Assembly: GCF_025273655.1 (NCBI RefSeq) | Contig: NZ_CP045921.1 | Location: 390,001-422,000 of the forward strand | Direction of reading: 5' to 3' | Length of the DNA: 32,000 nt | Source of the DNA: Candidatus Saccharimonadota bacterium | GTDB lineage: Bacteria > Patescibacteriota > Saccharimonadia > Saccharimonadales > Saccharimonadaceae | Shown: positions 1 to 32,000 of the stretch, piece by piece | How the letters are laid out: each line of letters opens with the position of its first letter | How positions within the stretch are numbered: the stretch's first letter is position 1 | Translations under genes and position numbers: made by a program | The notes under the pieces: generated by a model | Database searches by the model: none | What the model was told of the DNA's origin: nothing | What the model saw: only the letters and a program-made list of their open reading frames with translations

Positions 1-303
1 CGAGCTGTTGTCGCCGAGCCAGATTGGCCCACACACTACCACGATATCAGCAGCTTTAACCTTTTCGAACAGCTGGGGCCATTCATCTGTTTTCCAGCCG
101 TGCTCGCGCATATCTGGCTGTACACCAGTTGCTATATCATGATCAATTGTGCGAATAATCTCGGCCGAGGCACCAAGCTTTTGCATGAGGTTGACGCTTG
201 CCCGTAGTAGCCCCTCAGTGTTGCTGACCTCTGGCGAGCGCTTGAGCGTGCCGTTGAAAAACAAGGCTTTGAGTCCGGTGAAATCAGATTGCGTATCTGC
301 CAT
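1..303 (-). CDS. Flavodoxin-fold NAD(P)H-dependent FMN reductase-like protein (N-terminal 101 codons; continues beyond window edge)
   Basis: Not in ORF track because it is open at the window edge. Manual minus-strand translation from ATG 303..301: MADTQSDFTGLKALFFNGTLKRSPEVSNTEGLLRASVNLMQKLGASAEIIRTIDHDIATGVQPDMREHGWKTDEWPQLFEKVKAADIVVVCGPIWLGDNSS. GGAGGA SD (complement of 308-313). TATACT -10 (complement of 327-332). Family call by recall of flavodoxin-like reductases. Confidence 0.6.
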   Translation of the reverse strand, partial: MADTQSDFTGLKALFFNGTLKRSPEVSNTEGLLRASVNLMQKLGASAEIIRTIDHDIATGVQPDMREHGWKTDEWPQLFEKVKAADIVVVCGPIWLGDNSS

Positions 304-358
304 TCTATCCTCCTTTCGTACTTACCAGTATACACCCGACTGATGCTCGGCGCGAATG

Positions 359-934
359 TCATGTATGCGATACGTAGGGATTGTCTCTGATATAAAACCG
401 CCAAGGCTCATCGCGGGCCTTGCTGATACCTATACGTGTCGTTTGGACAATTTGATCCAGTGGCAATGGATCACGCAGAAGTAATTTGCACGGATTTTTT
501 GCAAGATCGTGGCCGTTTAAAACCTTGTCTATTTGGAGTGCTTGGCACAATTTGGCAGGACCGTTGGTGAGTGCGATACCGTCTTTGTCTCGCAGTTGCT
601 GCATATGCGTTTGTCCTTCAAGTGGCTCTGCGGCTCGTAGAAGTACTGCGGCACCGTAACCCTCTCTGCCTACGACAACATTGCAACAATAATGCATCCC
701 ATAGGTAAAGTACACATAGAGATGTCCTGCTGAGCCAAACATGACATCGGTTCGAGGGGTGCGGCCATGGTAGCTGTGACTCGCTGCGTCTGACTGGTGG
801 TATGCTTCGGTCTCGACGATGCGTACGCGTAGTAGCTTACCGTCAATCTCTCGAATAAGTTCTGCCCCGAGTAAATACTTAGCGGCCTCTATCGCGTCCA
901 TTGCATCGAGAATCGAGTGGATGTTTGGATTCAT
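359..934 (-). CDS. mpg: DNA-3-methyladenine glycosylase (Mpg/AAG family)
   Basis: 191-aa ORF. The stretch VETEAYHQSDAASHSYHGRTPRTDVMFGSAGHLYVYFTYGMHYCCNVV matches the conserved core of the AAG/Mpg family as I recall it. Confidence 0.85.
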   Translation of the reverse strand: MNPNIHSILDAMDAIEAAKYLLGAELIREIDGKLLRVRIVETEAYHQSDAASHSYHGRTPRTDVMFGSAGHLYVYFTYGMHYCCNVVVGREGYGAAVLLRAAEPLEGQTHMQQLRDKDGIALTNGPAKLCQALQIDKVLNGHDLAKNPCKLLLRDPLPLDQIVQTTRIGISKARDEPWRFYIRDNPYVSHT

Positions 935-946
935 GGGTGTGGCAGA

Positions 947-1339
947 TTACTGTGCGACAAATGGCAAAAAGTACGCGACTACAGCAACAAGCGCACCGAT
1001 ACATACTGCTCCCGTGATGATTGTCACAGCTTTTTGCTGATCTTTTTTGCGGTATTCAGCCTGGTCGACGCTTTCCTGGTGCTTCATGTCATCGCTGACA
1101 TTGAACAGCCCGCTCATGCCAAATTTGGCACAAAAATGTAGATAGGCCTGGAGGAATCCCATCGCTGCGAGTGTGGCCGGTATGAAAACTAGCGCGCGCC
1201 ACGCCGCGTCGATAGGCACAAGATAAAACAGTACGAATAACGCAATTGTCAGGGTCAAGCCAATATATCCTGTCATGCGCCGCATGCGAATCTCGGCGGG
1301 ACCGATATTACAGACTCCGGGTATATAGTTCGTGCTCAT
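947..1339 (-). CDS. Hypothetical membrane protein (3 predicted TM segments)
   Basis: ORF track gives 947..1504. I prefer the internal ATG at 1339 (MSTNYIPGVCNIGPAE...) because a TATACT -10 (complement of 1346-1351) sits exactly 6 nt upstream and the longer form would run through the divergent FKBP promoter. Hydrophobic segments are present. Confidence 0.55.
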   Translation of the reverse strand: MSTNYIPGVCNIGPAEIRMRRMTGYIGLTLTIALFVLFYLVPIDAAWRALVFIPATLAAMGFLQAYLHFCAKFGMSGLFNVSDDMKHQESVDQAEYRKKDQQKAVTIITGAVCIGALVAVVAYFLPFVAQ

Positions 1340-1345
1340 ACTTCT

Positions 1346-1370
1346 AGTATACTCCTGTCCGCGGTATACT
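1346..1370. promoter_or_regulatory. Divergent pair of leaderless-type promoters (TATACT-N6-ATG on each strand)
   Basis: Minus: the complement of 1346-1351 is TATACT, then 6 nt to ATG 1339. Plus: TATACT at 1365-1370, then 6 nt to ATG 1377. No SD on either side. Confidence 0.55.
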
Positions 1371-1376
1371 GGATAT

Positions 1377-1757
1377 ATGAATGATTCCCAACTCGAAGGT
1401 ACAAAACTTGCTAACTTTACTCCCCTGCCAAAAGTCGCAGAGTTGCAGATTATCGATACGGTCGAAGGAACTGGCGAGACAGTACCCGAAGGTGCGACGA
1501 TCACAGCCCACTACACCGGGGCGTTGTGCGTAGACGGTACTATTTTTCAGAGTAGCCATGATTTTGACGAGCCCATTACGTTTCCGCTTGACCGCGTGAT
1601 TGCGGGCTGGACTGAGGGTGTTCCCGGTATGAAAGTCGGTGGTACGCGCCGCCTTATTATCCCTTCGGAAAAAGCCTACGGCTCTGTACGCGCCGCAGCG
1701 AATATCCCACCAAATAGCGACCTGGTATTTGATATCGAACTAGTAGCAATCAAATAG
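1377..1757 (+). CDS. FKBP-type peptidyl-prolyl cis-trans isomerase
   Basis: Motifs HYTGAL..DGTIFQSS and IAGWTEGVPGMKVGGTRRLIIPSEKAYG...LVFDIELV are typical of the FKBP_C domain. Start moved to ATG 1377 (TATACT 1365-1370 followed by 6 nt). Confidence 0.85.
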   Translation: MNDSQLEGTKLANFTPLPKVAELQIIDTVEGTGETVPEGATITAHYTGALCVDGTIFQSSHDFDEPITFPLDRVIAGWTEGVPGMKVGGTRRLIIPSEKAYGSVRAAANIPPNSDLVFDIELVAIK

Positions 1758-2442
1758 TCGGAGGATTATCTCTCTTGTAGGTAAGGGCGCGACGGCTCGA
1801 CTGCTCGTAAAACGCGCGTGCTGCAAACGCAAGGATAGCATGCCGAGTATCACTGAGTGATTGTGAAAAATATACGTCTATACCATCTATATGAAACCCA
1901 TACTCGCCTGCGACTGTTGCTGCAGCTTCATATTTAGTGAGGTCATGGGTGGCGGCTAGCGAATATATATCGATGAGACCATCTTCGATCGCTGCATGGA
2001 CAGCCGTATTAGATAGGACTTCCCTGTAGCGCCGCTCCGTCTCTGGGGTGTTGCGAACCATATCTGGTCGCGGAAAAGGATGGGATGTAATGGCGTCGAG
2101 TGCGCTGCTGTGTGCCTGTTCTGTAGATATTGTATCGAGCGCGATGTGTGATGCATCGTACACAGCAATTTTCGCAGCACCGGGTCCAAACGAATAGCTT
2201 CTTTCTTGGCCATTTTGTTCTATTCCGGTAAGTTTAAACTGCGGTAGCGGCTCATCAAGCGTGCGACTCATGAGATGAGCATGATCAAACACTTCGCTGT
2301 TCCATGTAGCTGTGACACGACCGGTTGCCGTATCCACATCCCCATTATGACGCAGTATGTCGCGTGCATACATACCTATGTCGTAAACCGTAAAATCTTG
2401 AGGATGCACTACGAAGTTGTCTCGATTAATACGTGATGGCAT
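1750..2442 (-). CDS. Hypothetical protein (230 aa)
   Basis: Long ORF with AGGAG SD (complement of 2451-2455) 8 nt upstream of ATG 2442. No family recognised. Confidence 0.6.
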   Translation of the reverse strand: MPSRINRDNFVVHPQDFTVYDIGMYARDILRHNGDVDTATGRVTATWNSEVFDHAHLMSRTLDEPLPQFKLTGIEQNGQERSYSFGPGAAKIAVYDASHIALDTISTEQAHSSALDAITSHPFPRPDMVRNTPETERRYREVLSNTAVHAAIEDGLIDIYSLAATHDLTKYEAAATVAGEYGFHIDGIDVYFSQSLSDTRHAILAFAARAFYEQSSRRALTYKRDNPPTI

Positions 2443-2506
2443 GGTAACTACTCCTGTTAGTAGAGATTGTACTCGTACTCATGGCAAAATCAAGTTTTTA
2501 TGTTGG

Positions 2507-3331
2507 TTAGCTTTCTTCGCTACGAATAATCTCGTGTGCGCTGGAGATGACGATGAAGGCGCGCGGATCAACTGCATAGACCGCGGCTTTGATTTTTTGC
2601 TCTTCGAACCGAGTGATAACTGCCAGTAGCACACCGTGCGGTTCCGGGTCTTTGGGGTTGCTTTCTTTGACATAGGTCACTGGTTCTTCGATGACACTAT
2701 TGATAGCTTTGCCGATATCACGCACGTTCATACTCACGATCCAGACGCTTCTGTCTTCGTTGAGTCCTTCTACGGTAACATCAATGGCTTTGTGTGCAAC
2801 GAAGTAGGCCACTAGCGAATACATGGCTGCTTCCCATCCAAACACAAATCCAGACAAGGCGATGATGAGACCATTAATCGTCATGATAGCTTCGCCTACA
2901 GAAAAGACGGTTACTCGGTCGATGAGCACCGCAACAGTATCGGCACCGTCGATGATACCACCATAGCGGATAACAATGCCCACGCCCACGCCAACGAACA
3001 TGCCGCCAAATACGGCCGCGAGAATGGGCGTATCGGTGAAACCGTGGTTGAAATGCACAGATGTGAGTATCGCGAGCATCACGATACCTATCGTGGAATA
3101 CGCCGCAAATGTACCGCCTAGTCTGCGATATCCAAGATACACAAACGGTATATTTAGGAGTAGCAGGAATACACCAAGTGGCCAACCGCTTAGGTGGGCG
3201 GCAATAATAGAAAGTCCAGTGACACCGCCGTCAAGCAAATGATTTGGGAGGAGAAAAAACTGAAGACCGAGAGCGGTGATAGCACTACCGAGTAGTATAA
3301 AAACTATATTTTTGGCATGGGCTATCGTCAT
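2507..3331 (-). CDS. YitT family membrane protein (DUF2179 C-terminal domain)
   Basis: Multi-TM N-terminal part with the LLDGGVTGLSII motif and a soluble C-terminal domain, typical of YitT. GGAG (complement of 3337-3340) sits 5 nt upstream of ATG 3331, so I prefer 3331 over the track GTG at 3337. Confidence 0.8.
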   Translation of the reverse strand: MTIAHAKNIVFILLGSAITALGLQFFLLPNHLLDGGVTGLSIIAAHLSGWPLGVFLLLLNIPFVYLGYRRLGGTFAAYSTIGIVMLAILTSVHFNHGFTDTPILAAVFGGMFVGVGVGIVIRYGGIIDGADTVAVLIDRVTVFSVGEAIMTINGLIIALSGFVFGWEAAMYSLVAYFVAHKAIDVTVEGLNEDRSVWIVSMNVRDIGKAINSVIEEPVTYVKESNPKDPEPHGVLLAVITRFEEQKIKAAVYAVDPRAFIVISSAHEIIRSEES

Positions 3332-3395
3332 CGGCACTCCGTTTTTTTATGTGGTCATGCCTCCATTGTACAGAGTGTTCGTACGCTTTGTCGAA

Positions 3396-3608
3396 TTATT
3401 CTGAGCGGGGTTGCGTGGTAACAGGTGCCGTTGGTACAACAATCCAAAGTATGATATACGGCAAAAATCCAGGTAGTCCGCCAGGAAGTAGCAAAAGCAC
3501 GGCTATGACGCGAATAATAGTCGGGTCAATATTGAAATATTCTGCGATGCCAGCGCAGACGCCAGCGATTTTGCGGTCCTGTGCGGAACGATAGAGTCGT
3601 TTAGTCAT
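3396..3608 (-). CDS. PspC domain-containing membrane protein
   Basis: 70 aa. RLYRSAQDRKIAGVCAGIAEYFNIDPTIIRVIAVLL is the PspC signature, followed by a TM segment. Leaderless-type promoter TGCTATACT-N6-ATG. Confidence 0.8.
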   Translation of the reverse strand: MTKRLYRSAQDRKIAGVCAGIAEYFNIDPTIIRVIAVLLLLPGGLPGFLPYIILWIVVPTAPVTTQPRSE

Positions 3609-3614
3609 ATTTCT

Positions 3615-3623
3615 AGTATAGCA
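3615..3623 (-). promoter_or_regulatory. Extended -10 TGCTATACT, 6 nt upstream of the pspC-like ATG (leaderless)
   Basis: The complement of 3615-3623 reads TGCTATACT. The ATG is at 3608. Confidence 0.5.
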
Positions 3624-3631
3624 CTCGCTTG

Positions 3632-4987
3632 TTACCCCTCCCGTGCTTCGTCGAACTTGGTTGCCATTGTAGGATTTCCACGCGTCAGGCGTTTGATCGT
3701 GAGATCTTGTGCTTTATTGTTGGCAAGACGCAGGTTGTTGCCTGATTTCATCAGGTTTTCTTTGACCTTATTCAGACGATCAATAGATTTGTCGATCTCA
3801 TCGATTGCACTTTCAAACTGCTTCAGCGTGAGATCTGTATTTCGCGAGAAACTTGACTTGAACTCATGCATACTCTGCTCAAAATTTGTCACATCAACAT
3901 GCTGGTTGTTGAGCGCGTGAATTTGCTTACGTAGCTCTTGTGATTTCAGACTACCGGCGCGGAGGAAACCGATGATAGTGATGAAGTGCTGTGGACGAAT
4001 TACGAACATATTTGGATATTCGTGCACGGTTACAATGTCATCGTAGTACTCATTGTCTTTCTCGAGTAGACTGACGAGTACAGCAAACTCACACTTCTTC
4101 TCGCGGCGATCTTTGTCTAGCTCTTTGAAGAAGTCTTTGTTTTTGTGTTTGGTTGCGGTTGTCTCATGCTCGTTTTTCATCTCAAACATGATGGAGAGCA
4201 TTTCGCTACCTTCGTCGTTTGTCTCGCGGTATATGTAGTCTCCTTTGCTACCGGTGCCAGATACAGTATTGTCTTTGCCGAACTCGGCGCCTGGAAATGC
4301 GATTGGGCGAATGCGGTTGAACTCGTTTTCGCAGTGGATTTCGAGCGACTCCCCTATCATCTTGGTGCTCATGCGCGTGCGCATCTCCTTCAGCGACACG
4401 AGTGCGGTTTCGCTGGCGCGGAGTTGCTCTTTATACTTCTCGGCGTCGAGTTCGCGCTGGTGCGAGAGCGCGCTGAGTTCTGCTTCTTTGCTAGATAGTT
4501 GTTGGCGGAACTTTTCTTCGAGCTGGCGCTGCGCTTCGAGTGCAGCGAGCTTGGTGTCGGACGCAGTTTGCTGCGAGACGGATTCTACCTGCGCACGGAG
4601 CGTGGTGATCTCGGCGTCTTTCTCGACCTTGATACGTGCTGCTTCGGCTTCTAGTTTCGCTAAGTCTGCCTGTAGCTCGCCCTTGGTGCGAGCAGTGGCA
4701 AGTTCTACGGCCGCATCCTTGTCGCGCTCCAGCTGGGTAACTTTTTCGAGTAACTTGCGCTCTTTCAGCTCGGCTTCGAGGGCTTTTTCGCGCTCGATCG
4801 CCTCGCGCACTTTGGCGACCTCAGCCTCGAAGGCGTCTTTTTTGATGCTATTGACCACGTTTTTCACGGTCGTAGTGTCGATATCGGTTTCGTGAATAGT
4901 ACGTAGGTCGACCGTATCGCCTTTATTTGCGGCTTCTTGGAGTACGAGTGTGTATTCGTCTTGGATGGCTACTTTGATTTTCTTCAT
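3632..4987 (-). CDS. DUF2130-like protein: long coiled coil plus C-terminal PD-(D/E)xK-like region
   Basis: 451 aa. E/K/A-rich coiled coil at about residues 50-210, then GSKGDYIYRE...SIMFEMKNE (D...E-x-K pattern). Overall architecture recalled as DUF2130 (RmuC-like organisation). Confidence 0.65.
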   Translation of the reverse strand: MKKIKVAIQDEYTLVLQEAANKGDTVDLRTIHETDIDTTTVKNVVNSIKKDAFEAEVAKVREAIEREKALEAELKERKLLEKVTQLERDKDAAVELATARTKGELQADLAKLEAEAARIKVEKDAEITTLRAQVESVSQQTASDTKLAALEAQRQLEEKFRQQLSSKEAELSALSHQRELDAEKYKEQLRASETALVSLKEMRTRMSTKMIGESLEIHCENEFNRIRPIAFPGAEFGKDNTVSGTGSKGDYIYRETNDEGSEMLSIMFEMKNEHETTATKHKNKDFFKELDKDRREKKCEFAVLVSLLEKDNEYYDDIVTVHEYPNMFVIRPQHFITIIGFLRAGSLKSQELRKQIHALNNQHVDVTNFEQSMHEFKSSFSRNTDLTLKQFESAIDEIDKSIDRLNKVKENLMKSGNNLRLANNKAQDLTIKRLTRGNPTMATKFDEAREG

Positions 4988-5101
4988 ACTGCTACTAGTA
5001 TAGAAGATTTACACGTATGCGTCAGCGAAAACTATTTTACCGGGTCTGTATATGCATAAGTTTTTTGTATTTTGAGGATAGCAGGATATATTGGCTGTAC
5101 T

Positions 5102-5749
5102 ATGAGTAGCGAAATGCACCAAGAGTTTAATGACGAGAACACACCAATCATAGAACCGGCCAAAAAAGGATTCGAATATGTCGCCGATCTAACAAACAGG
5201 CAGCTCGAACTGTTCAATGAAGCACTTGTAGAATATACGGATACTCCAAGCGTTAAAAATGACGAAGTACTTGTTAGTCTGGTTACGTCGCATGCAGACT
5301 CAGTCCAGCGTACGCTTGAAGCATACGGTGCTGAGTTTGGGGATGGAATTGCTGCGTTTCGAGCGATGACATATTACGTGGTGGGACTCGAGCAGCGTCG
5401 TGTAGAAATGATGAATAGCCTTGGATTAGAGGGTGCGGAGTTTAAAGTTATAAACAATGGAGATGTCGAAGGGGTTCTCTATGTGGCGCCAGAATATGAC
5501 GACACTGACACTACGGCGAGTGTCGAGCCTAGTGAAGTGGTCGAGACAGTGCACAGTTTTTATATGGGTAGATTTGGTGCAGACCTAAAGACTCTCCATG
5601 ATGCTGCACACGCCACGTATGATAACTCCCCTCGAGGTAGACGTAAAAAGTACATGCGGCATGTTGGTAGCTACGCGCTCGATGTCACGAAGGTAGCGGT
5701 TGGCGTGGTGGGCGCTATAGCTATAGCCAAAAAAACGAAATTATTGTGA
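5102..5749 (+). CDS. Hypothetical protein with C-terminal hydrophobic anchor
   Basis: ORF track starts at TTG 5072. ATG 5102 (MSSEMHQEF...) is preferred and is preceded by TATATT (5087-5092). C-terminal VAVGVVGAIAIA is TM-like. No family recognised. Confidence 0.5.
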   Translation: MSSEMHQEFNDENTPIIEPAKKGFEYVADLTNRQLELFNEALVEYTDTPSVKNDEVLVSLVTSHADSVQRTLEAYGAEFGDGIAAFRAMTYYVVGLEQRRVEMMNSLGLEGAEFKVINNGDVEGVLYVAPEYDDTDTTASVEPSEVVETVHSFYMGRFGADLKTLHDAAHATYDNSPRGRRKKYMRHVGSYALDVTKVAVGVVGAIAIAKKTKLL

Positions 5750-6538
5750 TGACTGCCGTTGGCGGAACTGCTCGTACAGACATACGGCCGTCGCTGCTGC
5801 GACGTTGAGTGATTCAACTGGCGTGGCGGCCTGGGGGATGTGGACGCGCTCTGTGGTGAGGGTCGCAAGCACGGTCGATACGCCTTGCCCTTCGTTGCCT
5901 ACAAGCCACGCGGTAGGTTGCCTTAAGTCTAGGTCGTATAAGTCGACACTATCGCCGGTGAGCATGGTGGCATATACGGGTGTTTGAGACGATTTGATGA
6001 GCTTCTGCAGGTTGCTTTGCTCGTAAATGCGTAGTGCAAATTGTGCACCCATGCCAGCGCGCAATGCTTTTGGCGACCATGCAGAGGCACAATCTGGCGA
6101 TAGGTAGACATCCGTGATTCCTGAAGCGGCTGCGGTGCGTAGCATGGTGCCGAGATTGCCCGGGTCTTGCACGTCTTCGACAAGCAACGCATCTCCTATG
6201 AGCGCCGTGTTCGAGGCTTCGGGTATGGAGAATACGATAGAAATACCGACCGCAGCGTGTACGTCGGCGACAGACTCATAGATATTGTCGGCAAACTCGA
6301 TGAGCGTTGTGCTGGTATGCTGAAGTTGCCGCACGAGTTCGATTACCTCTTCGTTTGCCTGCGCGGCTGTAGCGATGATACATATTTCTGGCGTGTCGCC
6401 AGTGTCGAGGAAGCTGTGCGCGAGGTGCGTGCCACTCGCGATCGTCCTGCCTTCTTCGCGTCGAGTTTTACCACTAGTGGCGAGCTTGCGAAGTCTGCGA
6501 ACGGTTGGGTTGTTATTGCTGGTGATAATATCGGACAT
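5741..6538 (-). CDS. TrmH/SpoU family RNA 2'-O-methyltransferase
   Basis: 265 aa. SpoU motifs DPGNLGTMLRTAAASG, WLVGNEGQGVS and IPQAATPVESLNVAAATAVCLYE. Confidence 0.85.
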   Translation of the reverse strand: MSDIITSNNNPTVRRLRKLATSGKTRREEGRTIASGTHLAHSFLDTGDTPEICIIATAAQANEEVIELVRQLQHTSTTLIEFADNIYESVADVHAAVGISIVFSIPEASNTALIGDALLVEDVQDPGNLGTMLRTAAASGITDVYLSPDCASAWSPKALRAGMGAQFALRIYEQSNLQKLIKSSQTPVYATMLTGDSVDLYDLDLRQPTAWLVGNEGQGVSTVLATLTTERVHIPQAATPVESLNVAAATAVCLYEQFRQRQSSQ

Positions 6539-6671
6539 AACTATGCTCCAGTATAGCGCATATGCCTCATGGCCGTAGACGAAAATAGCAAAAAATTATA
6601 CAATATAAATAATCGCATCGTGCGATAGTGCGAGTATATATTCGCACCTCCTCTTGAGGAAGGAACCTGTT

Positions 6672-6896
6672 ATGGGAGACAAGATTGAAAAATGGTGTGG
6701 TGTGGTCGCAGGAGTGACCGTGCTTGCGATGCTGCTGGCGGGTATCTTCTATACCACTCCCGGCTCGGATGCAGGACCAATTTGGTGGGCAGGGGTCGCC
6801 ATGCTGGTCATGTTGCTCTCCGTCGTATACGGGGCGAGAAGCACCGATCGACGTACTGTGCGACGGATGCGGGAGCATCATGCTCGCCTGGAGTAA
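6672..6896 (+). CDS. Small membrane protein (2 TM)
   Basis: GAGGAAGGA SD (6656-6664) upstream of ATG 6672. Two hydrophobic helices (VVAGVTVLAMLLAGIF and WWAGVAMLVMLLSVV). The competing minus ORF 6567..6881 lacks such signals. Confidence 0.45.
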   Translation: MGDKIEKWCGVVAGVTVLAMLLAGIFYTTPGSDAGPIWWAGVAMLVMLLSVVYGARSTDRRTVRRMREHHARLE

Positions 6897-6912
6897 ACCT
6901 TCCCTAGGGGCG

Positions 6913-6973
6913 CCGCCGCGCTAGCGTGACAACGCAGGGAGCGGCGGACGCGCACCGGAGAAATTCGGTGCGC
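6913..6973 (+). terminator. Two adjacent GC-rich hairpins downstream of the small membrane gene (no U-tract)
   Basis: CCGCCGC (6913-6919) pairs with GCGGCGG (6941-6947). GCGCACCG (6950-6957) pairs with CGGTGCGC (6966-6973). Locally very GC-rich compared with flanks. Confidence 0.35.
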
Positions 6974-7098
6974 ACTCACTCTGACTCTCCAGTTAATTGA
7001 TCAAATATATCATATATGGTATTATATAATTTACGCATATGTTCATAACATGAATGTGTGTAGACAGTGTAGGGATCAAGCCGCTCGAAGGAGCACTG

Positions 7099-7545
7099 AT
7101 GAAAGATTTGGCCAAGGAGTGCGACAGCGTGATCGTGTTTGGTTCGGTATCTCGGACGCTGTGCAAACAGGTCATGCGAGAAGCCGGATATCGTCGACAC
7201 CAAGGCAGCCGCGTGATCACAGCCGGTGCGCTGTGGGCACCGCATCTGCGCGAATACTCGTGGATGCAGCCGCGTACGGTGCAAGAAGTGCTCGACAGGG
7301 TTGCGCCGACACTCGTCGACAAGGCATCTGAGCAGCAGCAACTCATTGAGGAGCGGTTGCGCAATCCTCTGCTACGCAACGTCGGCCTCATCATCTACGA
7401 GGCCTCCATGCCGTTCTACGGTACACCGTACGGCGATACACCCGAGCTATTTCGCAGGGCAATACACCAGCTGCAGTCTGAATATGGATGGCCACGAGCC
7501 AAGGTGTATGCCGTAGCTCAGCACTATCGTCAGCGTCGGTGGTAA
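7099..7545 (+). CDS. Hypothetical protein (148 aa)
   Basis: AAGGAG SD (7088-7093) 5 nt upstream of ATG 7099. The overlapping minus-strand ORFs are Arg/Ser-rich shadows. Confidence 0.5.
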   Translation: MKDLAKECDSVIVFGSVSRTLCKQVMREAGYRRHQGSRVITAGALWAPHLREYSWMQPRTVQEVLDRVAPTLVDKASEQQQLIEERLRNPLLRNVGLIIYEASMPFYGTPYGDTPELFRRAIHQLQSEYGWPRAKVYAVAQHYRQRRW

Positions 7546-7793
7546 TTTCTCGGTTGGTATGTAACCCCGGGGTGTGAAGCTTCAGCGCTCGGGCTCTTCC
7601 TTGCACTGTCGCTTTACCAAAGATTTCAATCGTGTTGAAGTTTTTGGTGAAGGACTATTTTAAACCTTTATTCATACAGTATAAGTATTCTGGATTGGAT
7701 AATTCGTGTGGGCAGACACTCGGACTGTTGTATAGAACACGCCGAGTGTGGTTAAATAACCATAAGTAACTCTGGCGAGGAGAGTGGAGAAAA

Positions 7794-9083
7794 ATGGATT
7801 TCGATTTCGACTTTGAAGACGCGAAGCCGTGGCTAATCGGCATCGGTGCGATTTTGCTGGTAGCTGGCGTATTGTTTGGCATGACGTATATCAACGTCAA
7901 CAGTGCCATTGCCAAGTGTACGGCTGCCGGGTATGCCAAGCCGGACTGGTCGTGGCGTGTCACCTCGTGTCCGGCCGACGAAGATTATGCCAGTGATAGC
8001 GTCGCACTAGTGGTCGGTAATACGGCCGATAGTCCTATGCCCAAGCTCACCGATGAAGCAGACAAATATCTGCGTAATTCCCTCGCCCAGACAGACGGTG
8101 ATCTCCAGTTCTATCTCTACTCTGCCACGCCAAGCGGCTCACGCATTCAGCTCGACGATCTGAAGGTGAAAAAAGCTGGAAATGTGAATTCATTCGTCAC
8201 AAATTCGAGCCAGACTGTCGACAAGATCGACAAAGCGATTGCTCAGCCCGCAAGCGAAAACGGTGCCGACTATTTCAACAACATTGTAGCTGCCGGTCGT
8301 GCCGTCACGACGTCACCCAGTACCAAATCACCACTGGTGCTCGTAGTTGGTTCGGGATTGTCGGATTCGCAGCCGCTCAATTTTGCCAATGGTGATCTGC
8401 TCCATGCCGATCCGGCGGATGTGCTGGCGCAGCTCAAAGCCAAAGGTACAATCGCTCAAGATGATCTCAAGGGCGTCCGCATCGTGTGGTCCGGACTAGG
8501 TGTTACTACATCGCCCCAACAGCCACTCGACGCCACGGAGAAACGCAATCTCCGCAATATTTACAATACTATTTTCAACTACATGGGCGCTCGTCTCGTC
8601 ACTGACGATACTGTCATGGCGACAGAGAGCGTCAAGACAGACAAAACAGTGACGCCGGTGACTGTCAATGGACTGTCTGGCGGCGTGGTGGTCTACAAAC
8701 TTGGCGAAAACTCCATCGGATTCAAACCTGGTACGGCTACTATCCAAGATCAGGCAAAAGCCAACTCGGCACTCGACGGTATCATTGCGAATTACCAAAA
8801 ATGCCCAGCTGCAAAACTGACTGTCGAGGGCTACACGGCGCGGCCAAATGGCACCATCGAAGCGACTAGTGACTTGTCGAAATCTAGGGCGGACGCTGTC
8901 AAAAAGCTGCTCGTGGCGCGTGGTGTGAACGATGCAGCCGTGATGGCGACTGGCAAAGGCTCAAGTGATTTCGAAGGCCGTGTCGACGAAAAAGACGCGA
9001 CCGGTACATGGAATAGCGAAAAAGCACAGGCCAATCGTGTCGTCATCGTCACTATGGATAGCAGTGGAGGATGTAGTGGCTAA
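7794..9083 (+). CDS. OmpA-family (peptidoglycan-binding OmpA_C-like) protein with N-terminal TM anchor
   Basis: N-terminal TM helix (WLIGIGAILLVAGVLFGM). C-terminal LTVEGYTARPNG...SKSRADAVKKLLVARGV...ANRVVIVTM is OmpA_C-like. GGAGAG SD upstream. Confidence 0.75.
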   Translation: MDFDFDFEDAKPWLIGIGAILLVAGVLFGMTYINVNSAIAKCTAAGYAKPDWSWRVTSCPADEDYASDSVALVVGNTADSPMPKLTDEADKYLRNSLAQTDGDLQFYLYSATPSGSRIQLDDLKVKKAGNVNSFVTNSSQTVDKIDKAIAQPASENGADYFNNIVAAGRAVTTSPSTKSPLVLVVGSGLSDSQPLNFANGDLLHADPADVLAQLKAKGTIAQDDLKGVRIVWSGLGVTTSPQQPLDATEKRNLRNIYNTIFNYMGARLVTDDTVMATESVKTDKTVTPVTVNGLSGGVVVYKLGENSIGFKPGTATIQDQAKANSALDGIIANYQKCPAAKLTVEGYTARPNGTIEATSDLSKSRADAVKKLLVARGVNDAAVMATGKGSSDFEGRVDEKDATGTWNSEKAQANRVVIVTMDSSGGCSG

Positions 9084-9774
9084 AAAACCGCGTCCAGCAC
9101 CACGCTATGAACATACTCGCCCATCGGTATCTATCTGGATGCGTCTACGCGGGTGGCTGGCTGCTCGTGCCGACCGTGCCAGTGTGCGACGACGGTTTCT
9201 CAGCGATCATGGTGCTACGCGGGCACGTGATTTTGACAGACAGACTATCGCGGGCGAGAAATATCTCCTTAAGACACAGTTTCTTGAGCACCTGGCCGAT
9301 GTGCGCGACCATCACGTTTTACGAGAAGCCAAACGAGCGCGTAGTGTACAGGCAAGGCTGTCAGGACTCGAGGGCGAAGCGCGCGGCGTGCTGGAGCGCG
9401 AGCAAGCTCAGCTACTGGAAGCCAAACATGAGTACACCGACATCAAATCTCGCCTTGCTCGTGACGACCTCACGGCACTAGAAAAAGCTAACTACCAGGG
9501 TAAGCTCGGTCAGATCGAAGGATCTGTGAAGCAGCAGCTCGGTGTGGTTGCAAAAGCCGAGGATAAGCTGGCCGATATCACTGCAGCACAGGCCGACAGT
9601 CGCAAAGAATTTGCCGAATTTGCTCAAGCGGCGCACAATATCTACGAGATGTCCATGAACGCCTACGTCAAAGTTGCTGGTCGCCGTCTCAATAGACTTG
9701 GTTGTACCAATTATGATGCTGAATTACGTGATTTTACCAGTGAAACTACCCAAAAAATAAAGGAGCTCTCGTAA
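9076..9774 (+). CDS. Coiled-coil hypothetical protein
   Basis: Track ORF starts at 8965 inside the OmpA-like gene. GTG 9076 is preceded by GGAGGA (9066-9071) and overlaps the OmpA stop by 8 nt. Start is uncertain. E/A/K/Q-rich heptad-like sequence. Confidence 0.5.
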   Translation: MAKKPRPAPRYEHTRPSVSIWMRLRGWLAARADRASVRRRFLSDHGATRARDFDRQTIAGEKYLLKTQFLEHLADVRDHHVLREAKRARSVQARLSGLEGEARGVLEREQAQLLEAKHEYTDIKSRLARDDLTALEKANYQGKLGQIEGSVKQQLGVVAKAEDKLADITAAQADSRKEFAEFAQAAHNIYEMSMNAYVKVAGRRLNRLGCTNYDAELRDFTSETTQKIKELS

Positions 9775-11078
9775 TGGCTAAAAGTTTTCTCAAAGTACTC
9801 GTACGGCTCCAGAAGCCGAGCCAGAAGCAGATTGAACTGGTACGGCGCCGTGCACTCGCAACGGTCAAACATACTCGCCGCAACCAGAAGCTCGATGCCA
9901 AATCGGTCGAAGCTATGCTGCGTATCGTCAGTGGTCGTTACAGCGATTTGCACGCAGCGCTCGAGACGGAATACCGCAAGCGAGAACAGCGCATCGACAC
10001 TACCTATGCTCGCGGGCTCAAAAAGACCAAGGCCTCACTTATTAAAGTCGAGCAAGATATCAATCAACTCGAATCGATGGGCTACGACAAGACGACGTCC
10101 GGTATTGACTACGACGATGCGGTGGCCCGTTTGCGCCTGCTCGCCCAGGGCAACGAATCGCGCGATACGGATGCTGTCAAATTGGCCAAAGCCCGCCGCT
10201 CCCCCACCCCATACAAACGCCCTGTCGACACTGATACGGCGTTCGCTACTCCATACGGCCACTACTGGGTTGTAGCGGGCTGTCTCCTGCTCAGTTTTCT
10301 CGATATGTTGCTGCTTAGTGCGGCTATCGAACGCTTGCTCGATACCGATCAGCTCAACGCCAGTATTTTGGCATTTGCACTGGCCCTTGTCGGTAGTGTC
10401 ACGGCGTTTCTATGGGGTCGATCGCAGGCAGCGCATCCAGCTCGGCGCGGCTGGTCATTTTATGAGCCATGGATCTGGATTACTATTGCTCTCATCTTTG
10501 TCGCAATTCGCGGTGTGGTTATCTATATGGATATTCAGGAGTATCCAGACAATATCTTCACGATCATCAGCTCCGAAGCGCTTATGGCACTACTTCTGAC
10601 GGTACTTTATCTGGGGACGGGGCTGGCAATTCGTGCCGAAGCCCGCAAGATATTTGATCCGACGATGTTTAGTCAGTGGCGCAGTATTCGCATGGCCAAG
10701 AAGATTCAGCATCGTATTGCAAAGAAATATGCTCGCGCCGAGAGTATGATTCTCGAGCTTGAACAGTTCCACAAAAACTACCGTGCACTCAAAAAGATGT
10801 ATATCATCCGCAAAAACTCACTCTATGATGCTGAGCGTACGACACTGAGTTCTGTTGTCAAACGAGTGCTTGAAGACAATCCGCAGCTCGATCCGCAGGT
10901 GGTCGAAGATATTTTGCAATCAGTGCTAGCTGGTCGCTCGCACATCACTATGGCGGCAAATGAAGGTGCGGTTGTCCGGGCGCAGTCGCCGGCAGTCGCG
11001 AGTACGCGGCTTTCCGCGGCTAGCCCACGTCAGGCCGTCACCAGGCCAGCGCCACGTAAGCCACCAGTGATCCGCTAA
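9774..11078 (+). CDS. Polytopic membrane protein flanked by coiled-coil regions
   Basis: ATG 9774 overlaps the preceding TAA (TAATG). AAGGAG at 9760-9765. About 4-5 hydrophobic helices between residues ~165 and 300. No family recognised. Confidence 0.6.
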   Translation: MAKSFLKVLVRLQKPSQKQIELVRRRALATVKHTRRNQKLDAKSVEAMLRIVSGRYSDLHAALETEYRKREQRIDTTYARGLKKTKASLIKVEQDINQLESMGYDKTTSGIDYDDAVARLRLLAQGNESRDTDAVKLAKARRSPTPYKRPVDTDTAFATPYGHYWVVAGCLLLSFLDMLLLSAAIERLLDTDQLNASILAFALALVGSVTAFLWGRSQAAHPARRGWSFYEPWIWITIALIFVAIRGVVIYMDIQEYPDNIFTIISSEALMALLLTVLYLGTGLAIRAEARKIFDPTMFSQWRSIRMAKKIQHRIAKKYARAESMILELEQFHKNYRALKKMYIIRKNSLYDAERTTLSSVVKRVLEDNPQLDPQVVEDILQSVLAGRSHITMAANEGAVVRAQSPAVASTRLSAASPRQAVTRPAPRKPPVIR

Positions 11079-11084
11079 CGTAGT

Positions 11085-11546
11085 ATGCGTGATCGGTTGG
11101 ATCAAATCTGGTCGCAGCTGAGTTACTATGTGGACGAAGTGGCAATTCGGGTCGGACTGGCCCGGGATGATCCGGCTGTTGATCTGCGGATGCGTGGTAT
11201 TGCTGCTATTGCAGTATGTATCTTTATGGCGGTTTGCGGTGGTTGGTGGTACACCACGCATGTGCTCGTGACGTGGCAGCCGGAATCGACACGTACGTCC
11301 GAGACGGCGCCGATACCCGTTTCGTCCAGCGGACCTCACGCCAATGAACCCTTGTCTAATTCCGTGCCATCATCTGAGGCATCTGATACGCCTGAATGCG
11401 ATCCCGATTATTCACCGTGTGTGCCAGTAGTCTCGGGTGATCTCAACTGTGCGGATATAGGGCAAACTGTACGCATAGTCGGCACGGATCATTATCATCT
11501 CGACAATGACTCGGATGGCTATGGATGTGATTCATATAGTAATTAA
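11085..11546 (+). CDS. Excalibur calcium-binding domain protein with one TM segment
   Basis: C-terminal CADIGQTVRIVGTDHYHLDNDSDGYGCDS resembles the Excalibur DxDxDGxxC motif. TM segment IAAIAVCIFMAVCGGWWY. Confidence 0.6.
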   Translation: MRDRLDQIWSQLSYYVDEVAIRVGLARDDPAVDLRMRGIAAIAVCIFMAVCGGWWYTTHVLVTWQPESTRTSETAPIPVSSSGPHANEPLSNSVPSSEASDTPECDPDYSPCVPVVSGDLNCADIGQTVRIVGTDHYHLDNDSDGYGCDSYSN

Positions 11547-12169
11547 ACAATAAGCTCTGCAAGTTCTTGTCGAGTAAGATTGGCACCGAATGCTGGGTGT
11601 CCTGGCTCAAGTGTGCGACCCGCGGCTAGGTTGCCGATAGGTAGCGGATCGAAACCAAGCGTGTCGATAAACTGCGCGACGGTCTCAATATCTTCTTTGT
11701 GATCACCTGCGATGGCAATGGCTTTGCGAGTTGGCATATTTTGCGCTGCAGCTTCGTCATGCAGGTGATGGTAGCCCATGTGATTGAGCGCCTTGACGAC
11801 ATGGGATGCAGGCAAAAATCCCTGAATAGCTTGGCTCGATGATTGTTCGTCTGGCAAAATGTTCTCGCGTGGTCCATCGACTTCCCACCAGTAATTCGTG
11901 GCATCAATGACGAGTTTGCCTGTAAGTGCATTGGCAGGCAAAGAACGAAACTTGCCAAGAGGAATTGCCAGAATCACGATGTCAGATTGCGCTGCGTTTC
12001 TAGCAGTGACTGCCTGTGCACCAGGGGTAAGCGTATCAATAGCAAGCGCTATTTTGCCCGGGCTACCCGATCCGGCGACGAGTACTTCGTAATCGGCTTT
12101 TGTTGCTAGCTGGGCCAATGTAATGCCAAGTTTGCCCGCGCCAATGATACCGACAGTGCGTATTGCCAC
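11543..12169 (-). CDS. NADP-binding oxidoreductase of the NADPH-dependent F420 reductase (NpdG-like) family
   Basis: GTG start 12169. Rossmann motif VGIIGAGKLG. Overall similarity to the F420-dependent NADP oxidoreductase family is by recall only. Confidence 0.65.
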   Translation of the reverse strand: MAIRTVGIIGAGKLGITLAQLATKADYEVLVAGSGSPGKIALAIDTLTPGAQAVTARNAAQSDIVILAIPLGKFRSLPANALTGKLVIDATNYWWEVDGPRENILPDEQSSSQAIQGFLPASHVVKALNHMGYHHLHDEAAAQNMPTRKAIAIAGDHKEDIETVAQFIDTLGFDPLPIGNLAAGRTLEPGHPAFGANLTRQELAELIV

Positions 12170-12171
12170 TG

Positions 12172-13224
12172 CTACTTCCCTGCCAAGAGTTCACGTACAC
12201 GTGGTATTACTTTTTTACCATATAGTTCGATCATGTGACGGCGATCGCTCGCTTTCATGGGGCCAAATCCGTACACGAGATCGAATCGCTCTACATCGAC
12301 GGCTTTCATAGCTTTAGCGATCTTCCGTGCCACCGTTTCTGGCGAACCGACGTACATGGAGCCGCCCTTCACTTCGTTCATGAAGTGCTGGCGTGTCATG
12401 GGCTGCCAGCCACGCGTGGCGCCTACTTTATCCATCTGCTCTTTGAATAGTGGAAAGCTAATTTCTATAGCCTGCTCGTCGGTATCAGCGATAAAACCTG
12501 GCGAGTGCATGCCGACCGGATGCGCGTTGTGGCCAAACTGGGCGGCCGCCTTGCGGTAGAGTTCTACGTAGGGGGCGAAACGCTCCGGCGAACCGCCGAT
12601 GATCGCGAGGACAAGTGGCAAATCATACGCTGCTGCACGTACGACTGAGTTGGGTGAGCCGCCTACACCGACACGGACGTCGAGTCGGCCTTTGTCTGTC
12701 TTCGGGAATACATCGGCGGCGTCGAGTGACTGAGTAAACGTGCCGTCCCATGTGACAGGCTTCTCGTCGAGCAACTTGCTAAAGAGCTCGATCTTCTCCT
12801 CGAACAGTCCTTCGTAATCGCGCAGATCGTAACCGAAGAGTGGAAACGACTCGGTAAAAGAACCACGCCCTAGTATGACCTGCGCCCTACCATCAGATAC
12901 CGCATCAAGCGTGGCGAAGCGCTCGTACACGCGCACGGGGTCGTCGCTGCTGAGGACAGTGACGCCAGACGCGAGCGTGATTTTCTTGGTCTTGCTAGCT
13001 ATGGCAGCGAGTACCATTTCGGGGCTTGAGATGGCAAATTCATCGCGGTGGTGTTCGCCGAGCCCGATGACGTCGACGCCGAGTTTGTCGGCGAGTACGG
13101 CTTCGTCGACCACTAAACGAATCGAGGCGGCGTGACTCATGAGTTTACCTTTGCTATCTGTGGCGAGGTCGCCAAACGAATCAAGGCCAAATTGGTAGTG
13201 TGGTATTGCAGATTTTTTGGTCAT
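12172..13224 (-). CDS. LLM-class (luciferase-like) flavin-dependent oxidoreductase
   Basis: FGLDSFGD...VIGLGEHH... pattern typical of the LLM family. Start moved to ATG 13224 (GGGAGA SD upstream) so it does not overlap arsR. Confidence 0.8.
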   Translation of the reverse strand: MTKKSAIPHYQFGLDSFGDLATDSKGKLMSHAASIRLVVDEAVLADKLGVDVIGLGEHHRDEFAISSPEMVLAAIASKTKKITLASGVTVLSSDDPVRVYERFATLDAVSDGRAQVILGRGSFTESFPLFGYDLRDYEGLFEEKIELFSKLLDEKPVTWDGTFTQSLDAADVFPKTDKGRLDVRVGVGGSPNSVVRAAAYDLPLVLAIIGGSPERFAPYVELYRKAAAQFGHNAHPVGMHSPGFIADTDEQAIEISFPLFKEQMDKVGATRGWQPMTRQHFMNEVKGGSMYVGSPETVARKIAKAMKAVDVERFDLVYGFGPMKASDRRHMIELYGKKVIPRVRELLAGK

Positions 13225-13234
13225 ATCTCCCTGT

Positions 13235-13516
13235 CTATACTTTCGTGGCATCGATGCCGTGTTGGGTTAGTAGTGCTGTGTCGAGCCGGTAGTATTTCTC
13301 TACCCCGTCTTTGCGTTCGCGTAGTACACCGCTTGCGACAAGTTTGGCAAAGTGGTGGCTCATGGTCGGTTGCGAAAGCTTGAGCGCAAGTGCGCAATCG
13401 GACGTGATGTCGCGCGCAGCAACCTCTCCATGCTGTGATGCAAGATGGCGTACGACACTCAGTCGAGTATCGTCGGCGAGGCTTTTGAGGATTTCTGTGG
13501 TATCTGCTGCTTCCAT
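13235..13516 (-). CDS. ArsR/SmtB family transcriptional regulator
   Basis: LKSLADDTRLSVVRHL...LSQPTMSHHFAKLVASGVLRERKDG..YYRL is the ArsR wHTH signature. TATAAT-N7-ATG arrangement. Confidence 0.85.
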   Translation of the reverse strand: MEAADTTEILKSLADDTRLSVVRHLASQHGEVAARDITSDCALALKLSQPTMSHHFAKLVASGVLRERKDGVEKYYRLDTALLTQHGIDATKV

Positions 13517-13523
13517 ACATCTT

Positions 13524-13529
13524 ATTATA
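13524..13529 (-). promoter_or_regulatory. -10 TATAAT, 7 nt upstream of the arsR ATG (leaderless)
   Basis: The complement of 13524-13529 is TATAAT. The ATG is at 13516. No SD. Confidence 0.5.
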
Positions 13530-13560
13530 TAGAAATATTTAAATATATCAATACGTATAC

Positions 13561-13610
13561 AAAAGTCTGAACCCGCTTCCCTACTAGGAAAGGAGCGAGC
13601 TCAGACTTTT
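13561..13610 (-). terminator. Hairpin terminator (potentially bidirectional) after the 89-aa minus-strand gene
   Basis: AAAAGTCTGA (13561-13570) pairs with TCAGACTTTT (13601-13610). A/T runs sit on both arms. Confidence 0.55.
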
Positions 13611-13654
13611 CTAGAGGGTGCGGGCGTAGTTAGATGCCTGCAGTGGTGTGTCTC

Positions 13655-13924
13655 CTAGGAGAACTGTAGTCGTTCGAATGTAACTTCGCTGGATAGATCT
13701 GCGGCTTGTTTTGCCGCATACAGTACATTTCCACTTTCAACGCGATCAAGCGGTCTTCCGAAGGTGACTTCGCACTGCCAGTACGCGCTACCTTTGTCCA
13801 GAAGAGTGCGGTACTCCGCCGCGGCGTCCGGATGTGTTGACCTGATGGTCTGCGTGAGGCGATGCATTGCCTTGAAGGTTGCGCCGGAGCTTTTGTCGAT
13901 AACGAATGTTGCCTGAGATGACAT
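13655..13924 (-). CDS. Hypothetical protein (89 aa)
   Basis: ORF followed by the hairpin terminator at 13561-13610. No family recognised. Confidence 0.45.
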   Translation of the reverse strand: MSSQATFVIDKSSGATFKAMHRLTQTIRSTHPDAAAEYRTLLDKGSAYWQCEVTFGRPLDRVESGNVLYAAKQAADLSSEVTFERLQFS

Positions 13925-14035
13925 GGTGCCTTCCGTAGGAACTCTAACATACTAATTATATCATAAAAATTGACATATTACTACAAACACCCCGGCTCTC
14001 ACGTCAGGGTGTTTGGTGTAAGTGGTGGTGGGCAG

Positions 14036-14299
14036 TCAGGCGACTCGGTGGAGATGCGATGTGGTGGTGTGGGGGTGATTGTAGCCTTTGTCCTGGGTTG
14101 GGGGTATGTGATGGTTGTTGGACTCGGGCTCATCGTCGAGTGCCTGCACAAGTGATCTGTCTGCGTCGTCGCCGAAGTCGATACTGTCGTCGACATCCGC
14201 CAAAAACTCGTCACTCCATACAGCTGCCGGGTCAAATCCGCTCGCGTCTCGGAACGGATTCTGCGGGTAACTTGCGAGTGTGTGTTGATATGAATTCAT
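14036..14299 (-). CDS. Small acidic hypothetical protein (87 aa)
   Basis: GGGAGG SD (complement of 14305-14310) upstream of ATG 14299. The track's longer form starts at 14347. Confidence 0.4.
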   Translation of the reverse strand: MNSYQHTLASYPQNPFRDASGFDPAAVWSDEFLADVDDSIDFGDDADRSLVQALDDEPESNNHHIPPTQDKGYNHPHTTTSHLHRVA

Positions 14300-14395
14300 A
14301 CACGCCTCCCTCTTATCTGTTACCATGTGGTTCCTCATGTACCACAACTACTACATATAGCAGGTCAGTCTGAGAATTTGCTGTAGCGAGCGGGG

Positions 14396-15247
14396 CTATG
14401 TTGTAATGCGCTGGTCGTAGTACTCGAACGCGTGAGTAGTTGCGGCCTGTAGGTGTGCAGCGGTTAGCGATGTGATGTCTTCGGCACTCATGCCATGCTC
14501 GACGGTGGCGATTTTTCCAATATATACCGATGCGTGACGTATACGATTTGGCTTGGCGTTGTCCATGTCTATTTGCTGGTAGTCTCGGCCGTAACTTACG
14601 CCAATAGGTACAATACTTGCAGGTATATTGCCAGGCTGGAGTGAGCGCAGTGCGATCTCGCCGATACCGCGTTGGAGCGGTAAGTTGAGTTCTGCATGCG
14701 AGTAATTGTGGGTGCCTTCTGGATATATACCAACGGGGTGTCCGGTCTGGATAAACTCATTGATCGTATCAAACAACAGCTCGTTTGTGCAAGAGAGACT
14801 GGACTCTGCATGATCTTTTTTACGAGCGGCAGGCACGGTGCCCATTTGGTTGATAAAACCAGTGACAATCGGCTGGAGAGGCGCCTGCAACGGTGTGGGT
14901 ACTCCTAGTTTTGTGAGCAGCTTTTTGTTGTAAAAACCATCTTTTGCGATGACGCGAATATCACCTACCTTTTTCGGTAAGATTTCATGTGCGATTGCGG
15001 CGGCTGTCCATTGGTCGTGTAGGTCCGATAAATGATTGAGTGTGAGAAGCATTGGCACATCTTCCGTGTCAAGCTTGGCGAGTTGCTCATGAGCCCCTTC
15101 GTCGTAGCTAATATCCGGCTGCATGATTTCGTGGAGTAGCCGGTATGCACTGCGGGTAAATGCACGGTATGGCCGGTATGCGAGCTGATAGTCGTATACG
15201 GCTTTTGCTTGAGCTGGATTCCCCAGTTCATAAACGGGACGTTTCAT
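14396..15247 (-). CDS. Lysophospholipid (1-acyl-sn-glycerol-3-phosphate) acyltransferase family protein
   Basis: LTLNHLSDLHD resembles, but does not exactly match, the NHxSxxD (HX4D) box. IYPEGTHN matches the PEGT block. Leaderless-type TGCTATACT-N6-ATG. Confidence 0.65.
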   Translation of the reverse strand: MKRPVYELGNPAQAKAVYDYQLAYRPYRAFTRSAYRLLHEIMQPDISYDEGAHEQLAKLDTEDVPMLLTLNHLSDLHDQWTAAAIAHEILPKKVGDIRVIAKDGFYNKKLLTKLGVPTPLQAPLQPIVTGFINQMGTVPAARKKDHAESSLSCTNELLFDTINEFIQTGHPVGIYPEGTHNYSHAELNLPLQRGIGEIALRSLQPGNIPASIVPIGVSYGRDYQQIDMDNAKPNRIRHASVYIGKIATVEHGMSAEDITSLTAAHLQAATTHAFEYYDQRITT

Positions 15248-15253
15248 ATTTGT

Positions 15254-15262
15254 AGTATAGCA
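15254..15262 (-). promoter_or_regulatory. Extended -10 TGCTATACT, 6 nt upstream of the acyltransferase ATG (leaderless)
   Basis: The complement of 15254-15262 reads TGCTATACT. The ATG is at 15247. Confidence 0.5.
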
Positions 15263-15355
15263 AATGTAGCGATTTGAACGTGGACGAAATATCGAAAAAG
15301 TGCTATGGTATACGCTATGGCGGCATGATGGCCGTCACGAGTGAGAGGAAGCAAC

Positions 15356-15805
15356 ATGACCCTCCGGCAGAAACGCGACGAGCGCGTTTTGGTGTGTGTT
15401 CGCACGTTCGAACGGCTCGCGGATTCACATCTCGACAGGCTGTTACAACAGTTTGTCATTGCAGAAATTTGGTCCGATGCGATGTCGGCCGAGTTCTGCT
15501 ACGAACAGTTTAGAACGCAGTTCTATGGCTGCTTCATGACCGTGCTCTCAGAGCGCATCATCGACGAATACATCGCTGAGCATGAAGCATTCAATCGTAC
15601 TGTGCTCAGGATCGCTGAGCGCGAGCAGCTCGATGCCTACGGTTTGCGACACCTTGAGCTACAGCTCAGCTTATATACGGCGGGGCTGCTACGCTGGCTG
15701 GGCGCGAAGTGTGCTCAGCTAACCAAACTCGATGAGCAGCTAGTGCTGCTAGAACATGACTATATCCCACCCACCAGTGTTGAGCCGACATTGGTGGGTG
15801 GCTAA
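15356..15805 (+). CDS. Hypothetical protein (149 aa)
   Basis: GAGAGGAAG SD upstream of ATG 15356. Followed by the terminator at 15848-15875. Confidence 0.5.
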   Translation: MTLRQKRDERVLVCVRTFERLADSHLDRLLQQFVIAEIWSDAMSAEFCYEQFRTQFYGCFMTVLSERIIDEYIAEHEAFNRTVLRIAEREQLDAYGLRHLELQLSLYTAGLLRWLGAKCAQLTKLDEQLVLLEHDYIPPTSVEPTLVGG

Positions 15806-15847
15806 CCGGTCACACCCCGCCCCTGCGCGATGTATTTTGCCTGAGCG

Positions 15848-15875
15848 AAATACCCGTAGGAGGCGGGTATTTTCG
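15848..15875 (+). terminator. Intrinsic terminator-like hairpin
   Basis: AAATACCCG (15848-15856) pairs with CGGGTATTT (15864-15872), with a 7-nt loop, followed by TCGTGTATT. Confidence 0.5.
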
Positions 15876-15879
15876 TGTA

Positions 15880-15908
15880 TTGAATATTTCTATATTTTAT
15901 GATATAAT
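15880..15908 (+). promoter_or_regulatory. Sigma70-like promoter TTGAAT-N17-TATAAT, 7 nt upstream of ATG 15916 (leaderless)
   Basis: TTGAAT 15880-15885, 17-nt spacer, TATAAT 15903-15908, then 7 nt to the ATG. Confidence 0.55.
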
Positions 15909-15915
15909 ATTATTA

Positions 15916-16194
15916 ATGAGTAATATCTTTCGAGAAATTATACAAGAAGAACGTCATGCCGCTCGCTCTATAGCGGTAATGTACGACGGCATGTCGCAGA
16001 TACCTTACGAGAAAATGATACAAGGTTTAGATGATAGTGAGCTACAGATGATGGATAGAAACAATTTCGATGCGCAGCGTGTCATAGCTGTGCAAGAGTC
16101 TGCGCGGGCGCAGGCGCGAATTGCCGTCGCAGAATTACTGCTTATGGGTAAGTCGCTTGTGGCATTGGATGATGATCCTCACTTTGTAGCCTAG
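15916..16194 (+). CDS. Hypothetical protein (92 aa)
   Basis: ATG 15916 (MSNIFREIIQEE...). The track's TTG 15880 coincides with the -35 box, so it is unlikely to be the start. Confidence 0.45.
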   Translation: MSNIFREIIQEERHAARSIAVMYDGMSQIPYEKMIQGLDDSELQMMDRNNFDAQRVIAVQESARAQARIAVAELLLMGKSLVALDDDPHFVA

Positions 16195-16213
16195 AAGCTG
16201 CTATGCTTGTAAT

Positions 16214-16882
16214 ATGCTCGACCATCATATCCAAAAAGCCATTGTTTACGCCCTCGCCTTTTCCGACGCGATGCGCTTTGGTGAGCTCAAGCCAGACGAG
16301 CTAGAGAACAAAGCTTTTGACTATCATTTAAAAAAAGTGGTAAAAGCCGGTTTGGTGGAGAAAACCGCAGAAGGATTGTATCGACTGACAAGTGAGGGTA
16401 AGCGTGTCGGTATTAGTGCGTCTCGCAAGCAGCTTGAGCGGCTTGACCAGGCGCGCTCTACCCTACTGCTCGCGCCTCGGCGTGCCAGTGACGGCGCGTG
16501 GCTGCTCATGCGACGCAAGGCGCAGCCTCTTATTGGTCTGCGAGGCTTTATGAACGCGCGGCCCACCGCCGAGCAACAGATTGTACGCACAGCCGAGCAA
16601 GTATGCAGGGAGCAGACGGGACTTGCCGGCATGTTCGTAGTTCATGGTGACGGGTATTTCCGTACCTACCGTGGGGGTGAGCTCGAAAGCTTCATCCATT
16701 TCACACTCCTAGTGTGCAACGATATTCAGGGAGAGTTGCACCAAAACAGTTCACTAGCGGAATACTACTGGGATACGGATCCCGACTGGTTGGCACCGGA
16801 TATGCTACCGAGCACTCAAACACTTCGCAAAATGCTTGCAGCTCCGGCGGGGTCGTCTGTGGACGAAAGGTTTGATATTTAG
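16214..16882 (+). CDS. Winged-helix DNA-binding protein with a degenerate Nudix-like C-terminal domain (tentative)
   Basis: The N-terminal KAIVYALAFSDAMRFGELK...HLKKVVKAGLVEK...YRLTSEGK looks wHTH-like. TAEQVCREQTGL resembles the AAxRELxEETGL Nudix box but lacks the R/E/E catalytic residues. Confidence 0.4.
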   Translation: MLDHHIQKAIVYALAFSDAMRFGELKPDELENKAFDYHLKKVVKAGLVEKTAEGLYRLTSEGKRVGISASRKQLERLDQARSTLLLAPRRASDGAWLLMRRKAQPLIGLRGFMNARPTAEQQIVRTAEQVCREQTGLAGMFVVHGDGYFRTYRGGELESFIHFTLLVCNDIQGELHQNSSLAEYYWDTDPDWLAPDMLPSTQTLRKMLAAPAGSSVDERFDI

Positions 16883-17002
16883 TCTGGTGTGCGCGTGTGA
16901 TTGTCTTCATATTGTTGCTCCTTGCTTATGTTTCTAGTATGAACTGTGAGCACTTAAAGCGCAGTGAAATGTTTTTCACTAACTAGCGTATACTTGTAGA
17001 GA

Positions 17003-17733
17003 GTGAATATTTTTCCGCATCTGCACTGGTATACGGAGTTGATTTACGAGACTGGCCGACAGCCAGCATTTGTCATGCTGGTAGCGTTTCTTGTTGCGTT
17101 TGCATCCGCGCGGGGCTATACGCTATTGCGAGGCATACCGGCTGGGGTAGCGTGCATTTGGGCGGAACACATACACACCACCTCGTATTTGGTGTAGTAC
17201 TGGCGCTGGCGGCAGCAAGCGTGCAGTTTGCACTTGGCCCGGCACTCGATACGCCGAGCCAGTTGTTGCTGGTAGCAATTTTTGGCGTGGGTGCAGCGCT
17301 CACACTCGACGAGTTTGCGCTGCTTTTTTATCTGAAAGATGTGTACTGGGATACCGATGGCCGTAAATCAATTGATGCGGTGGTGATGGCATTAGTGCTT
17401 GGTCTACTGCTCCTAATGCACACGAGTCCTTTCGGGACAAGTGAGAGTCGGCCGGTGTTTTATGTTTTGACTACACTACAGATTATCAACATGGTACCGG
17501 TGCTGTTCTGTGCGCTCAAAGGTAAACTCACCTTAGCTATCGTAGGCGTGTTCATCCCTATCTTTGCCTGGGTGGGTGCGCTGCGACTGGCTGAACCAAC
17601 ATCAATCTATGCACGTATTTACCACAAGAAGAAATTGGCTCGCGCGCAGAAGCGTTACGCCCACTACGACGAAGTATGGCAGCCTCGCAAAACTGCCATA
17701 CTGGACCTGATTGGGGGTAAACCGAGTCGCTAA
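17003..17733 (+). pseudogene. Membrane protein gene split by a frameshift (or sequencing error) around 17110-17150
   Basis: ORF 17003..17197 (GTG start, TM helix) and ORF 17152..17733 overlap by 46 nt in different frames. Frame 2 is open back to 16987 and reads ...AIARHTGWGSVHLGGTHTHHLVFG, which continues naturally from ...FLVAFASARGYT in frame 1. No SD before GTG 17152. A GGGG run lies at 17112-17115. Confidence 0.5.
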
Positions 17734-18503
17734 GTGGCGAGCTGCTCCGGGTGCTCGGCTGCTGCAGCTTCAAACGCTCGACGGACATCGCGCGGGGCGT
17801 GGCGGCGGATATCGACAGCGACTGGTGAATCTGGCTCCATGAGTTGCGCTACACTAGGACGAGCGCCGATGCTACGGCCATAATCTTCTATCTCACTGAG
17901 CAGCGCAAGTGACTTGTCTCGCACGGTGAGCTGAATATCAACTGGGTGACGATGCTCCATAGTACCGGGCATATCGTAGACAAGTGAACTAAGTGCGGCA
18001 TTCCCGATATAGCGACCAGCGCTCCTGGCCGCGCCGGCGGCGTGCTCACTCATGCCGGGCGTGTGGAGGTGGCGGTAATGCGCGCTAGCCATCATTTCGG
18101 CGAGTGTCAGATGTTTGAGTGTCTGTGCGGCGAGTTCTTGTTGTGACGCGTAGCGCCGCTCGGATGATCTAGTGCGAGCACCTTCGGCAACAAGGCCGAG
18201 CCGCAAGGGGTAAAACATCGCATCTTCGCGGGCTAGGTCATAATGGGCCGATCCGATTCCTACTCGTGCGATGATATCGCGCGCAGCATGCTGCGATGCG
18301 AGTGAATCAAATTGTGCGGGATTGAGTTGCTGCAATACGCGCACACCTCGTAACTCCATGTCAGCCACAAGCATGCCACGCTCGCTGCGACGCTTAGTGA
18401 TGATGTCTGGGTCGTCCGATGGGTACGGTACGAAATCCTCTAGGTCTTCGTAGATATCCCGTGGGAGATTAAGTTGTTTGGGCGGTCGTATAATTTCTTT
18501 CAT
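17730..18503 (-). CDS. Hypothetical protein (257 aa)
   Basis: Long ORF. CATAGT-N6-ATG upstream arrangement. No family recognised. Confidence 0.6.
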   Translation of the reverse strand: MKEIIRPPKQLNLPRDIYEDLEDFVPYPSDDPDIITKRRSERGMLVADMELRGVRVLQQLNPAQFDSLASQHAARDIIARVGIGSAHYDLAREDAMFYPLRLGLVAEGARTRSSERRYASQQELAAQTLKHLTLAEMMASAHYRHLHTPGMSEHAAGAARSAGRYIGNAALSSLVYDMPGTMEHRHPVDIQLTVRDKSLALLSEIEDYGRSIGARPSVAQLMEPDSPVAVDIRRHAPRDVRRAFEAAAAEHPEQLAT

Positions 18504-18584
18504 ACTTCCACTATGCAGCTCGAGACGAAAACAGTCAGTGAAGAGTTTTTCACTGACTGTTTGTTGCGAATGGCCAGGCAGTCG

Positions 18585-19148
18585 CTACACTTCTTCTACG
18601 AGTGCCTGGAACTTGCTGGCGAGTACGATGAGTACGGCACCCTGGATCACAGCGTACAGACCGAGAATCCAGACGAATGCCACGCCGCTTGCAGCTGGGT
18701 ATAGTAATACTACGATGCCAGCAATCAGACCGAGGGCGGCGCTAAACGCGTAGAGCCATTTGTTGTCGCTCACGGCTGGCTCTTTGCTGAAAAACGCCTG
18801 CACAAGATCGACTAGCCCGCGGATGACAAGTGTGAAGCCGACGATGAGCAAGAGCCACATCAGGGTAATCTCTGGATTGCGGATGAGGAATACACCAACA
18901 CCTAGGAGTGCAACCCCAAAGATGAGCTCCAGCCACCACAAACTAACTTTGCCGAGATTCATGAGGCTCTGGATGAGGAGTGTAATGCCCCAGATGAGCA
19001 CAAATAGACCGAATAAGACGGCGATAATGCTAACTGTTGCTTTTGGCCAAAACAGTGCTGCTATACCAAACAAAATCGATAATACCCCCTGCGAAACTAC
19101 CAGCCCGACGAGAGGCTGCGAGAATGATGTTACGGGTTTCTTTGCCAT
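18585..19148 (-). CDS. HdeD/DUF308 family membrane protein
   Basis: Repeated TM pairs with LSILFGIAALFWP...LFGLFVLIWGI, typical of DUF308. AAAGGAGAT SD before ATG 19148. TATACT (complement of 19179-19184). Confidence 0.7.
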   Translation of the reverse strand: MAKKPVTSFSQPLVGLVVSQGVLSILFGIAALFWPKATVSIIAVLFGLFVLIWGITLLIQSLMNLGKVSLWWLELIFGVALLGVGVFLIRNPEITLMWLLLIVGFTLVIRGLVDLVQAFFSKEPAVSDNKWLYAFSAALGLIAGIVVLLYPAASGVAFVWILGLYAVIQGAVLIVLASKFQALVEEV

Positions 19149-19234
19149 AATTTTATCTCCTTTTATGCTAGTGGCTCCAGTATACTCCGCCAAGATACAA
19201 AATAACACCCACATGGGGTGCTACTTTGCCAAGT

Positions 19235-19483
19235 CTATGCGCTCATGCCGAGTAGTGTCCAGACGCCGCGACCGCCGTCACGCAGCCAGAACTCACGATG
19301 TCCGTCACTGAGCGTAAGAATGTGTGTTTTCTCTGCTCCGCGCGTGACCGTGCAGCTGAGGCCGCGATCGACGAATTCATATGTACGGCCTTCGAGCTCG
19401 ATAGCTCGTGGATAGGCGCGCATGTCGCGTCCGAAACTCATGCGGGTGACATTGACTTGCCGGTTGATGTTAGATGTTTGCAT
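19235..19483 (-). CDS. Hypothetical protein (82 aa)
   Basis: AGGAG SD 8 nt upstream of ATG 19483. No family recognised. Confidence 0.45.
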   Translation of the reverse strand: MQTSNINRQVNVTRMSFGRDMRAYPRAIELEGRTYEFVDRGLSCTVTRGAEKTHILTLSDGHREFWLRDGGRGVWTLLGMSA

Positions 19484-19790
19484 ATTTGCACTCCTGACTC
19501 TTCTCTGTGTGGAAAAGGGCTAAATTTGATTTAGCGAACGGATTTTGGAGTGATCCAGCGGTGGATAGGAGTAGTTGACCGCTCTAGTTGCCTACTCTTT
19601 TTACCACGTTGGAGGTGTGAAGACGTCTGTCGAGACGCCGGTCGTGCTAGCTTGTAGGTGAAAAGGCGTTCCCACCAGTACCTCCATAGCTATAGCTAGT
19701 ATAGCGCGTCGACTCGCTGAGACGTCAAGCTATAGGTATTGTGAAATACGGCTTGTGTTTTAAGCAAAGCTCGCCTATGCTAGAGGTATT

Positions 19791-20051
19791 ATGGATTCCA
19801 ATACAGTTCTCGATGATGCGCAGCAAGATGACGAGCAGGCAGAGCTCAAAAACTTCACTCAGCATGGTATGACCGTGAGTCCGGTGTCTTCCGAGGAAGC
19901 TGTGCGACGAGATGCCGCATCGGTGATCCCTCGAATTCCCCTCCCCGGCGAGACGCTCGAAACCGTAGGTGAAACACACTCATATTCACCCGATCATTCG
20001 ACGCAAAATCTTGACGAACTGTCTGCTGAAGATATTCGCGAAGATTATTAG
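19791..20051 (+). CDS. Small acidic hypothetical protein (86 aa)
   Basis: AGAGG SD 5 nt upstream of ATG 19791. Confidence 0.4.
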   Translation: MDSNTVLDDAQQDDEQAELKNFTQHGMTVSPVSSEEAVRRDAASVIPRIPLPGETLETVGETHSYSPDHSTQNLDELSAEDIREDY

Positions 20052-20413
20052 ACAGACGGAACGTTTGAGCTGTTGCCGCGGTTTTGGCCGGGATAGTTGT
20101 TGCCGCGCATCTCTTGTTGCCGCATGCCAGGGCGCTCCATGGGGCGCATCGTGCGACTATGGCTCATAGCAACGCCAGTGATGTAGCCAAACAAGAAGAT
20201 GACGAGCGCGATACCCACGGCGGCGATCCAGGTGGACGGACGATTGTGGATGATAAGTGGTGCTGCGGGCTTAGTGACGACAGGGGTTTGTGTCTCGGCG
20301 GCTGCAGGTTGTACTTCTGCTTCAGCCTGTTCGATTGCCTCTGTTTCTACGGATGTAGTTTTGGCGGTACTATGTTTGACTGACTTGGGCGTTTCTGGTG
20401 CTGGTTCGCTCAT
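20048..20413 (-). CDS. Single-pass membrane protein, hypothetical (121 aa)
   Basis: TM helix WIAAVGIALVIFLFGYITGV. AAAGGA upstream of ATG 20413. Confidence 0.5.
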   Translation of the reverse strand: MSEPAPETPKSVKHSTAKTTSVETEAIEQAEAEVQPAAAETQTPVVTKPAAPLIIHNRPSTWIAAVGIALVIFLFGYITGVAMSHSRTMRPMERPGMRQQEMRGNNYPGQNRGNSSNVPSV

Positions 20414-20525
20414 GATTAGTATCCTTTCTTTTGTATCAGTGTGGCACGCAGTGTTGAAAGGAAGCTTGGAATACAGGCCTGCACACTAGCTTGGGTTCCT
20501 GTGTCACACAGACTGCATTAGAGTA

Positions 20526-20554
20526 TTGACATAATAAACTATTTATGCTATATT
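20526..20554 (+). promoter_or_regulatory. Near-consensus promoter TTGACA-N17-(TGC)TATATT for the 116-aa ORF
   Basis: TTGACA 20526-20531, 17-nt spacer ending in TGC (extended -10), TATATT 20549-20554. Confidence 0.6.
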
Positions 20555-20611
20555 ATATATGCTCTACTAGCAGTACCTCATATCCATGACATATTCGTCC
20601 GAAAGGCGACC

Positions 20612-20962
20612 ATGACCAATAGCACTGTCACCGACTCGATCGACATCATTCACGATGGTGAGCTGATCGAGAAGGGTCAACACATGATCACCCAGGTGAC
20701 TCGCGTCACCCGACAGATGATCGTGGAGTACCCGGCCCAGGTGAAGTTCGTCTCGAACCTCAGATTCGGCAGCACGATGCATGTATCACCTCCCACCTAC
20801 ACCTCCTTCTCGCAGTACAAGGAGACCAGCGTGGAGGTGGACGTGTACGACATGTACACACATGCAGTGGTCGTCTCCGATGTTGTGACAATCGGCATGC
20901 ACGCCGGTATGCGGCTGCACAGCCGTGTTGTCACCGAGGTGTACTACATCTCATGTGAGTAG
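20612..20962 (+). CDS. Hypothetical protein (116 aa), elevated GC
   Basis: GAAAGG SD (20601-20606). Own promoter and two downstream hairpins. Hand count of 20701-20760 gives 36 G+C of 60. No family recognised. Confidence 0.5.
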   Translation: MTNSTVTDSIDIIHDGELIEKGQHMITQVTRVTRQMIVEYPAQVKFVSNLRFGSTMHVSPPTYTSFSQYKETSVEVDVYDMYTHAVVVSDVVTIGMHAGMRLHSRVVTEVYYISCE

Positions 20963-20975
20963 CAGGTAGAGCGCG

Positions 20976-21009
20976 CGTCGATCCAGTTCATCTTCGGATT
21001 GGATCGACG
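20976..21009 (+). terminator. Strong hairpin directly after the 116-aa ORF (no U-tract)
   Basis: CGTCGATCCA (20976-20985) pairs with TGGATCGACG (21000-21009). Confidence 0.4.
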
Positions 21010-21038
21010 TAAGCTCGATATTAGTTATTTTCTTTCCT

Positions 21039-21069
21039 ACCTTGCAGCGCAAGGTATTTTTAATTTTTC
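21039..21069 (+). terminator. Intrinsic terminator: short hairpin plus T-rich tail
   Basis: ACCTTGC (21039-21045) pairs with GCAAGGT (21049-21055), followed by ATTTTTAATTTTT. Confidence 0.5.
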
Positions 21070-21149
21070 GGTCTATCTCTTTTGATCATCCTGGAATGTG
21101 TCAGACATGAGCTGTATGTCGGATTCATATCATGTGTCTAGGCTCTGGG

Positions 21150-21177
21150 TTGCAACTCTCGCTCGTAATCGTATACT
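21150..21177 (+). promoter_or_regulatory. Candidate promoter TTGCAA-N16-TATACT for the Gam-like gene
   Basis: TTGCAA 21150-21155, TATACT 21172-21177, about 40 nt upstream of GTG 21217. Confidence 0.45.
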
Positions 21178-21216
21178 GTTAGGTGTGCTCTTACTACAAC
21201 TATAGGAGGTGGTGGC

Positions 21217-21780
21217 GTGACCAACGCCGACCCAGCAGTGATTGCAAGTATCAACGGTCTCGTCGAAAGCCGGTTTCAGTTGGAAATCGAGCGAGAGGCC
21301 GAAAACCAGCGCTTTCAGACGGCAATAGCAGCTCTGACGCGCGAACACCAAGAGAAGCTCAACAGGTTTGCTGAGCGTGAGCGTGAGCTCGATCCTGATA
21401 TCTGGCGGTCTATTGATCACAACCGCTCTACACTGATCGTGCGAGGTAAGCGTTCTTTTGTCACTATTAGGGCAAAGTTCCAACTTCGCGAAGTGCCAGC
21501 CAAGCTTGAGGTGCTCGACAAAGTGAGTATCATGGAAGCTGCGCATCGCCTGGGTGTGGTGAAGCAAATCGCCAATCCACCAAAAGGTGGTTGGAGGTTC
21601 AACCAAAAGAAGTTCCTCGCCTGGTTGGCTAGTAGCGGCGATCTGTATCGACACTTCGAGCCATTCGTCGAACAGACAGACAAGACCGAGTCGCTGACCA
21701 TCCAGCCCAACACCAATTACACGGTGGAGCATGACAGTCAGCGCATCTCGCCGCCGTCTATCACTATCCAAAAGAGCTAG
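21217..21780 (+). CDS. Mu Gam-like (Ku-like) host-nuclease inhibitor family protein (tentative)
   Basis: GTG start with AGGAGG SD (21205-21210). The N-terminal coiled coil followed by HNRSTLIVRGKRSFVTIRAKFQLREVPAKLEVLDKVSIMEAAHRLGVVKQI...NQKKF aligns by eye with Mu Gam ANRDELTNGGKVKTANLVTGDVSWRVRPPSVSIRGMDAVMETLERLGLQRFI...INKEA. Confidence 0.5.
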   Translation: MTNADPAVIASINGLVESRFQLEIEREAENQRFQTAIAALTREHQEKLNRFAERERELDPDIWRSIDHNRSTLIVRGKRSFVTIRAKFQLREVPAKLEVLDKVSIMEAAHRLGVVKQIANPPKGGWRFNQKKFLAWLASSGDLYRHFEPFVEQTDKTESLTIQPNTNYTVEHDSQRISPPSITIQKS

Positions 21781-21833
21781 CCCCGCGCTACTCTCTGCCT
21801 TATCACTGGCAGGGTCTCGTTCGCGGGGCTTTG
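21779..21833 (+). terminator. Terminator-like hairpin after the Gam-like gene
   Basis: AGCCCCGCG (21779-21787) pairs with CGCGGGGCT (21822-21830), with an inner CTGCC/GGCAG helix, followed by TTT. Confidence 0.4.
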
Positions 21834-21865
21834 TCATACCTTAGCCACCCGATGCCTAATGATAG

Positions 21866-21894
21866 TTGACAAAAGTTTTCAATAGTTATAATAT
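21866..21894 (+). promoter_or_regulatory. Promoter TTGACA-N17-TAATAT (or N15-TATAAT) for the 143-aa ORF
   Basis: TTGACA 21866-21871, TATAAT 21887-21892 / TAATAT 21889-21894. The 5' UTR contains hairpin CTACGCC/GGCGTAG (21921-21937) and AGGAG SD (21951-21955). Confidence 0.55.
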
Positions 21895-21960
21895 ACACTT
21901 GTTGTCTCACCGAGGCGACTCTACGCCTTTGGCGTAGGAAGGAACGAGCTAGGAGCAGCA

Positions 21961-22392
21961 ATGCCCAAGATCGACGCCGCCGCACCCGTGGCACCCACGA
22001 AGGAAACCGTCAAGACCCCGCTCGACATCGCTGTCGACAAGGTCGTCGCCGAATCCGACTGCACGCCGGCCGAGGCCAAGACCATGATCACCGACTGGCT
22101 CACGCCGATCGTCGAGCGTTCGCGCATGACCGGCGGCACGGCCTACCCGTCCGACAGCGAGATGTTCGTCGGCGGCTACGGCTCCACCGAGAACACGCGT
22201 TCGTACGCGATCCTCGATCAGGTGATGCCCCACGGAGAGGCGTCGACCCCGGGCTCCGCGCACGAGGCCATCGAGAAGGTCGTACTCGACCCCAGTCGGG
22301 ACGAGTACGGACTCATCCACGATCAGACCGGTGACACGCAGCGCCACTGCACCGTCACCACCATGATCGGGACGGTCTCCGGCCTGAGCTGA
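21961..22392 (+). CDS. Acidic hypothetical protein (143 aa), strongly elevated GC
   Basis: Own promoter, SD and terminators. Hand count of 22021-22080 gives 40 G+C of 60. About 21 D/E versus about 11 K/R by hand count. No family recognised. Confidence 0.55.
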   Translation: MPKIDAAAPVAPTKETVKTPLDIAVDKVVAESDCTPAEAKTMITDWLTPIVERSRMTGGTAYPSDSEMFVGGYGSTENTRSYAILDQVMPHGEASTPGSAHEAIEKVVLDPSRDEYGLIHDQTGDTQRHCTVTTMIGTVSGLS

Positions 22393-22408
22393 TCGGCTCC
22401 TTCCAACC

Positions 22409-22443
22409 CCTGCGTGGTGGCTCACCTAGAGCCACCACGCAGG
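22409..22443 (+). terminator. 15-bp perfect hairpin after the 143-aa ORF
   Basis: CCTGCGTGGTGGCTC (22409-22423) pairs with GAGCCACCACGCAGG (22429-22443), with a 5-nt loop. Confidence 0.45.
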
Positions 22444-22468
22444 TGGAAGAACATTTGCTTCAAATCTT

Positions 22469-22495
22469 CCGTCGATTAGACGGCTTTTATTTTTG
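22469..22495 (+). terminator. Canonical intrinsic terminator
   Basis: CCGTC (22469-22473) pairs with GACGG (22479-22483), followed by CTTTTATTTTTG. Confidence 0.6.
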
Positions 22496-22606
22496 TCATT
22501 TGTAAAATGTACGATCTAGATAGTCTTTTGTCGGGCCGCGGCGGCTTACTGGCTCACAAAGACGTTCATCGGGAGAGCATGATGCCTGCTGTCTATGGTA
22601 TGATGT

Positions 22607-23101
22607 TCAGCTGCTATCTCTTTTCATTCTGTGCCACAGTCTCGGAATTACCTCGAAGCAAACCGTCACCAATATGATGAACAACACCATCCTCAGATCC
22701 CAATTATATTTATCTAGTACAAGGGCAACGATGATAAGCGACAAAAGTATTACGCCCATCGCCATATCCCAGCCTTCACGACTATACACCCAGCCAAATC
22801 GTACTATATAGTCTTCGGTGTTGGTCAAATCACCACCGCGTACGTTGTTGAGACCCTTTTCTTTCATGAGCTGGCGTGTGATTGTGTTCTCATACGTTTC
22901 CGCATGCTCTTTACTCACAATGCCTAGATCTTCAAACTTTTCAATTTCAATCGGCTTGTGCACCTTTGTCCAGTAGGCACCACGAATACCGAGTTGGTGC
23001 TCGCGAAAACGTGCCTCTGGCGTTTTCGATGTGATACCTACGTACCACTTTTCATTCTCAAGCTTGAGGATGTAAAGCCACCAACGTTTCTCAGACATCA
23101 T
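22607..23101 (-). CDS. GIY-YIG nuclease domain protein with two C-terminal TM helices
   Basis: WWLYILKLENEKWYVGITSKTPEARFREHQ...YENTITRQLM...NNVRGG fits the GIY...YIG...R...E...N pattern. C-terminal MAMGVILLSLIIVALVL and MVLFIILVTVCFEVI are hydrophobic helices. ATG-ATG at 23101/23098 overlaps the hsdR stop. The track's GTG 23113 is an alternative start. Confidence 0.7.
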   Translation of the reverse strand: MMSEKRWWLYILKLENEKWYVGITSKTPEARFREHQLGIRGAYWTKVHKPIEIEKFEDLGIVSKEHAETYENTITRQLMKEKGLNNVRGGDLTNTEDYIVRFGWVYSREGWDMAMGVILLSLIIVALVLDKYNWDLRMVLFIILVTVCFEVIPRLWHRMKRDSS

Positions 23102-25952
23102 CGACAAACACACGTATAAACTTGGTGAACTTGTCTGCTATGCGCTCGATCACACTGCTACGCTCCCGTATGCCAGGCGTTTGCGTTAGTGTGCGCACAT
23201 AGTCGTCTTGCCTAGGTTTGCGTCCACTATACGAATAGTCCGCGATGAGCTTTTCTAGTCGTTCGGTGTCTAGCCCTTCTTCACTGGCAAGTTGCTCGAT
23301 CGCCCTCTTCTCTTCGGCGCTCCAATACTTCTGAAACTCAACGTCTACTTGCTCGCTGTCGGTGATGTCGGGGAGCCAGCCGCTTATGAACTTCTCGATC
23401 AGTTCACGTTTGCTACGGAGTTTTTCGTCGCCGCTCATCAGGTCATCGATCTGTTTGTGCAGCTTGGCTTTTTCGGTGTCGTCGGCATCGACGTACCTTG
23501 CAAGCAGGCGTAGTATGTAGTCGACATTTATCTCGTCGCGACGCACGAGCTCTAGCTCGAAATCTACTTCGTTGAGTATCGAATCTTTCTCCGCGTTGTC
23601 ACCTTTGGTCTCAAAATATAGGTCGAGATATTTGCTTTTGTAATCCTCGAATTGCTGTGCAGTCATAGCCGTGTCGTCGTAGCCGAAATCGGCAAAGCTT
23701 AGCAGTACATTGCGCGTACGCATGACTTCGCGAAACAGCTCTACGAAATGTCGCTTGGCTTCCTCGCCTACAAGCATATCTACGTCACCTAGGCTCGGTG
23801 TATATGCTAGGAGTGCTGTCACTTGGGCGTCAAACTCGTCCACGTACGTTTCGTACGATTTGAGGAATATCGTTTCGCTGGCGTCTTTGTCGCTAAACAA
23901 GCGCACAGCTTCGTCTGTTCGCTTCTTGAGATTGCGAAACACAACGATATTACCCTGTGATTTGACTTCGTTCAGTATGCGATTGGTGCGGCTATAGGCT
24001 TGTAGTAGTCCGTGGTAGCGTAGGTTCTTGTCAACGTAGAGTGTGTTGAGTGTCTTGCTGTCGAAGCCTGTCAGGAACATATTAACCACCAGTAGGATAT
24101 CGATTTCGCGTGACTTCACACGTTTGGCGATGTCTTTGTAGTAGTTGTAAAAGCTTTTGCTATCACGTGTTGTGTAATTGGTGCCAAACATAGTGTTGTA
24201 GTCGCCCATGGCACGTTCGAGTACGTCGCGCGAGTGTTCGTTTATCTGGGCGCTGCCTGCCATGTCGATATCAACTTCGTCGATCATGCCGTCGGCATCT
24301 TTGTCTTCTTCGTTGGCTTGGTAGCTGAAGATCGTCGCGATTTTGAGATTGTGACTACGCGCAGCAAACGCATCGTAGTATTTGCGTAGTACATCCGTCG
24401 AACCTACGCACATCATGGCGGTGAAATCGCGGTTATGCGTCTTGTAGTCGTGATTCGTGATGATATAGTCAGTGATTTTATCTACCCGTGCGTCGCCTTC
24501 CATAGCTTCGCGCGTATCGATAGCTTCTACGTCTATGTCGATATTTGTCTTGCTATCTTCGCGTTGTTTGAACCGCCCTACGTATTCCACGCTAAACTTC
24601 AGTACATTGCCGTCGTTGATTGCATCGGTAATGACATATTCGTGCAGGCACGCGCCGAACAAATCCGCCGTAGTGCGTTTGCCGAAGCGTGAATTAAAAG
24701 TCGCGTTCTCTGCTTTAATTGGTGTACCGGTGAAGCCAAACATCTGGTAATTTGTGAAGTATTCGGTGATATTGCGATGTGTCTCGCCGAACTGAGAGCG
24801 GTGGCACTCGTCGAAGATGAAGACGATTTTGTTGTCACGTACGGATTCCATTGCGCTGGCATGGCGCTCCCGTTTGATGGCATTGTCGAGCTTCTGTATG
24901 GTCGTGACGATGAGCTTGGTGTCGGGGTCGCTGAGCTGCTTCACGAGTGCTTGCGTATTATCGGTGCCGTCGACACTCCCCTCTTTGAAACTGTTGAACT
25001 CTTTGATCGTCTGGTAATCGAGGTCGTTGCGGTCGACGACGAACAGCACTTTGTCTACCGCCGGGTTTTCTGTCATGATCTGCGCCGCCTTGAAGCTGGT
25101 GAGCGTCTTGCCGCTACCCGTAGTGTGCCATATATAGCCGCCAGTGTTTGATCCGCTGTCGACCTTTTCGATGATGCGCTCTACTGCGTAGTATTGATAT
25201 GGGCGCAACACCATCAATACTTTGTCGGTTTCGTTGAGTACGATGTATTTGGTAATCATGCGCGAGACGTGGCATTTCTCCAGGAAATCACGAGCGAATT
25301 CGTCGATCTGACTGATACGCTTGTTTGCTTTATCCGTCCAGTAAAACGTCTGTTTGAAACTCGCCTTTTTGGTGCCGCCGTAACTCACGCTATTGGCATA
25401 GTATTTTGTGTCGACGCCGTTGCTAATGACGAAAAGCTGTACGTATTGGAATAGGCCGTTTGCGCTGGCGTAACTGTGGCGGCGATAGCGATTTATCTGG
25501 TTGAACGCTTCTTTGAGCTCGATACCACGGCGTTTGAGCTCGATTTGCACCAGTGGTAAGCCGTTAATCAGTAGCGTCACATCGTAGCGAGTGCTATACT
25601 CGCCGTCATTTACAATCTGTTGCGCCACTTGGTACTCGTTGTGGCACCATTTGGCCATGTTAATGAATTCTATATAGGCGCTAGTGCCGTCATCGCGCAC
25701 GAGGTGCATTTTGTCGCGCAGTAGCTTGGCGCGGTCAAACACGTTGCCTTTGTCTAGGTGGTTTACGACGCGTTTAAACTCCGCGTCGCTCAGTGGTGTA
25801 TCACCAAGCTTCTCGGCGTTGTGCTTTTCTAACTGGCACTTGAGGTTCGCGAGCAACTCGTCGTTGTCTGCGATGATGACGCGCTCATACCCCTGCTCCA
25901 CGAGTTGGGCTACAAGGTTGTTCTCGAGGGTTTGTTCAGATTGGGTTGTCAT
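23091..25952 (-). CDS. hsdR: Type I restriction enzyme R subunit (HsdR)
   Basis: N-terminal SEQTLENNLVAQLVEQGYERV, Walker A HTTGSGKT, DEAH-box FIFDECHRSQ, and helicase motifs throughout. Start set at ATG 25952 (MTTQSEQ...); the track's 26033 adds 27 aa that overlap the upstream ORF. Confidence 0.95.
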   Translation of the reverse strand: MTTQSEQTLENNLVAQLVEQGYERVIIADNDELLANLKCQLEKHNAEKLGDTPLSDAEFKRVVNHLDKGNVFDRAKLLRDKMHLVRDDGTSAYIEFINMAKWCHNEYQVAQQIVNDGEYSTRYDVTLLINGLPLVQIELKRRGIELKEAFNQINRYRRHSYASANGLFQYVQLFVISNGVDTKYYANSVSYGGTKKASFKQTFYWTDKANKRISQIDEFARDFLEKCHVSRMITKYIVLNETDKVLMVLRPYQYYAVERIIEKVDSGSNTGGYIWHTTGSGKTLTSFKAAQIMTENPAVDKVLFVVDRNDLDYQTIKEFNSFKEGSVDGTDNTQALVKQLSDPDTKLIVTTIQKLDNAIKRERHASAMESVRDNKIVFIFDECHRSQFGETHRNITEYFTNYQMFGFTGTPIKAENATFNSRFGKRTTADLFGACLHEYVITDAINDGNVLKFSVEYVGRFKQREDSKTNIDIDVEAIDTREAMEGDARVDKITDYIITNHDYKTHNRDFTAMMCVGSTDVLRKYYDAFAARSHNLKIATIFSYQANEEDKDADGMIDEVDIDMAGSAQINEHSRDVLERAMGDYNTMFGTNYTTRDSKSFYNYYKDIAKRVKSREIDILLVVNMFLTGFDSKTLNTLYVDKNLRYHGLLQAYSRTNRILNEVKSQGNIVVFRNLKKRTDEAVRLFSDKDASETIFLKSYETYVDEFDAQVTALLAYTPSLGDVDMLVGEEAKRHFVELFREVMRTRNVLLSFADFGYDDTAMTAQQFEDYKSKYLDLYFETKGDNAEKDSILNEVDFELELVRRDEINVDYILRLLARYVDADDTEKAKLHKQIDDLMSGDEKLRSKRELIEKFISGWLPDITDSEQVDVEFQKYWSAEEKRAIEQLASEEGLDTERLEKLIADYSYSGRKPRQDDYVRTLTQTPGIRERSSVIERIADKFTKFIRVFVDDV

Positions 25953-25957
25953 TGTTT

Positions 25958-26599
25958 TTATTTTATTCCAATAATCTTCTTCAATTTTGATCCTATGCTT
26001 GTGATGCTTATTCTCTGAAGATCCTCGAGACATTTTTCAGCATCATTTTTGTGTTTCACTGGAGTATATCCAAAATCGCCTTGTCGACTCATATAAAGCT
26101 TATCGAATATATCTAGCTTCTGATTATAGTTTTCGAGAACAGCCTCGGCATTTTCGGAGCCCGATTCGTCAATAGTGTTTTTCGTTATATCTGCAATCGC
26201 ACGCTGTTTATTGATTCGTATTTGTGCAACATCCTCACCGAAAGACTTATTGTTTTCCGTAATAGCTTCATCAAGTAACCTAGCGGTCTGATAGAAGTCC
26301 GTAACCGTCTCCCATTCGTCTTTGTCGAAGTCTGCGGAAAACATATGACTATATTTCGACCATGCATCCTCGCGTAATATGTTAAAGTTTAGGTTACTGA
26401 GACCGCCTTGACGCACGGCATCTTTTACCTTAGGAATGCACCTTTCGATATGCTGTATCTCTAAATAAATAGAGTTTGCAGCCGCTCTTTTGCTGTCTTT
26501 CTTTTGACGCGTATAGATATAGAGAGCAACCAGGCCTGCTATAAGGGTAACGACCGTTTGCAGAAAATTTGAATTTAAGAGTTCCCAGGCAGCTTCCAT
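25958..26599 (-). CDS. Hypothetical protein with a single N-terminal TM helix (213 aa)
   Basis: TM helix FLQTVVTLIAGLVALYIYT followed by a charged helical domain. Its ATG 26599 directly abuts the upstream TAG (26602..26600). Its stop lies 5 nt before the hsdR ATG. AT-rich (22 G+C of 60 in 26041-26100). Confidence 0.6.
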   Translation of the reverse strand: MEAAWELLNSNFLQTVVTLIAGLVALYIYTRQKKDSKRAAANSIYLEIQHIERCIPKVKDAVRQGGLSNLNFNILREDAWSKYSHMFSADFDKDEWETVTDFYQTARLLDEAITENNKSFGEDVAQIRINKQRAIADITKNTIDESGSENAEAVLENYNQKLDIFDKLYMSRQGDFGYTPVKHKNDAEKCLEDLQRISITSIGSKLKKIIGIK

Positions 26600-26902
26600 C
26601 TACTTAGCCTCTTTACTTCCTAATTCCGACAGCTTGTCAATCGTTTTAATATCAAGCTTATTAAGTACGTCTAGCATTGCAGACATAGATTCCACTTCAT
26701 CCTTGCTTGGTATCTTGCTGCTCTCTAGTGACCGTATCTTTTCTTGTTGTGCCTCGATCGTTACATATGCACGTTCTAATAGATCGCGCATTTTTTGTAT
26801 CTTTTTATCGCTATCACCTTCGCTAAAATCGACAGTTGTCTTCAATGAGCCAAGTAGCTCACTGATATTACCCGCATTATTGAGATTGTCATAATCGCTC
26901 AT
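26600..26902 (-). CDS. Small coiled-coil hypothetical protein (100 aa)
   Basis: AAGGA SD upstream of ATG 26902. Heptad-like E/K/L-rich sequence. Starts 16 nt after the hsdS stop. Confidence 0.55.
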   Translation of the reverse strand: MSDYDNLNNAGNISELLGSLKTTVDFSEGDSDKKIQKMRDLLERAYVTIEAQQEKIRSLESSKIPSKDEVESMSAMLDVLNKLDIKTIDKLSELGSKEAK

Positions 26903-26918
26903 TTCTATATTTTTCCTT

Positions 26919-28127
26919 TCATATAAACATCCTCTGCAAAAGTCCCTTCTTCCACTGCTTGGCGGCGGTGAGGCGGGTTTGTTCTGCTGCTATTTTATCA
27001 TCGAGCGCGATGAGGAGGGCGGCGATTTTTTGTTGTTCCTCTTTTGATTTTGGCAAAGTAAGCTCAATATTGAAAAAATCTGAAACGCCGATATTTAGCA
27101 GACCGTGATTTCTTGCGCCCTCTTGGGCTACTTTTTCAATTTCAGAATCTTGAAGCCCATATACGAAAACTTGCTCGAAAAAGTCATTATCATTTGAATC
27201 TTTTGCTCTAAAACAGATATATAAGGTCGATACGATTCCCTTGGTGTACAGGTTTAATTTTTTGATTGCACCCATCGGATATCCGGCTGAATAGCTTTTG
27301 TTGTATGCAAAGTCTCCCATGGTAAGCATGAAATAGTTTGTTACATTCTTTGCGGCAACAATCTTACTAAAGAAATCGGTCTGACTTATAAGTCCCTGCT
27401 GTGCAGAAATGGTAAGTACATTTTGATTGTTTTCTTTATTTTTGTCTGTAACTCGATCAAATAGATCTCCGAGTCGCTTTTTCTCCCACTCAGGATATGG
27501 ATTTCCGTTTTCGTCCCTGAAGCGAATAGCCTGGGTGAAGATTTTTTGCATGACACCTTTTTTATACTTCTGTAGCAGCTCAAGCTTTTTCTCGCCCGCC
27601 GCAATCCGCTCATCGACGAGTGTCAAAAATTCGGCAATTTTTTCCTGCTCTGGTTTTGAAGGGACGCTAAGTTTGGTTTTTTGAAACTCACCCTTACTAA
27701 TAATTGGAACAGCTTGCTCTCCGGCAAGCAAAGATATTCTTCTAGATAAGCGGCTCAATGCCAAATAAACAAAGTCGTCGTCAACATTATTATCATCTCC
27801 AATCACGGAATTGATTTGCTGATTGGTTGTGCACTCTATCGTAGCCTGGGCTGTTTTCCCAATCGTTGATCCTATACATACAAACAAAGTGCTACCTACT
27901 GGTATAGGTCTAGATTTTTCAAAGCCTTTCTGCGATAATTTTGTTCTTGTATTTGTTACATATCGTCCACTATTCATGTCAGCGGGGCTAATAAATAAAA
28001 ATTCATCACCGTACAGGCTCATATCTGCGGTACTCGGAGTGCTACCGGTAACTACTCGAGCAATATCGCCAAGCTTCTTTAACTGCCATTTATCAGTAAA
28101 CGCTGGAAAACGAAGTTGAGGAGTCAC
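26919..28127 (-). CDS. hsdS: Type I restriction-modification S subunit (HsdS), two target recognition domains
   Basis: LRFPAFTDKWQLKKLGDIARVVTGSTPS at the N-terminus. Two conserved spacer repeats, EQEKIAEFLTLVDERIAAGEKKLELLQKYKKGVMQKIF and EEQQKIAALLIALDDKIAAEQTRLTAAKQWKKGLLQRMF. GTG start 28127. Confidence 0.9.
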   Translation of the reverse strand: MTPQLRFPAFTDKWQLKKLGDIARVVTGSTPSTADMSLYGDEFLFISPADMNSGRYVTNTRTKLSQKGFEKSRPIPVGSTLFVCIGSTIGKTAQATIECTTNQQINSVIGDDNNVDDDFVYLALSRLSRRISLLAGEQAVPIISKGEFQKTKLSVPSKPEQEKIAEFLTLVDERIAAGEKKLELLQKYKKGVMQKIFTQAIRFRDENGNPYPEWEKKRLGDLFDRVTDKNKENNQNVLTISAQQGLISQTDFFSKIVAAKNVTNYFMLTMGDFAYNKSYSAGYPMGAIKKLNLYTKGIVSTLYICFRAKDSNDNDFFEQVFVYGLQDSEIEKVAQEGARNHGLLNIGVSDFFNIELTLPKSKEEQQKIAALLIALDDKIAAEQTRLTAAKQWKKGLLQRMFI

Positions 28128-28939
28128 TTCTGCGCCTCTTGAGCGAGTTTACTGTACCTCTTCTCGTTCTTCATCCAATTACTTCGATGTTTAATAGACT
28201 GCTTCGACTGCGTTAGCCTCCAAGAATCTTTGACCGGCTCATAACCCAGCGCAGCTAACAACTTGACTGCGTACTCTTCGTTCAGCGCAAGGCGCTTTTT
28301 GACCTCCGAAAGTCTCCACTCGCCCTTCTCGTCTAAAAATTCTCTCAACTGATACGGATAGCGTACTCCATTTTTCTCCTTCCAATTATGAACCAATTTT
28401 CTGAGACCTCTATAACGCCTGAATTGCCACACTCTAATCATCCCCCGGTAGCCTAGCATTCCGAGAGAAAGGCTGCTGTCTAGGAAGCCAATCAAGTCAA
28501 ACGTATCGCCTCCAAGTGCACCAAGACCGTCGGGAACTCTTACATAGACGTGATATGCACTACCTTTTACATATCCATCTTCAACAAGTTCACTAACTTC
28601 ACGAAAAGTCCAATCATAAGATAGAGGCATGTAGCCATCGAGAATTTTAATGCCCCCATCTAAATTGAGTCCGTATTTTATTCCGAAAGTTGAATGCCCG
28701 TCACTACCATGTTTTGACTCGGAGCTAAAGGGTACAAGTGAGAGATGTAGAGGAGTTGCTTCATTAATACTTTCGTAGCCCATTTTTTTCTCAGCAACCT
28801 CTTTTGTGCTTTGAATCTTCCGAAGAGCAAGCACGCGTATCGAGTCGCTGTCTTTCACGCTTTCTTCGAAGTCATACTTAATGATACGCCCAAGATTGTC
28901 CGTATCAGTGAGTCTCAACGATATTATAGCTTTTGTCAT
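28124..28939 (-). CDS. Hypothetical protein (271 aa) inserted between hsdM and hsdS
   Basis: ATG 28939 lies 4 nt after the hsdM stop. Its TGA overlaps the hsdS GTG (GTGA). No family recognised. The basic C-terminal half may be helical or wHTH-like. Confidence 0.6.
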   Translation of the reverse strand: MTKAIISLRLTDTDNLGRIIKYDFEESVKDSDSIRVLALRKIQSTKEVAEKKMGYESINEATPLHLSLVPFSSESKHGSDGHSTFGIKYGLNLDGGIKILDGYMPLSYDWTFREVSELVEDGYVKGSAYHVYVRVPDGLGALGGDTFDLIGFLDSSLSLGMLGYRGMIRVWQFRRYRGLRKLVHNWKEKNGVRYPYQLREFLDEKGEWRLSEVKKRLALNEEYAVKLLAALGYEPVKDSWRLTQSKQSIKHRSNWMKNEKRYSKLAQEAQK

Positions 28940-28943
28940 AGCA

Positions 28944-30488
28944 CTAAAACGGCGATCTAACGCCGAGCTCCTTGGTGAATTTGGCTATCTGCGCGTCAAG
29001 GTCTGAGGTTTTGGCGTCGACGACTCGCAGCTCTGATACGACAGTATCGAGGTCAATCTCTGCTTCTTCCTCGAATGTATCGACGTAGCGTGGGATGTTG
29101 AGATTATAATCGTTTTCTTTGATTTCCTCTACCGTCGCGACATGGCTGTATTTGTCTTCGCTCTTTCGCGCGGCGTATGTCTCGATAATCTTGTCGATGT
29201 CGCTCGAGCGAAGGCGGTTTTGGTTTTTGCCTTTTTCGAAATGCTTACTGGCGTCGATGAATAGCACGTCGTCTGCTATCTTGCATTTGCGGAACACTAA
29301 TATGCATGCTGGGATGCTGGTGCCGTAGAACAGATTTGCCGGCAGGCCGATGACGGCATCGAGATAGTTGCGCTCTATAAGCGCTTGGCGAATCACACCT
29401 TCTGCCGCGCCGCGAAACAGCACACCGTGTGGCATCACCACTGCCATAGTACCGCTGTCGCTGAGCTGGTAGACCATGTGTGAGATGAACGCGTAGTCTG
29501 CCTTGCTGCTGGGCGCGACCTTGCCCCATGGACTGAAGCGTTCGTCTTGTGCGTTGAGAGGGTCGCTGTCGCCCGCCCATTTGGCGCTAAAGGGTGGATT
29601 GGCGATGACGGCCTCGAACCTGTATTCAGTATGTCGCGGATCTTTGAGCGTATCGTCTTGTTTGATATCGAACCTATCAAAATGCACATCGTGCAAAATC
29701 ATATTCATACGAGCAAGATTGTACGTGGTATTGTTCATCTCTTGACCGAAATATTCGTCCACCTCAGCGTAGCGGCCGATACGCAGTAGTAGCGAACCCG
29801 AGCCACAGGCTGGGTCGTACACGCTTTTGAGCCGCTTCTTGCCATTCGTGACGATACGTGCGAGTACTTGGCTGACTTCTTGCGGCGTGTAGAATTCTCC
29901 AGCCTTTTTGCCTGCGCCGCTAGCGAACTGGCCGATGAGGTATTCGTAGGCGTCGCCGAGGATATCGATCTGGCTGTTGCCGAGCTGGAAATCGATCTTG
30001 TCGAGGTGTTTGAGCACCCTGGCGATCAGTTCAGCACGAGCGTTGACTGTCTTGCCGAGTTTGGTTGCGTTGAGATCAAGTTCCGAGAACAGCTTATCGA
30101 AATCTTCCTCGCTGTCGGTACCCATGGTGCTGCTTTCGATATTGGCGAGGATACGCTGCAAGTCTTCTATGTAATCGTCGAGTTGAGTGCGCTCGGCCAT
30201 CTTGCTGAAAAGCTCGCTCGGAAGCAGAAAATAGCCGAGATGATCAAGCGCGGCTTTGCGCACTTCGTCGATAATCTCGAAATCGGTGTCTGGCACGTCT
30301 TTGTATACGATATCCTCACTTGCAAGCAAGTCGGTATCTGCGTAGAGCTCCAGCTTTTCGGAGAGGTATTTGTAAAAGATGAAACCAAGAATGTAGTCAC
30401 GAAACTCATCGGCGTCCATCTTACCGCGGAGCTCGTTGGCAATGTTCCAGAGTGATGTTTGGAGTTGTTTTTTCTGATCTTCGGACAC
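28944..30488 (-). CDS. hsdM: Type I restriction-modification M subunit (HsdM, N6-adenine DNA methyltransferase)
   Basis: HsdM N-terminal LWNIANELRGKMDADEFRDYILGFIFYKYLSE, SAM motif VYDPACGSGSLL, and catalytic IANPPFS. GTG start 30488 with GAGAGGGA SD. Confidence 0.95.
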   Translation of the reverse strand: MSEDQKKQLQTSLWNIANELRGKMDADEFRDYILGFIFYKYLSEKLELYADTDLLASEDIVYKDVPDTDFEIIDEVRKAALDHLGYFLLPSELFSKMAERTQLDDYIEDLQRILANIESSTMGTDSEEDFDKLFSELDLNATKLGKTVNARAELIARVLKHLDKIDFQLGNSQIDILGDAYEYLIGQFASGAGKKAGEFYTPQEVSQVLARIVTNGKKRLKSVYDPACGSGSLLLRIGRYAEVDEYFGQEMNNTTYNLARMNMILHDVHFDRFDIKQDDTLKDPRHTEYRFEAVIANPPFSAKWAGDSDPLNAQDERFSPWGKVAPSSKADYAFISHMVYQLSDSGTMAVVMPHGVLFRGAAEGVIRQALIERNYLDAVIGLPANLFYGTSIPACILVFRKCKIADDVLFIDASKHFEKGKNQNRLRSSDIDKIIETYAARKSEDKYSHVATVEEIKENDYNLNIPRYVDTFEEEAEIDLDTVVSELRVVDAKTSDLDAQIAKFTKELGVRSPF

Positions 30489-30518
30489 TGACGGTTCCCT
30501 CTCTTTTGTACTAGCTTA

Positions 30519-30527
30519 ATTATAGCG
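30519..30527 (-). promoter_or_regulatory. Candidate -10 (CGCTATAAT) for the hsd operon
   Basis: Complement of 30519-30527 reads CGCTATAAT, about 30 nt upstream of GTG 30488. The -35 is weak (TGGCAA). It lies in the 84-nt gap after the 260-aa gene. Confidence 0.45.
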
Positions 30528-30572
30528 AGGTACTTGAGATTTTGCCAGTGAAGAGATTTTCACCCGTGAGAA

Positions 30573-31355
30573 CTACACGTCCATCCCGATATTGCGCATG
30601 GCGTGCTTCATGCTACGTAGCGTGAAGTATGCAAGGTCGAGATGGCGTTGTTCGGGTGAGAACTCACGATCAAACATTGCACGAGCTGCAGTATCGTCTG
30701 TAGATTCTAGCTGTTCGAGGTGTAGAGCTGCATCAGCGCGAAATTGCAGCGGCGTGGGTAGATTGAAAAAATCCATATTAATGTGATCGGAATCGTCATT
30801 TAGATCTGCGATAGTGATTGCGGTTGCTTCATCTTCGTCGTCTTGTGGCATGTTGGTGCATGTGGCAACAATCTCGTTGCCGCCCATGTCGAGATATTTC
30901 GCATTTTGACATACATGGAGCTTCTCGTCTTCGGTATCAATATGCACTTCTACTGATTGGATGGCATTGACAGGTTCGGCTTGTTCGAGCGGGTTTGTAT
31001 ACGCACCGTAGACATACCGGGCTAGGTGTTCGGGCAATGCTACGTTGTCTAGTGCGCTAGTGGCGCAGAAGTTGTAAGTGACCATGGAGAAATCTGCACT
31101 TGGATACTCGCGAGTTGCCATAAAACCGTATTGTGTCGTGAGTGCGCTTGATAGCATTGAAGATTCACCGCGTTGGCGTAAATAGCTGTCTTCTCGAACT
31201 GGATCGGTATGAGTGAGCTCGACGGACCACTCACCGACTTTACGCTCACGAAATCCACGGTGGACTCGTGCAAGTCGATTGAGTTCTAAGAGCAGCGCGT
31301 CTGTAGTGTAGTTGGCGCGGCCGGCGGCGATGCGTTCATGAATAGATGGCTTCAT
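30573..31355 (-). CDS. Acidic hypothetical protein (260 aa)
   Basis: Long ORF with no family recognised. GAGAG lies 5 nt upstream of ATG 31355. Confidence 0.6.
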   Translation of the reverse strand: MKPSIHERIAAGRANYTTDALLLELNRLARVHRGFRERKVGEWSVELTHTDPVREDSYLRQRGESSMLSSALTTQYGFMATREYPSADFSMVTYNFCATSALDNVALPEHLARYVYGAYTNPLEQAEPVNAIQSVEVHIDTEDEKLHVCQNAKYLDMGGNEIVATCTNMPQDDEDEATAITIADLNDDSDHINMDFFNLPTPLQFRADAALHLEQLESTDDTAARAMFDREFSPEQRHLDLAYFTLRSMKHAMRNIGMDV

Positions 31356-31403
31356 AGTGCTCTCAATGTACTACGGCAAAGGTAGAAAGAAAAGCATAAG
31401 GGG

Positions 31404-31565
31404 GCAAAAGCCCGGCCTCGCTTTGCTCGTAGATTCACCAAGAATAACACCCGTCGCGGGGATGAGTGTTATTCTCGGTGACTTACCGGTCCAGCGCAAG
31501 ATGGTATAGCTATTCTAGCTTTACCATCGACTAACTATTGTCAAATCAAAGATTATGACAATAGT
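31404..31565. other. Cluster of stable hairpins in an ORF-free spacer (possible structured RNA; strand undetermined)
   Basis: Four helices are visible. First, 31404-31411/31420-31426. Second, 31436-31450/31466-31480, which is 15 bp with 1 mismatch. Third, 31501-31506/31522-31527 with an inner 31508-31512/31516-31520. Fourth, 31534-31543/31556-31565, which is 10 bp. Confidence 0.25.
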
Positions 31566-31604
31566 CGAACCCTCCGGCGTTCGATTCCGGCGAATGAATT
31601 CGCT

Positions 31605-31648
31605 CATAGAAAAAGCCCCAGACATGAATGCCTGAGGCTTTTTCTATG
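31605..31648 (-). terminator. Hairpin terminator immediately after tRNA-Glu (potentially bidirectional)
   Basis: CATAGAAAAAGCC (31605-31617) pairs with GGCTTTTTCTATG (31636-31648). T5 follows the GC core on both strands. Confidence 0.6.
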
Positions 31649-31721
31649 GTGACCTTACCGGGAATCGAACCCGGATTGCCAGGATGAGAACCTGATGTCC
31701 TAACCGTTAGACGATAAGGCC
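31647..31721 (-). tRNA. tRNA-Glu (anticodon CUC), CCA encoded
   Basis: Reverse complement GGCCTTATCGTCTAACGGTTAGGACATCAGGTTCTCATCCTGGCAATCCGGGTTCGATTCCCGGTAAGGTCACCA folds by hand into a cloverleaf. Acceptor GGCCTTA/TAAGGTC. 3-bp D stem GTC/GAC, typical of tRNA-Glu. Anticodon stem TCAGG/CCTGG with loop TTCTCAT. T arm CCGGG-TTCGATT-CCCGG. Confidence 0.9.
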
Positions 31722-31864
31722 AAATTCTGAGTGATGCGTGTCAAAAATTAGCTAGCTCATTTTTGACCGAATCCGAGGAATTTGGAGCTTATATGGTTGC
31801 GAGGCAATCCATATAGGGCTATGTAATAAACCTACCCTACTCTACCAAAAACTCCTACCCCTGT

Positions 31865-32000
31865 CTAGTCGTCGTGCTGCGTGCTATCGAGTGATTCGAT
31901 GATGCTCAGGAGCTTGCGCGGAGTGATATCTGCTTTGATTAGGTAGCCGTCGGCATGATGCTCCATCGCCATGCGCGATTCTTCGTCTTGTTCGAAATTT
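31865..32000 (-). CDS. C-terminal end of a response-regulator receiver-domain protein (5' part outside window)
   Basis: Manual translation: ...NFEQDEESRMAMEHHADGYLIKADITPRKLLSIIESLDSTQHDD*. The A(D)GYLIK...L pattern resembles the alpha4-beta5-alpha5 end of CheY-like receivers. Confidence 0.45.
   Translation of the reverse strand, partial: NFEQDEESRMAMEHHADGYLIKADITPRKLLSIIESLDSTQHDD

Follow-up and report, generated by a model that had tools for sequence, protein, structure and literature searches.

Three adjacent single-gene units in a saccharibacterial chromosome resemble phage morons, and the third appears to be mobile

Introduction

Phage morons are reportedly independent promoter–gene–terminator units carried by lambdoid and other phages. 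Integron gene cassettes, the other comparable system, usually lack a promoter of their own; the integrase IntI and the attI site lie adjacent to them, and their attC sites possess R″ and R′ cores. Here, we describe a locus in the chromosome of Candidatus Mycosynbacter amalyticus, an ultrasmall, parasitic member of the Saccharibacteria, in which three neighboring genes are each organized in a manner reminiscent of a moron. The analyzed DNA, henceforth the window, spans 32,000 nucleotides. An earlier note on it had described three plus-strand ORFs of 116, 187 and 143 amino acids as compositionally foreign single-gene cassettes that look horizontally acquired, with a high-GC organism or a phage of it as the possible donor, and domesticated beside a defence locus. 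All three ORFs are where that note placed them: ORF1 (20612–20962, +; 116 aa; GII36_02260, QHN42671.1), ORF2 (21217–21780, +; 187 aa, with a GTG start after AGGAGGTG; GII36_02265, QHN42672.1) and ORF3 (21961–22392, +; 143 aa; GII36_02270, QHN42673.1).

The likeness to morons is threefold: each ORF is a small gene set between its own predicted σ70-type promoter and a factor-independent terminator, the composition is unlike that of the neighboring genes (to a lesser degree for ORF2), and the same unit is encountered in different genomic contexts. Unlike morons, the three genes reside in the chromosome of a CPR bacterium with no prophage detected around them, their compositional anomaly is limited to third codon positions and is family-wide across saturated divergence, and the units bear a conserved leader and 3′ RNA hairpins. 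The reading that we favor, at a probability of roughly 0.7, is that they are three adjacent autonomous single-gene units of a saccharibacterial accessory pool, moron-like but chromosomal, that were not imported from a high-GC source and of which the ORF3 unit is mobile.

Results

Against the 35 other genes of the window (GC3 mean 0.528, standard deviation 0.076, maximum 0.640), ORF1 (GC 0.55, GC3 0.786, z = +3.4) and ORF3 (GC 0.66, GC3 0.896, z = +4.8) are true outliers, and ORF2 (GC 0.53, GC3 0.622, z = +1.2) is not. The designation as compositionally foreign hence fits ORF1 and ORF3 and is marginal for ORF2; the hand counts of G and C that had been offered with it (36/60, 33/60 and 40/60) proved exact upon recomputation. 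Consensus scans recovered the promoter-like sites reported for the three genes, 60–95 nt upstream of each start codon. By count alone these sites are not significant (5 in the 4-kb region versus 3.2 ± 1.5 in shuffled sequence); they are supported because they are conserved, with the ORF1 site near-identical in three species and homology of the ORF3 unit beginning at the −35 box. The proposed local (T/C)GCTATAnT consensus is indeed enriched in the window (YGCTATANT, 7 sites versus 2.4 expected, with 0 of 100 shuffles reaching 7) but, among the three promoters, is carried by that of ORF1 alone. Strong 3′ hairpins are likewise present where they had been reported and fold far better than shuffled sequence. 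Relatives in other genomes possess the same anatomy, which bears out the description of self-contained units, each with a promoter, a leader and a terminator, and we infer that ORF1–ORF3 are each transcribed separately.

The ORF1 unit begins with TTGACA-N17-TATATT (20526–20554, +; 11/12 matches, TG-extended), a promoter-like site that is near-identical in L021 and L022, which together with the window represent three species. The leader that follows, the presumed 5′ UTR (20555–20611, +), bears a GAAAGG ribosome-binding site and is strongly conserved in the three species; folding against shuffles returned no significant RNA structure for it (z = −0.4). Past the stop codon, a GC-rich hairpin devoid of a T-run (20969–21016, +; repeat I11) retains its stem in L021 and L022 while its loops vary, and is followed by an intrinsic terminator comprising an 8-bp stem and a T-run (21038–21069, +) that is conserved in L021. 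Folded jointly, the hairpins at 20969–21016 and 21038–21056 with the T-run yield z = −6.2 relative to shuffles. The ORF1 protein has no match in Pfam, PHROG, PADLOC or NCBIfam, and only four relatives were found (identity at least 73%, GC3 0.82–0.84); by these searches, ORF1 is a narrowly distributed orphan.

Upstream of ORF2, the promoter-like site TTGCAA-N16-TATACT (21150–21177, +; 9/12 matches) is conserved in L021. The 3′ element (21781–21837, +) is a nested hairpin, CCCCGCG...CGCGGGG, followed by CTTTGTCAT, and probably acts as a terminator, its U-tract being short. The hairpin itself (21781–21828) folds at z = −3.8 versus shuffles; it is strong and is followed only by CUUUGU, whereas the terminators of ORF1 and ORF3 possess a T-run. 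The sequence of this element is near-invariant in five loci, although dS for the coding sequence exceeds 2.

Profile similarity suggests that the ORF2 protein, which is widespread in the Saccharibacteria and has relatives in five separate Saccharibacteria-type backgrounds, is distantly Mu Gam-like. It matches phrog_491 (E = 2.7e-6), as do 19 of its 20 relatives; PF07352 is matched weakly by 9 of the 20 (best E = 8e-4), and the window protein itself has no Pfam match at E ≤ 0.01. An hhalign comparison paired ORF2 residues 31–120 with residues 42–132 of Mu Gam (84.9% probability, E = 6.5e-6). The AlphaFold2 model (pLDDT 91.4) predicts a long N-terminal helix followed by a beta-rich domain; a Foldseek search with this monomer, whose 68-residue helix makes it a poor query, returned no PDB or Ku match (best PDB E = 0.59). 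The phrog_491 match, the hhalign alignment and the predicted helix-plus-beta architecture point to a likeness to Mu Gam/Ku (PF07352, phrog_491). The differences are that the alignment with Mu Gam leaves out approximately 65 C-terminal residues of ORF2, and that ORF2 is a stand-alone chromosomal gene with no Mu-like prophage around it. By analogy, ORF2 may bind and shield double-stranded DNA ends, as Mu Gam does.

For ORF3, the promoter-like site is TTGACA-N17-TAATAT (21866–21894, +; 10/12 matches), with TTGACA-N15-TATAAT also present exactly, and its −35 box is conserved in three genomic contexts. Folding against shuffles placed two hairpins in the leader (21901–21938, +), the first stem of which stays paired in L028 and L031, where substitution of both bases has turned a G-C pair into A-U. 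Folding of the coding RNA does not differ significantly from that of shuffled sequence (z = −1.7). Following the gene is a family-specific 3′ hairpin (22400–22449, +) with the core GYGGYGR...YCRCCRC inside an outer stem, CTTCCA/TGGAAG, and then an intrinsic terminator with a 5-bp stem and a T-run (22469–22499, +), in place of which the relatives possess a terminator of differing sequence. The hairpins at 22400–22449 and 22469–22483 with the T-run fold at z = −7.8 versus shuffles. Across the family, 99.2% of cells in the 3′ hairpin are paired and 11 of its 14 pairs are changed on both sides, which 0 of 500 shuffles reach; in the 353 kb searched, this type of hairpin was present after ORF3-family genes only. 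Two lines of evidence, i) covariation and ii) constancy of sequence, indicate that the RNA hairpins of the units are under selection. The cognate 3′ hairpin of the ORF3 mRNA would probably stabilise or regulate the transcript.

The ORF3 family comprises 107 clusters at 50% identity, and an alignment of 52 sequences revealed invariant or near-invariant columns at C34, A39, R55, Y82, H91, S99, A100, L109, E115, H120 and C130. The AlphaFold2 model (pLDDT 94.3) found no match in the PDB or BFVD. ORF3 is thus modeled as a small Cys/His protein with a confidently predicted fold that lacks a known relative; it would be cytosolic and may bind a metal via the conserved Cys and His residues.

The extent of the ORF3 unit is delineated by its occurrence in unrelated contexts. 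A 634-bp segment, from the −35 box to the T-run of the terminator (21866–22499, +), is the only DNA common to the window and two other contexts by blastn: nucleotide identity is 89.2% over 637 bp to L027–L030, where the neighboring genes are wholly different (GDSL lipases, ribonucleotide reductase and G6PD), and 92.9% over 21881–22452 to L031–L034. Flanks of the cassette are unalignable with either context (42–51% identity). The window and L031 alleles of ORF3 are 97% identical in protein, with dS 0.039; the DUF2130 proteins of the same two genomes, a single gene that is taken as an orthologue and could be a paralogue, are 55% identical, with pS 0.79 and saturated dS. Sequence comparison therefore indicates that ORF3 has been exchanged horizontally among distantly related Saccharibacteria, and recently so, because dS to L031 is 0.04 while DUF2130 is only 55% identical. 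Of the horizontal acquisition proposed in the earlier note, this much stands, for ORF3 at least; the high-GC origin is not supported. The window allele is also nearer to L031 than to its counterpart in L005, a strain 99.2% identical to that of the window (dS 0.082).

Inspection of the cassette ends revealed no recombinase, target-site duplication or terminal repeat. On one side the homology boundary is the −35 box; on the other it lies, in L028, past a second terminator and not at the hairpin. We envisage that the unit is swapped between saccharibacterial lineages as a promoter-to-terminator segment of approximately 0.6 kb, and also between alleles within one species. Natural competence is known in Saccharibacteria, and the route would presumably be DNA uptake followed by recombination.

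Downstream of ORF3 lies a strain-variable island of 8.9 kb (22601–31519, −) that encodes, by Pfam assignment, a GIY-YIG protein, a type I restriction-modification (R-M) system (HsdR, HsdS, HsdM) and four unassigned proteins. In L005, ORF1–ORF3 are present and this block is absent, with approximately 138 bp in its place; in a related species, ORF1 and ORF2 are syntenic on a 6.3-kb contig that carries neither the R-M system nor ORF3. These occurrences speak against domestication of the genes beside a defence locus: ORF1–ORF3 persist in a close relative that is missing the island. As the R-M locus varies between strains and abuts ORF3, ORF1–ORF3 lie outside it. The co-location of ORF3-family and R-M genes in variable regions is nonetheless real, with the two abutting in 3 of about 8 contexts, namely the window, L031, where the relative adjoins a type I R-M/GIY-YIG/T5orf172 cluster, and L020, where it adjoins an MmeI-type enzyme. 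In this respect the block resembles known defence islands and hot spots; it differs in that comparison with the PADLOC defence models gave no hit for any of the three proteins and in that the genes persist without the R-M island. Ten neighboring genes have no PHROG match, and among ORF1–ORF3 only ORF2 matches a phage family. The block would border a variable region in which defence islands are gained and lost.

Is the GC richness a signature of origin, or a property of the genes? ORF3 relatives at 34–63% protein identity occupy six further backgrounds, three of which are labelled Saccharibacteria MAGs, and have GC3 of 0.81–0.92, whereas other genes of the seven ORF3 backgrounds have GC3 of about 0.35–0.63; synonymous difference (pS) within the family plateaus at 0.4–0.5, as in saturated divergence. 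The anomaly is hence neither recipient-specific nor decaying. GC3 is 0.79–0.84 in the ORF1 family and 0.62–0.73 in the ORF2 family, where it is modestly raised over backgrounds of 0.40–0.55 in 5/5 loci examined. With the ORF3 family GC3-rich and the ORF2 family modestly raised across backgrounds, GC richness is a stable family trait rather than a fresh donor signature. Recent third-position changes number 13 from GC to AT versus 4 from AT to GC, and distant relatives are still GC-rich.

The rival that survives best is the one put forward in the earlier note, a recent import from a high-GC donor that was then fitted with local promoters; the host Gordonia or an actinophage would be examples of such a donor. 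It gains from the GC3 of ORF1 (0.79) and ORF3 (0.90) and from third positions that, across the ORF3 family, follow the order C > G >> A, T, a pattern that resembles high-GC Actinobacteria. It also gains from the host of M. amalyticus, which according to PMC11880426 is the actinobacterium Gordonia amarae, from the very narrow distribution of ORF1 and from recent changes that run in the direction that amelioration would give. However, no relative of ORF1–ORF3 was recovered from 50,697 phage records, 72,556 plasmids or the IMG/VR contigs, and all taxonomically labelled relatives in protein searches are saccharibacterial; by these searches, the ORF1–ORF3 families are so far seen in Saccharibacteria only. 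A single import would have ameliorated, yet ORF3 is GC3-rich in 7/7 backgrounds at saturated divergence; an AT-rich promoter, leader and 3′ hairpin travel along with it, and ORF1 and ORF2 are in synteny in the related species. We therefore judge such an import unlikely, though a never-sequenced high-GC reservoir is conceivable.

Next in standing, and improbable, is translational selection, under which high GC3 would mark very highly expressed genes with preferred C/G-ending codons. The strong, near-consensus promoters are in keeping with it, as are good ribosome-binding sites in ORF2 and several ORF3 relatives and the fact that C-ending codons are the most enriched class. With the genome at 0.53, however, a GC3 of 0.9 would be extreme for codon adaptation, and A/T-ending codons are depleted evenly across the family rather than in favor of a specific preferred subset. 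The proteins QHN42671–42673 do not figure in the published list of the 40 most abundant M. amalyticus proteins (bioRxiv 10.64898/2026.03.03.709456), where rank 12 is taken by a putative pilin; in a related genome, the GC3 of a type IV pilin gene is 0.51.

Discussion

In our favored reading of three autonomous accessory units, each would comprise a small coding sequence rich in G/C-ending codons, preceded by a strong σ70-type promoter and a short leader and followed by a GC-rich post-stop hairpin and a terminator. High GC3 would be an equilibrium property that is held against AT-biased mutation input by a fixation bias: either synonymous-site selection or, at a recombination hot spot, GC-biased gene conversion. 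The excess of GC-to-AT changes, as a separate observation, also fits the short-term pattern of an ameliorating import.

A wider and decidedly speculative extension, which we hold to be possible but doubtful, is that Saccharibacteria, and perhaps the CPR more widely, share a pool of lineage-hopping “chromosomal morons”, discrete promoter-to-terminator units of approximately 0.4–0.7 kb that accumulate in arrays beside defence islands. GC3 of 0.7–0.9 in genomes of 45–51% GC would there be maintained via fixation bias, by GC-biased gene conversion at recombination hot spots or by mRNA selection. The ORF3 family would then combine a new fold with its own hairpin and might be an autoregulated nucleic-acid-binding factor or a modulator of restriction and DNA uptake, acting alongside the Gam-like ORF2.

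Composition-based detection of gene transfer takes a deviating GC content as the mark of a foreign donor, and the ORF3 family is a counterexample: given GC3 near 0.9 in mid-GC genomes, saturated divergence and no high-GC relative in the searches, the anomaly is intrinsic to the family. It calls for a mechanism that operates in bacteria whose genomes are tiny, be it biased gene conversion or selection at synonymous sites. The 634-bp segment, furthermore, points to the actual unit exchanged among uncultivated ultrasmall bacteria. As M. amalyticus is cultivable with Gordonia, end protection by ORF2, the roles of the ORF3 protein and of its hairpin, and an interaction of either protein with R-M become testable there.

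The units also invite comparison with integron-type gene cassettes, in which case their 3′ inverted repeats would be attC sites. Both are compact single-gene modules in same-strand arrays that vary between genomes, and each unit terminates in an imperfect inverted repeat whose structure, and not its sequence, is conserved. We regard this identity as very improbable: no attI is present and no integrase domain was found among the window proteins scanned, the stems, inspected by eye, lack paired RYYYAAC/GTTRRRY sites that would serve as R″/R′ cores, every unit has its own promoter, and the homology boundaries described above lie away from the hairpin.

Finally, that an overlapping second gene or a structured RNA imposes the GC richness can be considered largely refuted: antisense ORFs of 235 (21130–21837) and 158 codons (21949–22425) do cover ORF2 and ORF3 and the coding RNA of ORF1 does fold better than shuffled sequence (z = −3.0), but that of ORF3 does not do so significantly, the sense proteins are conserved and, for ORF2 and ORF3, are modeled to fold confidently, and the antisense frames, being the codon-aligned shadow frame, are broken opposite ORF2 in L015 and L017, opposite ORF3 in L011 and opposite ORF1 in the window itself.

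Three single-gene cassettes and their composition

The protein encoded by ORF1 (20612-20962, plus strand) is identical to the hypothetical protein GII36_02260 of Candidatus Mycosynbacter amalyticus; ORF2 (21217-21780, plus strand) is GII36_02265 and ORF3 (21961-22392, plus strand) is GII36_02270. PMC11880426 describes this organism as a saccharibacterium (CPR/Patescibacteria) that parasitizes the actinobacterium Gordonia amarae. Promoter-like sites start at 20526, 21150 and 21866 for ORF1, ORF2 and ORF3, respectively. Hairpins follow ORF1 (20969-21016 and 21038-21056), ORF2 (21781-21828) and ORF3 (22400-22449 and 22469-22483), and fold more stably than shuffled sequence, by 3.8 to 7.8 standard deviations. 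The ORFs, promoter-like sites and hairpins described in an earlier note on this DNA are all present, and are more than chance would give; its three hand counts of GC were exact on recount, and its idea of single-gene cassettes was right and is strengthened by the comparative data below.

The same note held all three genes to be compositionally foreign. We compared their third-codon-position GC (GC3) with that of the 35 other genes in the window (mean 0.528, sd 0.076, maximum 0.640). ORF1 (0.786, z = +3.4) and ORF3 (0.896, z = +4.8) are outliers, whereas ORF2 (0.622, z = +1.2) is not. The excess arises because codons ending in A or T are uniformly depleted; in ORF3 the third positions are C 0.57, G 0.33, A 0.05 and T 0.05. 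High GC3 is not a general property of the small genes in the window.

Exchange of the ORF3 cassette

Near-identical ORF3 proteins are encoded in two further contexts, both unrelated to the window. In the first (L027-L030, which includes a 1.59-Mb scaffold), neighbouring genes encode GDSL lipases, ribonucleotide reductase and G6PD, and the match to the window, 89.2% identical over 637 bp, is confined to 21866-22499. This segment begins with the first base of the −35 box and stops where the terminator T-run stops; the flanks are unalignable on both sides (42-43% identity). In the second (L031-L034, which includes a 370-kb scaffold), the common segment spans 21881-22452 at 92.9% identity and is followed by a terminator that differs from that of the window. 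Between the window and L031, ORF3 is 97% identical at the protein level with a dS of 0.039; for DUF2130, whose genes in the two genomes were taken as orthologues, the protein identity is 55% and the pS 0.79. The near-identical strain L005 matches the window at 99.2% identity over 12 kb with a background divergence of ~0.3%, rising to 2.7-4.7% across 21300-22600, a stretch that comprises ORF2 and ORF3 and adjoins an island junction. For ORF3, the window allele is closer to that of L031 than to that of L005 (dS 0.082).

We conclude that ORF3 has recently been exchanged, both between lineages and between alleles, and that what is exchanged is the promoter-to-terminator cassette. No recombinase, repeat or target duplication was seen at the cassette ends. 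The dN/dS of close ORF3 alleles is 0.26-0.48. Among known concepts the phage moron comes nearest, as the three units resemble it in cassette organization; unlike morons, they are chromosomal genes of a CPR bacterium with no prophage around them, and their codon anomaly is family-wide.

GC richness as a family trait

Six other backgrounds, of which three are labelled as Saccharibacteria MAGs, hold relatives of ORF3 at 34-63% protein identity. Overall locus GC is 45% in a soil MAG (L008), 51% and 55% in two metagenomic contigs (L011 and L026), 50% in UBA2018 (L019), 47.5% in GW2011_GWC2_48_9 (L020) and 48% in the LARS22 scaffold (L028). In all six backgrounds the relatives have a GC of ~0.65 and a GC3 of 0.81-0.92, and their neighbours roughly 0.35-0.63. 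The synonymous difference (pS) between ORF3 relatives levels off at 0.4-0.5, as expected of saturation if only C or G is allowed at third positions. The GC3 of ORF1 relatives is 0.82-0.84, and that of ORF2 relatives 0.64-0.73 against backgrounds of 0.40-0.55. In every genome the high-GC stretch matches the extent of the coding sequence, with an AT-rich promoter 60-90 nt upstream and a GC-rich hairpin after the stop codon. By these comparisons, GC richness is a trait of the families.

The earlier note had instead proposed a high-GC donor or its phage, an origin that is not supported: no donor emerged among phages, plasmids, viral contigs or large protein collections. A single import from such a donor would leave the family-wide GC3 pattern unexplained. 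No relatives of the three genes were found among phages and viral contigs, a plasmid origin was rejected as no plasmid matched, and a prophage context likewise, with no PHROG match among 10 neighbouring genes. An unsampled high-GC reservoir is a minor possibility.

Third-position changes among four close ORF3 alleles run from GC to AT in 13 cases and from AT to GC in 4, an excess from which it follows that mutation pushes towards AT; the per-site changes, although small in number, predict an equilibrium GC3 of ~0.74. Distant relatives nevertheless stand at 0.81-0.92, so GC in the ORF3 family must be restored by a fixation bias of some kind. Candidate restoring forces are selection acting at synonymous sites and, in this demonstrably recombining segment, GC-biased gene conversion. 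Very high expression is an unlikely cause of the high GC3, as the published top-40 abundance table lists none of the ORF1-3 proteins and a pilin gene of a related genome has ordinary GC3. Whole-mRNA structure was rejected as the source of GC richness (ORF3 z = −1.7, not significant), and overlapping antisense genes were excluded, the shadow ORFs not being conserved.

The encoded proteins

The ORF2 protein matches PHROG 491 ("Mu Gam-like end protection") with E = 2.7e-6, as do 19 of 20 ORF2 relatives; nine of the 20 have weak matches to Pfam PF07352, and one carries the JGI name Gam. Residues 31-120 of the ORF2-family profile align with residues 42-132 of Mu Gam at 84.9% probability. In the AlphaFold2 model (pLDDT 91.4) a helix of 68 residues precedes a beta/alpha domain; a fold search with this model found no match in the PDB (best E 0.59). 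The relatives are stand-alone genes in varied neighbourhoods on other metagenomic contigs of the same lineage. We regard ORF2 with moderate confidence as Gam-like, and its product is probably a DNA-end-binding protein.

For ORF1 and ORF3, searches of Pfam, NCBIfam and PDB sequence profiles returned nothing above noise. Four relatives of ORF1 were found, each at least 73% identical; kinship between ORF1 and ORF3 was rejected by hhalign. A word-indexed search found seven close relatives of ORF3, and an exhaustive profile search a family of 107 clusters at 50% identity, whose taxonomically labelled members are all Saccharibacteria. A metagenome scan added one new locus and no more; a first scan of a genome-contig collection had no match. 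Residues C34, A39, R55, Y82, H91, S99, A100, L109, E115, H120 and C130 are conserved in the family, and H101 among the ten closest sequences. The ORF3 model is very confident (pLDDT 94.3) and resembles no fold in the PDB (best E 0.72) or BFVD (best E 0.33). A match to PF20304 (Sp-CxC), seen in 2 of 52 relatives at E ~0.008, was too weak for use.

The restriction-modification island and small-gene arrays

L005 lacks window positions 22601-31519 (8.9 kb) and has ~138 bp of unrelated sequence instead; homology resumes at 31520, adjoining tRNA-Glu (31647-31721). As the missing block holds a GIY-YIG gene, HsdR, HsdS and HsdM together with four unassigned genes, the restriction-modification (R-M) system is therefore an island variable between strains. 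The island starts ~100 bp past the ORF3 terminator, leaving ORF1-3 outside it. Membership of the ORF1-3 proteins in a defence system was rejected, with no PADLOC match. The GC of the island middle (25958-28939) is 0.40-0.44. The GIY-YIG protein (22607-23113, minus strand) has 168 aa and a hydrophobic C-terminal part that weakly matches Ac76. Its frame and the longest HsdR ORF (23091-26033, minus strand) share 23 nt, although in the predictions of gene callers both genes start further in.

In the related species L021, a membrane-protein gene, ORF1 and ORF2 keep their order, with an extra gene between ORF1 and ORF2, and other small genes of elevated GC3 occupy the place that ORF3 has in the window. 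One of these L021 genes (131 aa) is also present in L031 (dS 0.58), where it lies just upstream of ORF3 in an array of small plus-strand genes; their GC3 is 0.69-0.73, and every one has a hairpin and a promoter to itself. Such arrays, with a post-stop hairpin and AT-rich promoter for each gene, adjoin ORF2 or ORF3 relatives at L031 4732-5776, L033 4204-4581, L021 2567-3455, and L015 6797-7276 and 8495-9552.

After the ORF3 array of L031 comes a convergent defence-type cluster (6607-12435) of LEM-3-like GIY-YIG, DUF6994, T5orf172/MUG113, YgjP-like and 1060-aa HsdR genes. In L020 (Saccharibacteria GW2011_GWC2_48_9), the ORF3 relative is followed, after 156 bp, by the gene for an MmeI-type enzyme (5534-8275). 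ORF3-family genes adjoin R-M genes in 3 of ~8 contexts, which may reflect function or mere shared residence in variable regions. The L020 enzyme is a complete MmeI-family type IIL restriction-modification protein with each of the five Pfam domains of MmeI. A canonical Ku protein (PF02735) is encoded at 2172-2951 of L008, ~7 kb from the ORF3 relative of this soil saccharibacterial MAG.

Conserved RNA elements and motifs

Across nine sequences, 99.2% of cells in the 3′ hairpin of ORF3 are paired and 11 of 14 pairs have changed on both sides, values reached by none of 500 shuffles; slid registers fall to 29-46% paired. Close ORF3 alleles also carry pairing-preserving double changes, both in this stem and in the first leader hairpin. 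In 353 kb of searched sequence, the hairpin core GYGGYGR...YCRCCRC was found nowhere but after genes of the ORF3 family. The loop of the hairpin varies from 5 to 13 nt, which would favour a single-stranded hairpin over a duplex operator. In Rfam only mir-4520 was matched, on both strands and far below the gathering score, and was rejected as a palindrome artefact.

The 3′ element of ORF2, TAGCCCCGC...GCGGGGCTTTGTCAT, hardly varies among five loci with a coding dS above 2. Directly after the ORF2 terminator stem, the 9-mer CTTTGTCAT (21829-21837) is invariant in the window and at the equivalent position in L014, L015, L017 and L021, five loci with saturated coding divergence; the similar TTTGTCAT follows the ORF3 terminator (22491-22498).

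The motif YGCTATANT occurs seven times in the window against 2.4 expected (3615-3623, 6550-6558, 15254-15262, 19698-19706, 20546-20554, 25592-25600 and 30519-30527). Two copies end 7 and 12 nt before minus-strand start codons (15247 and 6538, respectively), a spacing that suggests leaderless or nearly leaderless mRNAs.

What the first reader, a model, noticed from the sequence alone, without database searches (positions are those of the whole stretch)
22607..30488. Seven-gene Type I R-M operon in which hsdM, hsdS and hsdR are each separated by uncharacterised genes
Seen in sequence. The minus-strand order is:
- hsdM (30488..28944)
- a 271-aa unknown, starting 4 nt after the hsdM stop, whose TGA overlaps the hsdS GTG as GTGA
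- hsdS (28127..26919)
- a 100-aa coiled-coil protein, after a 16-nt gap
- a 213-aa protein with an N-terminal TM helix, whose ATG directly abuts the previous TAG
- hsdR (25952..23091), starting 5 nt after the previous TAA
- a GIY-YIG nuclease with 2 TM helices, overlapping the hsdR stop by 11 nt

Only one promoter-like element is visible, upstream of hsdM, and there are no internal terminators. All seven genes are therefore probably co-transcribed and translationally coupled.

Established knowledge. Canonical Type I systems need only hsdR, hsdM and hsdS. Type I loci are known to host embedded second-line defence genes, for example the PrrC anticodon nuclease inside the EcoprrI hsd locus, and RloC.

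Inference. The four extra genes match nothing I recognise. Together they supply a membrane anchor, a coiled-coil adaptor and a nuclease. They may form an undescribed accessory defence or abortive-infection module gated by the R-M complex.
Basis: partly seen in the sequence, partly recalled or inferred. Interest (0 to 1): 0.85.

Follow-up and report, generated by a model that had tools for sequence, protein, structure and literature searches.

The report
Type I restriction operon with embedded cargo
A restriction-modification operon in the cultivated parasitic bacterium Candidatus Mycosynbacter amalyticus carries four extra uncharacterised genes, but they are three separately mobile passengers of a kind often found inside such operons, not one new machine.

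Summary
hsdM, hsdS and hsdR are an intact EcoR124-like Type I system in Candidatus Mycosynbacter amalyticus (Saccharibacteria).

The four extra genes do not form one module. They travel as three independent units:
- A (271 aa) belongs to an unnamed family of at least 157 clusters. Its confident model shows a beta-rich N-domain and a winged-helix-like C-domain. It overlaps the hsdS start by 4 nt (1 nt in one) in five different hsd loci, occurs alone elsewhere, and sits next to AbiH on Enterococcus plasmids.
- B–C (100 aa acidic protein plus 213 aa membrane-anchored protein) is a Saccharibacteria cassette. Most copies have no hsd gene within 10 kb. In related loci the same hsdS-to-hsdR slot holds DUF5343–HEPN_Swt1, a Schlafen/AlbA_2 protein or an ABC-type ATPase.
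- D is a membrane-anchored GIY-YIG nuclease of the UPF0213 type, common in these bacteria and only sometimes next to hsdR.

No other locus carries all four. A, B and C match no Pfam family above cut-off or PADLOC family, and no solved structure.

This is a new instance, with new cargo families, of the known "genes embedded in Type I R-M" pattern. Defence roles for the cargo are inferred, not shown.

The parts
30519..30548 (-). Promoter-like element upstream of hsdM (CTGGCA-18-TATAAT).
   Evidence: This is the best-scoring minus-strand consensus match in 22000-32000 (10 of 12). An RBS-like AAAGAGAGGG lies before the GTG. It is a consensus match only.
28944..30488 (-). hsdM, the Type I N6-adenine methyltransferase subunit (514 aa).
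   Evidence: Pfam N6_Mtase 6.1e-113 and HsdM_N 2.8e-16. PADLOC MTase_I 5e-169. The DPACGSG and NPPF motifs are in the translation.
28950..28965 (-). Weak hairpin plus T-run overlapping the hsdM stop. It may be an attenuator.
   Evidence: Terminator-like scan, five G-C pairs followed by TTTTAG. The number of such sites in the region is not above the shuffles.
28124..28939 (-). Gene A (271 aa, GII36_02300): an unnamed family with a beta-rich N-domain, a GLGAxG loop and a winged-helix-like C-domain. It is translationally coupled to hsdS.
   Evidence: No family hit. 157 remote relatives. AF2 model with pLDDT 90.4. No Foldseek match. It lies immediately upstream of hsdS in five loci. It lies next to AbiH on E. 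faecalis plasmids.
26919..28127 (-). hsdS, the specificity subunit with two target-recognition domains (402 aa).
   Evidence: Pfam Methylase_S 2.1e-30 in two stretches. PADLOC Specificity_I 7.8e-114. GC 0.41.
26600..26902 (-). Gene B (100 aa, acidic, predicted helical): the first gene of the B-C cassette.
   Evidence: A B homologue lies directly upstream of C in 13 of 25 C-family loci. The C-terminal motif KLPSKDEVESMSAMLDVLNKLD is conserved. No curated family match.
25958..26599 (-). Gene C (213 aa): an N-terminal transmembrane anchor with a helical domain that is probably cytoplasmic. It is the second gene of the B-C cassette.
   Evidence: 47 homologue clusters. 22 species-representative loci, nearly all Saccharibacteria. 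TM segment at 10-30 followed by RQKKDSKR. No Pfam, PADLOC or PDB match.
23091..25952 (-). hsdR, the restriction/translocase subunit, EcoR124-like (953 aa from the ATG at 25952).
   Evidence: Pfam HSDR_N, SWI2_SNF2, ResIII, T1R_D3-like and EcoR124_C. TIGR00348 hsdR 2e-152. PADLOC REase_I 1060 bits.
22607..23101 (-). Gene D (164 aa from the ATG at 23101): a GIY-YIG nuclease domain with two C-terminal TM helices. It overlaps the hsdR stop.
   Evidence: Pfam GIY-YIG 6.8e-7, above cut-off. The closest solved sequences are UPF0213 EF2693 and BH0048. More than 136 homologue clusters. Catalytic-type residues are invariant in the alignment. TM segments are shown.

Best explanation
**What it is.** The locus is a functional-looking EcoR124-type (family IC-like) Type I R-M operon (hsdM-hsdS-hsdR) in the Saccharibacterium Candidatus Mycosynbacter amalyticus. 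It acts as a scaffold for three independently acquired cargo units that are co-transcribed with it:
1. A sits in the hsdM-to-hsdS slot.
2. The two-gene B-C cassette sits in the hsdS-to-hsdR slot.
3. D is appended after hsdR.

**How the scaffold behaves.** Related Saccharibacteria keep the same hsdM/hsdR frame (60-73% identity) but fill the slots with other genes, including recognised abortive-infection and defence domains. The low GC of A-hsdS-B-C fits cassette exchange between the conserved hsdM and hsdR arms.

**Inferred mechanism.**
- The R-M core restricts unmethylated DNA.
- The cargo genes are independent add-on defence or addiction candidates that gain co-expression and co-inheritance by being embedded.
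- A is most likely a DNA-binding (winged-helix) regulator or sensor-type accessory protein that associates with different defence genes (HsdS, AbiH).
- B-C is most likely a neutraliser plus membrane-anchored effector pair. This is an inference from position and architecture only.
- D is a membrane-tethered cytoplasmic GIY-YIG nuclease.

The architecture and the independent distributions are shown. The functions of the cargo are inferred.
For: **The core is intact.**

**Organism.** names GII36_02300 of Ca. M. amalyticus.

**Orthologous scaffolds with different cargo:**
- L003: M-A-S-205aa-R.
- L007: M-109aa-A-S-SLFN_AlbA_2-R-T5orf172.
- L045: M-180-260-A-S-DUF5343-HEPN_Swt1-R.
- L016/L023: M-RhuM-DUF3800-GIY-YIG/DUF4357-233-286-S-B-C-R.
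- L020: S-AAA_15/21 ATPase-R-D-like.

**Independence of the units:**
- B-C occurs without any hsd hit within 8-10 kb in most loci. B is the only neighbour of C that is conserved across divergent loci.
- D-like genes lie next to an MmeI-like gene, an inovirus-like element, or an AAA_13 ATPase ahead of rpsF-ssb-rpsR.
- A-like genes occur alone (L047, L050) and beside AbiH in two different arrangements on E. faecalis plasmids.

**GC content.** hsdM 0.52 and hsdR 0.50, against A 0.44, hsdS 0.41, B 0.39 and C 0.40.

**Precedent:**
- Embedded genes are frequent in Type I R-M. They share the orientation of the host system in 96.7% of cases, and more than half are of unknown function (10.1101/2024.01.29.577857).
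- DarTG2 lies between hsdS and hsdR in a seven-ORF EPEC island (PMC12255303).
- TgvAB lies inside the Vibrio cholerae Type I R-M cluster (PMC11411939).
Against: - No experiment or transcript data exist for this locus.
- The defence role of A, B-C and D rests only on position.
- Divergent C-like genes without B sit in housekeeping neighbourhoods, for example between tuf and rpsJ in L044.
- D-like proteins are highly conserved (more than 50% identity across many clusters). Both points fit cellular rather than defence roles.
- A overlaps the hsdS start in all five hsd-embedded cases. This hints at a functional tie to HsdS rather than pure hitch-hiking.
- Only about 8 A contexts and 6 D contexts could be read, so the association frequencies are rough.
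Confidence: 0.7

Rival explanations
1. A, B, C and D together form a single undescribed accessory defence or abortive-infection module (membrane anchor, coiled-coil adaptor and nuclease) that is gated by the R-M complex.
For: All seven genes are tightly packed with overlaps or gaps of at most 16 nt behind one good promoter-like site. GIY-YIG-clan genes recur in or after related hsd loci: T5orf172 after hsdR in L007, and GIY-YIG/DUF4357 after hsdM in L016 and L046.
Against: The four-gene set occurs only in the window and its identical assemblies. A-containing hsd loci carry other genes in the B-C slot. The other B-C-containing hsd locus, L016, lacks A and D. B-C and D are mostly found away from hsd.
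Confidence: 0.06
2. A is a dedicated accessory component or regulator of this Type I system. For example, it could control hsdS/hsdR expression or bind DNA together with HsdS. On this model only B-C and D are independent passengers.
For: A-like genes overlap the start of hsdS by 4 nt in window, L003, L007 and L045 and by 1 nt in L046. These loci include one whose hsdM is only 30% identical. A is basic (pI 9.3). Its confident model has an H-H-H-beta-beta winged-helix-like unit at residues 195-242. Regulators associated with Type I R-M are known, such as RptR (PMC12255303).
Against: A-like genes at 37-38% identity stand alone with no hsd gene within 8 kb (L047, L050). The enterococcal relatives pair with AbiH, not hsd. 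Foldseek did not confirm the winged-helix assignment (best E 1e-2, TM about 0.2). Canonical Type I enzymes need no fourth subunit. The upstream regions of hsdM are not conserved between loci, so no operator could be proposed.
Confidence: 0.2
3. The cargo genes are not defence genes. On this model B-C is a Saccharibacteria membrane or cell-envelope pair, D is a housekeeping membrane-tethered nuclease (DNA processing or nucleotide salvage), and both merely lie in a recombination-prone locus.
For: Solitary C-like genes lie next to tuf/rpsJ, a dnaX-like gene and a PBP gene. A short D-like gene lies directly upstream of rpsF-ssb-rpsR. The D family is strongly conserved. There are no PADLOC hits. 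No relatives of A or C were found on IMG/VR viral contigs.
Against: B-C lies in the same hsdS-to-hsdR slot in at least three related loci: window, L016 and the deletion remnant L043. A distant C relative lies there in L018. That slot otherwise holds HEPN_Swt1, Schlafen/AlbA_2 and ABC-ATPase genes. Another B-C copy lies beside VbhA/Fic and IS200. D-like genes follow hsdR, an AAA_13 ATPase and an MmeI-like gene. Per Payne et al., most embedded genes are not housekeeping genes.
Confidence: 0.25

Closest known systems
EPEC RRDM island (RptR, Type I R-M, DarTG2, M48 peptidase); PMC12255303
   Same: It is a seven-ORF, co-oriented Type I R-M island. A two-gene cassette sits between hsdS and hsdR, a further gene follows hsdR, and there is an associated DNA-binding protein.
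   Different: The cargo there is a characterised toxin-antitoxin pair (DarT/DarG). The regulator is small and lies upstream. Here the cargo families are unnamed, A sits between hsdM and hsdS, and nothing has been tested.
Vibrio cholerae VPI-2 Type I R-M with embedded TgvAB; PMC11411939
   Same: Two genes of initially unknown function are embedded inside a Type I R-M operon and act independently of HsdR.
   Different: TgvAB are GmrSD-like type IV restriction proteins. B and C show no nuclease or DUF262/DUF1524 signature.
EcoprrI/PrrC and RloC anticodon nucleases, and the Campylobacter jejuni hsd loci with rlo genes (established knowledge; cited in PMC11411939 and in 10.1101/2024.01.29.577857)
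   Same: The cargo sits between hsd genes, and PrrC occupies the same hsdS-to-hsdR position as B-C. For PrrC there is a functional link to the R-M complex.
   Different: None of A-D has an ABC-ATPase or anticodon-nuclease domain. Unlike PrrC, which is almost exclusively embedded, B-C and D are mostly not embedded.
'Guilt-by-embedding' phage-defence candidates (Payne et al., 10.1101/2024.01.29.577857)
   Same: The cargo genes are uncharacterised, share the orientation of a Type I R-M system and are nested inside it. Such genes are often found more commonly outside than inside these systems.
   Different: None of A-D matches a PADLOC v2.0.0 model. That survey used RefSeq genomes, whereas these families are essentially confined to Saccharibacteria metagenome assemblies, apart from the enterococcal A-like genes.
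UPF0213/YhbQ-type GIY-YIG proteins (PDB 1ywl, 1zg2)
   Same: The D nuclease domain aligns with them (3.5e-7 and 2.3e-3). D keeps the Tyr/Tyr/Arg/His/Glu/Asn pattern.
   Different: D carries one or two C-terminal transmembrane helices. The solved proteins are about 100-aa soluble domains.

Membership tests
Type I restriction-modification system (EcoR124-like / family IC-like) | HsdM with an N6-adenine MTase domain and an HsdM_N domain, with catalytic NPPF and AdoMet-binding motifs. | tested here: met
   Pfam N6_Mtase 6.1e-113 and HsdM_N 2.8e-16. DPACGSG and NPPF are in the translation.
Type I restriction-modification system (EcoR124-like / family IC-like) | HsdS with two target-recognition domains. 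| tested here: met
   Methylase_S in two stretches. The full-length Specificity_I model matches at 7.8e-114.
Type I restriction-modification system (EcoR124-like / family IC-like) | HsdR with an N-terminal PD-(D/E)xK nuclease, an SF2 motor and an EcoR124-type C-terminal domain, in the gene order hsdM-hsdS-hsdR. | tested here: met
   HSDR_N 4e-41, SWI2_SNF2 1.9e-66, T1R_D3-like 1e-55 and EcoR124_C 6.5e-63. D..ELK and DECH are in the translation.
Type I restriction-modification system (EcoR124-like / family IC-like) | Demonstrated methylation of a bipartite motif and ATP-dependent restriction. | not testable with these tools
   This needs a SMRT or nanopore methylome and a restriction assay.
PrrC/RloC-type R-M-embedded anticodon nucleases | An ABC-type ATPase N-domain (AAA_13-like) plus a C-terminal anticodon-nuclease domain. 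| tested here: not met
   None of A-D gives such a hit in Pfam or PADLOC.
PADLOC known or candidate defence families (including the embedded candidates) | A significant match to a PADLOC-DB v2.0.0 model. | tested here: not met
   A, B and D give no hit. C gives only a 0.0095 hit to a TM segment. Family-wide scans give only scattered single-member hits.
GIY-YIG nuclease superfamily (gene D) | The GIY and YIG motifs with conserved Arg, Glu and Asn, and a Pfam PF01541 score above cut-off. | tested here: met
   29.9 bits against a cut-off of 22.6. Y10, Y20, R31, H35, E71 and N85 are invariant in 20 homologues. The UPF0213 structures are the nearest solved sequences.
Type II toxin-antitoxin pair (B-C) | Two small adjacent co-oriented genes, with a toxin belonging to a known toxin fold and an antitoxin that neutralises it. 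| tested here: inconclusive
   Adjacency is conserved in 13 loci. Neither protein matches any toxin or antitoxin family. Toxicity was not tested.
Defence-associated wHTH regulators (BrxR/CapW WYL type, C-proteins, RptR) for gene A | A recognised HTH/wHTH domain hit plus a WYL or equivalent sensor domain, and an operator in the promoter. | tested here: not met
   There is no HTH or WYL Pfam hit, and only 1 of 80 members gives a weak HTH_IclR hit. Foldseek gives no significant match. No conserved upstream sequence was found. The winged-helix-like topology is seen only in the DSSP string of the model.

The most novel reading that the evidence does not exclude
Gene A is a previously unrecognised fourth component of a subset of Type I R-M systems. 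On this reading it is a beta-rich/winged-helix protein made in step with HsdS that regulates or modulates the specificity/methylase complex, and that is reused with AbiH. In addition, B-C is a new membrane-acting abortive-infection pair specific to ultrasmall CPR bacteria, which largely lack CRISPR.
Probability: 0.12. Interest if true: 0.7.

Novelty: new variant of a known kind. Interest (0 to 1): 0.42.

Why it matters
CPR/Saccharibacteria have tiny genomes and rarely carry CRISPR-Cas (PMC6509639), so how they resist phages and foreign DNA is poorly known. Three features make this locus useful:
- It lies in one of the few cultivated members, Ca. M. amalyticus on Gordonia amarae (PMC11880426).
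- It shows that the R-M operons of these bacteria act as exchangeable cargo platforms, as in well-studied bacteria.
- It nominates two unnamed protein families as testable defence candidates: A, tied to HsdS and AbiH, and the B-C pair.

The general principle, genes embedded in Type I R-M, is already established. The gain is therefore new candidates and a phylum-specific example, not a new concept.

Tried and rejected
- **DNA similarity.** Near-identity DNA searches of the locus against E. coli genomes, plasmids and phages found nothing.
- **Family libraries.** Pfam, NCBIfam, PHROGs and PADLOC gave only weak, coiled-coil-like or TM-like hits for A, B and C.
- **Solved structures.** PDB sequence searches with the A and C profiles found nothing.
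- **Fold search.** Foldseek of the confident A model against PDB and BFVD gave no match better than E 1e-2 at TM about 0.2. The hits were beta-grasp/ubiquitin-like and stray HTH proteins, so no fold family was assigned.
- **C resembling the HsdR C-terminal domain.** Overlapping tblastn hits in L043 suggested this. It was rejected because L043 is an in-frame deletion chimera and hhalign gives probability 0.1.
- **Unrelated genes in equivalent positions.** The gene before hsdS in L016 (286 aa) and the 277-aa gene in L018 are not A relatives. The 205-aa TM protein in the L003 slot is not a C relative.
- **Operator search.** An 8-bp direct repeat flanks the -35 upstream of hsdM, but the upstream regions of four related loci do not align, so no operator was proposed.
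- **Island boundaries.** No repeat of the adjacent tRNA-Glu was found in the window.
- **Viral contigs.** A and C have no relatives in IMG/VR.
- **Alignments too divergent for the metagenome scan.** Alignments A4 and A5 were rejected. The narrower A6 worked.
Full report
**1. Observation**

The region 22607-30488 holds seven co-oriented minus-strand ORFs exactly as described.

I read each junction from the sequence:
- hsdM ends in TAG, followed by 4 nt and then the A ATG.
- The A TGA overlaps the hsdS GTG as GTGA.
- hsdS and B are 16 nt apart.
- The B TAG directly abuts the C ATG.
- The C TAA is followed by 5 nt and then the hsdR ATG at 25952.
- D starts at ATG 23101 or 23098 (or GTG 23113) and overlaps the hsdR TGA.

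The three hsd genes are strongly supported:
- HsdM matches N6_Mtase at 6e-113 plus HsdM_N.
- HsdS matches Methylase_S in two stretches.
- HsdR matches HSDR_N, SWI2_SNF2/ResIII, T1R_D3-like and EcoR124_C. It also matches TIGR00348 and end-to-end PADLOC models.
- The catalytic motifs are visible in the translations (DPACGSG and NPPF in HsdM; D..ELK and DECH in HsdR).
- The PADLOC REase_I alignment starts at residue 28 of the longer ORF, which supports the 25952 start.

For the cargo genes:
- D passes the Pfam GIY-YIG cut-off and has two C-terminal hydrophobic segments.
- C has one N-terminal hydrophobic segment.

The best promoter-like site on this strand lies upstream of hsdM, with an RBS-like sequence before the GTG. 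The consensus scans are not enriched over shuffles, and one weak hairpin with a T-run overlaps the hsdM stop.

**2. Source**

Gene A is 100% identical to GII36_02300 of Candidatus Mycosynbacter amalyticus, on a 1.08-Mb contig. This is a cultivated Saccharibacterium that parasitises Gordonia amarae (PMC11880426).

The window otherwise carries ordinary chromosomal genes. A tRNA-Glu lies 1.2 kb upstream of hsdM. No paper mentions these genes.

**3. Gene A (271 aa)**

*Family.* No curated family matches A. The word-indexed search found only four clusters. An exhaustive profile search found 157 relatives, mostly 250-300 aa. None belongs to a Pfam or PADLOC family.

*Structure.* With an 80-sequence alignment AlphaFold gives a confident model (pLDDT 90.4, pTM 0.87). 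It contains:
- a beta-rich N-domain;
- a conserved P-x-G-L-G-A-x-G loop;
- a long helix;
- an H-H-H-beta-beta unit at residues 195-242 that looks like a winged helix;
- a C-terminal helix.

The protein is basic (pI 9.3). Foldseek found no significant match in PDB or BFVD, so the fold assignment stays tentative.

*Contexts inside hsd loci.* A-like genes lie immediately upstream of hsdS, overlapping its start, in five distinct loci:
- the window;
- L003 (hsdM-A-hsdS-205aa-hsdR);
- L007 (hsdM-109aa-A-hsdS-SLFN_AlbA_2-hsdR-T5orf172);
- L045 (hsdM-180-260-A-hsdS-DUF5343-HEPN_Swt1-hsdR);
- L046, which has a distant hsdM at 30% identity.

*Contexts outside hsd loci.*
- Relatives at 37-38% identity stand alone (L047, L050), the latter after DUF3644 and Fic genes.
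- On Enterococcus faecalis plasmids, A-like genes at 27% identity lie next to AbiH in two different arrangements. These are AbiH then A-like in L130/L131, and A-like then AbiH then an FRG gene in L132.

A is therefore a defence-neighbourhood protein that is recurrently but not exclusively coupled to hsdS.

**4. Genes B and C**

*Family and distribution.* C has 47 homologue clusters of about 210-220 aa. A scan of species-representative genomes returned 22 loci, nearly all Saccharibacteria.

*The B-C pairing.* A B homologue lies directly upstream of C, abutting or overlapping it, in 13 of 25 loci. B is the only neighbour conserved across divergent loci. B-C is therefore a self-contained two-gene cassette.

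*Contexts.*
- Most copies have no hsd hit within 8-10 kb (L008-L015, L024-L040, L042 and L044). One such copy lies near a VbhA/Fic pair and an IS200-type transposase.
- The same hsdS-to-hsdR position is used in L016/L023, where hsdR is 60% identical to the window's.
- It was also used in L043, where an in-frame deletion has fused C to the C-terminal quarter of HsdR.
- A distant C relative occupies that slot in L018.
- More divergent C-like genes lack B and sit beside housekeeping genes. This weakens a pure defence reading.

*Topology.* The C transmembrane segment is followed by RQKKDSKR, which by the positive-inside rule places the bulk of the protein in the cytoplasm (an inference). C was not modelled. 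No family or solved structure matches it.

**5. Gene D**

D has more than 136 homologue clusters. Most are 131-147 aa with one TM helix, and a few are about 163 aa with two. The typical GIY-YIG residues are invariant. The nearest solved sequences are UPF0213 proteins. The nuclease domain also has 31-45% relatives in giant-virus bins.

The contexts vary:

| Locus | Position of the D-like gene |
|---|---|
| Window | Overlapping the hsdR stop |
| L020 | 200 nt after hsdR |
| L046 | 2.5 kb after hsdR |
| L021 | Beside an MmeI-like gene |
| L022 | Beside an inovirus-like element |
| L126 | After an AAA_13 ATPase and before rpsF-ssb-rpsR |

**6. Synthesis**

The loci L003, L007, L016, L043 and L045 share an orthologous hsdM/hsdR frame with the window. 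hsdM is 67-73% identical and hsdR is 60-66% identical. The two internal slots carry different genes from locus to locus, several with recognised abortive-infection or defence domains.

In the window the A-hsdS-B-C block has GC 0.39-0.44, against 0.50-0.52 for hsdM and hsdR. This fits exchange of the middle of the operon between conserved arms, which is an inference.

The four-gene set A+B+C+D is seen only in the window and its identical assemblies. The idea of one integrated accessory module is therefore not supported. The locus is a Type I R-M scaffold carrying three independent cargo units.

**7. Comparison with known systems**

- Embedding of genes in Type I R-M is well documented. Embedded genes share the orientation of the host system in 96.7% of cases, and more than half have no assigned function (10.1101/2024.01.29.577857).
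- TgvAB lies inside the Vibrio cholerae Type I R-M cluster (PMC11411939).
- A seven-ORF EPEC island has DarTG2 between hsdS and hsdR (PMC12255303).
- PrrC and the Campylobacter rlo genes are the classical cases (established knowledge; cited).

What is new here is the identity of the cargo. Two families are absent from Pfam and PADLOC, and the host is a cultivated CPR bacterium, a group that rarely has CRISPR-Cas (PMC6509639).

**8. Verdict**

- The locus is a new variant of a known kind.
- Interest is moderate. A's recurrent coupling to hsdS and its link to AbiH make it the most promising lead.
- The defence functions of A, B-C and D remain inferences. They need the neighbourhood statistics, complex predictions and challenge assays listed under next steps.

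Noticed in passing
window 31647-31721 (-), hairpin 31605-31648: A tRNA-Glu(CTC) with a 21-nt inverted-repeat terminator lies 1.2 kb upstream of hsdM. tRNA genes are common island insertion sites, but no repeat of the tRNA was found elsewhere in the window.
   Followed up: partly
window 30573-31355 (-): A 260-aa acidic ORF (pI 4.8) lies between the tRNA-Glu and the hsdM promoter, co-oriented with the operon. It has no family match, and its only tblastn match among the first 50 fetched loci (L001-L050) was the identical assembly L001.
   Followed up: partly
L043 3061-4077: A single ORF is an in-frame chimera of the first ~134 residues' worth of a C-like gene (up to QIRTNKQRI) fused to the last ~210 residues of HsdR. 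This is a decayed hsd locus that records a former C-hsdR adjacency.
   Followed up: yes
L023 10639-13461 (same genome as L016): hsdR aligns over its full length with the window's HsdR, but it is split into 607-aa and 306-aa ORFs in the same frame. This indicates an in-frame stop, which could be a pseudogene or an assembly error. The gene caller left this stretch uncalled.
   Followed up: no
L130 5734-7726; L132 5001-8593 (Enterococcus faecalis plasmids pKUB3006-2 and LR962455): A-like 'hypothetical proteins' lie next to AbiH genes in two different orders. PBECR4, PemK, Fic and FRG genes are nearby, which suggests an uncharacterised AbiH partner protein in enterococci.
   Followed up: partly
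L044 8638-11972; L031; L030: Divergent C-like genes without a B partner sit in housekeeping neighbourhoods. In L044 the gene lies between an EF-Tu gene (fragmented across frames) and rpsJ. In L031 it follows a clamp-loader-like gene, and in L030 it precedes a PBP-like gene.
   Followed up: partly
L126 4541-7414: A short D-like GIY-YIG/TM gene follows a 742-aa AAA_13 ATPase (the RloC/PrrC-type ATPase family) by 17 nt, just upstream of rpsF-ssb-rpsR.
   Followed up: no
L051-L125 (IMG/VR): The GIY-YIG domain of D has 31-45% identical relatives in 75 viral contigs, most of them giant-virus metagenome bins (GVMAG), covering only residues about 8-96 in nearly all, so without the TM region.
   Followed up: no
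window 30530-30565 (-): An 8-bp direct repeat, AAAATCTC, flanks the -35-like hexamer upstream of hsdM. It is not conserved in related loci, so it may be chance.
   Followed up: partly
L022 2869-6826: An inovirus-like element (Zot-like ATPase, REP_ORF2-G2P replication protein) lies beside a D-like gene on a Saccharibacteria-like contig.
   Followed up: no

Follow-up and report, generated by a model that had tools for sequence, protein, structure and literature searches.

A tail-anchored family of predicted GIY-YIG nucleases, found mostly behind defence genes in Saccharibacteria and other Patescibacteria

Introduction

A Type I restriction operon of a Saccharibacteria genome ends in a short gene that joins a GIY-YIG-type domain to a hydrophobic C-terminus. 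This locus raises the question of whether the product belongs to the restriction enzyme whose operon it closes or is a module in its own right, and what a nuclease domain might do at a membrane. The question bears on the CPR bacteria, which account for much of bacterial diversity and are largely without CRISPR (PMC4742961). An earlier note, made from the letters of the DNA, had read the gene as a membrane-tethered nuclease fused into a restriction-modification (R-M) operon. Here, we analyze the gene within the whole 32,000-nucleotide stretch of DNA that contains it, referred to as the window; all coordinates are positions in the window.

Results

The gene closes a tightly packed Type I restriction operon

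The GIY-YIG gene is the last gene of the window's Type I restriction operon. The features of the operon are as follows.

22607-23101, minus strand: the whole GIY-YIG ORF, with its stop at 22607-22609 (ORF list and 122 homologues)
23091-23101, minus strand: overlap of the hsdR stop and the GIY-YIG start, ATGATGTCTGA (identical junction in L063; TAATG junction in L022)
23091-25952, minus strand: hsdR, Type I restriction subunit of the EcoR124-type family (Pfam HSDR_N, SWI2_SNF2, T1R_D3-like and EcoR124_C)
25958-30488, minus strand: the rest of the operon, five genes with junctions of -4 to +16 nt, namely
25958-26599, minus strand: 213-aa ORF with an N-terminal TM, function unassigned
26600-26902, minus strand: 100-aa ORF, function unassigned
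26919-28127, minus strand: hsdS
28124-28939, minus strand: 271-aa ORF, function unassigned
28944-30488, minus strand: hsdM
22410-22483, unstranded: convergent intergenic region closing the operon (sequence and terminator scan)

The ORF, whose strand the earlier note had left unstated, lies on the minus strand and encodes 164 aa from its first ATG (23101) or 163 aa from its second (23098), with a GTG at 23113 as an alternative start, and the window sequence contains no Shine-Dalgarno-like motif 5' of the start. The upstream hsdR encodes 953 aa from the public gene-call start (L064), and its longest ORF extends to 26033. The junction between the two genes reads GTCGATGATGTCTGAG, in agreement with the earlier description of an ATG-ATG that overlaps the hsdR stop codon: the TGA (23093-23091) falls within codons 3-4 of the GIY-YIG gene, giving an overlap of 11 nt from the first ATG or 8 nt from the second. 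Tight or overlapping junctions are common to all seven operon genes rather than peculiar to this pair, and the overlap reflects operon packing and co-expression without implying a dedicated partnership. The intergenic region at the operon end contains a perfect hairpin with a 14-bp stem (22410-22442), and the terminator scan found a terminator-like hairpin and T-run at 22469-22483. A search for a second GIY copy elsewhere in the window found none.

The N-terminal domain is a conserved GIY-YIG domain

22826-23089, minus strand: GIY-YIG catalytic core, residues 5-92 (Pfam, invariant residues, AF2, PDB profile matches, Foldseek and pN/pS)

Several comparisons confirm the GIY-YIG assignment made in the earlier note. 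Residues 7-80 match PF01541 at 30 bits, above the gathering score of 22.6 (E = 6.5e-7), and the AF2 model, with a pLDDT of 94.7, has a GIY-YIG core. The family profile matches the solved UPF0213 GIY-YIG structures 1ywl (E = 1.4e-7) and 1zg2 (E = 9.6e-6), and Foldseek against BFVD viral models returns GIY-YIG nucleases at E ~1e-8, with an rmsd of 1.5-2 A over ~91 residues. When the full model is searched against the PDB, the top matches are all GIY-YIG, although with weak E-values (0.03-1) because the score is lowered by the hydrophobic helices. In the curated libraries NCBIfam, PADLOC and PHROGs, the protein has no match. One further Pfam match, to baculovirus Ac76, was set aside as compositional; it is weak and below threshold (E = 0.0023) and spans only the hydrophobic helices.

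The catalytic set comprises Y10, Y20, R31, H35, E71, N85/N86 and the VRGG at 87-90, and alignment shows that it is intact: among 35 homologues, Y10, H35 and E71 are invariant, and Y20, R31, N85 and N86 are nearly so (at least 90%). The catalytic domain is under strong purifying selection, with a pN/pS of 0.08 between the window and its closest relative; this value, together with the 122 homologues, means that the gene is no chance ORF. The earlier suggestion that the protein might be a nuclease-derived sensor is difficult to reconcile with invariant catalytic residues and selection of this strength, and we do not retain it. Judged from the sequence, the domain, which is complete at ~105 aa, is predicted to be an active nuclease.

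A conserved hydrophobic anchor follows the catalytic domain

22781-22825, minus strand: beta-hairpin linker, residues 93-107 (DYIVRFGWVY; AF2 strands 98-101 and 104-107)
22715-22765, minus strand: TM helix 1, residues 113-129, MAMGVILLSLIIVALVL (Kyte-Doolittle 2.47; AF2 helix 108-131)
22646-22690, minus strand: TM helix 2, residues 138-152, MVLFIILVTVCFEVI (Kyte-Doolittle 2.13; AF2 helix 136-163), present only in a 7-member subclade
22610-22645, minus strand: basic C-terminal tail, PRLWHRMKRDSS (K/R-rich tails in 7/7 2-TM members)

The two hydrophobic helices described previously are evident both as AF2 helices and as Kyte-Doolittle peaks, which, averaged over 19 residues, reach 2.47 at residues 111-129 and 2.13 at residues 138-156. 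A C-terminal hydrophobic segment is present in 115 of 117 family members and is followed by a median of 6 residues. The anchor is usually a single helix, and the two-helix form in the window belongs to the minor 7-member subclade. Residues F102, G103 and W111 are near-invariant across homologues, and because the conserved F102-G103 runs directly into the first membrane helix, the tether must be very short.

The charge distribution suggests an orientation for the protein. The 2-TM forms combine K/R-rich C-tails with acidic loops (DKYxWD), and in the window the conserved DKY(N)WD loop directly after TM helix 1 is predicted to be external. By the positive-inside rule, the basic C-tail is predicted to be cytoplasmic, and hence so is the N-terminal nuclease domain. 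In two relatives (P0082 and P0090) an additional TM lies at the N-terminus, with a K/R cluster after it. The residues flanking the helix of the 1-TM members show a weak charge asymmetry (2.1 K/R on the N-terminal side vs 1.2 on the C-terminal side). Taken together, the tail-anchor geometry, the charges of the 2-TM forms and the N-terminal-TM variants would put the nuclease domain on the cytoplasmic side of the membrane.

The family is restricted to Patescibacteria and mostly follows defence genes

The family comprises at least 117 clusters at 90% identity, and its members are small proteins of 131-164 aa, about 140 aa in size. All 33 loci found in genomes belong to Saccharibacteria or other Patescibacteria (MAGs); the search covered 185,579 species genomes with exact peptide patterns, and the count is therefore a lower bound. 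No TM-bearing member was found on viral contigs in an IMG/VR scan, which returned only distant domains (27-38% identity) without the C-terminal part, and the family is not phage-borne. Literature searches on GIY-YIG proteins in Saccharibacteria, on UPF0213 and on Type I R-M and defence islands turned up no account of this tail-anchored family, which we take to be undescribed.

The upstream neighbour is of a defence type in 20 of the 30 cases scanned. R-M genes in this position encode HsdR (three families), Type ISP, MmeI/Eco57I-like, Type III Res and AlwI proteins and a C5 methyltransferase; the R-M systems that members follow include Types I, ISP, IIG and III. The other defence-type neighbours are GmrSD, OLD, AAA_13, an SMC-like ATPase, PIF1, a Schlafen-type helicase, DUF2130 and a Panacea toxin-antitoxin pair. 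Downstream, by comparison, 1 of 10 neighbours is of a nuclease type, and the others with a family match are VTC, DinB, MetK, MFS and HSP20. At ~20 of ~36 loci a co-directional upstream gene overlaps the family gene or lies within 30 nt, and the family gene is typically the last, tightly packed gene of the upstream cluster. About two-thirds of contexts are defence clusters, and about one-third of loci lack any identifiable defence gene in the vicinity, among them L050 (rpsP, trmD, PspC and LiaF), L007 (metK), L010 (TPR), L017 (GNAT) and L039 (SpoU, an ion channel and an inovirus-like element). The earlier note had considered that the ORF might turn out to be a common stand-alone gene unrelated to R-M; this holds in part, as the gene is an independent module with many contexts, most of which are nevertheless defence clusters.

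Clustering of neighbouring ORFs revealed no conserved small partner such as an immunity protein or antitoxin, and none of the loci examined shows a link to com or pil genes. The commonest direct neighbour is DUF2130 (5 loci), and we considered an obligate two-gene system of DUF2130 and GIY; this was rejected, as the GIY proteins concerned are scattered over the tree, DUF2130 lies downstream in L047 and the window's own DUF2130 gene is 18 kb away from the GIY-YIG gene.

Recombination breakpoints lie in or next to the gene

Recombination breakpoints lie within or beside the GIY gene and, when inside it, where the catalytic domain meets the anchor. In the comparison of the window with L063, pS rises from 0.31 before codon 105 to 0.70 after it, and near-identical loci have markedly different TM modules. 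The similarity between L003 and L005 is confined to a 579-nt segment (92% identity) consisting of the GIY gene and 190 nt of 3' flank, within otherwise unrelated surroundings (a GmrSD operon in one, an SMC-like ATPase operon in the other). In L013/L016, L008/L032 and the o187 neighbour, the gene and its downstream flank are syntenic while the upstream genes vary. We also considered whether the 190-nt flank (L003, L005 and L006) is a structured RNA or attC-like site and rejected this reading, as no Rfam family matched at gathering score, RNAalifold covariation was negligible and the only match was a sub-threshold Thr-leader-like terminator.

Discussion

Our results indicate that the gene is not tied to the restriction enzyme with which it shares an operon. 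Its position invites the view that the product is a dedicated accessory subunit of the window's Type I R-M system that cooperates physically with HsdR, for example by cutting, at the membrane, the DNA reeled in by HsdR. Consistent with this view, the GIY-YIG start overlaps the hsdR stop, the same junction occurs in L063 (HsdR C-terminus 95% identical), L022 (HsdR 79% identical) has its TAATG junction, and a survey of other genomes places family genes at ~7 Type I R-M loci with three or four HsdR families, the commonest single context. Nevertheless, the distribution of the gene largely refutes such a partnership, which we consider very improbable. The gene is found downstream of hsdR in none of 35 relatives of the window's HsdR, two orthologues at 88% identity among them; the majority of family members have a non-Type-I gene upstream; the GIY phylogeny does not track genomic context; and all operon junctions are equally tight. 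The proposal of a specific R-M operon part is thus not supported. Because the family occurs at the end of many unrelated anti-phage clusters, the protein is probably an independent defence module and not a subunit of the Type I enzyme.

A precedent for such a module exists in SNIPE, a membrane-bound GIY-YIG nuclease that cuts phage DNA while it is being injected (Saxton et al. 2025, bioRxiv 10.1101/2025.11.03.685801). SNIPE makes plausible the earlier idea of a spatially restricted effector at the site of DNA entry, while the premise that GIY-YIG nucleases are normally soluble, and an anchored one hence unusual, gives way to the occurrence of membrane-bound SNIPE homologues in many phyla and to the size of the present family. 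Like SNIPE/PD-lambda-1 (Vassallo et al. 2022; Saxton et al. 2025), the window family is a single-gene module in defence regions with a GIY-YIG-superfamily nuclease on the cytoplasmic side of an anchor, a location demonstrated for SNIPE and predicted for the window family. The catalytic Glu that is essential in SNIPE is invariant in the window family, and the most variable part is the membrane-proximal N-terminal region in the former and the TM module in the latter. The differences are nonetheless considerable. Whereas SNIPE has an N-terminal membrane-targeting region, the helices of the window protein are C-terminal (113-129 and 138-152), so that the order is reversed. SNIPE has a central DUF4041, which it needs for DNA binding and tape-measure recognition (bioRxiv 10.1101/2025.11.03.685801), whereas the window protein has no Pfam DUF4041 and only ~20 residues between the core and the first TM. 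SNIPE also exceeds 414 aa and spans many phyla, in contrast to the small proteins of the window family, which occur only in CPR bacteria. No PADLOC-DB v2 family matches the window protein at E <= 0.01, and the likeness to SNIPE therefore ends at the level of the GIY-YIG superfamily; the window protein is not a SNIPE homologue.

By analogy with SNIPE, the reading we favor, with a confidence a little short of an even chance, is that of an autonomous nuclease, tethered to the membrane and facing the cytoplasm, that cuts DNA on its way into the cell. A cytoplasmic GIY-YIG domain, a very short beta-hairpin and a C-terminal anchor (one helix, or a helical hairpin with basic tail in the window) would keep the active site within a few nanometres of the membrane's inner face. 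DNA might then be cut while being threaded into the cell during phage injection and possibly transformation, with incoming DNA as the presumed target. The chromosome would escape because the nuclease is confined, autoinhibited or both, in line with the spatial self/non-self logic demonstrated for SNIPE/PD-lambda-1. In Saccharibacteria and related CPR bacteria, the gene would serve as a module of defence islands, co-transcribed last behind any upstream defence operon, a role to which its genomic associations point. Counting against this model, the protein is without a DNA-binding or phage-sensing domain. In addition, Saccharibacteria cells are extremely small and their nucleoid is never far from the membrane, so that confinement alone may not protect the chromosome. 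The third of loci with no identifiable defence gene, the absence of matches in PADLOC, PHROGs and NCBIfam and the weak charge asymmetry of the 1-TM members also weigh against it.

Membrane storage could also serve a different end. In an abortive-infection scheme, the protein would be an effector or toxin held inactive at the membrane and, on infection, released or activated by, for instance, membrane perturbation or proteolysis, degrading host and phage DNA alike. The location in defence clusters suits such a role, accessory genes for which a toxin role has been proposed often accompany R-M systems (review PMC12707154), and SNIPE becomes highly toxic when its TM is removed, as it then cleaves the chromosome (bioRxiv 10.1101/2025.11.03.685801), from which it follows that a nuclease freed from the membrane would be lethal to the cell. 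However, the family has no sensor domain, conserved partner, antitoxin or conserved small neighbouring ORF, no protease site is evident, and the linker is very short and structured in the AF2 model, all of which make this scheme improbable. We give about the same low weight to a housekeeping function, in which imported DNA would be processed into nucleotides or its integration limited. The restriction of the family to Saccharibacteria and other Patescibacteria would fit nucleotide salvage, as would the housekeeping-type neighbourhoods at L050, L007 and L039 and the lack of nucleotide synthesis that a recent preprint attributes to CPR bacteria (bioRxiv 10.64898/2026.07.13.738296). Against this, the gene is sporadic (33 loci among the genomes covered by the peptide-pattern search, a lower bound), is missing from close HsdR-bearing relatives, bears signs of horizontal exchange and is unlinked to com or pil genes at the loci examined, and most of its contexts are defence clusters.

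The mobility of the gene suggests yet another explanation, namely that it is a selfish nuclease cassette, comparable to a free-standing homing endonuclease gene, that would land at operon 3' ends or recombination hot spots, with the adjoining defence genes being incidental. The homing endonucleases I-TevI and SegA-G likewise have an N-terminal catalytic domain of ~100 aa, are encoded by small genes between or after others and move in a cassette-like manner, and the segment common to L003 and L005, the breakpoint inside the gene and a GIY phylogeny independent of context are all in keeping with such movement. However, homing requires a sequence-specific DNA-binding domain. Homing endonucleases carry such modules C-terminally and are phage- or intron-borne, whereas the window protein has no Pfam match to NUMOD, IENR or HTH and its C-terminus consists of hydrophobic helices only, an anchor conserved throughout nearly the whole family. 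Moreover, the IMG/VR scan found no TM-bearing member on viral contigs, the insertion contexts are variable accessory genes with no single conserved target, and the downstream synteny at L013/L016, L008/L032 and the o187 neighbour fits a resident boundary gene that serves as a recombination arm equally well. We therefore regard a selfish cassette as unlikely.

A more speculative extension of the entry-nuclease reading, which we regard as possible but clearly less probable than that reading itself, is that these proteins are the smallest spatial-immunity nucleases known, bare tail-anchored GIY-YIG domains with no recognition domain. The gene would then act both as a 3' boundary and as a homologous-recombination arm, and the anchor would be exchanged separately. 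CPR bacteria are naturally competent, and Saccharibacteria might swap whole defence operons across the gene, with the anchor perhaps tracking the phage entry machinery. If the defence role is correct, a widespread and tiny membrane-tethered nuclease would constitute a lineage-specific immunity layer in CPR bacteria, and the spatial principle of SNIPE would have arisen independently in a minimal, reversed architecture. The gene also marks the boundaries of variable islands, and a 105-aa nuclease domain controlled by location could serve as a tool.

Zorya and Kiwa resemble the proposed system in using membrane localisation for detecting or attacking incoming phage DNA (bioRxiv 10.1101/2025.11.03.685801), although they are multi-gene systems with dedicated membrane sensors and without homology to this single protein of ~140 aa. 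Among solved structures, the UPF0213 proteins (EF2693, 1ywl; BH0048, 1zg2; Slx1-like URI domain) are the closest to the window protein by profile and the top Foldseek PDB matches. They have the same one-domain catalytic unit of minimal size, and their helix 1 is followed by the same G-x-(A/G)-x-(Y/W)-T motif, but they are soluble proteins of about 95-107 aa that have no anchor and are without the extra beta-hairpin and the NNVRGG signature of the window family. We know of no association of UPF0213 proteins with defence islands. Finally, the giant-virus (NCLDV) GIY-YIG nucleases belong to the same catalytic subfamily, with 32-37% identity over the Foldseek alignments at E ~1e-8. Unlike the bacterial defence-island genes studied here, they are viral or eukaryote-associated; they are also soluble and carry C-terminal zinc knuckles, lectin domains or further GIY copies, CCHC knuckles and tandem copies being frequent. 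HMMER directly recovers proteins of this NCLDV type (P0118-P0120), together with tandem forms.

Catalytic domain and membrane anchor

The GIY-TM gene, which closes the Type I restriction-modification (R-M) operon, encodes a product of 164 residues (MMSEKRWWLYILKLENEKWYVGITS...NNVRGG...RFGWVYSREGWDMAMGVILLSLIIVALVLDKYNWDLRMVLFIILVTVCFEVIPRLWHRMKRDSS), or 163 in public gene calls, which place the start at the second ATG. The product matches the GIY-YIG Pfam model (E = 6.5e-7, 30 bits against a curated cut-off of 22.6), and a profile of 35 homologues matches two UPF0213 GIY-YIG proteins of solved structure, 1ywl (E = 1.4e-7) and 1zg2 (E = 9.6e-6). An AlphaFold2 model (pLDDT 94.7, pTM 0.80) comprises a GIY-YIG core (residues 5-89), a beta-hairpin (98-107) and two long helices (108-131 and 136-163). 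When the full-length model was compared with the PDB using Foldseek, E-values were weak; the top matches were all GIY-YIG proteins (UPF0213, UvrC, I-TevI, Slx1). Among viral models, giant-virus GIY-YIG nucleases were matched at E ~1e-8, with an rmsd of 1.5-2 Å over ~91 residues. The 35 homologues all share Y10, H35 and E71, and among them Y20, R31, N85 and N86 are nearly constant. Relative to its closest relative, the catalytic domain has a pS of 0.31 and a pN of 0.02, a ratio of 0.08 that is about equal to the 0.06 of hsdR. The GIY-YIG domain recognised in the earlier note is borne out, and its catalytic residues are intact. The profile and structural matches, the complete catalytic set and the low pN/pS speak against a degenerate 'sensor' domain, the note's alternative being a nuclease-derived sensor.

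The two C-terminal hydrophobic segments reach Kyte-Doolittle means of 2.47 and 2.13 over 19 residues. In most family members the helix forms a tail anchor, a median of 6 residues following it, and none carries a signal peptide. The seven members with two helices, the window's protein among them, share an acidic loop (DKYxWD) and a K/R-rich C-tail, and in two relatives with an additional N-terminal helix a K/R cluster immediately follows that helix. Because of this combination of tail-anchoring, charge pattern and K/R clusters, the nuclease domain is predicted to be cytoplasmic, and we infer that a short structured linker probably holds it near the membrane.

An undescribed family

A word-indexed search returned 122 homologues, of which 117 group into a clear family (identity 40-78%, length mostly 131-145 aa). 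All but two of these 117 have a C-terminal hydrophobic segment, as one helix in 108 and as two in 7. The wider catalytic-domain subfamily comprises 3,398 clusters (exhaustive HMM search; 50% identity, E <= 1e-10); among the best 150 representatives, ~69-78 combine the catalytic domain with a C-terminal transmembrane (TM) segment, and the soluble ones comprise 31 tandem repeats, some of which bear CCHC knuckles, and 41 single domains. All 33 genuine loci in GTDB contigs (one genome per species) lie in Saccharibacteria or other Patescibacteria MAGs, and IMG/VR viral contigs yielded just distant domains without the C-terminal part. Those MAGs also contain the relatives of the window's HsdR, SpoU, DUF308 and 187-aa ORF products, and the window itself thus seems to be of Saccharibacterial origin. 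No description of the family was present in the literature searched. It is an undescribed family, limited to Saccharibacteria and related CPR bacteria.

The soluble relatives (proteins P0141-P0261) include tandem arrays of 2-4 copies, some with CCHC zinc knuckles, and others with long basic N-terminal tails (MPI(L/I)GVAG...). Foldseek matched these to giant-virus GIY-YIG proteins.

Operon layout and the link to hsdR

Features of the operon and its flanks (window coordinates)
31650-31721, minus strand: tRNA gene, just past the upstream end of the R-M operon
28944-30488, minus strand: hsdM
28124-28939, minus strand: 271-aa ORF between hsdM and hsdS
26919-28127, minus strand: hsdS
26600-26902, minus strand: 100-aa ORF between hsdS and hsdR
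25958-26599, minus strand: 213-aa ORF with N-terminal TM helix, between hsdS and hsdR
23091-25952, minus strand: hsdR (longest ORF to 26033)
22607-23101, minus strand: GIY-YIG ORF, 164 aa, seventh and final gene
22469-22483: terminator-like hairpin in the convergent intergenic region at the operon end (terminator scan)
22410-22442: perfect 14-bp hairpin in the same region (from the sequence)

As the earlier note observed, the ORF joins a GIY-YIG domain to hydrophobic C-terminal helices, and its start overlaps the hsdR stop: the TGA (23093-23091) lies within codons 3-4 (junction ATGATGTCTGA). No Shine-Dalgarno-like motif was found in the sequence ahead of the start. However, every junction in the operon is spaced at -8 to +16 nt, so tight or overlapping junctions are the rule here and the hsdR/GIY junction is not special. 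By Pfam, hsdR encodes a complete Type I R subunit (HSDR_N, SWI2_SNF2, T1R_D3-like and EcoR124_C domains). The interleaved 271-, 100- and 213-aa ORFs gave no curated-threshold match in Pfam, NCBIfam or PADLOC; PHROGs matched the 213-aa product to tape-measure proteins (E = 3.9e-5), although composition may account for this. The R-M operon has the appearance of an island gained by horizontal transfer, lying between the tRNA gene and the GIY-TM gene. G+C content is ~40% around hsdS (26000-28500), against a window average of ~50%.

The hsdR-GIY junction is kept in three lineages: the window, locus L063 (HsdR C-terminus 95% identical, overlap identical) and locus L022 (HsdR 79% identical, TAATG junction). 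A metagenome scan with the HsdR C-terminus found 35 relatives (29-81% identity over 200 residues), none with a family member downstream; among them are loci L066 and L067, with 88% HsdR identity across >840 residues. A neighbour-joining tree of the GIY proteins showed no correspondence with context. The linkage to hsdR is therefore facultative.

At L066, the genes after hsdR encode FtsQ-like and MurG proteins, within a 945-kb contig. The relative of the window's R-M operon there (498-3603) appears decayed: a fragment of hsdM (residues 1-195) directly adjoins an hsdR that has lost its N-terminal end.

Genomic neighbourhood

A Pfam scan of 30 upstream neighbours classed 20 as defence-type. These are HsdR of EcoEI, HindI and EcoR124 types, Type ISP, MmeI/Eco57I-like enzymes, PLD-SNF2, Type III Res, GmrSD, AlwI, a LexA-fused C5 methyltransferase, OLD, AAA_13, an SMC-like ATPase, PIF1, a Schlafen-group-3 helicase, DUF2130 and a Panacea toxin-antitoxin pair. 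Metagenome contigs added a Type III Mod-ATPase-Res operon (>24 contigs), a Type I operon with DUF4357, an MmeI-like locus and an Mrr neighbour. At ~20 of ~36 loci, the gene is preceded on the same strand by a neighbour that overlaps it or lies <=30 nt away. Downstream neighbours with a family match are mostly ordinary (VTC, DinB, MetK, MFS, HSP20), with an HNH_5 domain in one.

DUF4357 is a frequent fusion partner of soluble GIY-YIG domains in R-M loci; at locus L047 (5184-6014), a gene for a 276-aa DUF4357 protein overlaps the GIY-TM start by 14 nt where a Type I-like operon ends. The commonest direct upstream neighbour in other genomes (5 loci) is DUF2130, a PD-(D/E)XK family (PMC3424549). 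The window has a DUF2130 gene 18 kb from the GIY-TM gene (3632-4987, minus strand), followed by a PspC-like 70-aa ORF (3396-3608).

Recombination and mobility

Loci L003 and L005 have only 579 nt in common (92% identity), namely the gene and 190 nt of 3' flank, and their surroundings are otherwise unrelated. The pairs L013/L016 and L008/L032 have the gene and downstream flank in common but different upstream genes. The DNA of the window and L063 is ~91% identical across the 3' end of hsdR and the first 105 GIY codons. Beyond this, identity collapses, and pS climbs to 0.70 (from 0.31) and pN to 0.41 (from 0.02) in window 22610-22786 versus L063 750-914. A recombination breakpoint therefore falls exactly where the catalytic domain gives way to the anchor. 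The anchor half of the gene evidently has a history separate from that of the catalytic half. On the whole, the GIY-TM gene acts as a conserved border to variable defence islands and at times moves as a cassette.

The ~190-nt non-coding 3' flank (L003 4850-5037; L005 and L006 8404-8597; ~92% between L003 and L005, in unrelated contexts) matched no Rfam family at the gathering score, and its covariation was not convincing. A Mu-Gam-like 187-aa ORF lies convergently downstream of the gene at five loci:

Mu-Gam-like ORFs
Window 21217-21780, plus strand: weak PHROG match to 'Mu Gam-like end protection' (E = 2.7e-6)
L063 4145-4717
L008 10493-11119
L032 10900-11505
L050 6519-7103

The upstream side of these loci varies (Type I R-M, MmeI, housekeeping genes), and their GIY proteins belong to different subclades. 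The recurrence could reflect synteny, or a nuclease and a DNA-end-binding protein that work as a pair.

Possible function

The reading best supported by these data, which we favour tentatively, is that of an autonomous, cytoplasm-facing, membrane-tethered predicted nuclease that would attack incoming DNA, cutting it during entry into the cell; here the defence association and the topology are themselves inferred. The closest functional precedent is SNIPE/PD-lambda-1, a membrane-bound GIY-YIG nuclease that cuts lambda DNA as it is injected; the delta-TM variant owes its toxicity to cutting of the chromosome, and the most variable part of SNIPE is the membrane-proximal region (bioRxiv 10.1101/2025.11.03.685801). 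The concept is thus not unprecedented. The family is not homologous to SNIPE: the domain order is reversed, DUF4041 is absent and PADLOC gave no match for the GIY-TM protein. Of the earlier note's interpretation, the membrane-anchored GIY-YIG domain stands, with its catalytic set intact, and a role at DNA entry is plausible, but a fusion specific to R-M does not survive the 0/35 scan and the context-independent tree, and the sensor role is not supported.

The entry-nuclease reading has weak points: the protein has no DNA-binding or sensing domain, the nucleoid is always near the membrane because the host cells are extremely small, and about one-third of loci have no recognisable defence neighbour. 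Among rival readings, the gene might be a selfish cassette, which we consider unlikely. The protein might instead be an abortive-infection toxin, or a nuclease for DNA uptake or nucleotide salvage, and we regard each of these as rather improbable. A dedicated partner of HsdR, as the three kept junctions might suggest, is very improbable given the facultative linkage.

The metK gene (S-adenosylmethionine synthetase) adjoins or lies near the GIY-TM gene at L007 (position -1), L009 (+2) and L011 (+1), which may mark a common chromosomal hot spot. At locus L039, past the two-helix family member P0003, an inovirus-like block on the opposite strand (2869-6826) encodes a REP_ORF2-G2P replication initiator and a protein with a faint Zot-like ATPase match; the block could represent a Saccharibacterial filamentous prophage.

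Follow-up and report, generated by a model that had tools for sequence, protein, structure and literature searches.

Genes embedded within restriction-modification (RM) loci have repeatedly proved to be defence systems, as in the cases of PrrC, TgvAB and the embedded candidates included in PADLOC. PrrC is found almost exclusively embedded in type I RM loci, and the same work provides a precedent for inferring a defensive role from embedding (Payne et al., bioRxiv 10.1101/2024.01.29.577857). TgvAB, encoded on VPI-2 of Vibrio cholerae, is a two-gene unit that lies inside a type I RM cluster and constitutes a separate system (PMC11411939). Earlier surveys of embedded genes, including that of Payne et al., were based on RefSeq, where Saccharibacteria MAGs are probably scarce, and the Candidate Phyla Radiation was hardly sampled.

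The locus described here lies within a 32,000-nucleotide stretch of DNA (hereafter, the window) from Candidatus Mycosynbacter amalyticus (Saccharibacteria), an ultrasmall bacterium. It contains two open reading frames, GII36_02290 (small100) and GII36_02285 (TM213), both labelled as hypothetical proteins in GenBank. Like PrrC in EcoprrI and the RloC-type AAA_13 proteins, the pair is a non-RM, optional element located between type IC hsdS and hsdR on the same strand, and in one sister operon (L093) an AAA_13 protein occupies the exact slot of the pair. However, PrrC and RloC each consist of one soluble ABC-ATPase/anticodon-nuclease protein, whereas the pair comprises two genes, one of which encodes a membrane-anchored protein, and no AAA_13, ATPase or nuclease domain was detected in the pair with Pfam, NCBIfam or PADLOC, which separates it from PrrC/RloC by domain content. 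Guarding of the restriction enzyme in the manner of PrrC would be pure analogy for the pair. The pair also resembles TgvAB as a two-gene unit inside a type I RM operon, but TgvAB belongs to the GmrSD-like type IV restriction systems and has recognizable domains, whereas the pair has none and is membrane-anchored.

The initial annotation had likened the pair to membrane effector or sensor pairs of phage-defence systems. RexA/RexB and the CBASS transmembrane (TM) effectors Cap15 and Saf_2TM do share a general layout with it, in that a soluble partner is combined with a membrane protein, but these effectors have at least two TM helices, whereas TM213 combines a single helix with a large cytoplasmic domain. 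No relation in sequence or fold to RexA/RexB or the CBASS effectors was found, with stray sub-threshold matches to TM helices as the only hits. The likeness remains an analogy, with no match in PADLOC, Pfam, NCBIfam, PHROGs, PDB or Foldseek. With respect to the features employed for "guilt-by-embedding", the pair is on the same strand as the surrounding genes, lies within the RM operon, is annotated neither as a mobility nor as a housekeeping function, and has homologues at other loci. Embedding of this kind is a selection criterion and no proof of function, and while the PADLOC v2.0.0 models include phage-defence candidates (PDCs) found by embedding, the pair matches none of them.

The host operon and its gene junctions

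Judged by the domains of HsdM, HsdS and HsdR, the host locus is a type IC RM operon (Table 1), with HsdR matching the EcoR124_C domain of Pfam at 6e-63. The sigma-70-like promoter match upstream of hsdM was the best in a consensus scan and is consistent with a single transcript running from hsdM to hsdR; the same scan detected no comparable promoter or terminator within 25958-28127 on the minus strand. The GIY-YIG open reading frame overlaps the hsdR stop codon and thus trails the operon. In L087 a homologue of this gene (53% identity) likewise comes after hsdR, and in L038 one (58%) comes after a TM213 homologue.

Table 1. Coordinates, strand and base composition of the features of the operon in the window.
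Feature	Position	Strand	GC	GC3	Description
sigma-70-like promoter match CTGGCA-18-TATAAT	30519..30548	-			upstream of hsdM
hsdM	28944..30488	-	0.516	0.635	514 aa, methyltransferase subunit, first operon gene; Pfam N6_Mtase 6e-113, HsdM_N; TIGR00497
271-aa gene	28124..28939	-	0.441	0.445	embedded between hsdM and hsdS
hsdS	26919..28127	-	0.409	0.387	402 aa, two target-recognition domains; Pfam Methylase_S 2.1e-30; PADLOC Specificity_I 7.8e-114
small100 (GII36_02290)	26600..26902	-	0.393	0.396	100-aa ORF; upstream partner in cassette
TM213 (GII36_02285)	25958..26599	-	0.399	0.397	213-aa ORF; cassette core gene
hsdR	23091..25952	-	0.499	0.629	953 aa, type IC (EcoR124-like) restriction subunit; HSDR_N, SWI2_SNF2, T1R_D3-like, EcoR124_C; TIGR00348
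GIY-YIG gene	22607..23113	-			168 aa, hydrophobic C-terminal segment; Pfam GIY-YIG 6.8e-7

The genes around the pair are closely spaced. The hsdS TGA is followed by 16 nt, including AAGGA, and then by the ATG of small100. At the junction between small100 and TM213, the minus strand reads GCTAAG TAG ATG GAAGCTG, the stop codon abutting the start codon in the same frame, just as had been described when the two ORFs were first reported as joined stop-to-start between hsdS and hsdR. The TM213 TAA is in turn followed by 5 nt and the hsdR ATG at 25952. A longer hsdR ORF starting at 26033 was considered and rejected, as the product read from 25952 matches the 953-aa HsdR of GenBank at 100% identity. 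Neither an integrase nor an att-like repeat of the neighbouring tRNA-Glu was found at the island boundaries, and a tRNA was the sole match in an Rfam scan.

The interval between hsdM and hsdS forms a second cargo slot, occupied in the window by the 271-aa gene. In sister operons this slot holds other genes, of 164, 186 and 229 aa, as well as RhuM/DUF3800. The 271-aa gene has no match in Pfam, PADLOC, NCBIfam or PHROGs, and a homologue is absent from all fetched loci. The possibility that embedded genes are distant paralogues of TM213 was rejected by hhalign for the 271-aa gene of the window and for those of 204 aa in L036, 186 aa in L050, 284 aa in L088 and 251 aa in L092.

Distribution, conservation and composition of the pair

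At least seven lineages carry a TM213 homologue in the hsdS-hsdR interval: the window, L003/L007, L029/L030, L035/L036, L039, L040 and L050. In L003 and L029 the stop codon of the TM213 homologue overlaps the start codon of hsdR, while in L039, L040 and L050 other genes lie between the two. The cassette in L094 sits outside the operon, just upstream of radC-hsdM. Degenerate copies were observed as well: in L027/L086 a decayed TM213 copy lies between hsdM and the remains of an hsdR, and L025 carries a frameshifted copy upstream of a type IB hsdR. Altogether, about 8 of the 50 clusters formed at 85% identity show a link to type I RM.

Operons closely related to that of the window carry other cargo between hsdS and hsdR. 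Those whose HsdR is 92%, 88% and 80% identical to that of the window hold, respectively, an AlbA_2/HATPase_c_4 gene (L087), a 284-aa gene (L088) and a second hsdS (L089), and the more distant ones hold a 251-aa gene (L092; 74%) and the AAA_13 (RloC/PrrC-type) ATPase mentioned above (L093; 65%). The most similar operon that carries the pair, L050 (HsdM 81%, HsdR 75%), has a version of TM213 that is 37% identical. Furthermore, nucleotide homology to the closest relative of the pair, in L094, is confined to 26867..25955 of the window, and the flanks are unrelated. Judged by these comparisons, the hsdS-hsdR interval is a hypervariable slot in which the pair is optional cargo.

In 27 unique pairs, a small100 homologue immediately precedes a TM213 homologue, in most cases with codons that overlap or abut, and the pairwise identity values of the one protein are correlated with those of the other (Pearson 0.93). 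The pair is conserved as a dyad elsewhere, both with and without hsd neighbours, and its ORFs are intact in most relatives; on both points the expectations of the initial annotation were borne out. Between the window and L094, TM213 is 91% identical in amino acids and 78% in nucleotides, with a dN of 0.056 and a pS of 0.85 (saturated), and for small100 the dN is 0.098, synonymous sites again being saturated. Given a dN of 0.06-0.10 in the face of saturated synonymous sites, both genes are, on the evidence of substitution rates, real and under strong purifying selection. The two genes travel and co-evolve as a unit, and their reading as a conserved, mobile two-gene cassette is supported by the restriction of the L094 homology to the pair, the 37% identity of the L050 TM213 and the different cargo of the sister operons.

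The wider TM213 family is large, with 817 representatives at 50% identity, all of them single-domain proteins of about 200-250 aa, and among loci with a taxon label it is confined almost entirely to Saccharibacteria/Patescibacteria. Most members do not adjoin RM genes and have no hsd gene within 10 kb; their frequent neighbours are the housekeeping genes tuf, rpsJ, secY, dnaK/J, leuS and dnaX, and other copies sit between pheS and pheT. In a clade of oral Saccharibacteria, the TM213 homologue occupies one fixed position in 17 loci, and this pheS position corresponds to a 5.3-kb insertion that parts pheS from pheT. Many family members lack the small partner and are nevertheless intact, so that a two-component logic is not general to the family.

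The two ORFs together have a GC content of 0.397, which places them in the lowest 1% of 945-bp windows, compared to 0.503 for the whole window. The pair had been described as more AT-rich than the flanking hsd genes, and the computed values do reveal a compositional difference from hsdM and hsdR (39.7% compared to approximately 50%), but hsdS is also AT-rich (0.409), and the low-GC block, which covers 25958-28939, extends beyond the pair to take in both hsdS and the 271-aa gene. Of two hand counts that accompanied this description, 22 of 60 G+C at 26041-26100 was exact, whereas the 30 of 60 given for 24001-24060 came to 29 of 60 upon recounting. The TM213 family gene is, moreover, poorer in GC than the sequence on either side of it at 35 of the 36 other loci, by a mean of 9 GC points. 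Since AT-richness is common to hsdS, the 271-aa gene and the TM213 family, composition alone is no proof of recent insertion, and AT-richness as a sign of recent acquisition was rejected because the deficit in 35 of 36 loci extends to long-resident copies. The proposal of a separately acquired cassette is thus supported by the limits of homology and the cargo of sister operons, while the argument from AT-richness that was originally offered for it fails.

Protein features and searches for relatives

TM213 has one N-terminal hydrophobic helix (residues about 12-30), and its AF2 model is all-helical with a mean pLDDT of 77, in agreement with the earlier description of a single-pass membrane protein with a roughly 180-aa helical domain. 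The K+R count is 0.61 before the TM helix compared to 3.39 after it. By the positive-inside rule and the model, the predicted topology is N-out/C-in, with the ~180-aa helical domain in the cytoplasm. The family alignment (A1) contains the motifs AAANSIxLEIQHxE, DKDEW, QIRxNKQR, FDKLYMSRQ and YTP, and the most conserved residues form an aromatic core and one basic patch; a catalytic motif is absent from this alignment. The basic patch, QIRxNKQR, is a possible binding site for DNA or for an acidic partner.

The small100 protein is acidic (pI 4.8) and soluble, and appears helical only in a low-confidence model; the coiled coil named in the initial annotation is putative. Its 29 homologues are about 100-108 aa in length, and none has a Pfam domain. 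In alignment A4, the C-terminal motif LP[ST]KDEVE[ST]MSAMLDxLNKLDxxT[IL]DKL is conserved while the N-terminus is variable, and no recognized DNA-binding fold was found in the protein. A single-sequence AF2 run on a small100-TM213 fusion, carried out without an alignment, gave a pLDDT of 40.6 and was uninformative.

Searches of Pfam, NCBIfam, PADLOC and PHROGs returned no significant match to either member of the pair. Library scans with the two proteins and with 139 members of the TM213 family produced sub-threshold coiled-coil or TM noise only (DUF5798, DUF7365, tape-measure, Drt1b TM). In PADLOC-DB v2.0.0, small100 had no match, and TM213 matched only Drt1b|RTasTM, at E 0.0095, over residues 8-47, which correspond to the TM helix. 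Sequence searches of PDB with profiles A1 and A2 yielded nothing meaningful, and a Foldseek comparison of the TM213 AF2 model to PDB and BFVD reached E-values of 0.17-0.26 at best, the matches being generic helical bundles, BAR domains and HlyD. No close DNA match was found in E. coli genomes and plasmids and no relatives in viral contigs, while phage records gave only chance-level protein matches to tape-measure genes. Literature searches on Mycosynbacter and on RM and defence in Saccharibacteria likewise yielded no mention of the pair.

Two potential leads were rejected. The UniRef100 entry for GII36_02285 (UniRef100_A0A857MJD5) is titled "DUF4760 domain-containing protein". DUF4760, presumably Pfam PF15956, is itself a family without known function, and the label was not reproduced in Pfam scans: hmmscan of TM213 and nine relatives at E<=10 gave no match to it in a copy of Pfam-A that may no longer hold the model, it was absent among the matches listed (25 of 30 families) for 139 relatives at E<=0.01, and none of the 47 close TM213 homologues has an entry in the precomputed Pfam field. 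A lactococcal plasmid "abortive infection protein" (WP_232035132, 250 aa) was detected by tblastn at E 0.06-0.2 over residues 116-189 but proved to be a chance match, with an hhalign probability of 3.8% and no alignment of the QIRxNKQR motif when the family profile was used.

A candidate defence role and its alternatives

Given that the slot holds known or likely anti-phage genes in related operons, we tentatively propose that the RM-embedded, optional two-gene cassette is an accessory defence module, a role that is quite possible and is suggested by the embedding together with the nature of the alternative cargo. Such a module would act beside the restriction enzyme and not as its subunit. 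TM213 might be the executing or scaffolding component at the inner membrane face, acting, for example, through abortive infection by membrane damage, or on DNA as it enters, and small100 would be its cytosolic partner, either a regulator that restrains TM213 or a sensor. Co-transcription with hsdR could then provide a second layer against phages able to evade or block restriction, comparable to the role of PrrC in EcoprrI. A more specific version of this proposal is doubtful, namely that the pair constitutes a defence system particular to Saccharibacteria/Patescibacteria, with TM213 as membrane effector and a small acidic regulator or sensor, coupled to type IC restriction and possibly triggered when restriction is evaded or inhibited, following PrrC-like logic with a membrane output instead of tRNA cleavage. 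Several observations weigh against a defensive role: there is no homology or fold likeness to any known defence protein, effector or sensor, a catalytic motif is absent, most family members reside among housekeeping genes, many of them lack the small partner, and the size of the family and its fixed position in the 17 oral-clade loci are more core-like than is typical of defence genes.

TM213 could instead be a lineage-specific membrane protein of Saccharibacteria with a non-defensive role, for example in envelope or membrane organization, division or host attachment, whose AT-rich gene, accompanied by the small partner or alone, lands in variable regions, including hsd slots, without any functional link to restriction. 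The 817 single-domain representatives, their near-confinement to Saccharibacteria/Patescibacteria among labelled loci, the mostly housekeeping settings, the stable pheS-adjacent position in the oral clade, and the lack of an enzymatic motif in TM213 are all in keeping with this explanation, which we regard as possible but somewhat unlikely. Against it, the gene occupies the hsdS-hsdR slot in seven independent lineages, at junctions where codons abut or overlap, and adjoins hsdM in an eighth, far above what chance placement would produce. In addition, what looks like a stable pheS site is a 5.3-kb insertion, the decay and replacement of copies (L025, L027/L086, L050) recall accessory genes, and the gene is approximately 9 GC points below its flanks nearly everywhere.

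Type I enzymes are membrane-associated in E. coli according to published work, which favours another explanation, that the pair is an accessory part of the type IC enzyme. TM213 would tether or regulate HsdR or the complex at the site of DNA entry at the membrane, with small100 as an adaptor and translational coupling setting the stoichiometry with HsdR. The fixed place directly upstream of hsdR, with stop and start codons overlapping in L003 and L029 and 5 nt of spacing in the window, the cytoplasmic orientation of the TM213 domain, and the conserved basic patch, which could bind DNA or an acidic partner, would fit such a role. It is nonetheless improbable, as HsdR proteins 92%, 88% and 80% identical to that of the window occur in operons that lack the cassette, hsd genes are missing within 10 kb of most family members, the L094 cassette lies outside the operon, upstream of radC-hsdM, and other genes intervene before hsdR in L039, L040 and L050. 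Finally, a toxin-antitoxin-like addiction pair, in which a membrane toxin and a small neutralizer would stabilize the RM island or themselves with no dedicated anti-phage role, would account for the small upstream gene abutting a larger one, for the movement of the cassette as a unit, and for a TM-anchored protein that could plausibly be a membrane toxin, but is very unlikely in light of the absence of known toxin or antitoxin domains in Pfam, PADLOC and NCBIfam, the lack in small100 of a recognized DNA-binding fold for autoregulation, and the existence of intact family members without the partner, which would not be expected of an antitoxin-dependent toxin.

Whether or not the tentative reading as an accessory defence module holds, TM213 represents a sizeable family without a library match that returns to one slot of type IC operons, and the locus clearly delineates two hypervariable slots for cargo within a single operon lineage. 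At labelled loci, the hosts are almost all epibiotic bacteria of ultrasmall size, of whose phage biology very little is known, and Ca. Mycosynbacter amalyticus can be co-cultured with Gordonia. If not defensive, TM213 would still be a conserved, lineage-specific membrane protein worth naming, and if defensive, the pair would represent a new type of effector and provide a first handle on immunity in Saccharibacteria.

Organization of the hsd operon

In Candidatus Mycosynbacter amalyticus, the cultivated Saccharibacterium from which the window derives, hsdM, a 271-aa gene, hsdS, small100, TM213, hsdR, and a GIY-YIG/TM gene form a tightly packed minus-strand operon, and the EcoR124_C domain of HsdR identifies the system as type IC. 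small100 and TM213, the two ORFs between hsdS and hsdR, are annotated in GenBank as hypothetical proteins (GII36_02290 and GII36_02285). The stop-to-start junction described in the initial annotation was confirmed, with the TAG of small100 directly abutting the ATG of TM213; 16 nt containing AAGGA separate the hsdS stop from the small100 ATG, and 5 nt lie between the TM213 TAA and the hsdR ATG. A longer hsdR ORF starting at 26033 was rejected because the 953-aa HsdR of GenBank matches from 25952 onward at 100% identity. The top promoter-like site was located upstream of hsdM, no convincing one was found inside the operon, and Rfam matches in the window were limited to the neighbouring tRNA-Glu.

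Features of the window and hsdS-hsdR cargos of sister operons (type IC operons with related HsdR; identity to window HsdR in brackets)
Locus	Feature	Coordinates	Strand	Length
Window	tRNA-Glu(CTC)	31647-31721	-
Window	hairpin	31605-31648		21 nt
Window	ORF, no family match	30573-31355		260 aa
Window	hsdM	30488..28944	-	514 aa
Window	gene, no family assignment	28939..28124	-	271 aa
Window	hsdS	28127..26919	-	402 aa
Window	small100	26902..26600	-	100 aa
Window	TM213	26599..25958	-	213 aa
Window	hsdR	25952..23091	-	953 aa
Window	GIY-YIG/TM protein	23113..22607	-	168 aa
Window	high-GC patch	21950-22400
Window	ORF, no family match	21961-22392	+	143 aa
Window	Gam-like ORF	21217-21780	+	187 aa
L087 (92%)	AlbA_2/HATPase_c_4 protein	6407-7927		506 aa
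L088 (88%)	protein, no assignment			284 aa
L089 (80%)	second hsdS
L050 (75%)	small gene + TM216, 37% identical to TM213
L092 (74%)	protein with RHLIVH (Rx4H, HEPN-like) string	6249-7004		251 aa
L093 (65%)	AAA_13 ATPase (RloC/PrrC family)	4626-7004		792 aa

The GIY-YIG protein carries a C-terminal hydrophobic segment and its ORF overlaps the hsdR stop. Homologues follow hsdR in L087 (53% identity) and a TM213 homologue in the comparison locus L038 (58%), and the protein may be a further companion of hsd/TM213 loci. About 1.3 kb past the 3' end of the operon, the 187-aa ORF has weak similarity to phrog_491 (E 2.7e-6), a Mu Gam-like end-protection family, and may have been left behind by a mobile element or phage. 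Overlapping the 143-aa ORF is a patch of 66% GC in the 50% GC window, a composition foreign to its surroundings. Just upstream of the hsd region, the tRNA-Glu(CTC) is followed by the hairpin and then the 260-aa ORF; no integrase or att-like repeat was found, and an island boundary is therefore not defined.

Conservation and composition of the pair

Searching a database of 5.8 billion proteins recovered 47 close homologues of TM213 (45-97% identity), all of about 213 aa, and a profile search extended the family to 817 representatives at 50% identity, 555 of them below 1e-10. For small100, 29 homologues of 99-120 aa were found. A search for the pair in other genomes, as proposed in the initial annotation, identified a small gene directly upstream of a TM213 homologue in 27 unique cases, usually with the two genes abutting or sharing 4 nt. 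Between the two proteins, pairwise identities are correlated (Pearson 0.93), as would be the case for any linked genes of shared ancestry.

For nucleotide and dN comparison we used L094, the closest relative for which DNA sequence was available. Relative to L094, TM213 is 91% identical in protein and 78% in DNA, with saturated synonymous sites (pS 0.85) and a dN of 0.056; the dN for small100 is 0.098. From these values, both genes are under strong purifying selection and evidently translated. The window and L094 share nucleotide homology from 26867 to 25955, covering the pair only; in L094 an acetyltransferase lies on one flank and radC-hsdM-fic on the opposite one. This homology, confined to the pair between different flanks, provides direct evidence for movement of the two genes as a cassette.

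The pair had also been described as more AT-rich than the flanking hsd genes. This holds against hsdM and hsdR (GC 0.397 and GC3 0.40 for the pair, compared to 0.50-0.52 and 0.63), and the GC of the pair is within the lowest 1% of same-size windows, but hsdS (0.409) and the 271-aa gene (0.441) are low too. The AT-rich part is the entire variable centre of the operon, not the pair alone, and the centre is likewise AT-rich in the related operons L050, L007, L029, L087, and L088. A hand count of 22 G+C in 60 nt at 26041-26100 was exact, while the one of 30 in 60 within hsdR (24001-24060) came to 29. In 35 of the 36 loci where sufficient sequence was available, the TM213 gene was lower in GC than the DNA on either side (mean, 9.2 GC points), and the deficit is also present in loci without hsd genes and in a clade where the position of TM213 is stable. 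Low GC is thus a hallmark of the TM213 gene family and provides no date for insertion in the Mycosynbacter genome. The earlier idea of a separately acquired cassette therefore draws no support from composition, which cannot date an insertion, but does draw it from the L094 homology.

Genomic contexts and alternative cargos

Taxon labels of 22 genome loci with TM213 homologues were mostly Saccharibacteria, Saccharimonadales, or Patescibacteria; one MAG was labelled Berkiella, one Gammaproteobacteria, and three only 'bacterium'. No relatives were found in viral contigs. The fetched loci form 48 clusters at 85% identity (about 50 with the window and L094). In seven clusters (the window, L003/L007, L029/L030, L035/L036, L039, L040, and L050), the hsdS-hsdR slot of a type IC operon contains TM213. 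It is also found just upstream of radC-hsdM in L094, as a frameshifted copy upstream of a type IB hsdR in L025, and as a decayed copy between hsdM and an hsdR remnant in L027/L086. In this last Patescibacteria MAG (L027, 3061-4077; L086, about 10001-10756), hsdM is 67% identical to that of the window and is followed by a single ORF in which part of TM213 is fused to the C-terminal quarter of HsdR; the locus is a decayed version of the window operon that has lost hsdS. Roughly one in five loci with a few kilobases on both sides is hsd-linked. At the other loci, TM213 is surrounded mostly by housekeeping genes (tuf, rpsJ, secY, dnaK/dnaJ, leuS, dnaX, PBP1, comEC), with a few neighbours of defence type (HamB-like helicase, reverse transcriptases, MADS-like components, methyltransferases). 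The cassette invariably comes after pheS in an oral-type clade, at the edge of a 5.3-kb insertion splitting pheS from pheT; in L021 (8633-17531) this insertion begins with a small+TM221 cassette and also encodes CYTH/triphosphate-tunnel-like and alpha/beta-hydrolase-like proteins.

The small partner is often absent from family members below about 45% identity. In L039 and L040, TM213 occupies the hsdS-hsdR slot without it, with other small genes downstream, and some partnerless homologues carry other conserved small downstream ORFs (L038, L043). The ORF of 51-53 aa 3' of TM213 in L038 (2732-2887) and L043 (1201-1362), MxGxxIQIASVxTPAGVALYALTDxGKIYExLVG..., may be an alternative partner.

We graded HsdR homologues by identity to that of the window and compared the gene content of their operons. 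TM213 is one of several alternative cargos in the hsdS-hsdR slot, some of which belong to families known from RM-linked defence. The hsdM-hsdS slot is equally variable, holding unrelated genes of 164, 186, and 229 aa in sister operons and RhuM, DUF3800, and GIY-YIG/DUF4357 in L003; the operon therefore has two hypervariable cargo sites. Pfam, NCBIfam, PADLOC, and PHROGs gave no match to the window's 271-aa gene, and none of the fetched loci contained a homologue. By blastn, the window and L050 have hsdM and hsdR in common but not the operon centre. Directly after the TM216 stop in L050, the 5' end of hsdR is repeated over 40 bp at 90% identity (10633-10672), about 750 bp before the real hsdR start (11421); the repeat looks like the trace of an insertion or recombination event where cassette and hsdR meet.

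Candidate function of the cassette

Consistent with the single-pass architecture initially proposed, a single hydrophobic helix spans residues 12-30 of TM213. K+R counts across the family rise from 0.61 in the 15 residues preceding this helix to 3.39 following it, which places the short N-terminus outside and the ~180-aa domain in the cytoplasm. An AF2 model from a 37-sequence alignment is all-helical (mean pLDDT 77), with the TM helix extending as a stalk to residue 63 and further helices at 79-87, 93-145, 151-173, 181-193, and 201-210. Conserved positions are mostly aromatic (W80, F87, W96, F102, F165, Y169, Y178), together with acidic residues (E47, E52, D92, E95) and a basic patch, QIRxNKQR; W80 is the sole invariant residue across 139 diverse members, and no catalytic motif is evident. 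small100 is acidic (pI 4.8), with a variable N-terminus, a helical centre, and a strongly conserved C-terminal motif. Neither protein matched Pfam, NCBIfam, PADLOC, or PHROGs above noise, and TM213 matched neither PDB sequences nor, by Foldseek, PDB or BFVD structures. Two candidate relationships found no support: the DUF4760 title of UniRef100_A0A857MJD5, since hmmscan against the Pfam-A copy used gave no match for TM213 or its relatives, and a lactococcal 'abortive infection protein', whose weak tblastn match failed profile comparison.

The pair is a real, conserved, mobile two-gene cassette. Its products are a cytoplasmic helical protein anchored in the membrane and a small soluble partner, and in Saccharibacteria the cassette recurs among the optional cargo of type I RM operons. 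Cargo in hsd operons as such is already known. Genes carried within type I RM, BREX, DISARM, and Hma loci frequently prove to be defence systems, although more than half are still unexplained, and PrrC is almost exclusive to type I RM embedding (Payne et al., bioRxiv 10.1101/2024.01.29.577857); TgvAB, like the cassette a two-gene unit embedded in type I RM, is validated (PMC11411939). Based on these precedents and the nature of the alternative cargos, we tentatively favour, as the likeliest reading, a defence-related accessory module in which TM213, close to the membrane, would have the executing role and small100 would serve as its regulator or sensor. The main rival, though somewhat doubtful, is that TM213 is a lineage-specific membrane protein whose role lies outside defence and which merely happens to land in variable regions; the large family size and the many housekeeping contexts speak for this reading. 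That TM213 tethers or regulates the type IC enzyme is unlikely, as HsdR proteins 80-92% identical to that of the window do without it and many copies stand alone; the alternative cargos imply that it is not an obligate subunit. A toxin-antitoxin pair is more improbable still, given intact TM213 copies without the small partner.

The family is absent from every family library searched, and we found no discussion of it in the literature. With topology and context as clues, the cassette offers a clearly delimited and testable candidate from a phylum that has been little explored.
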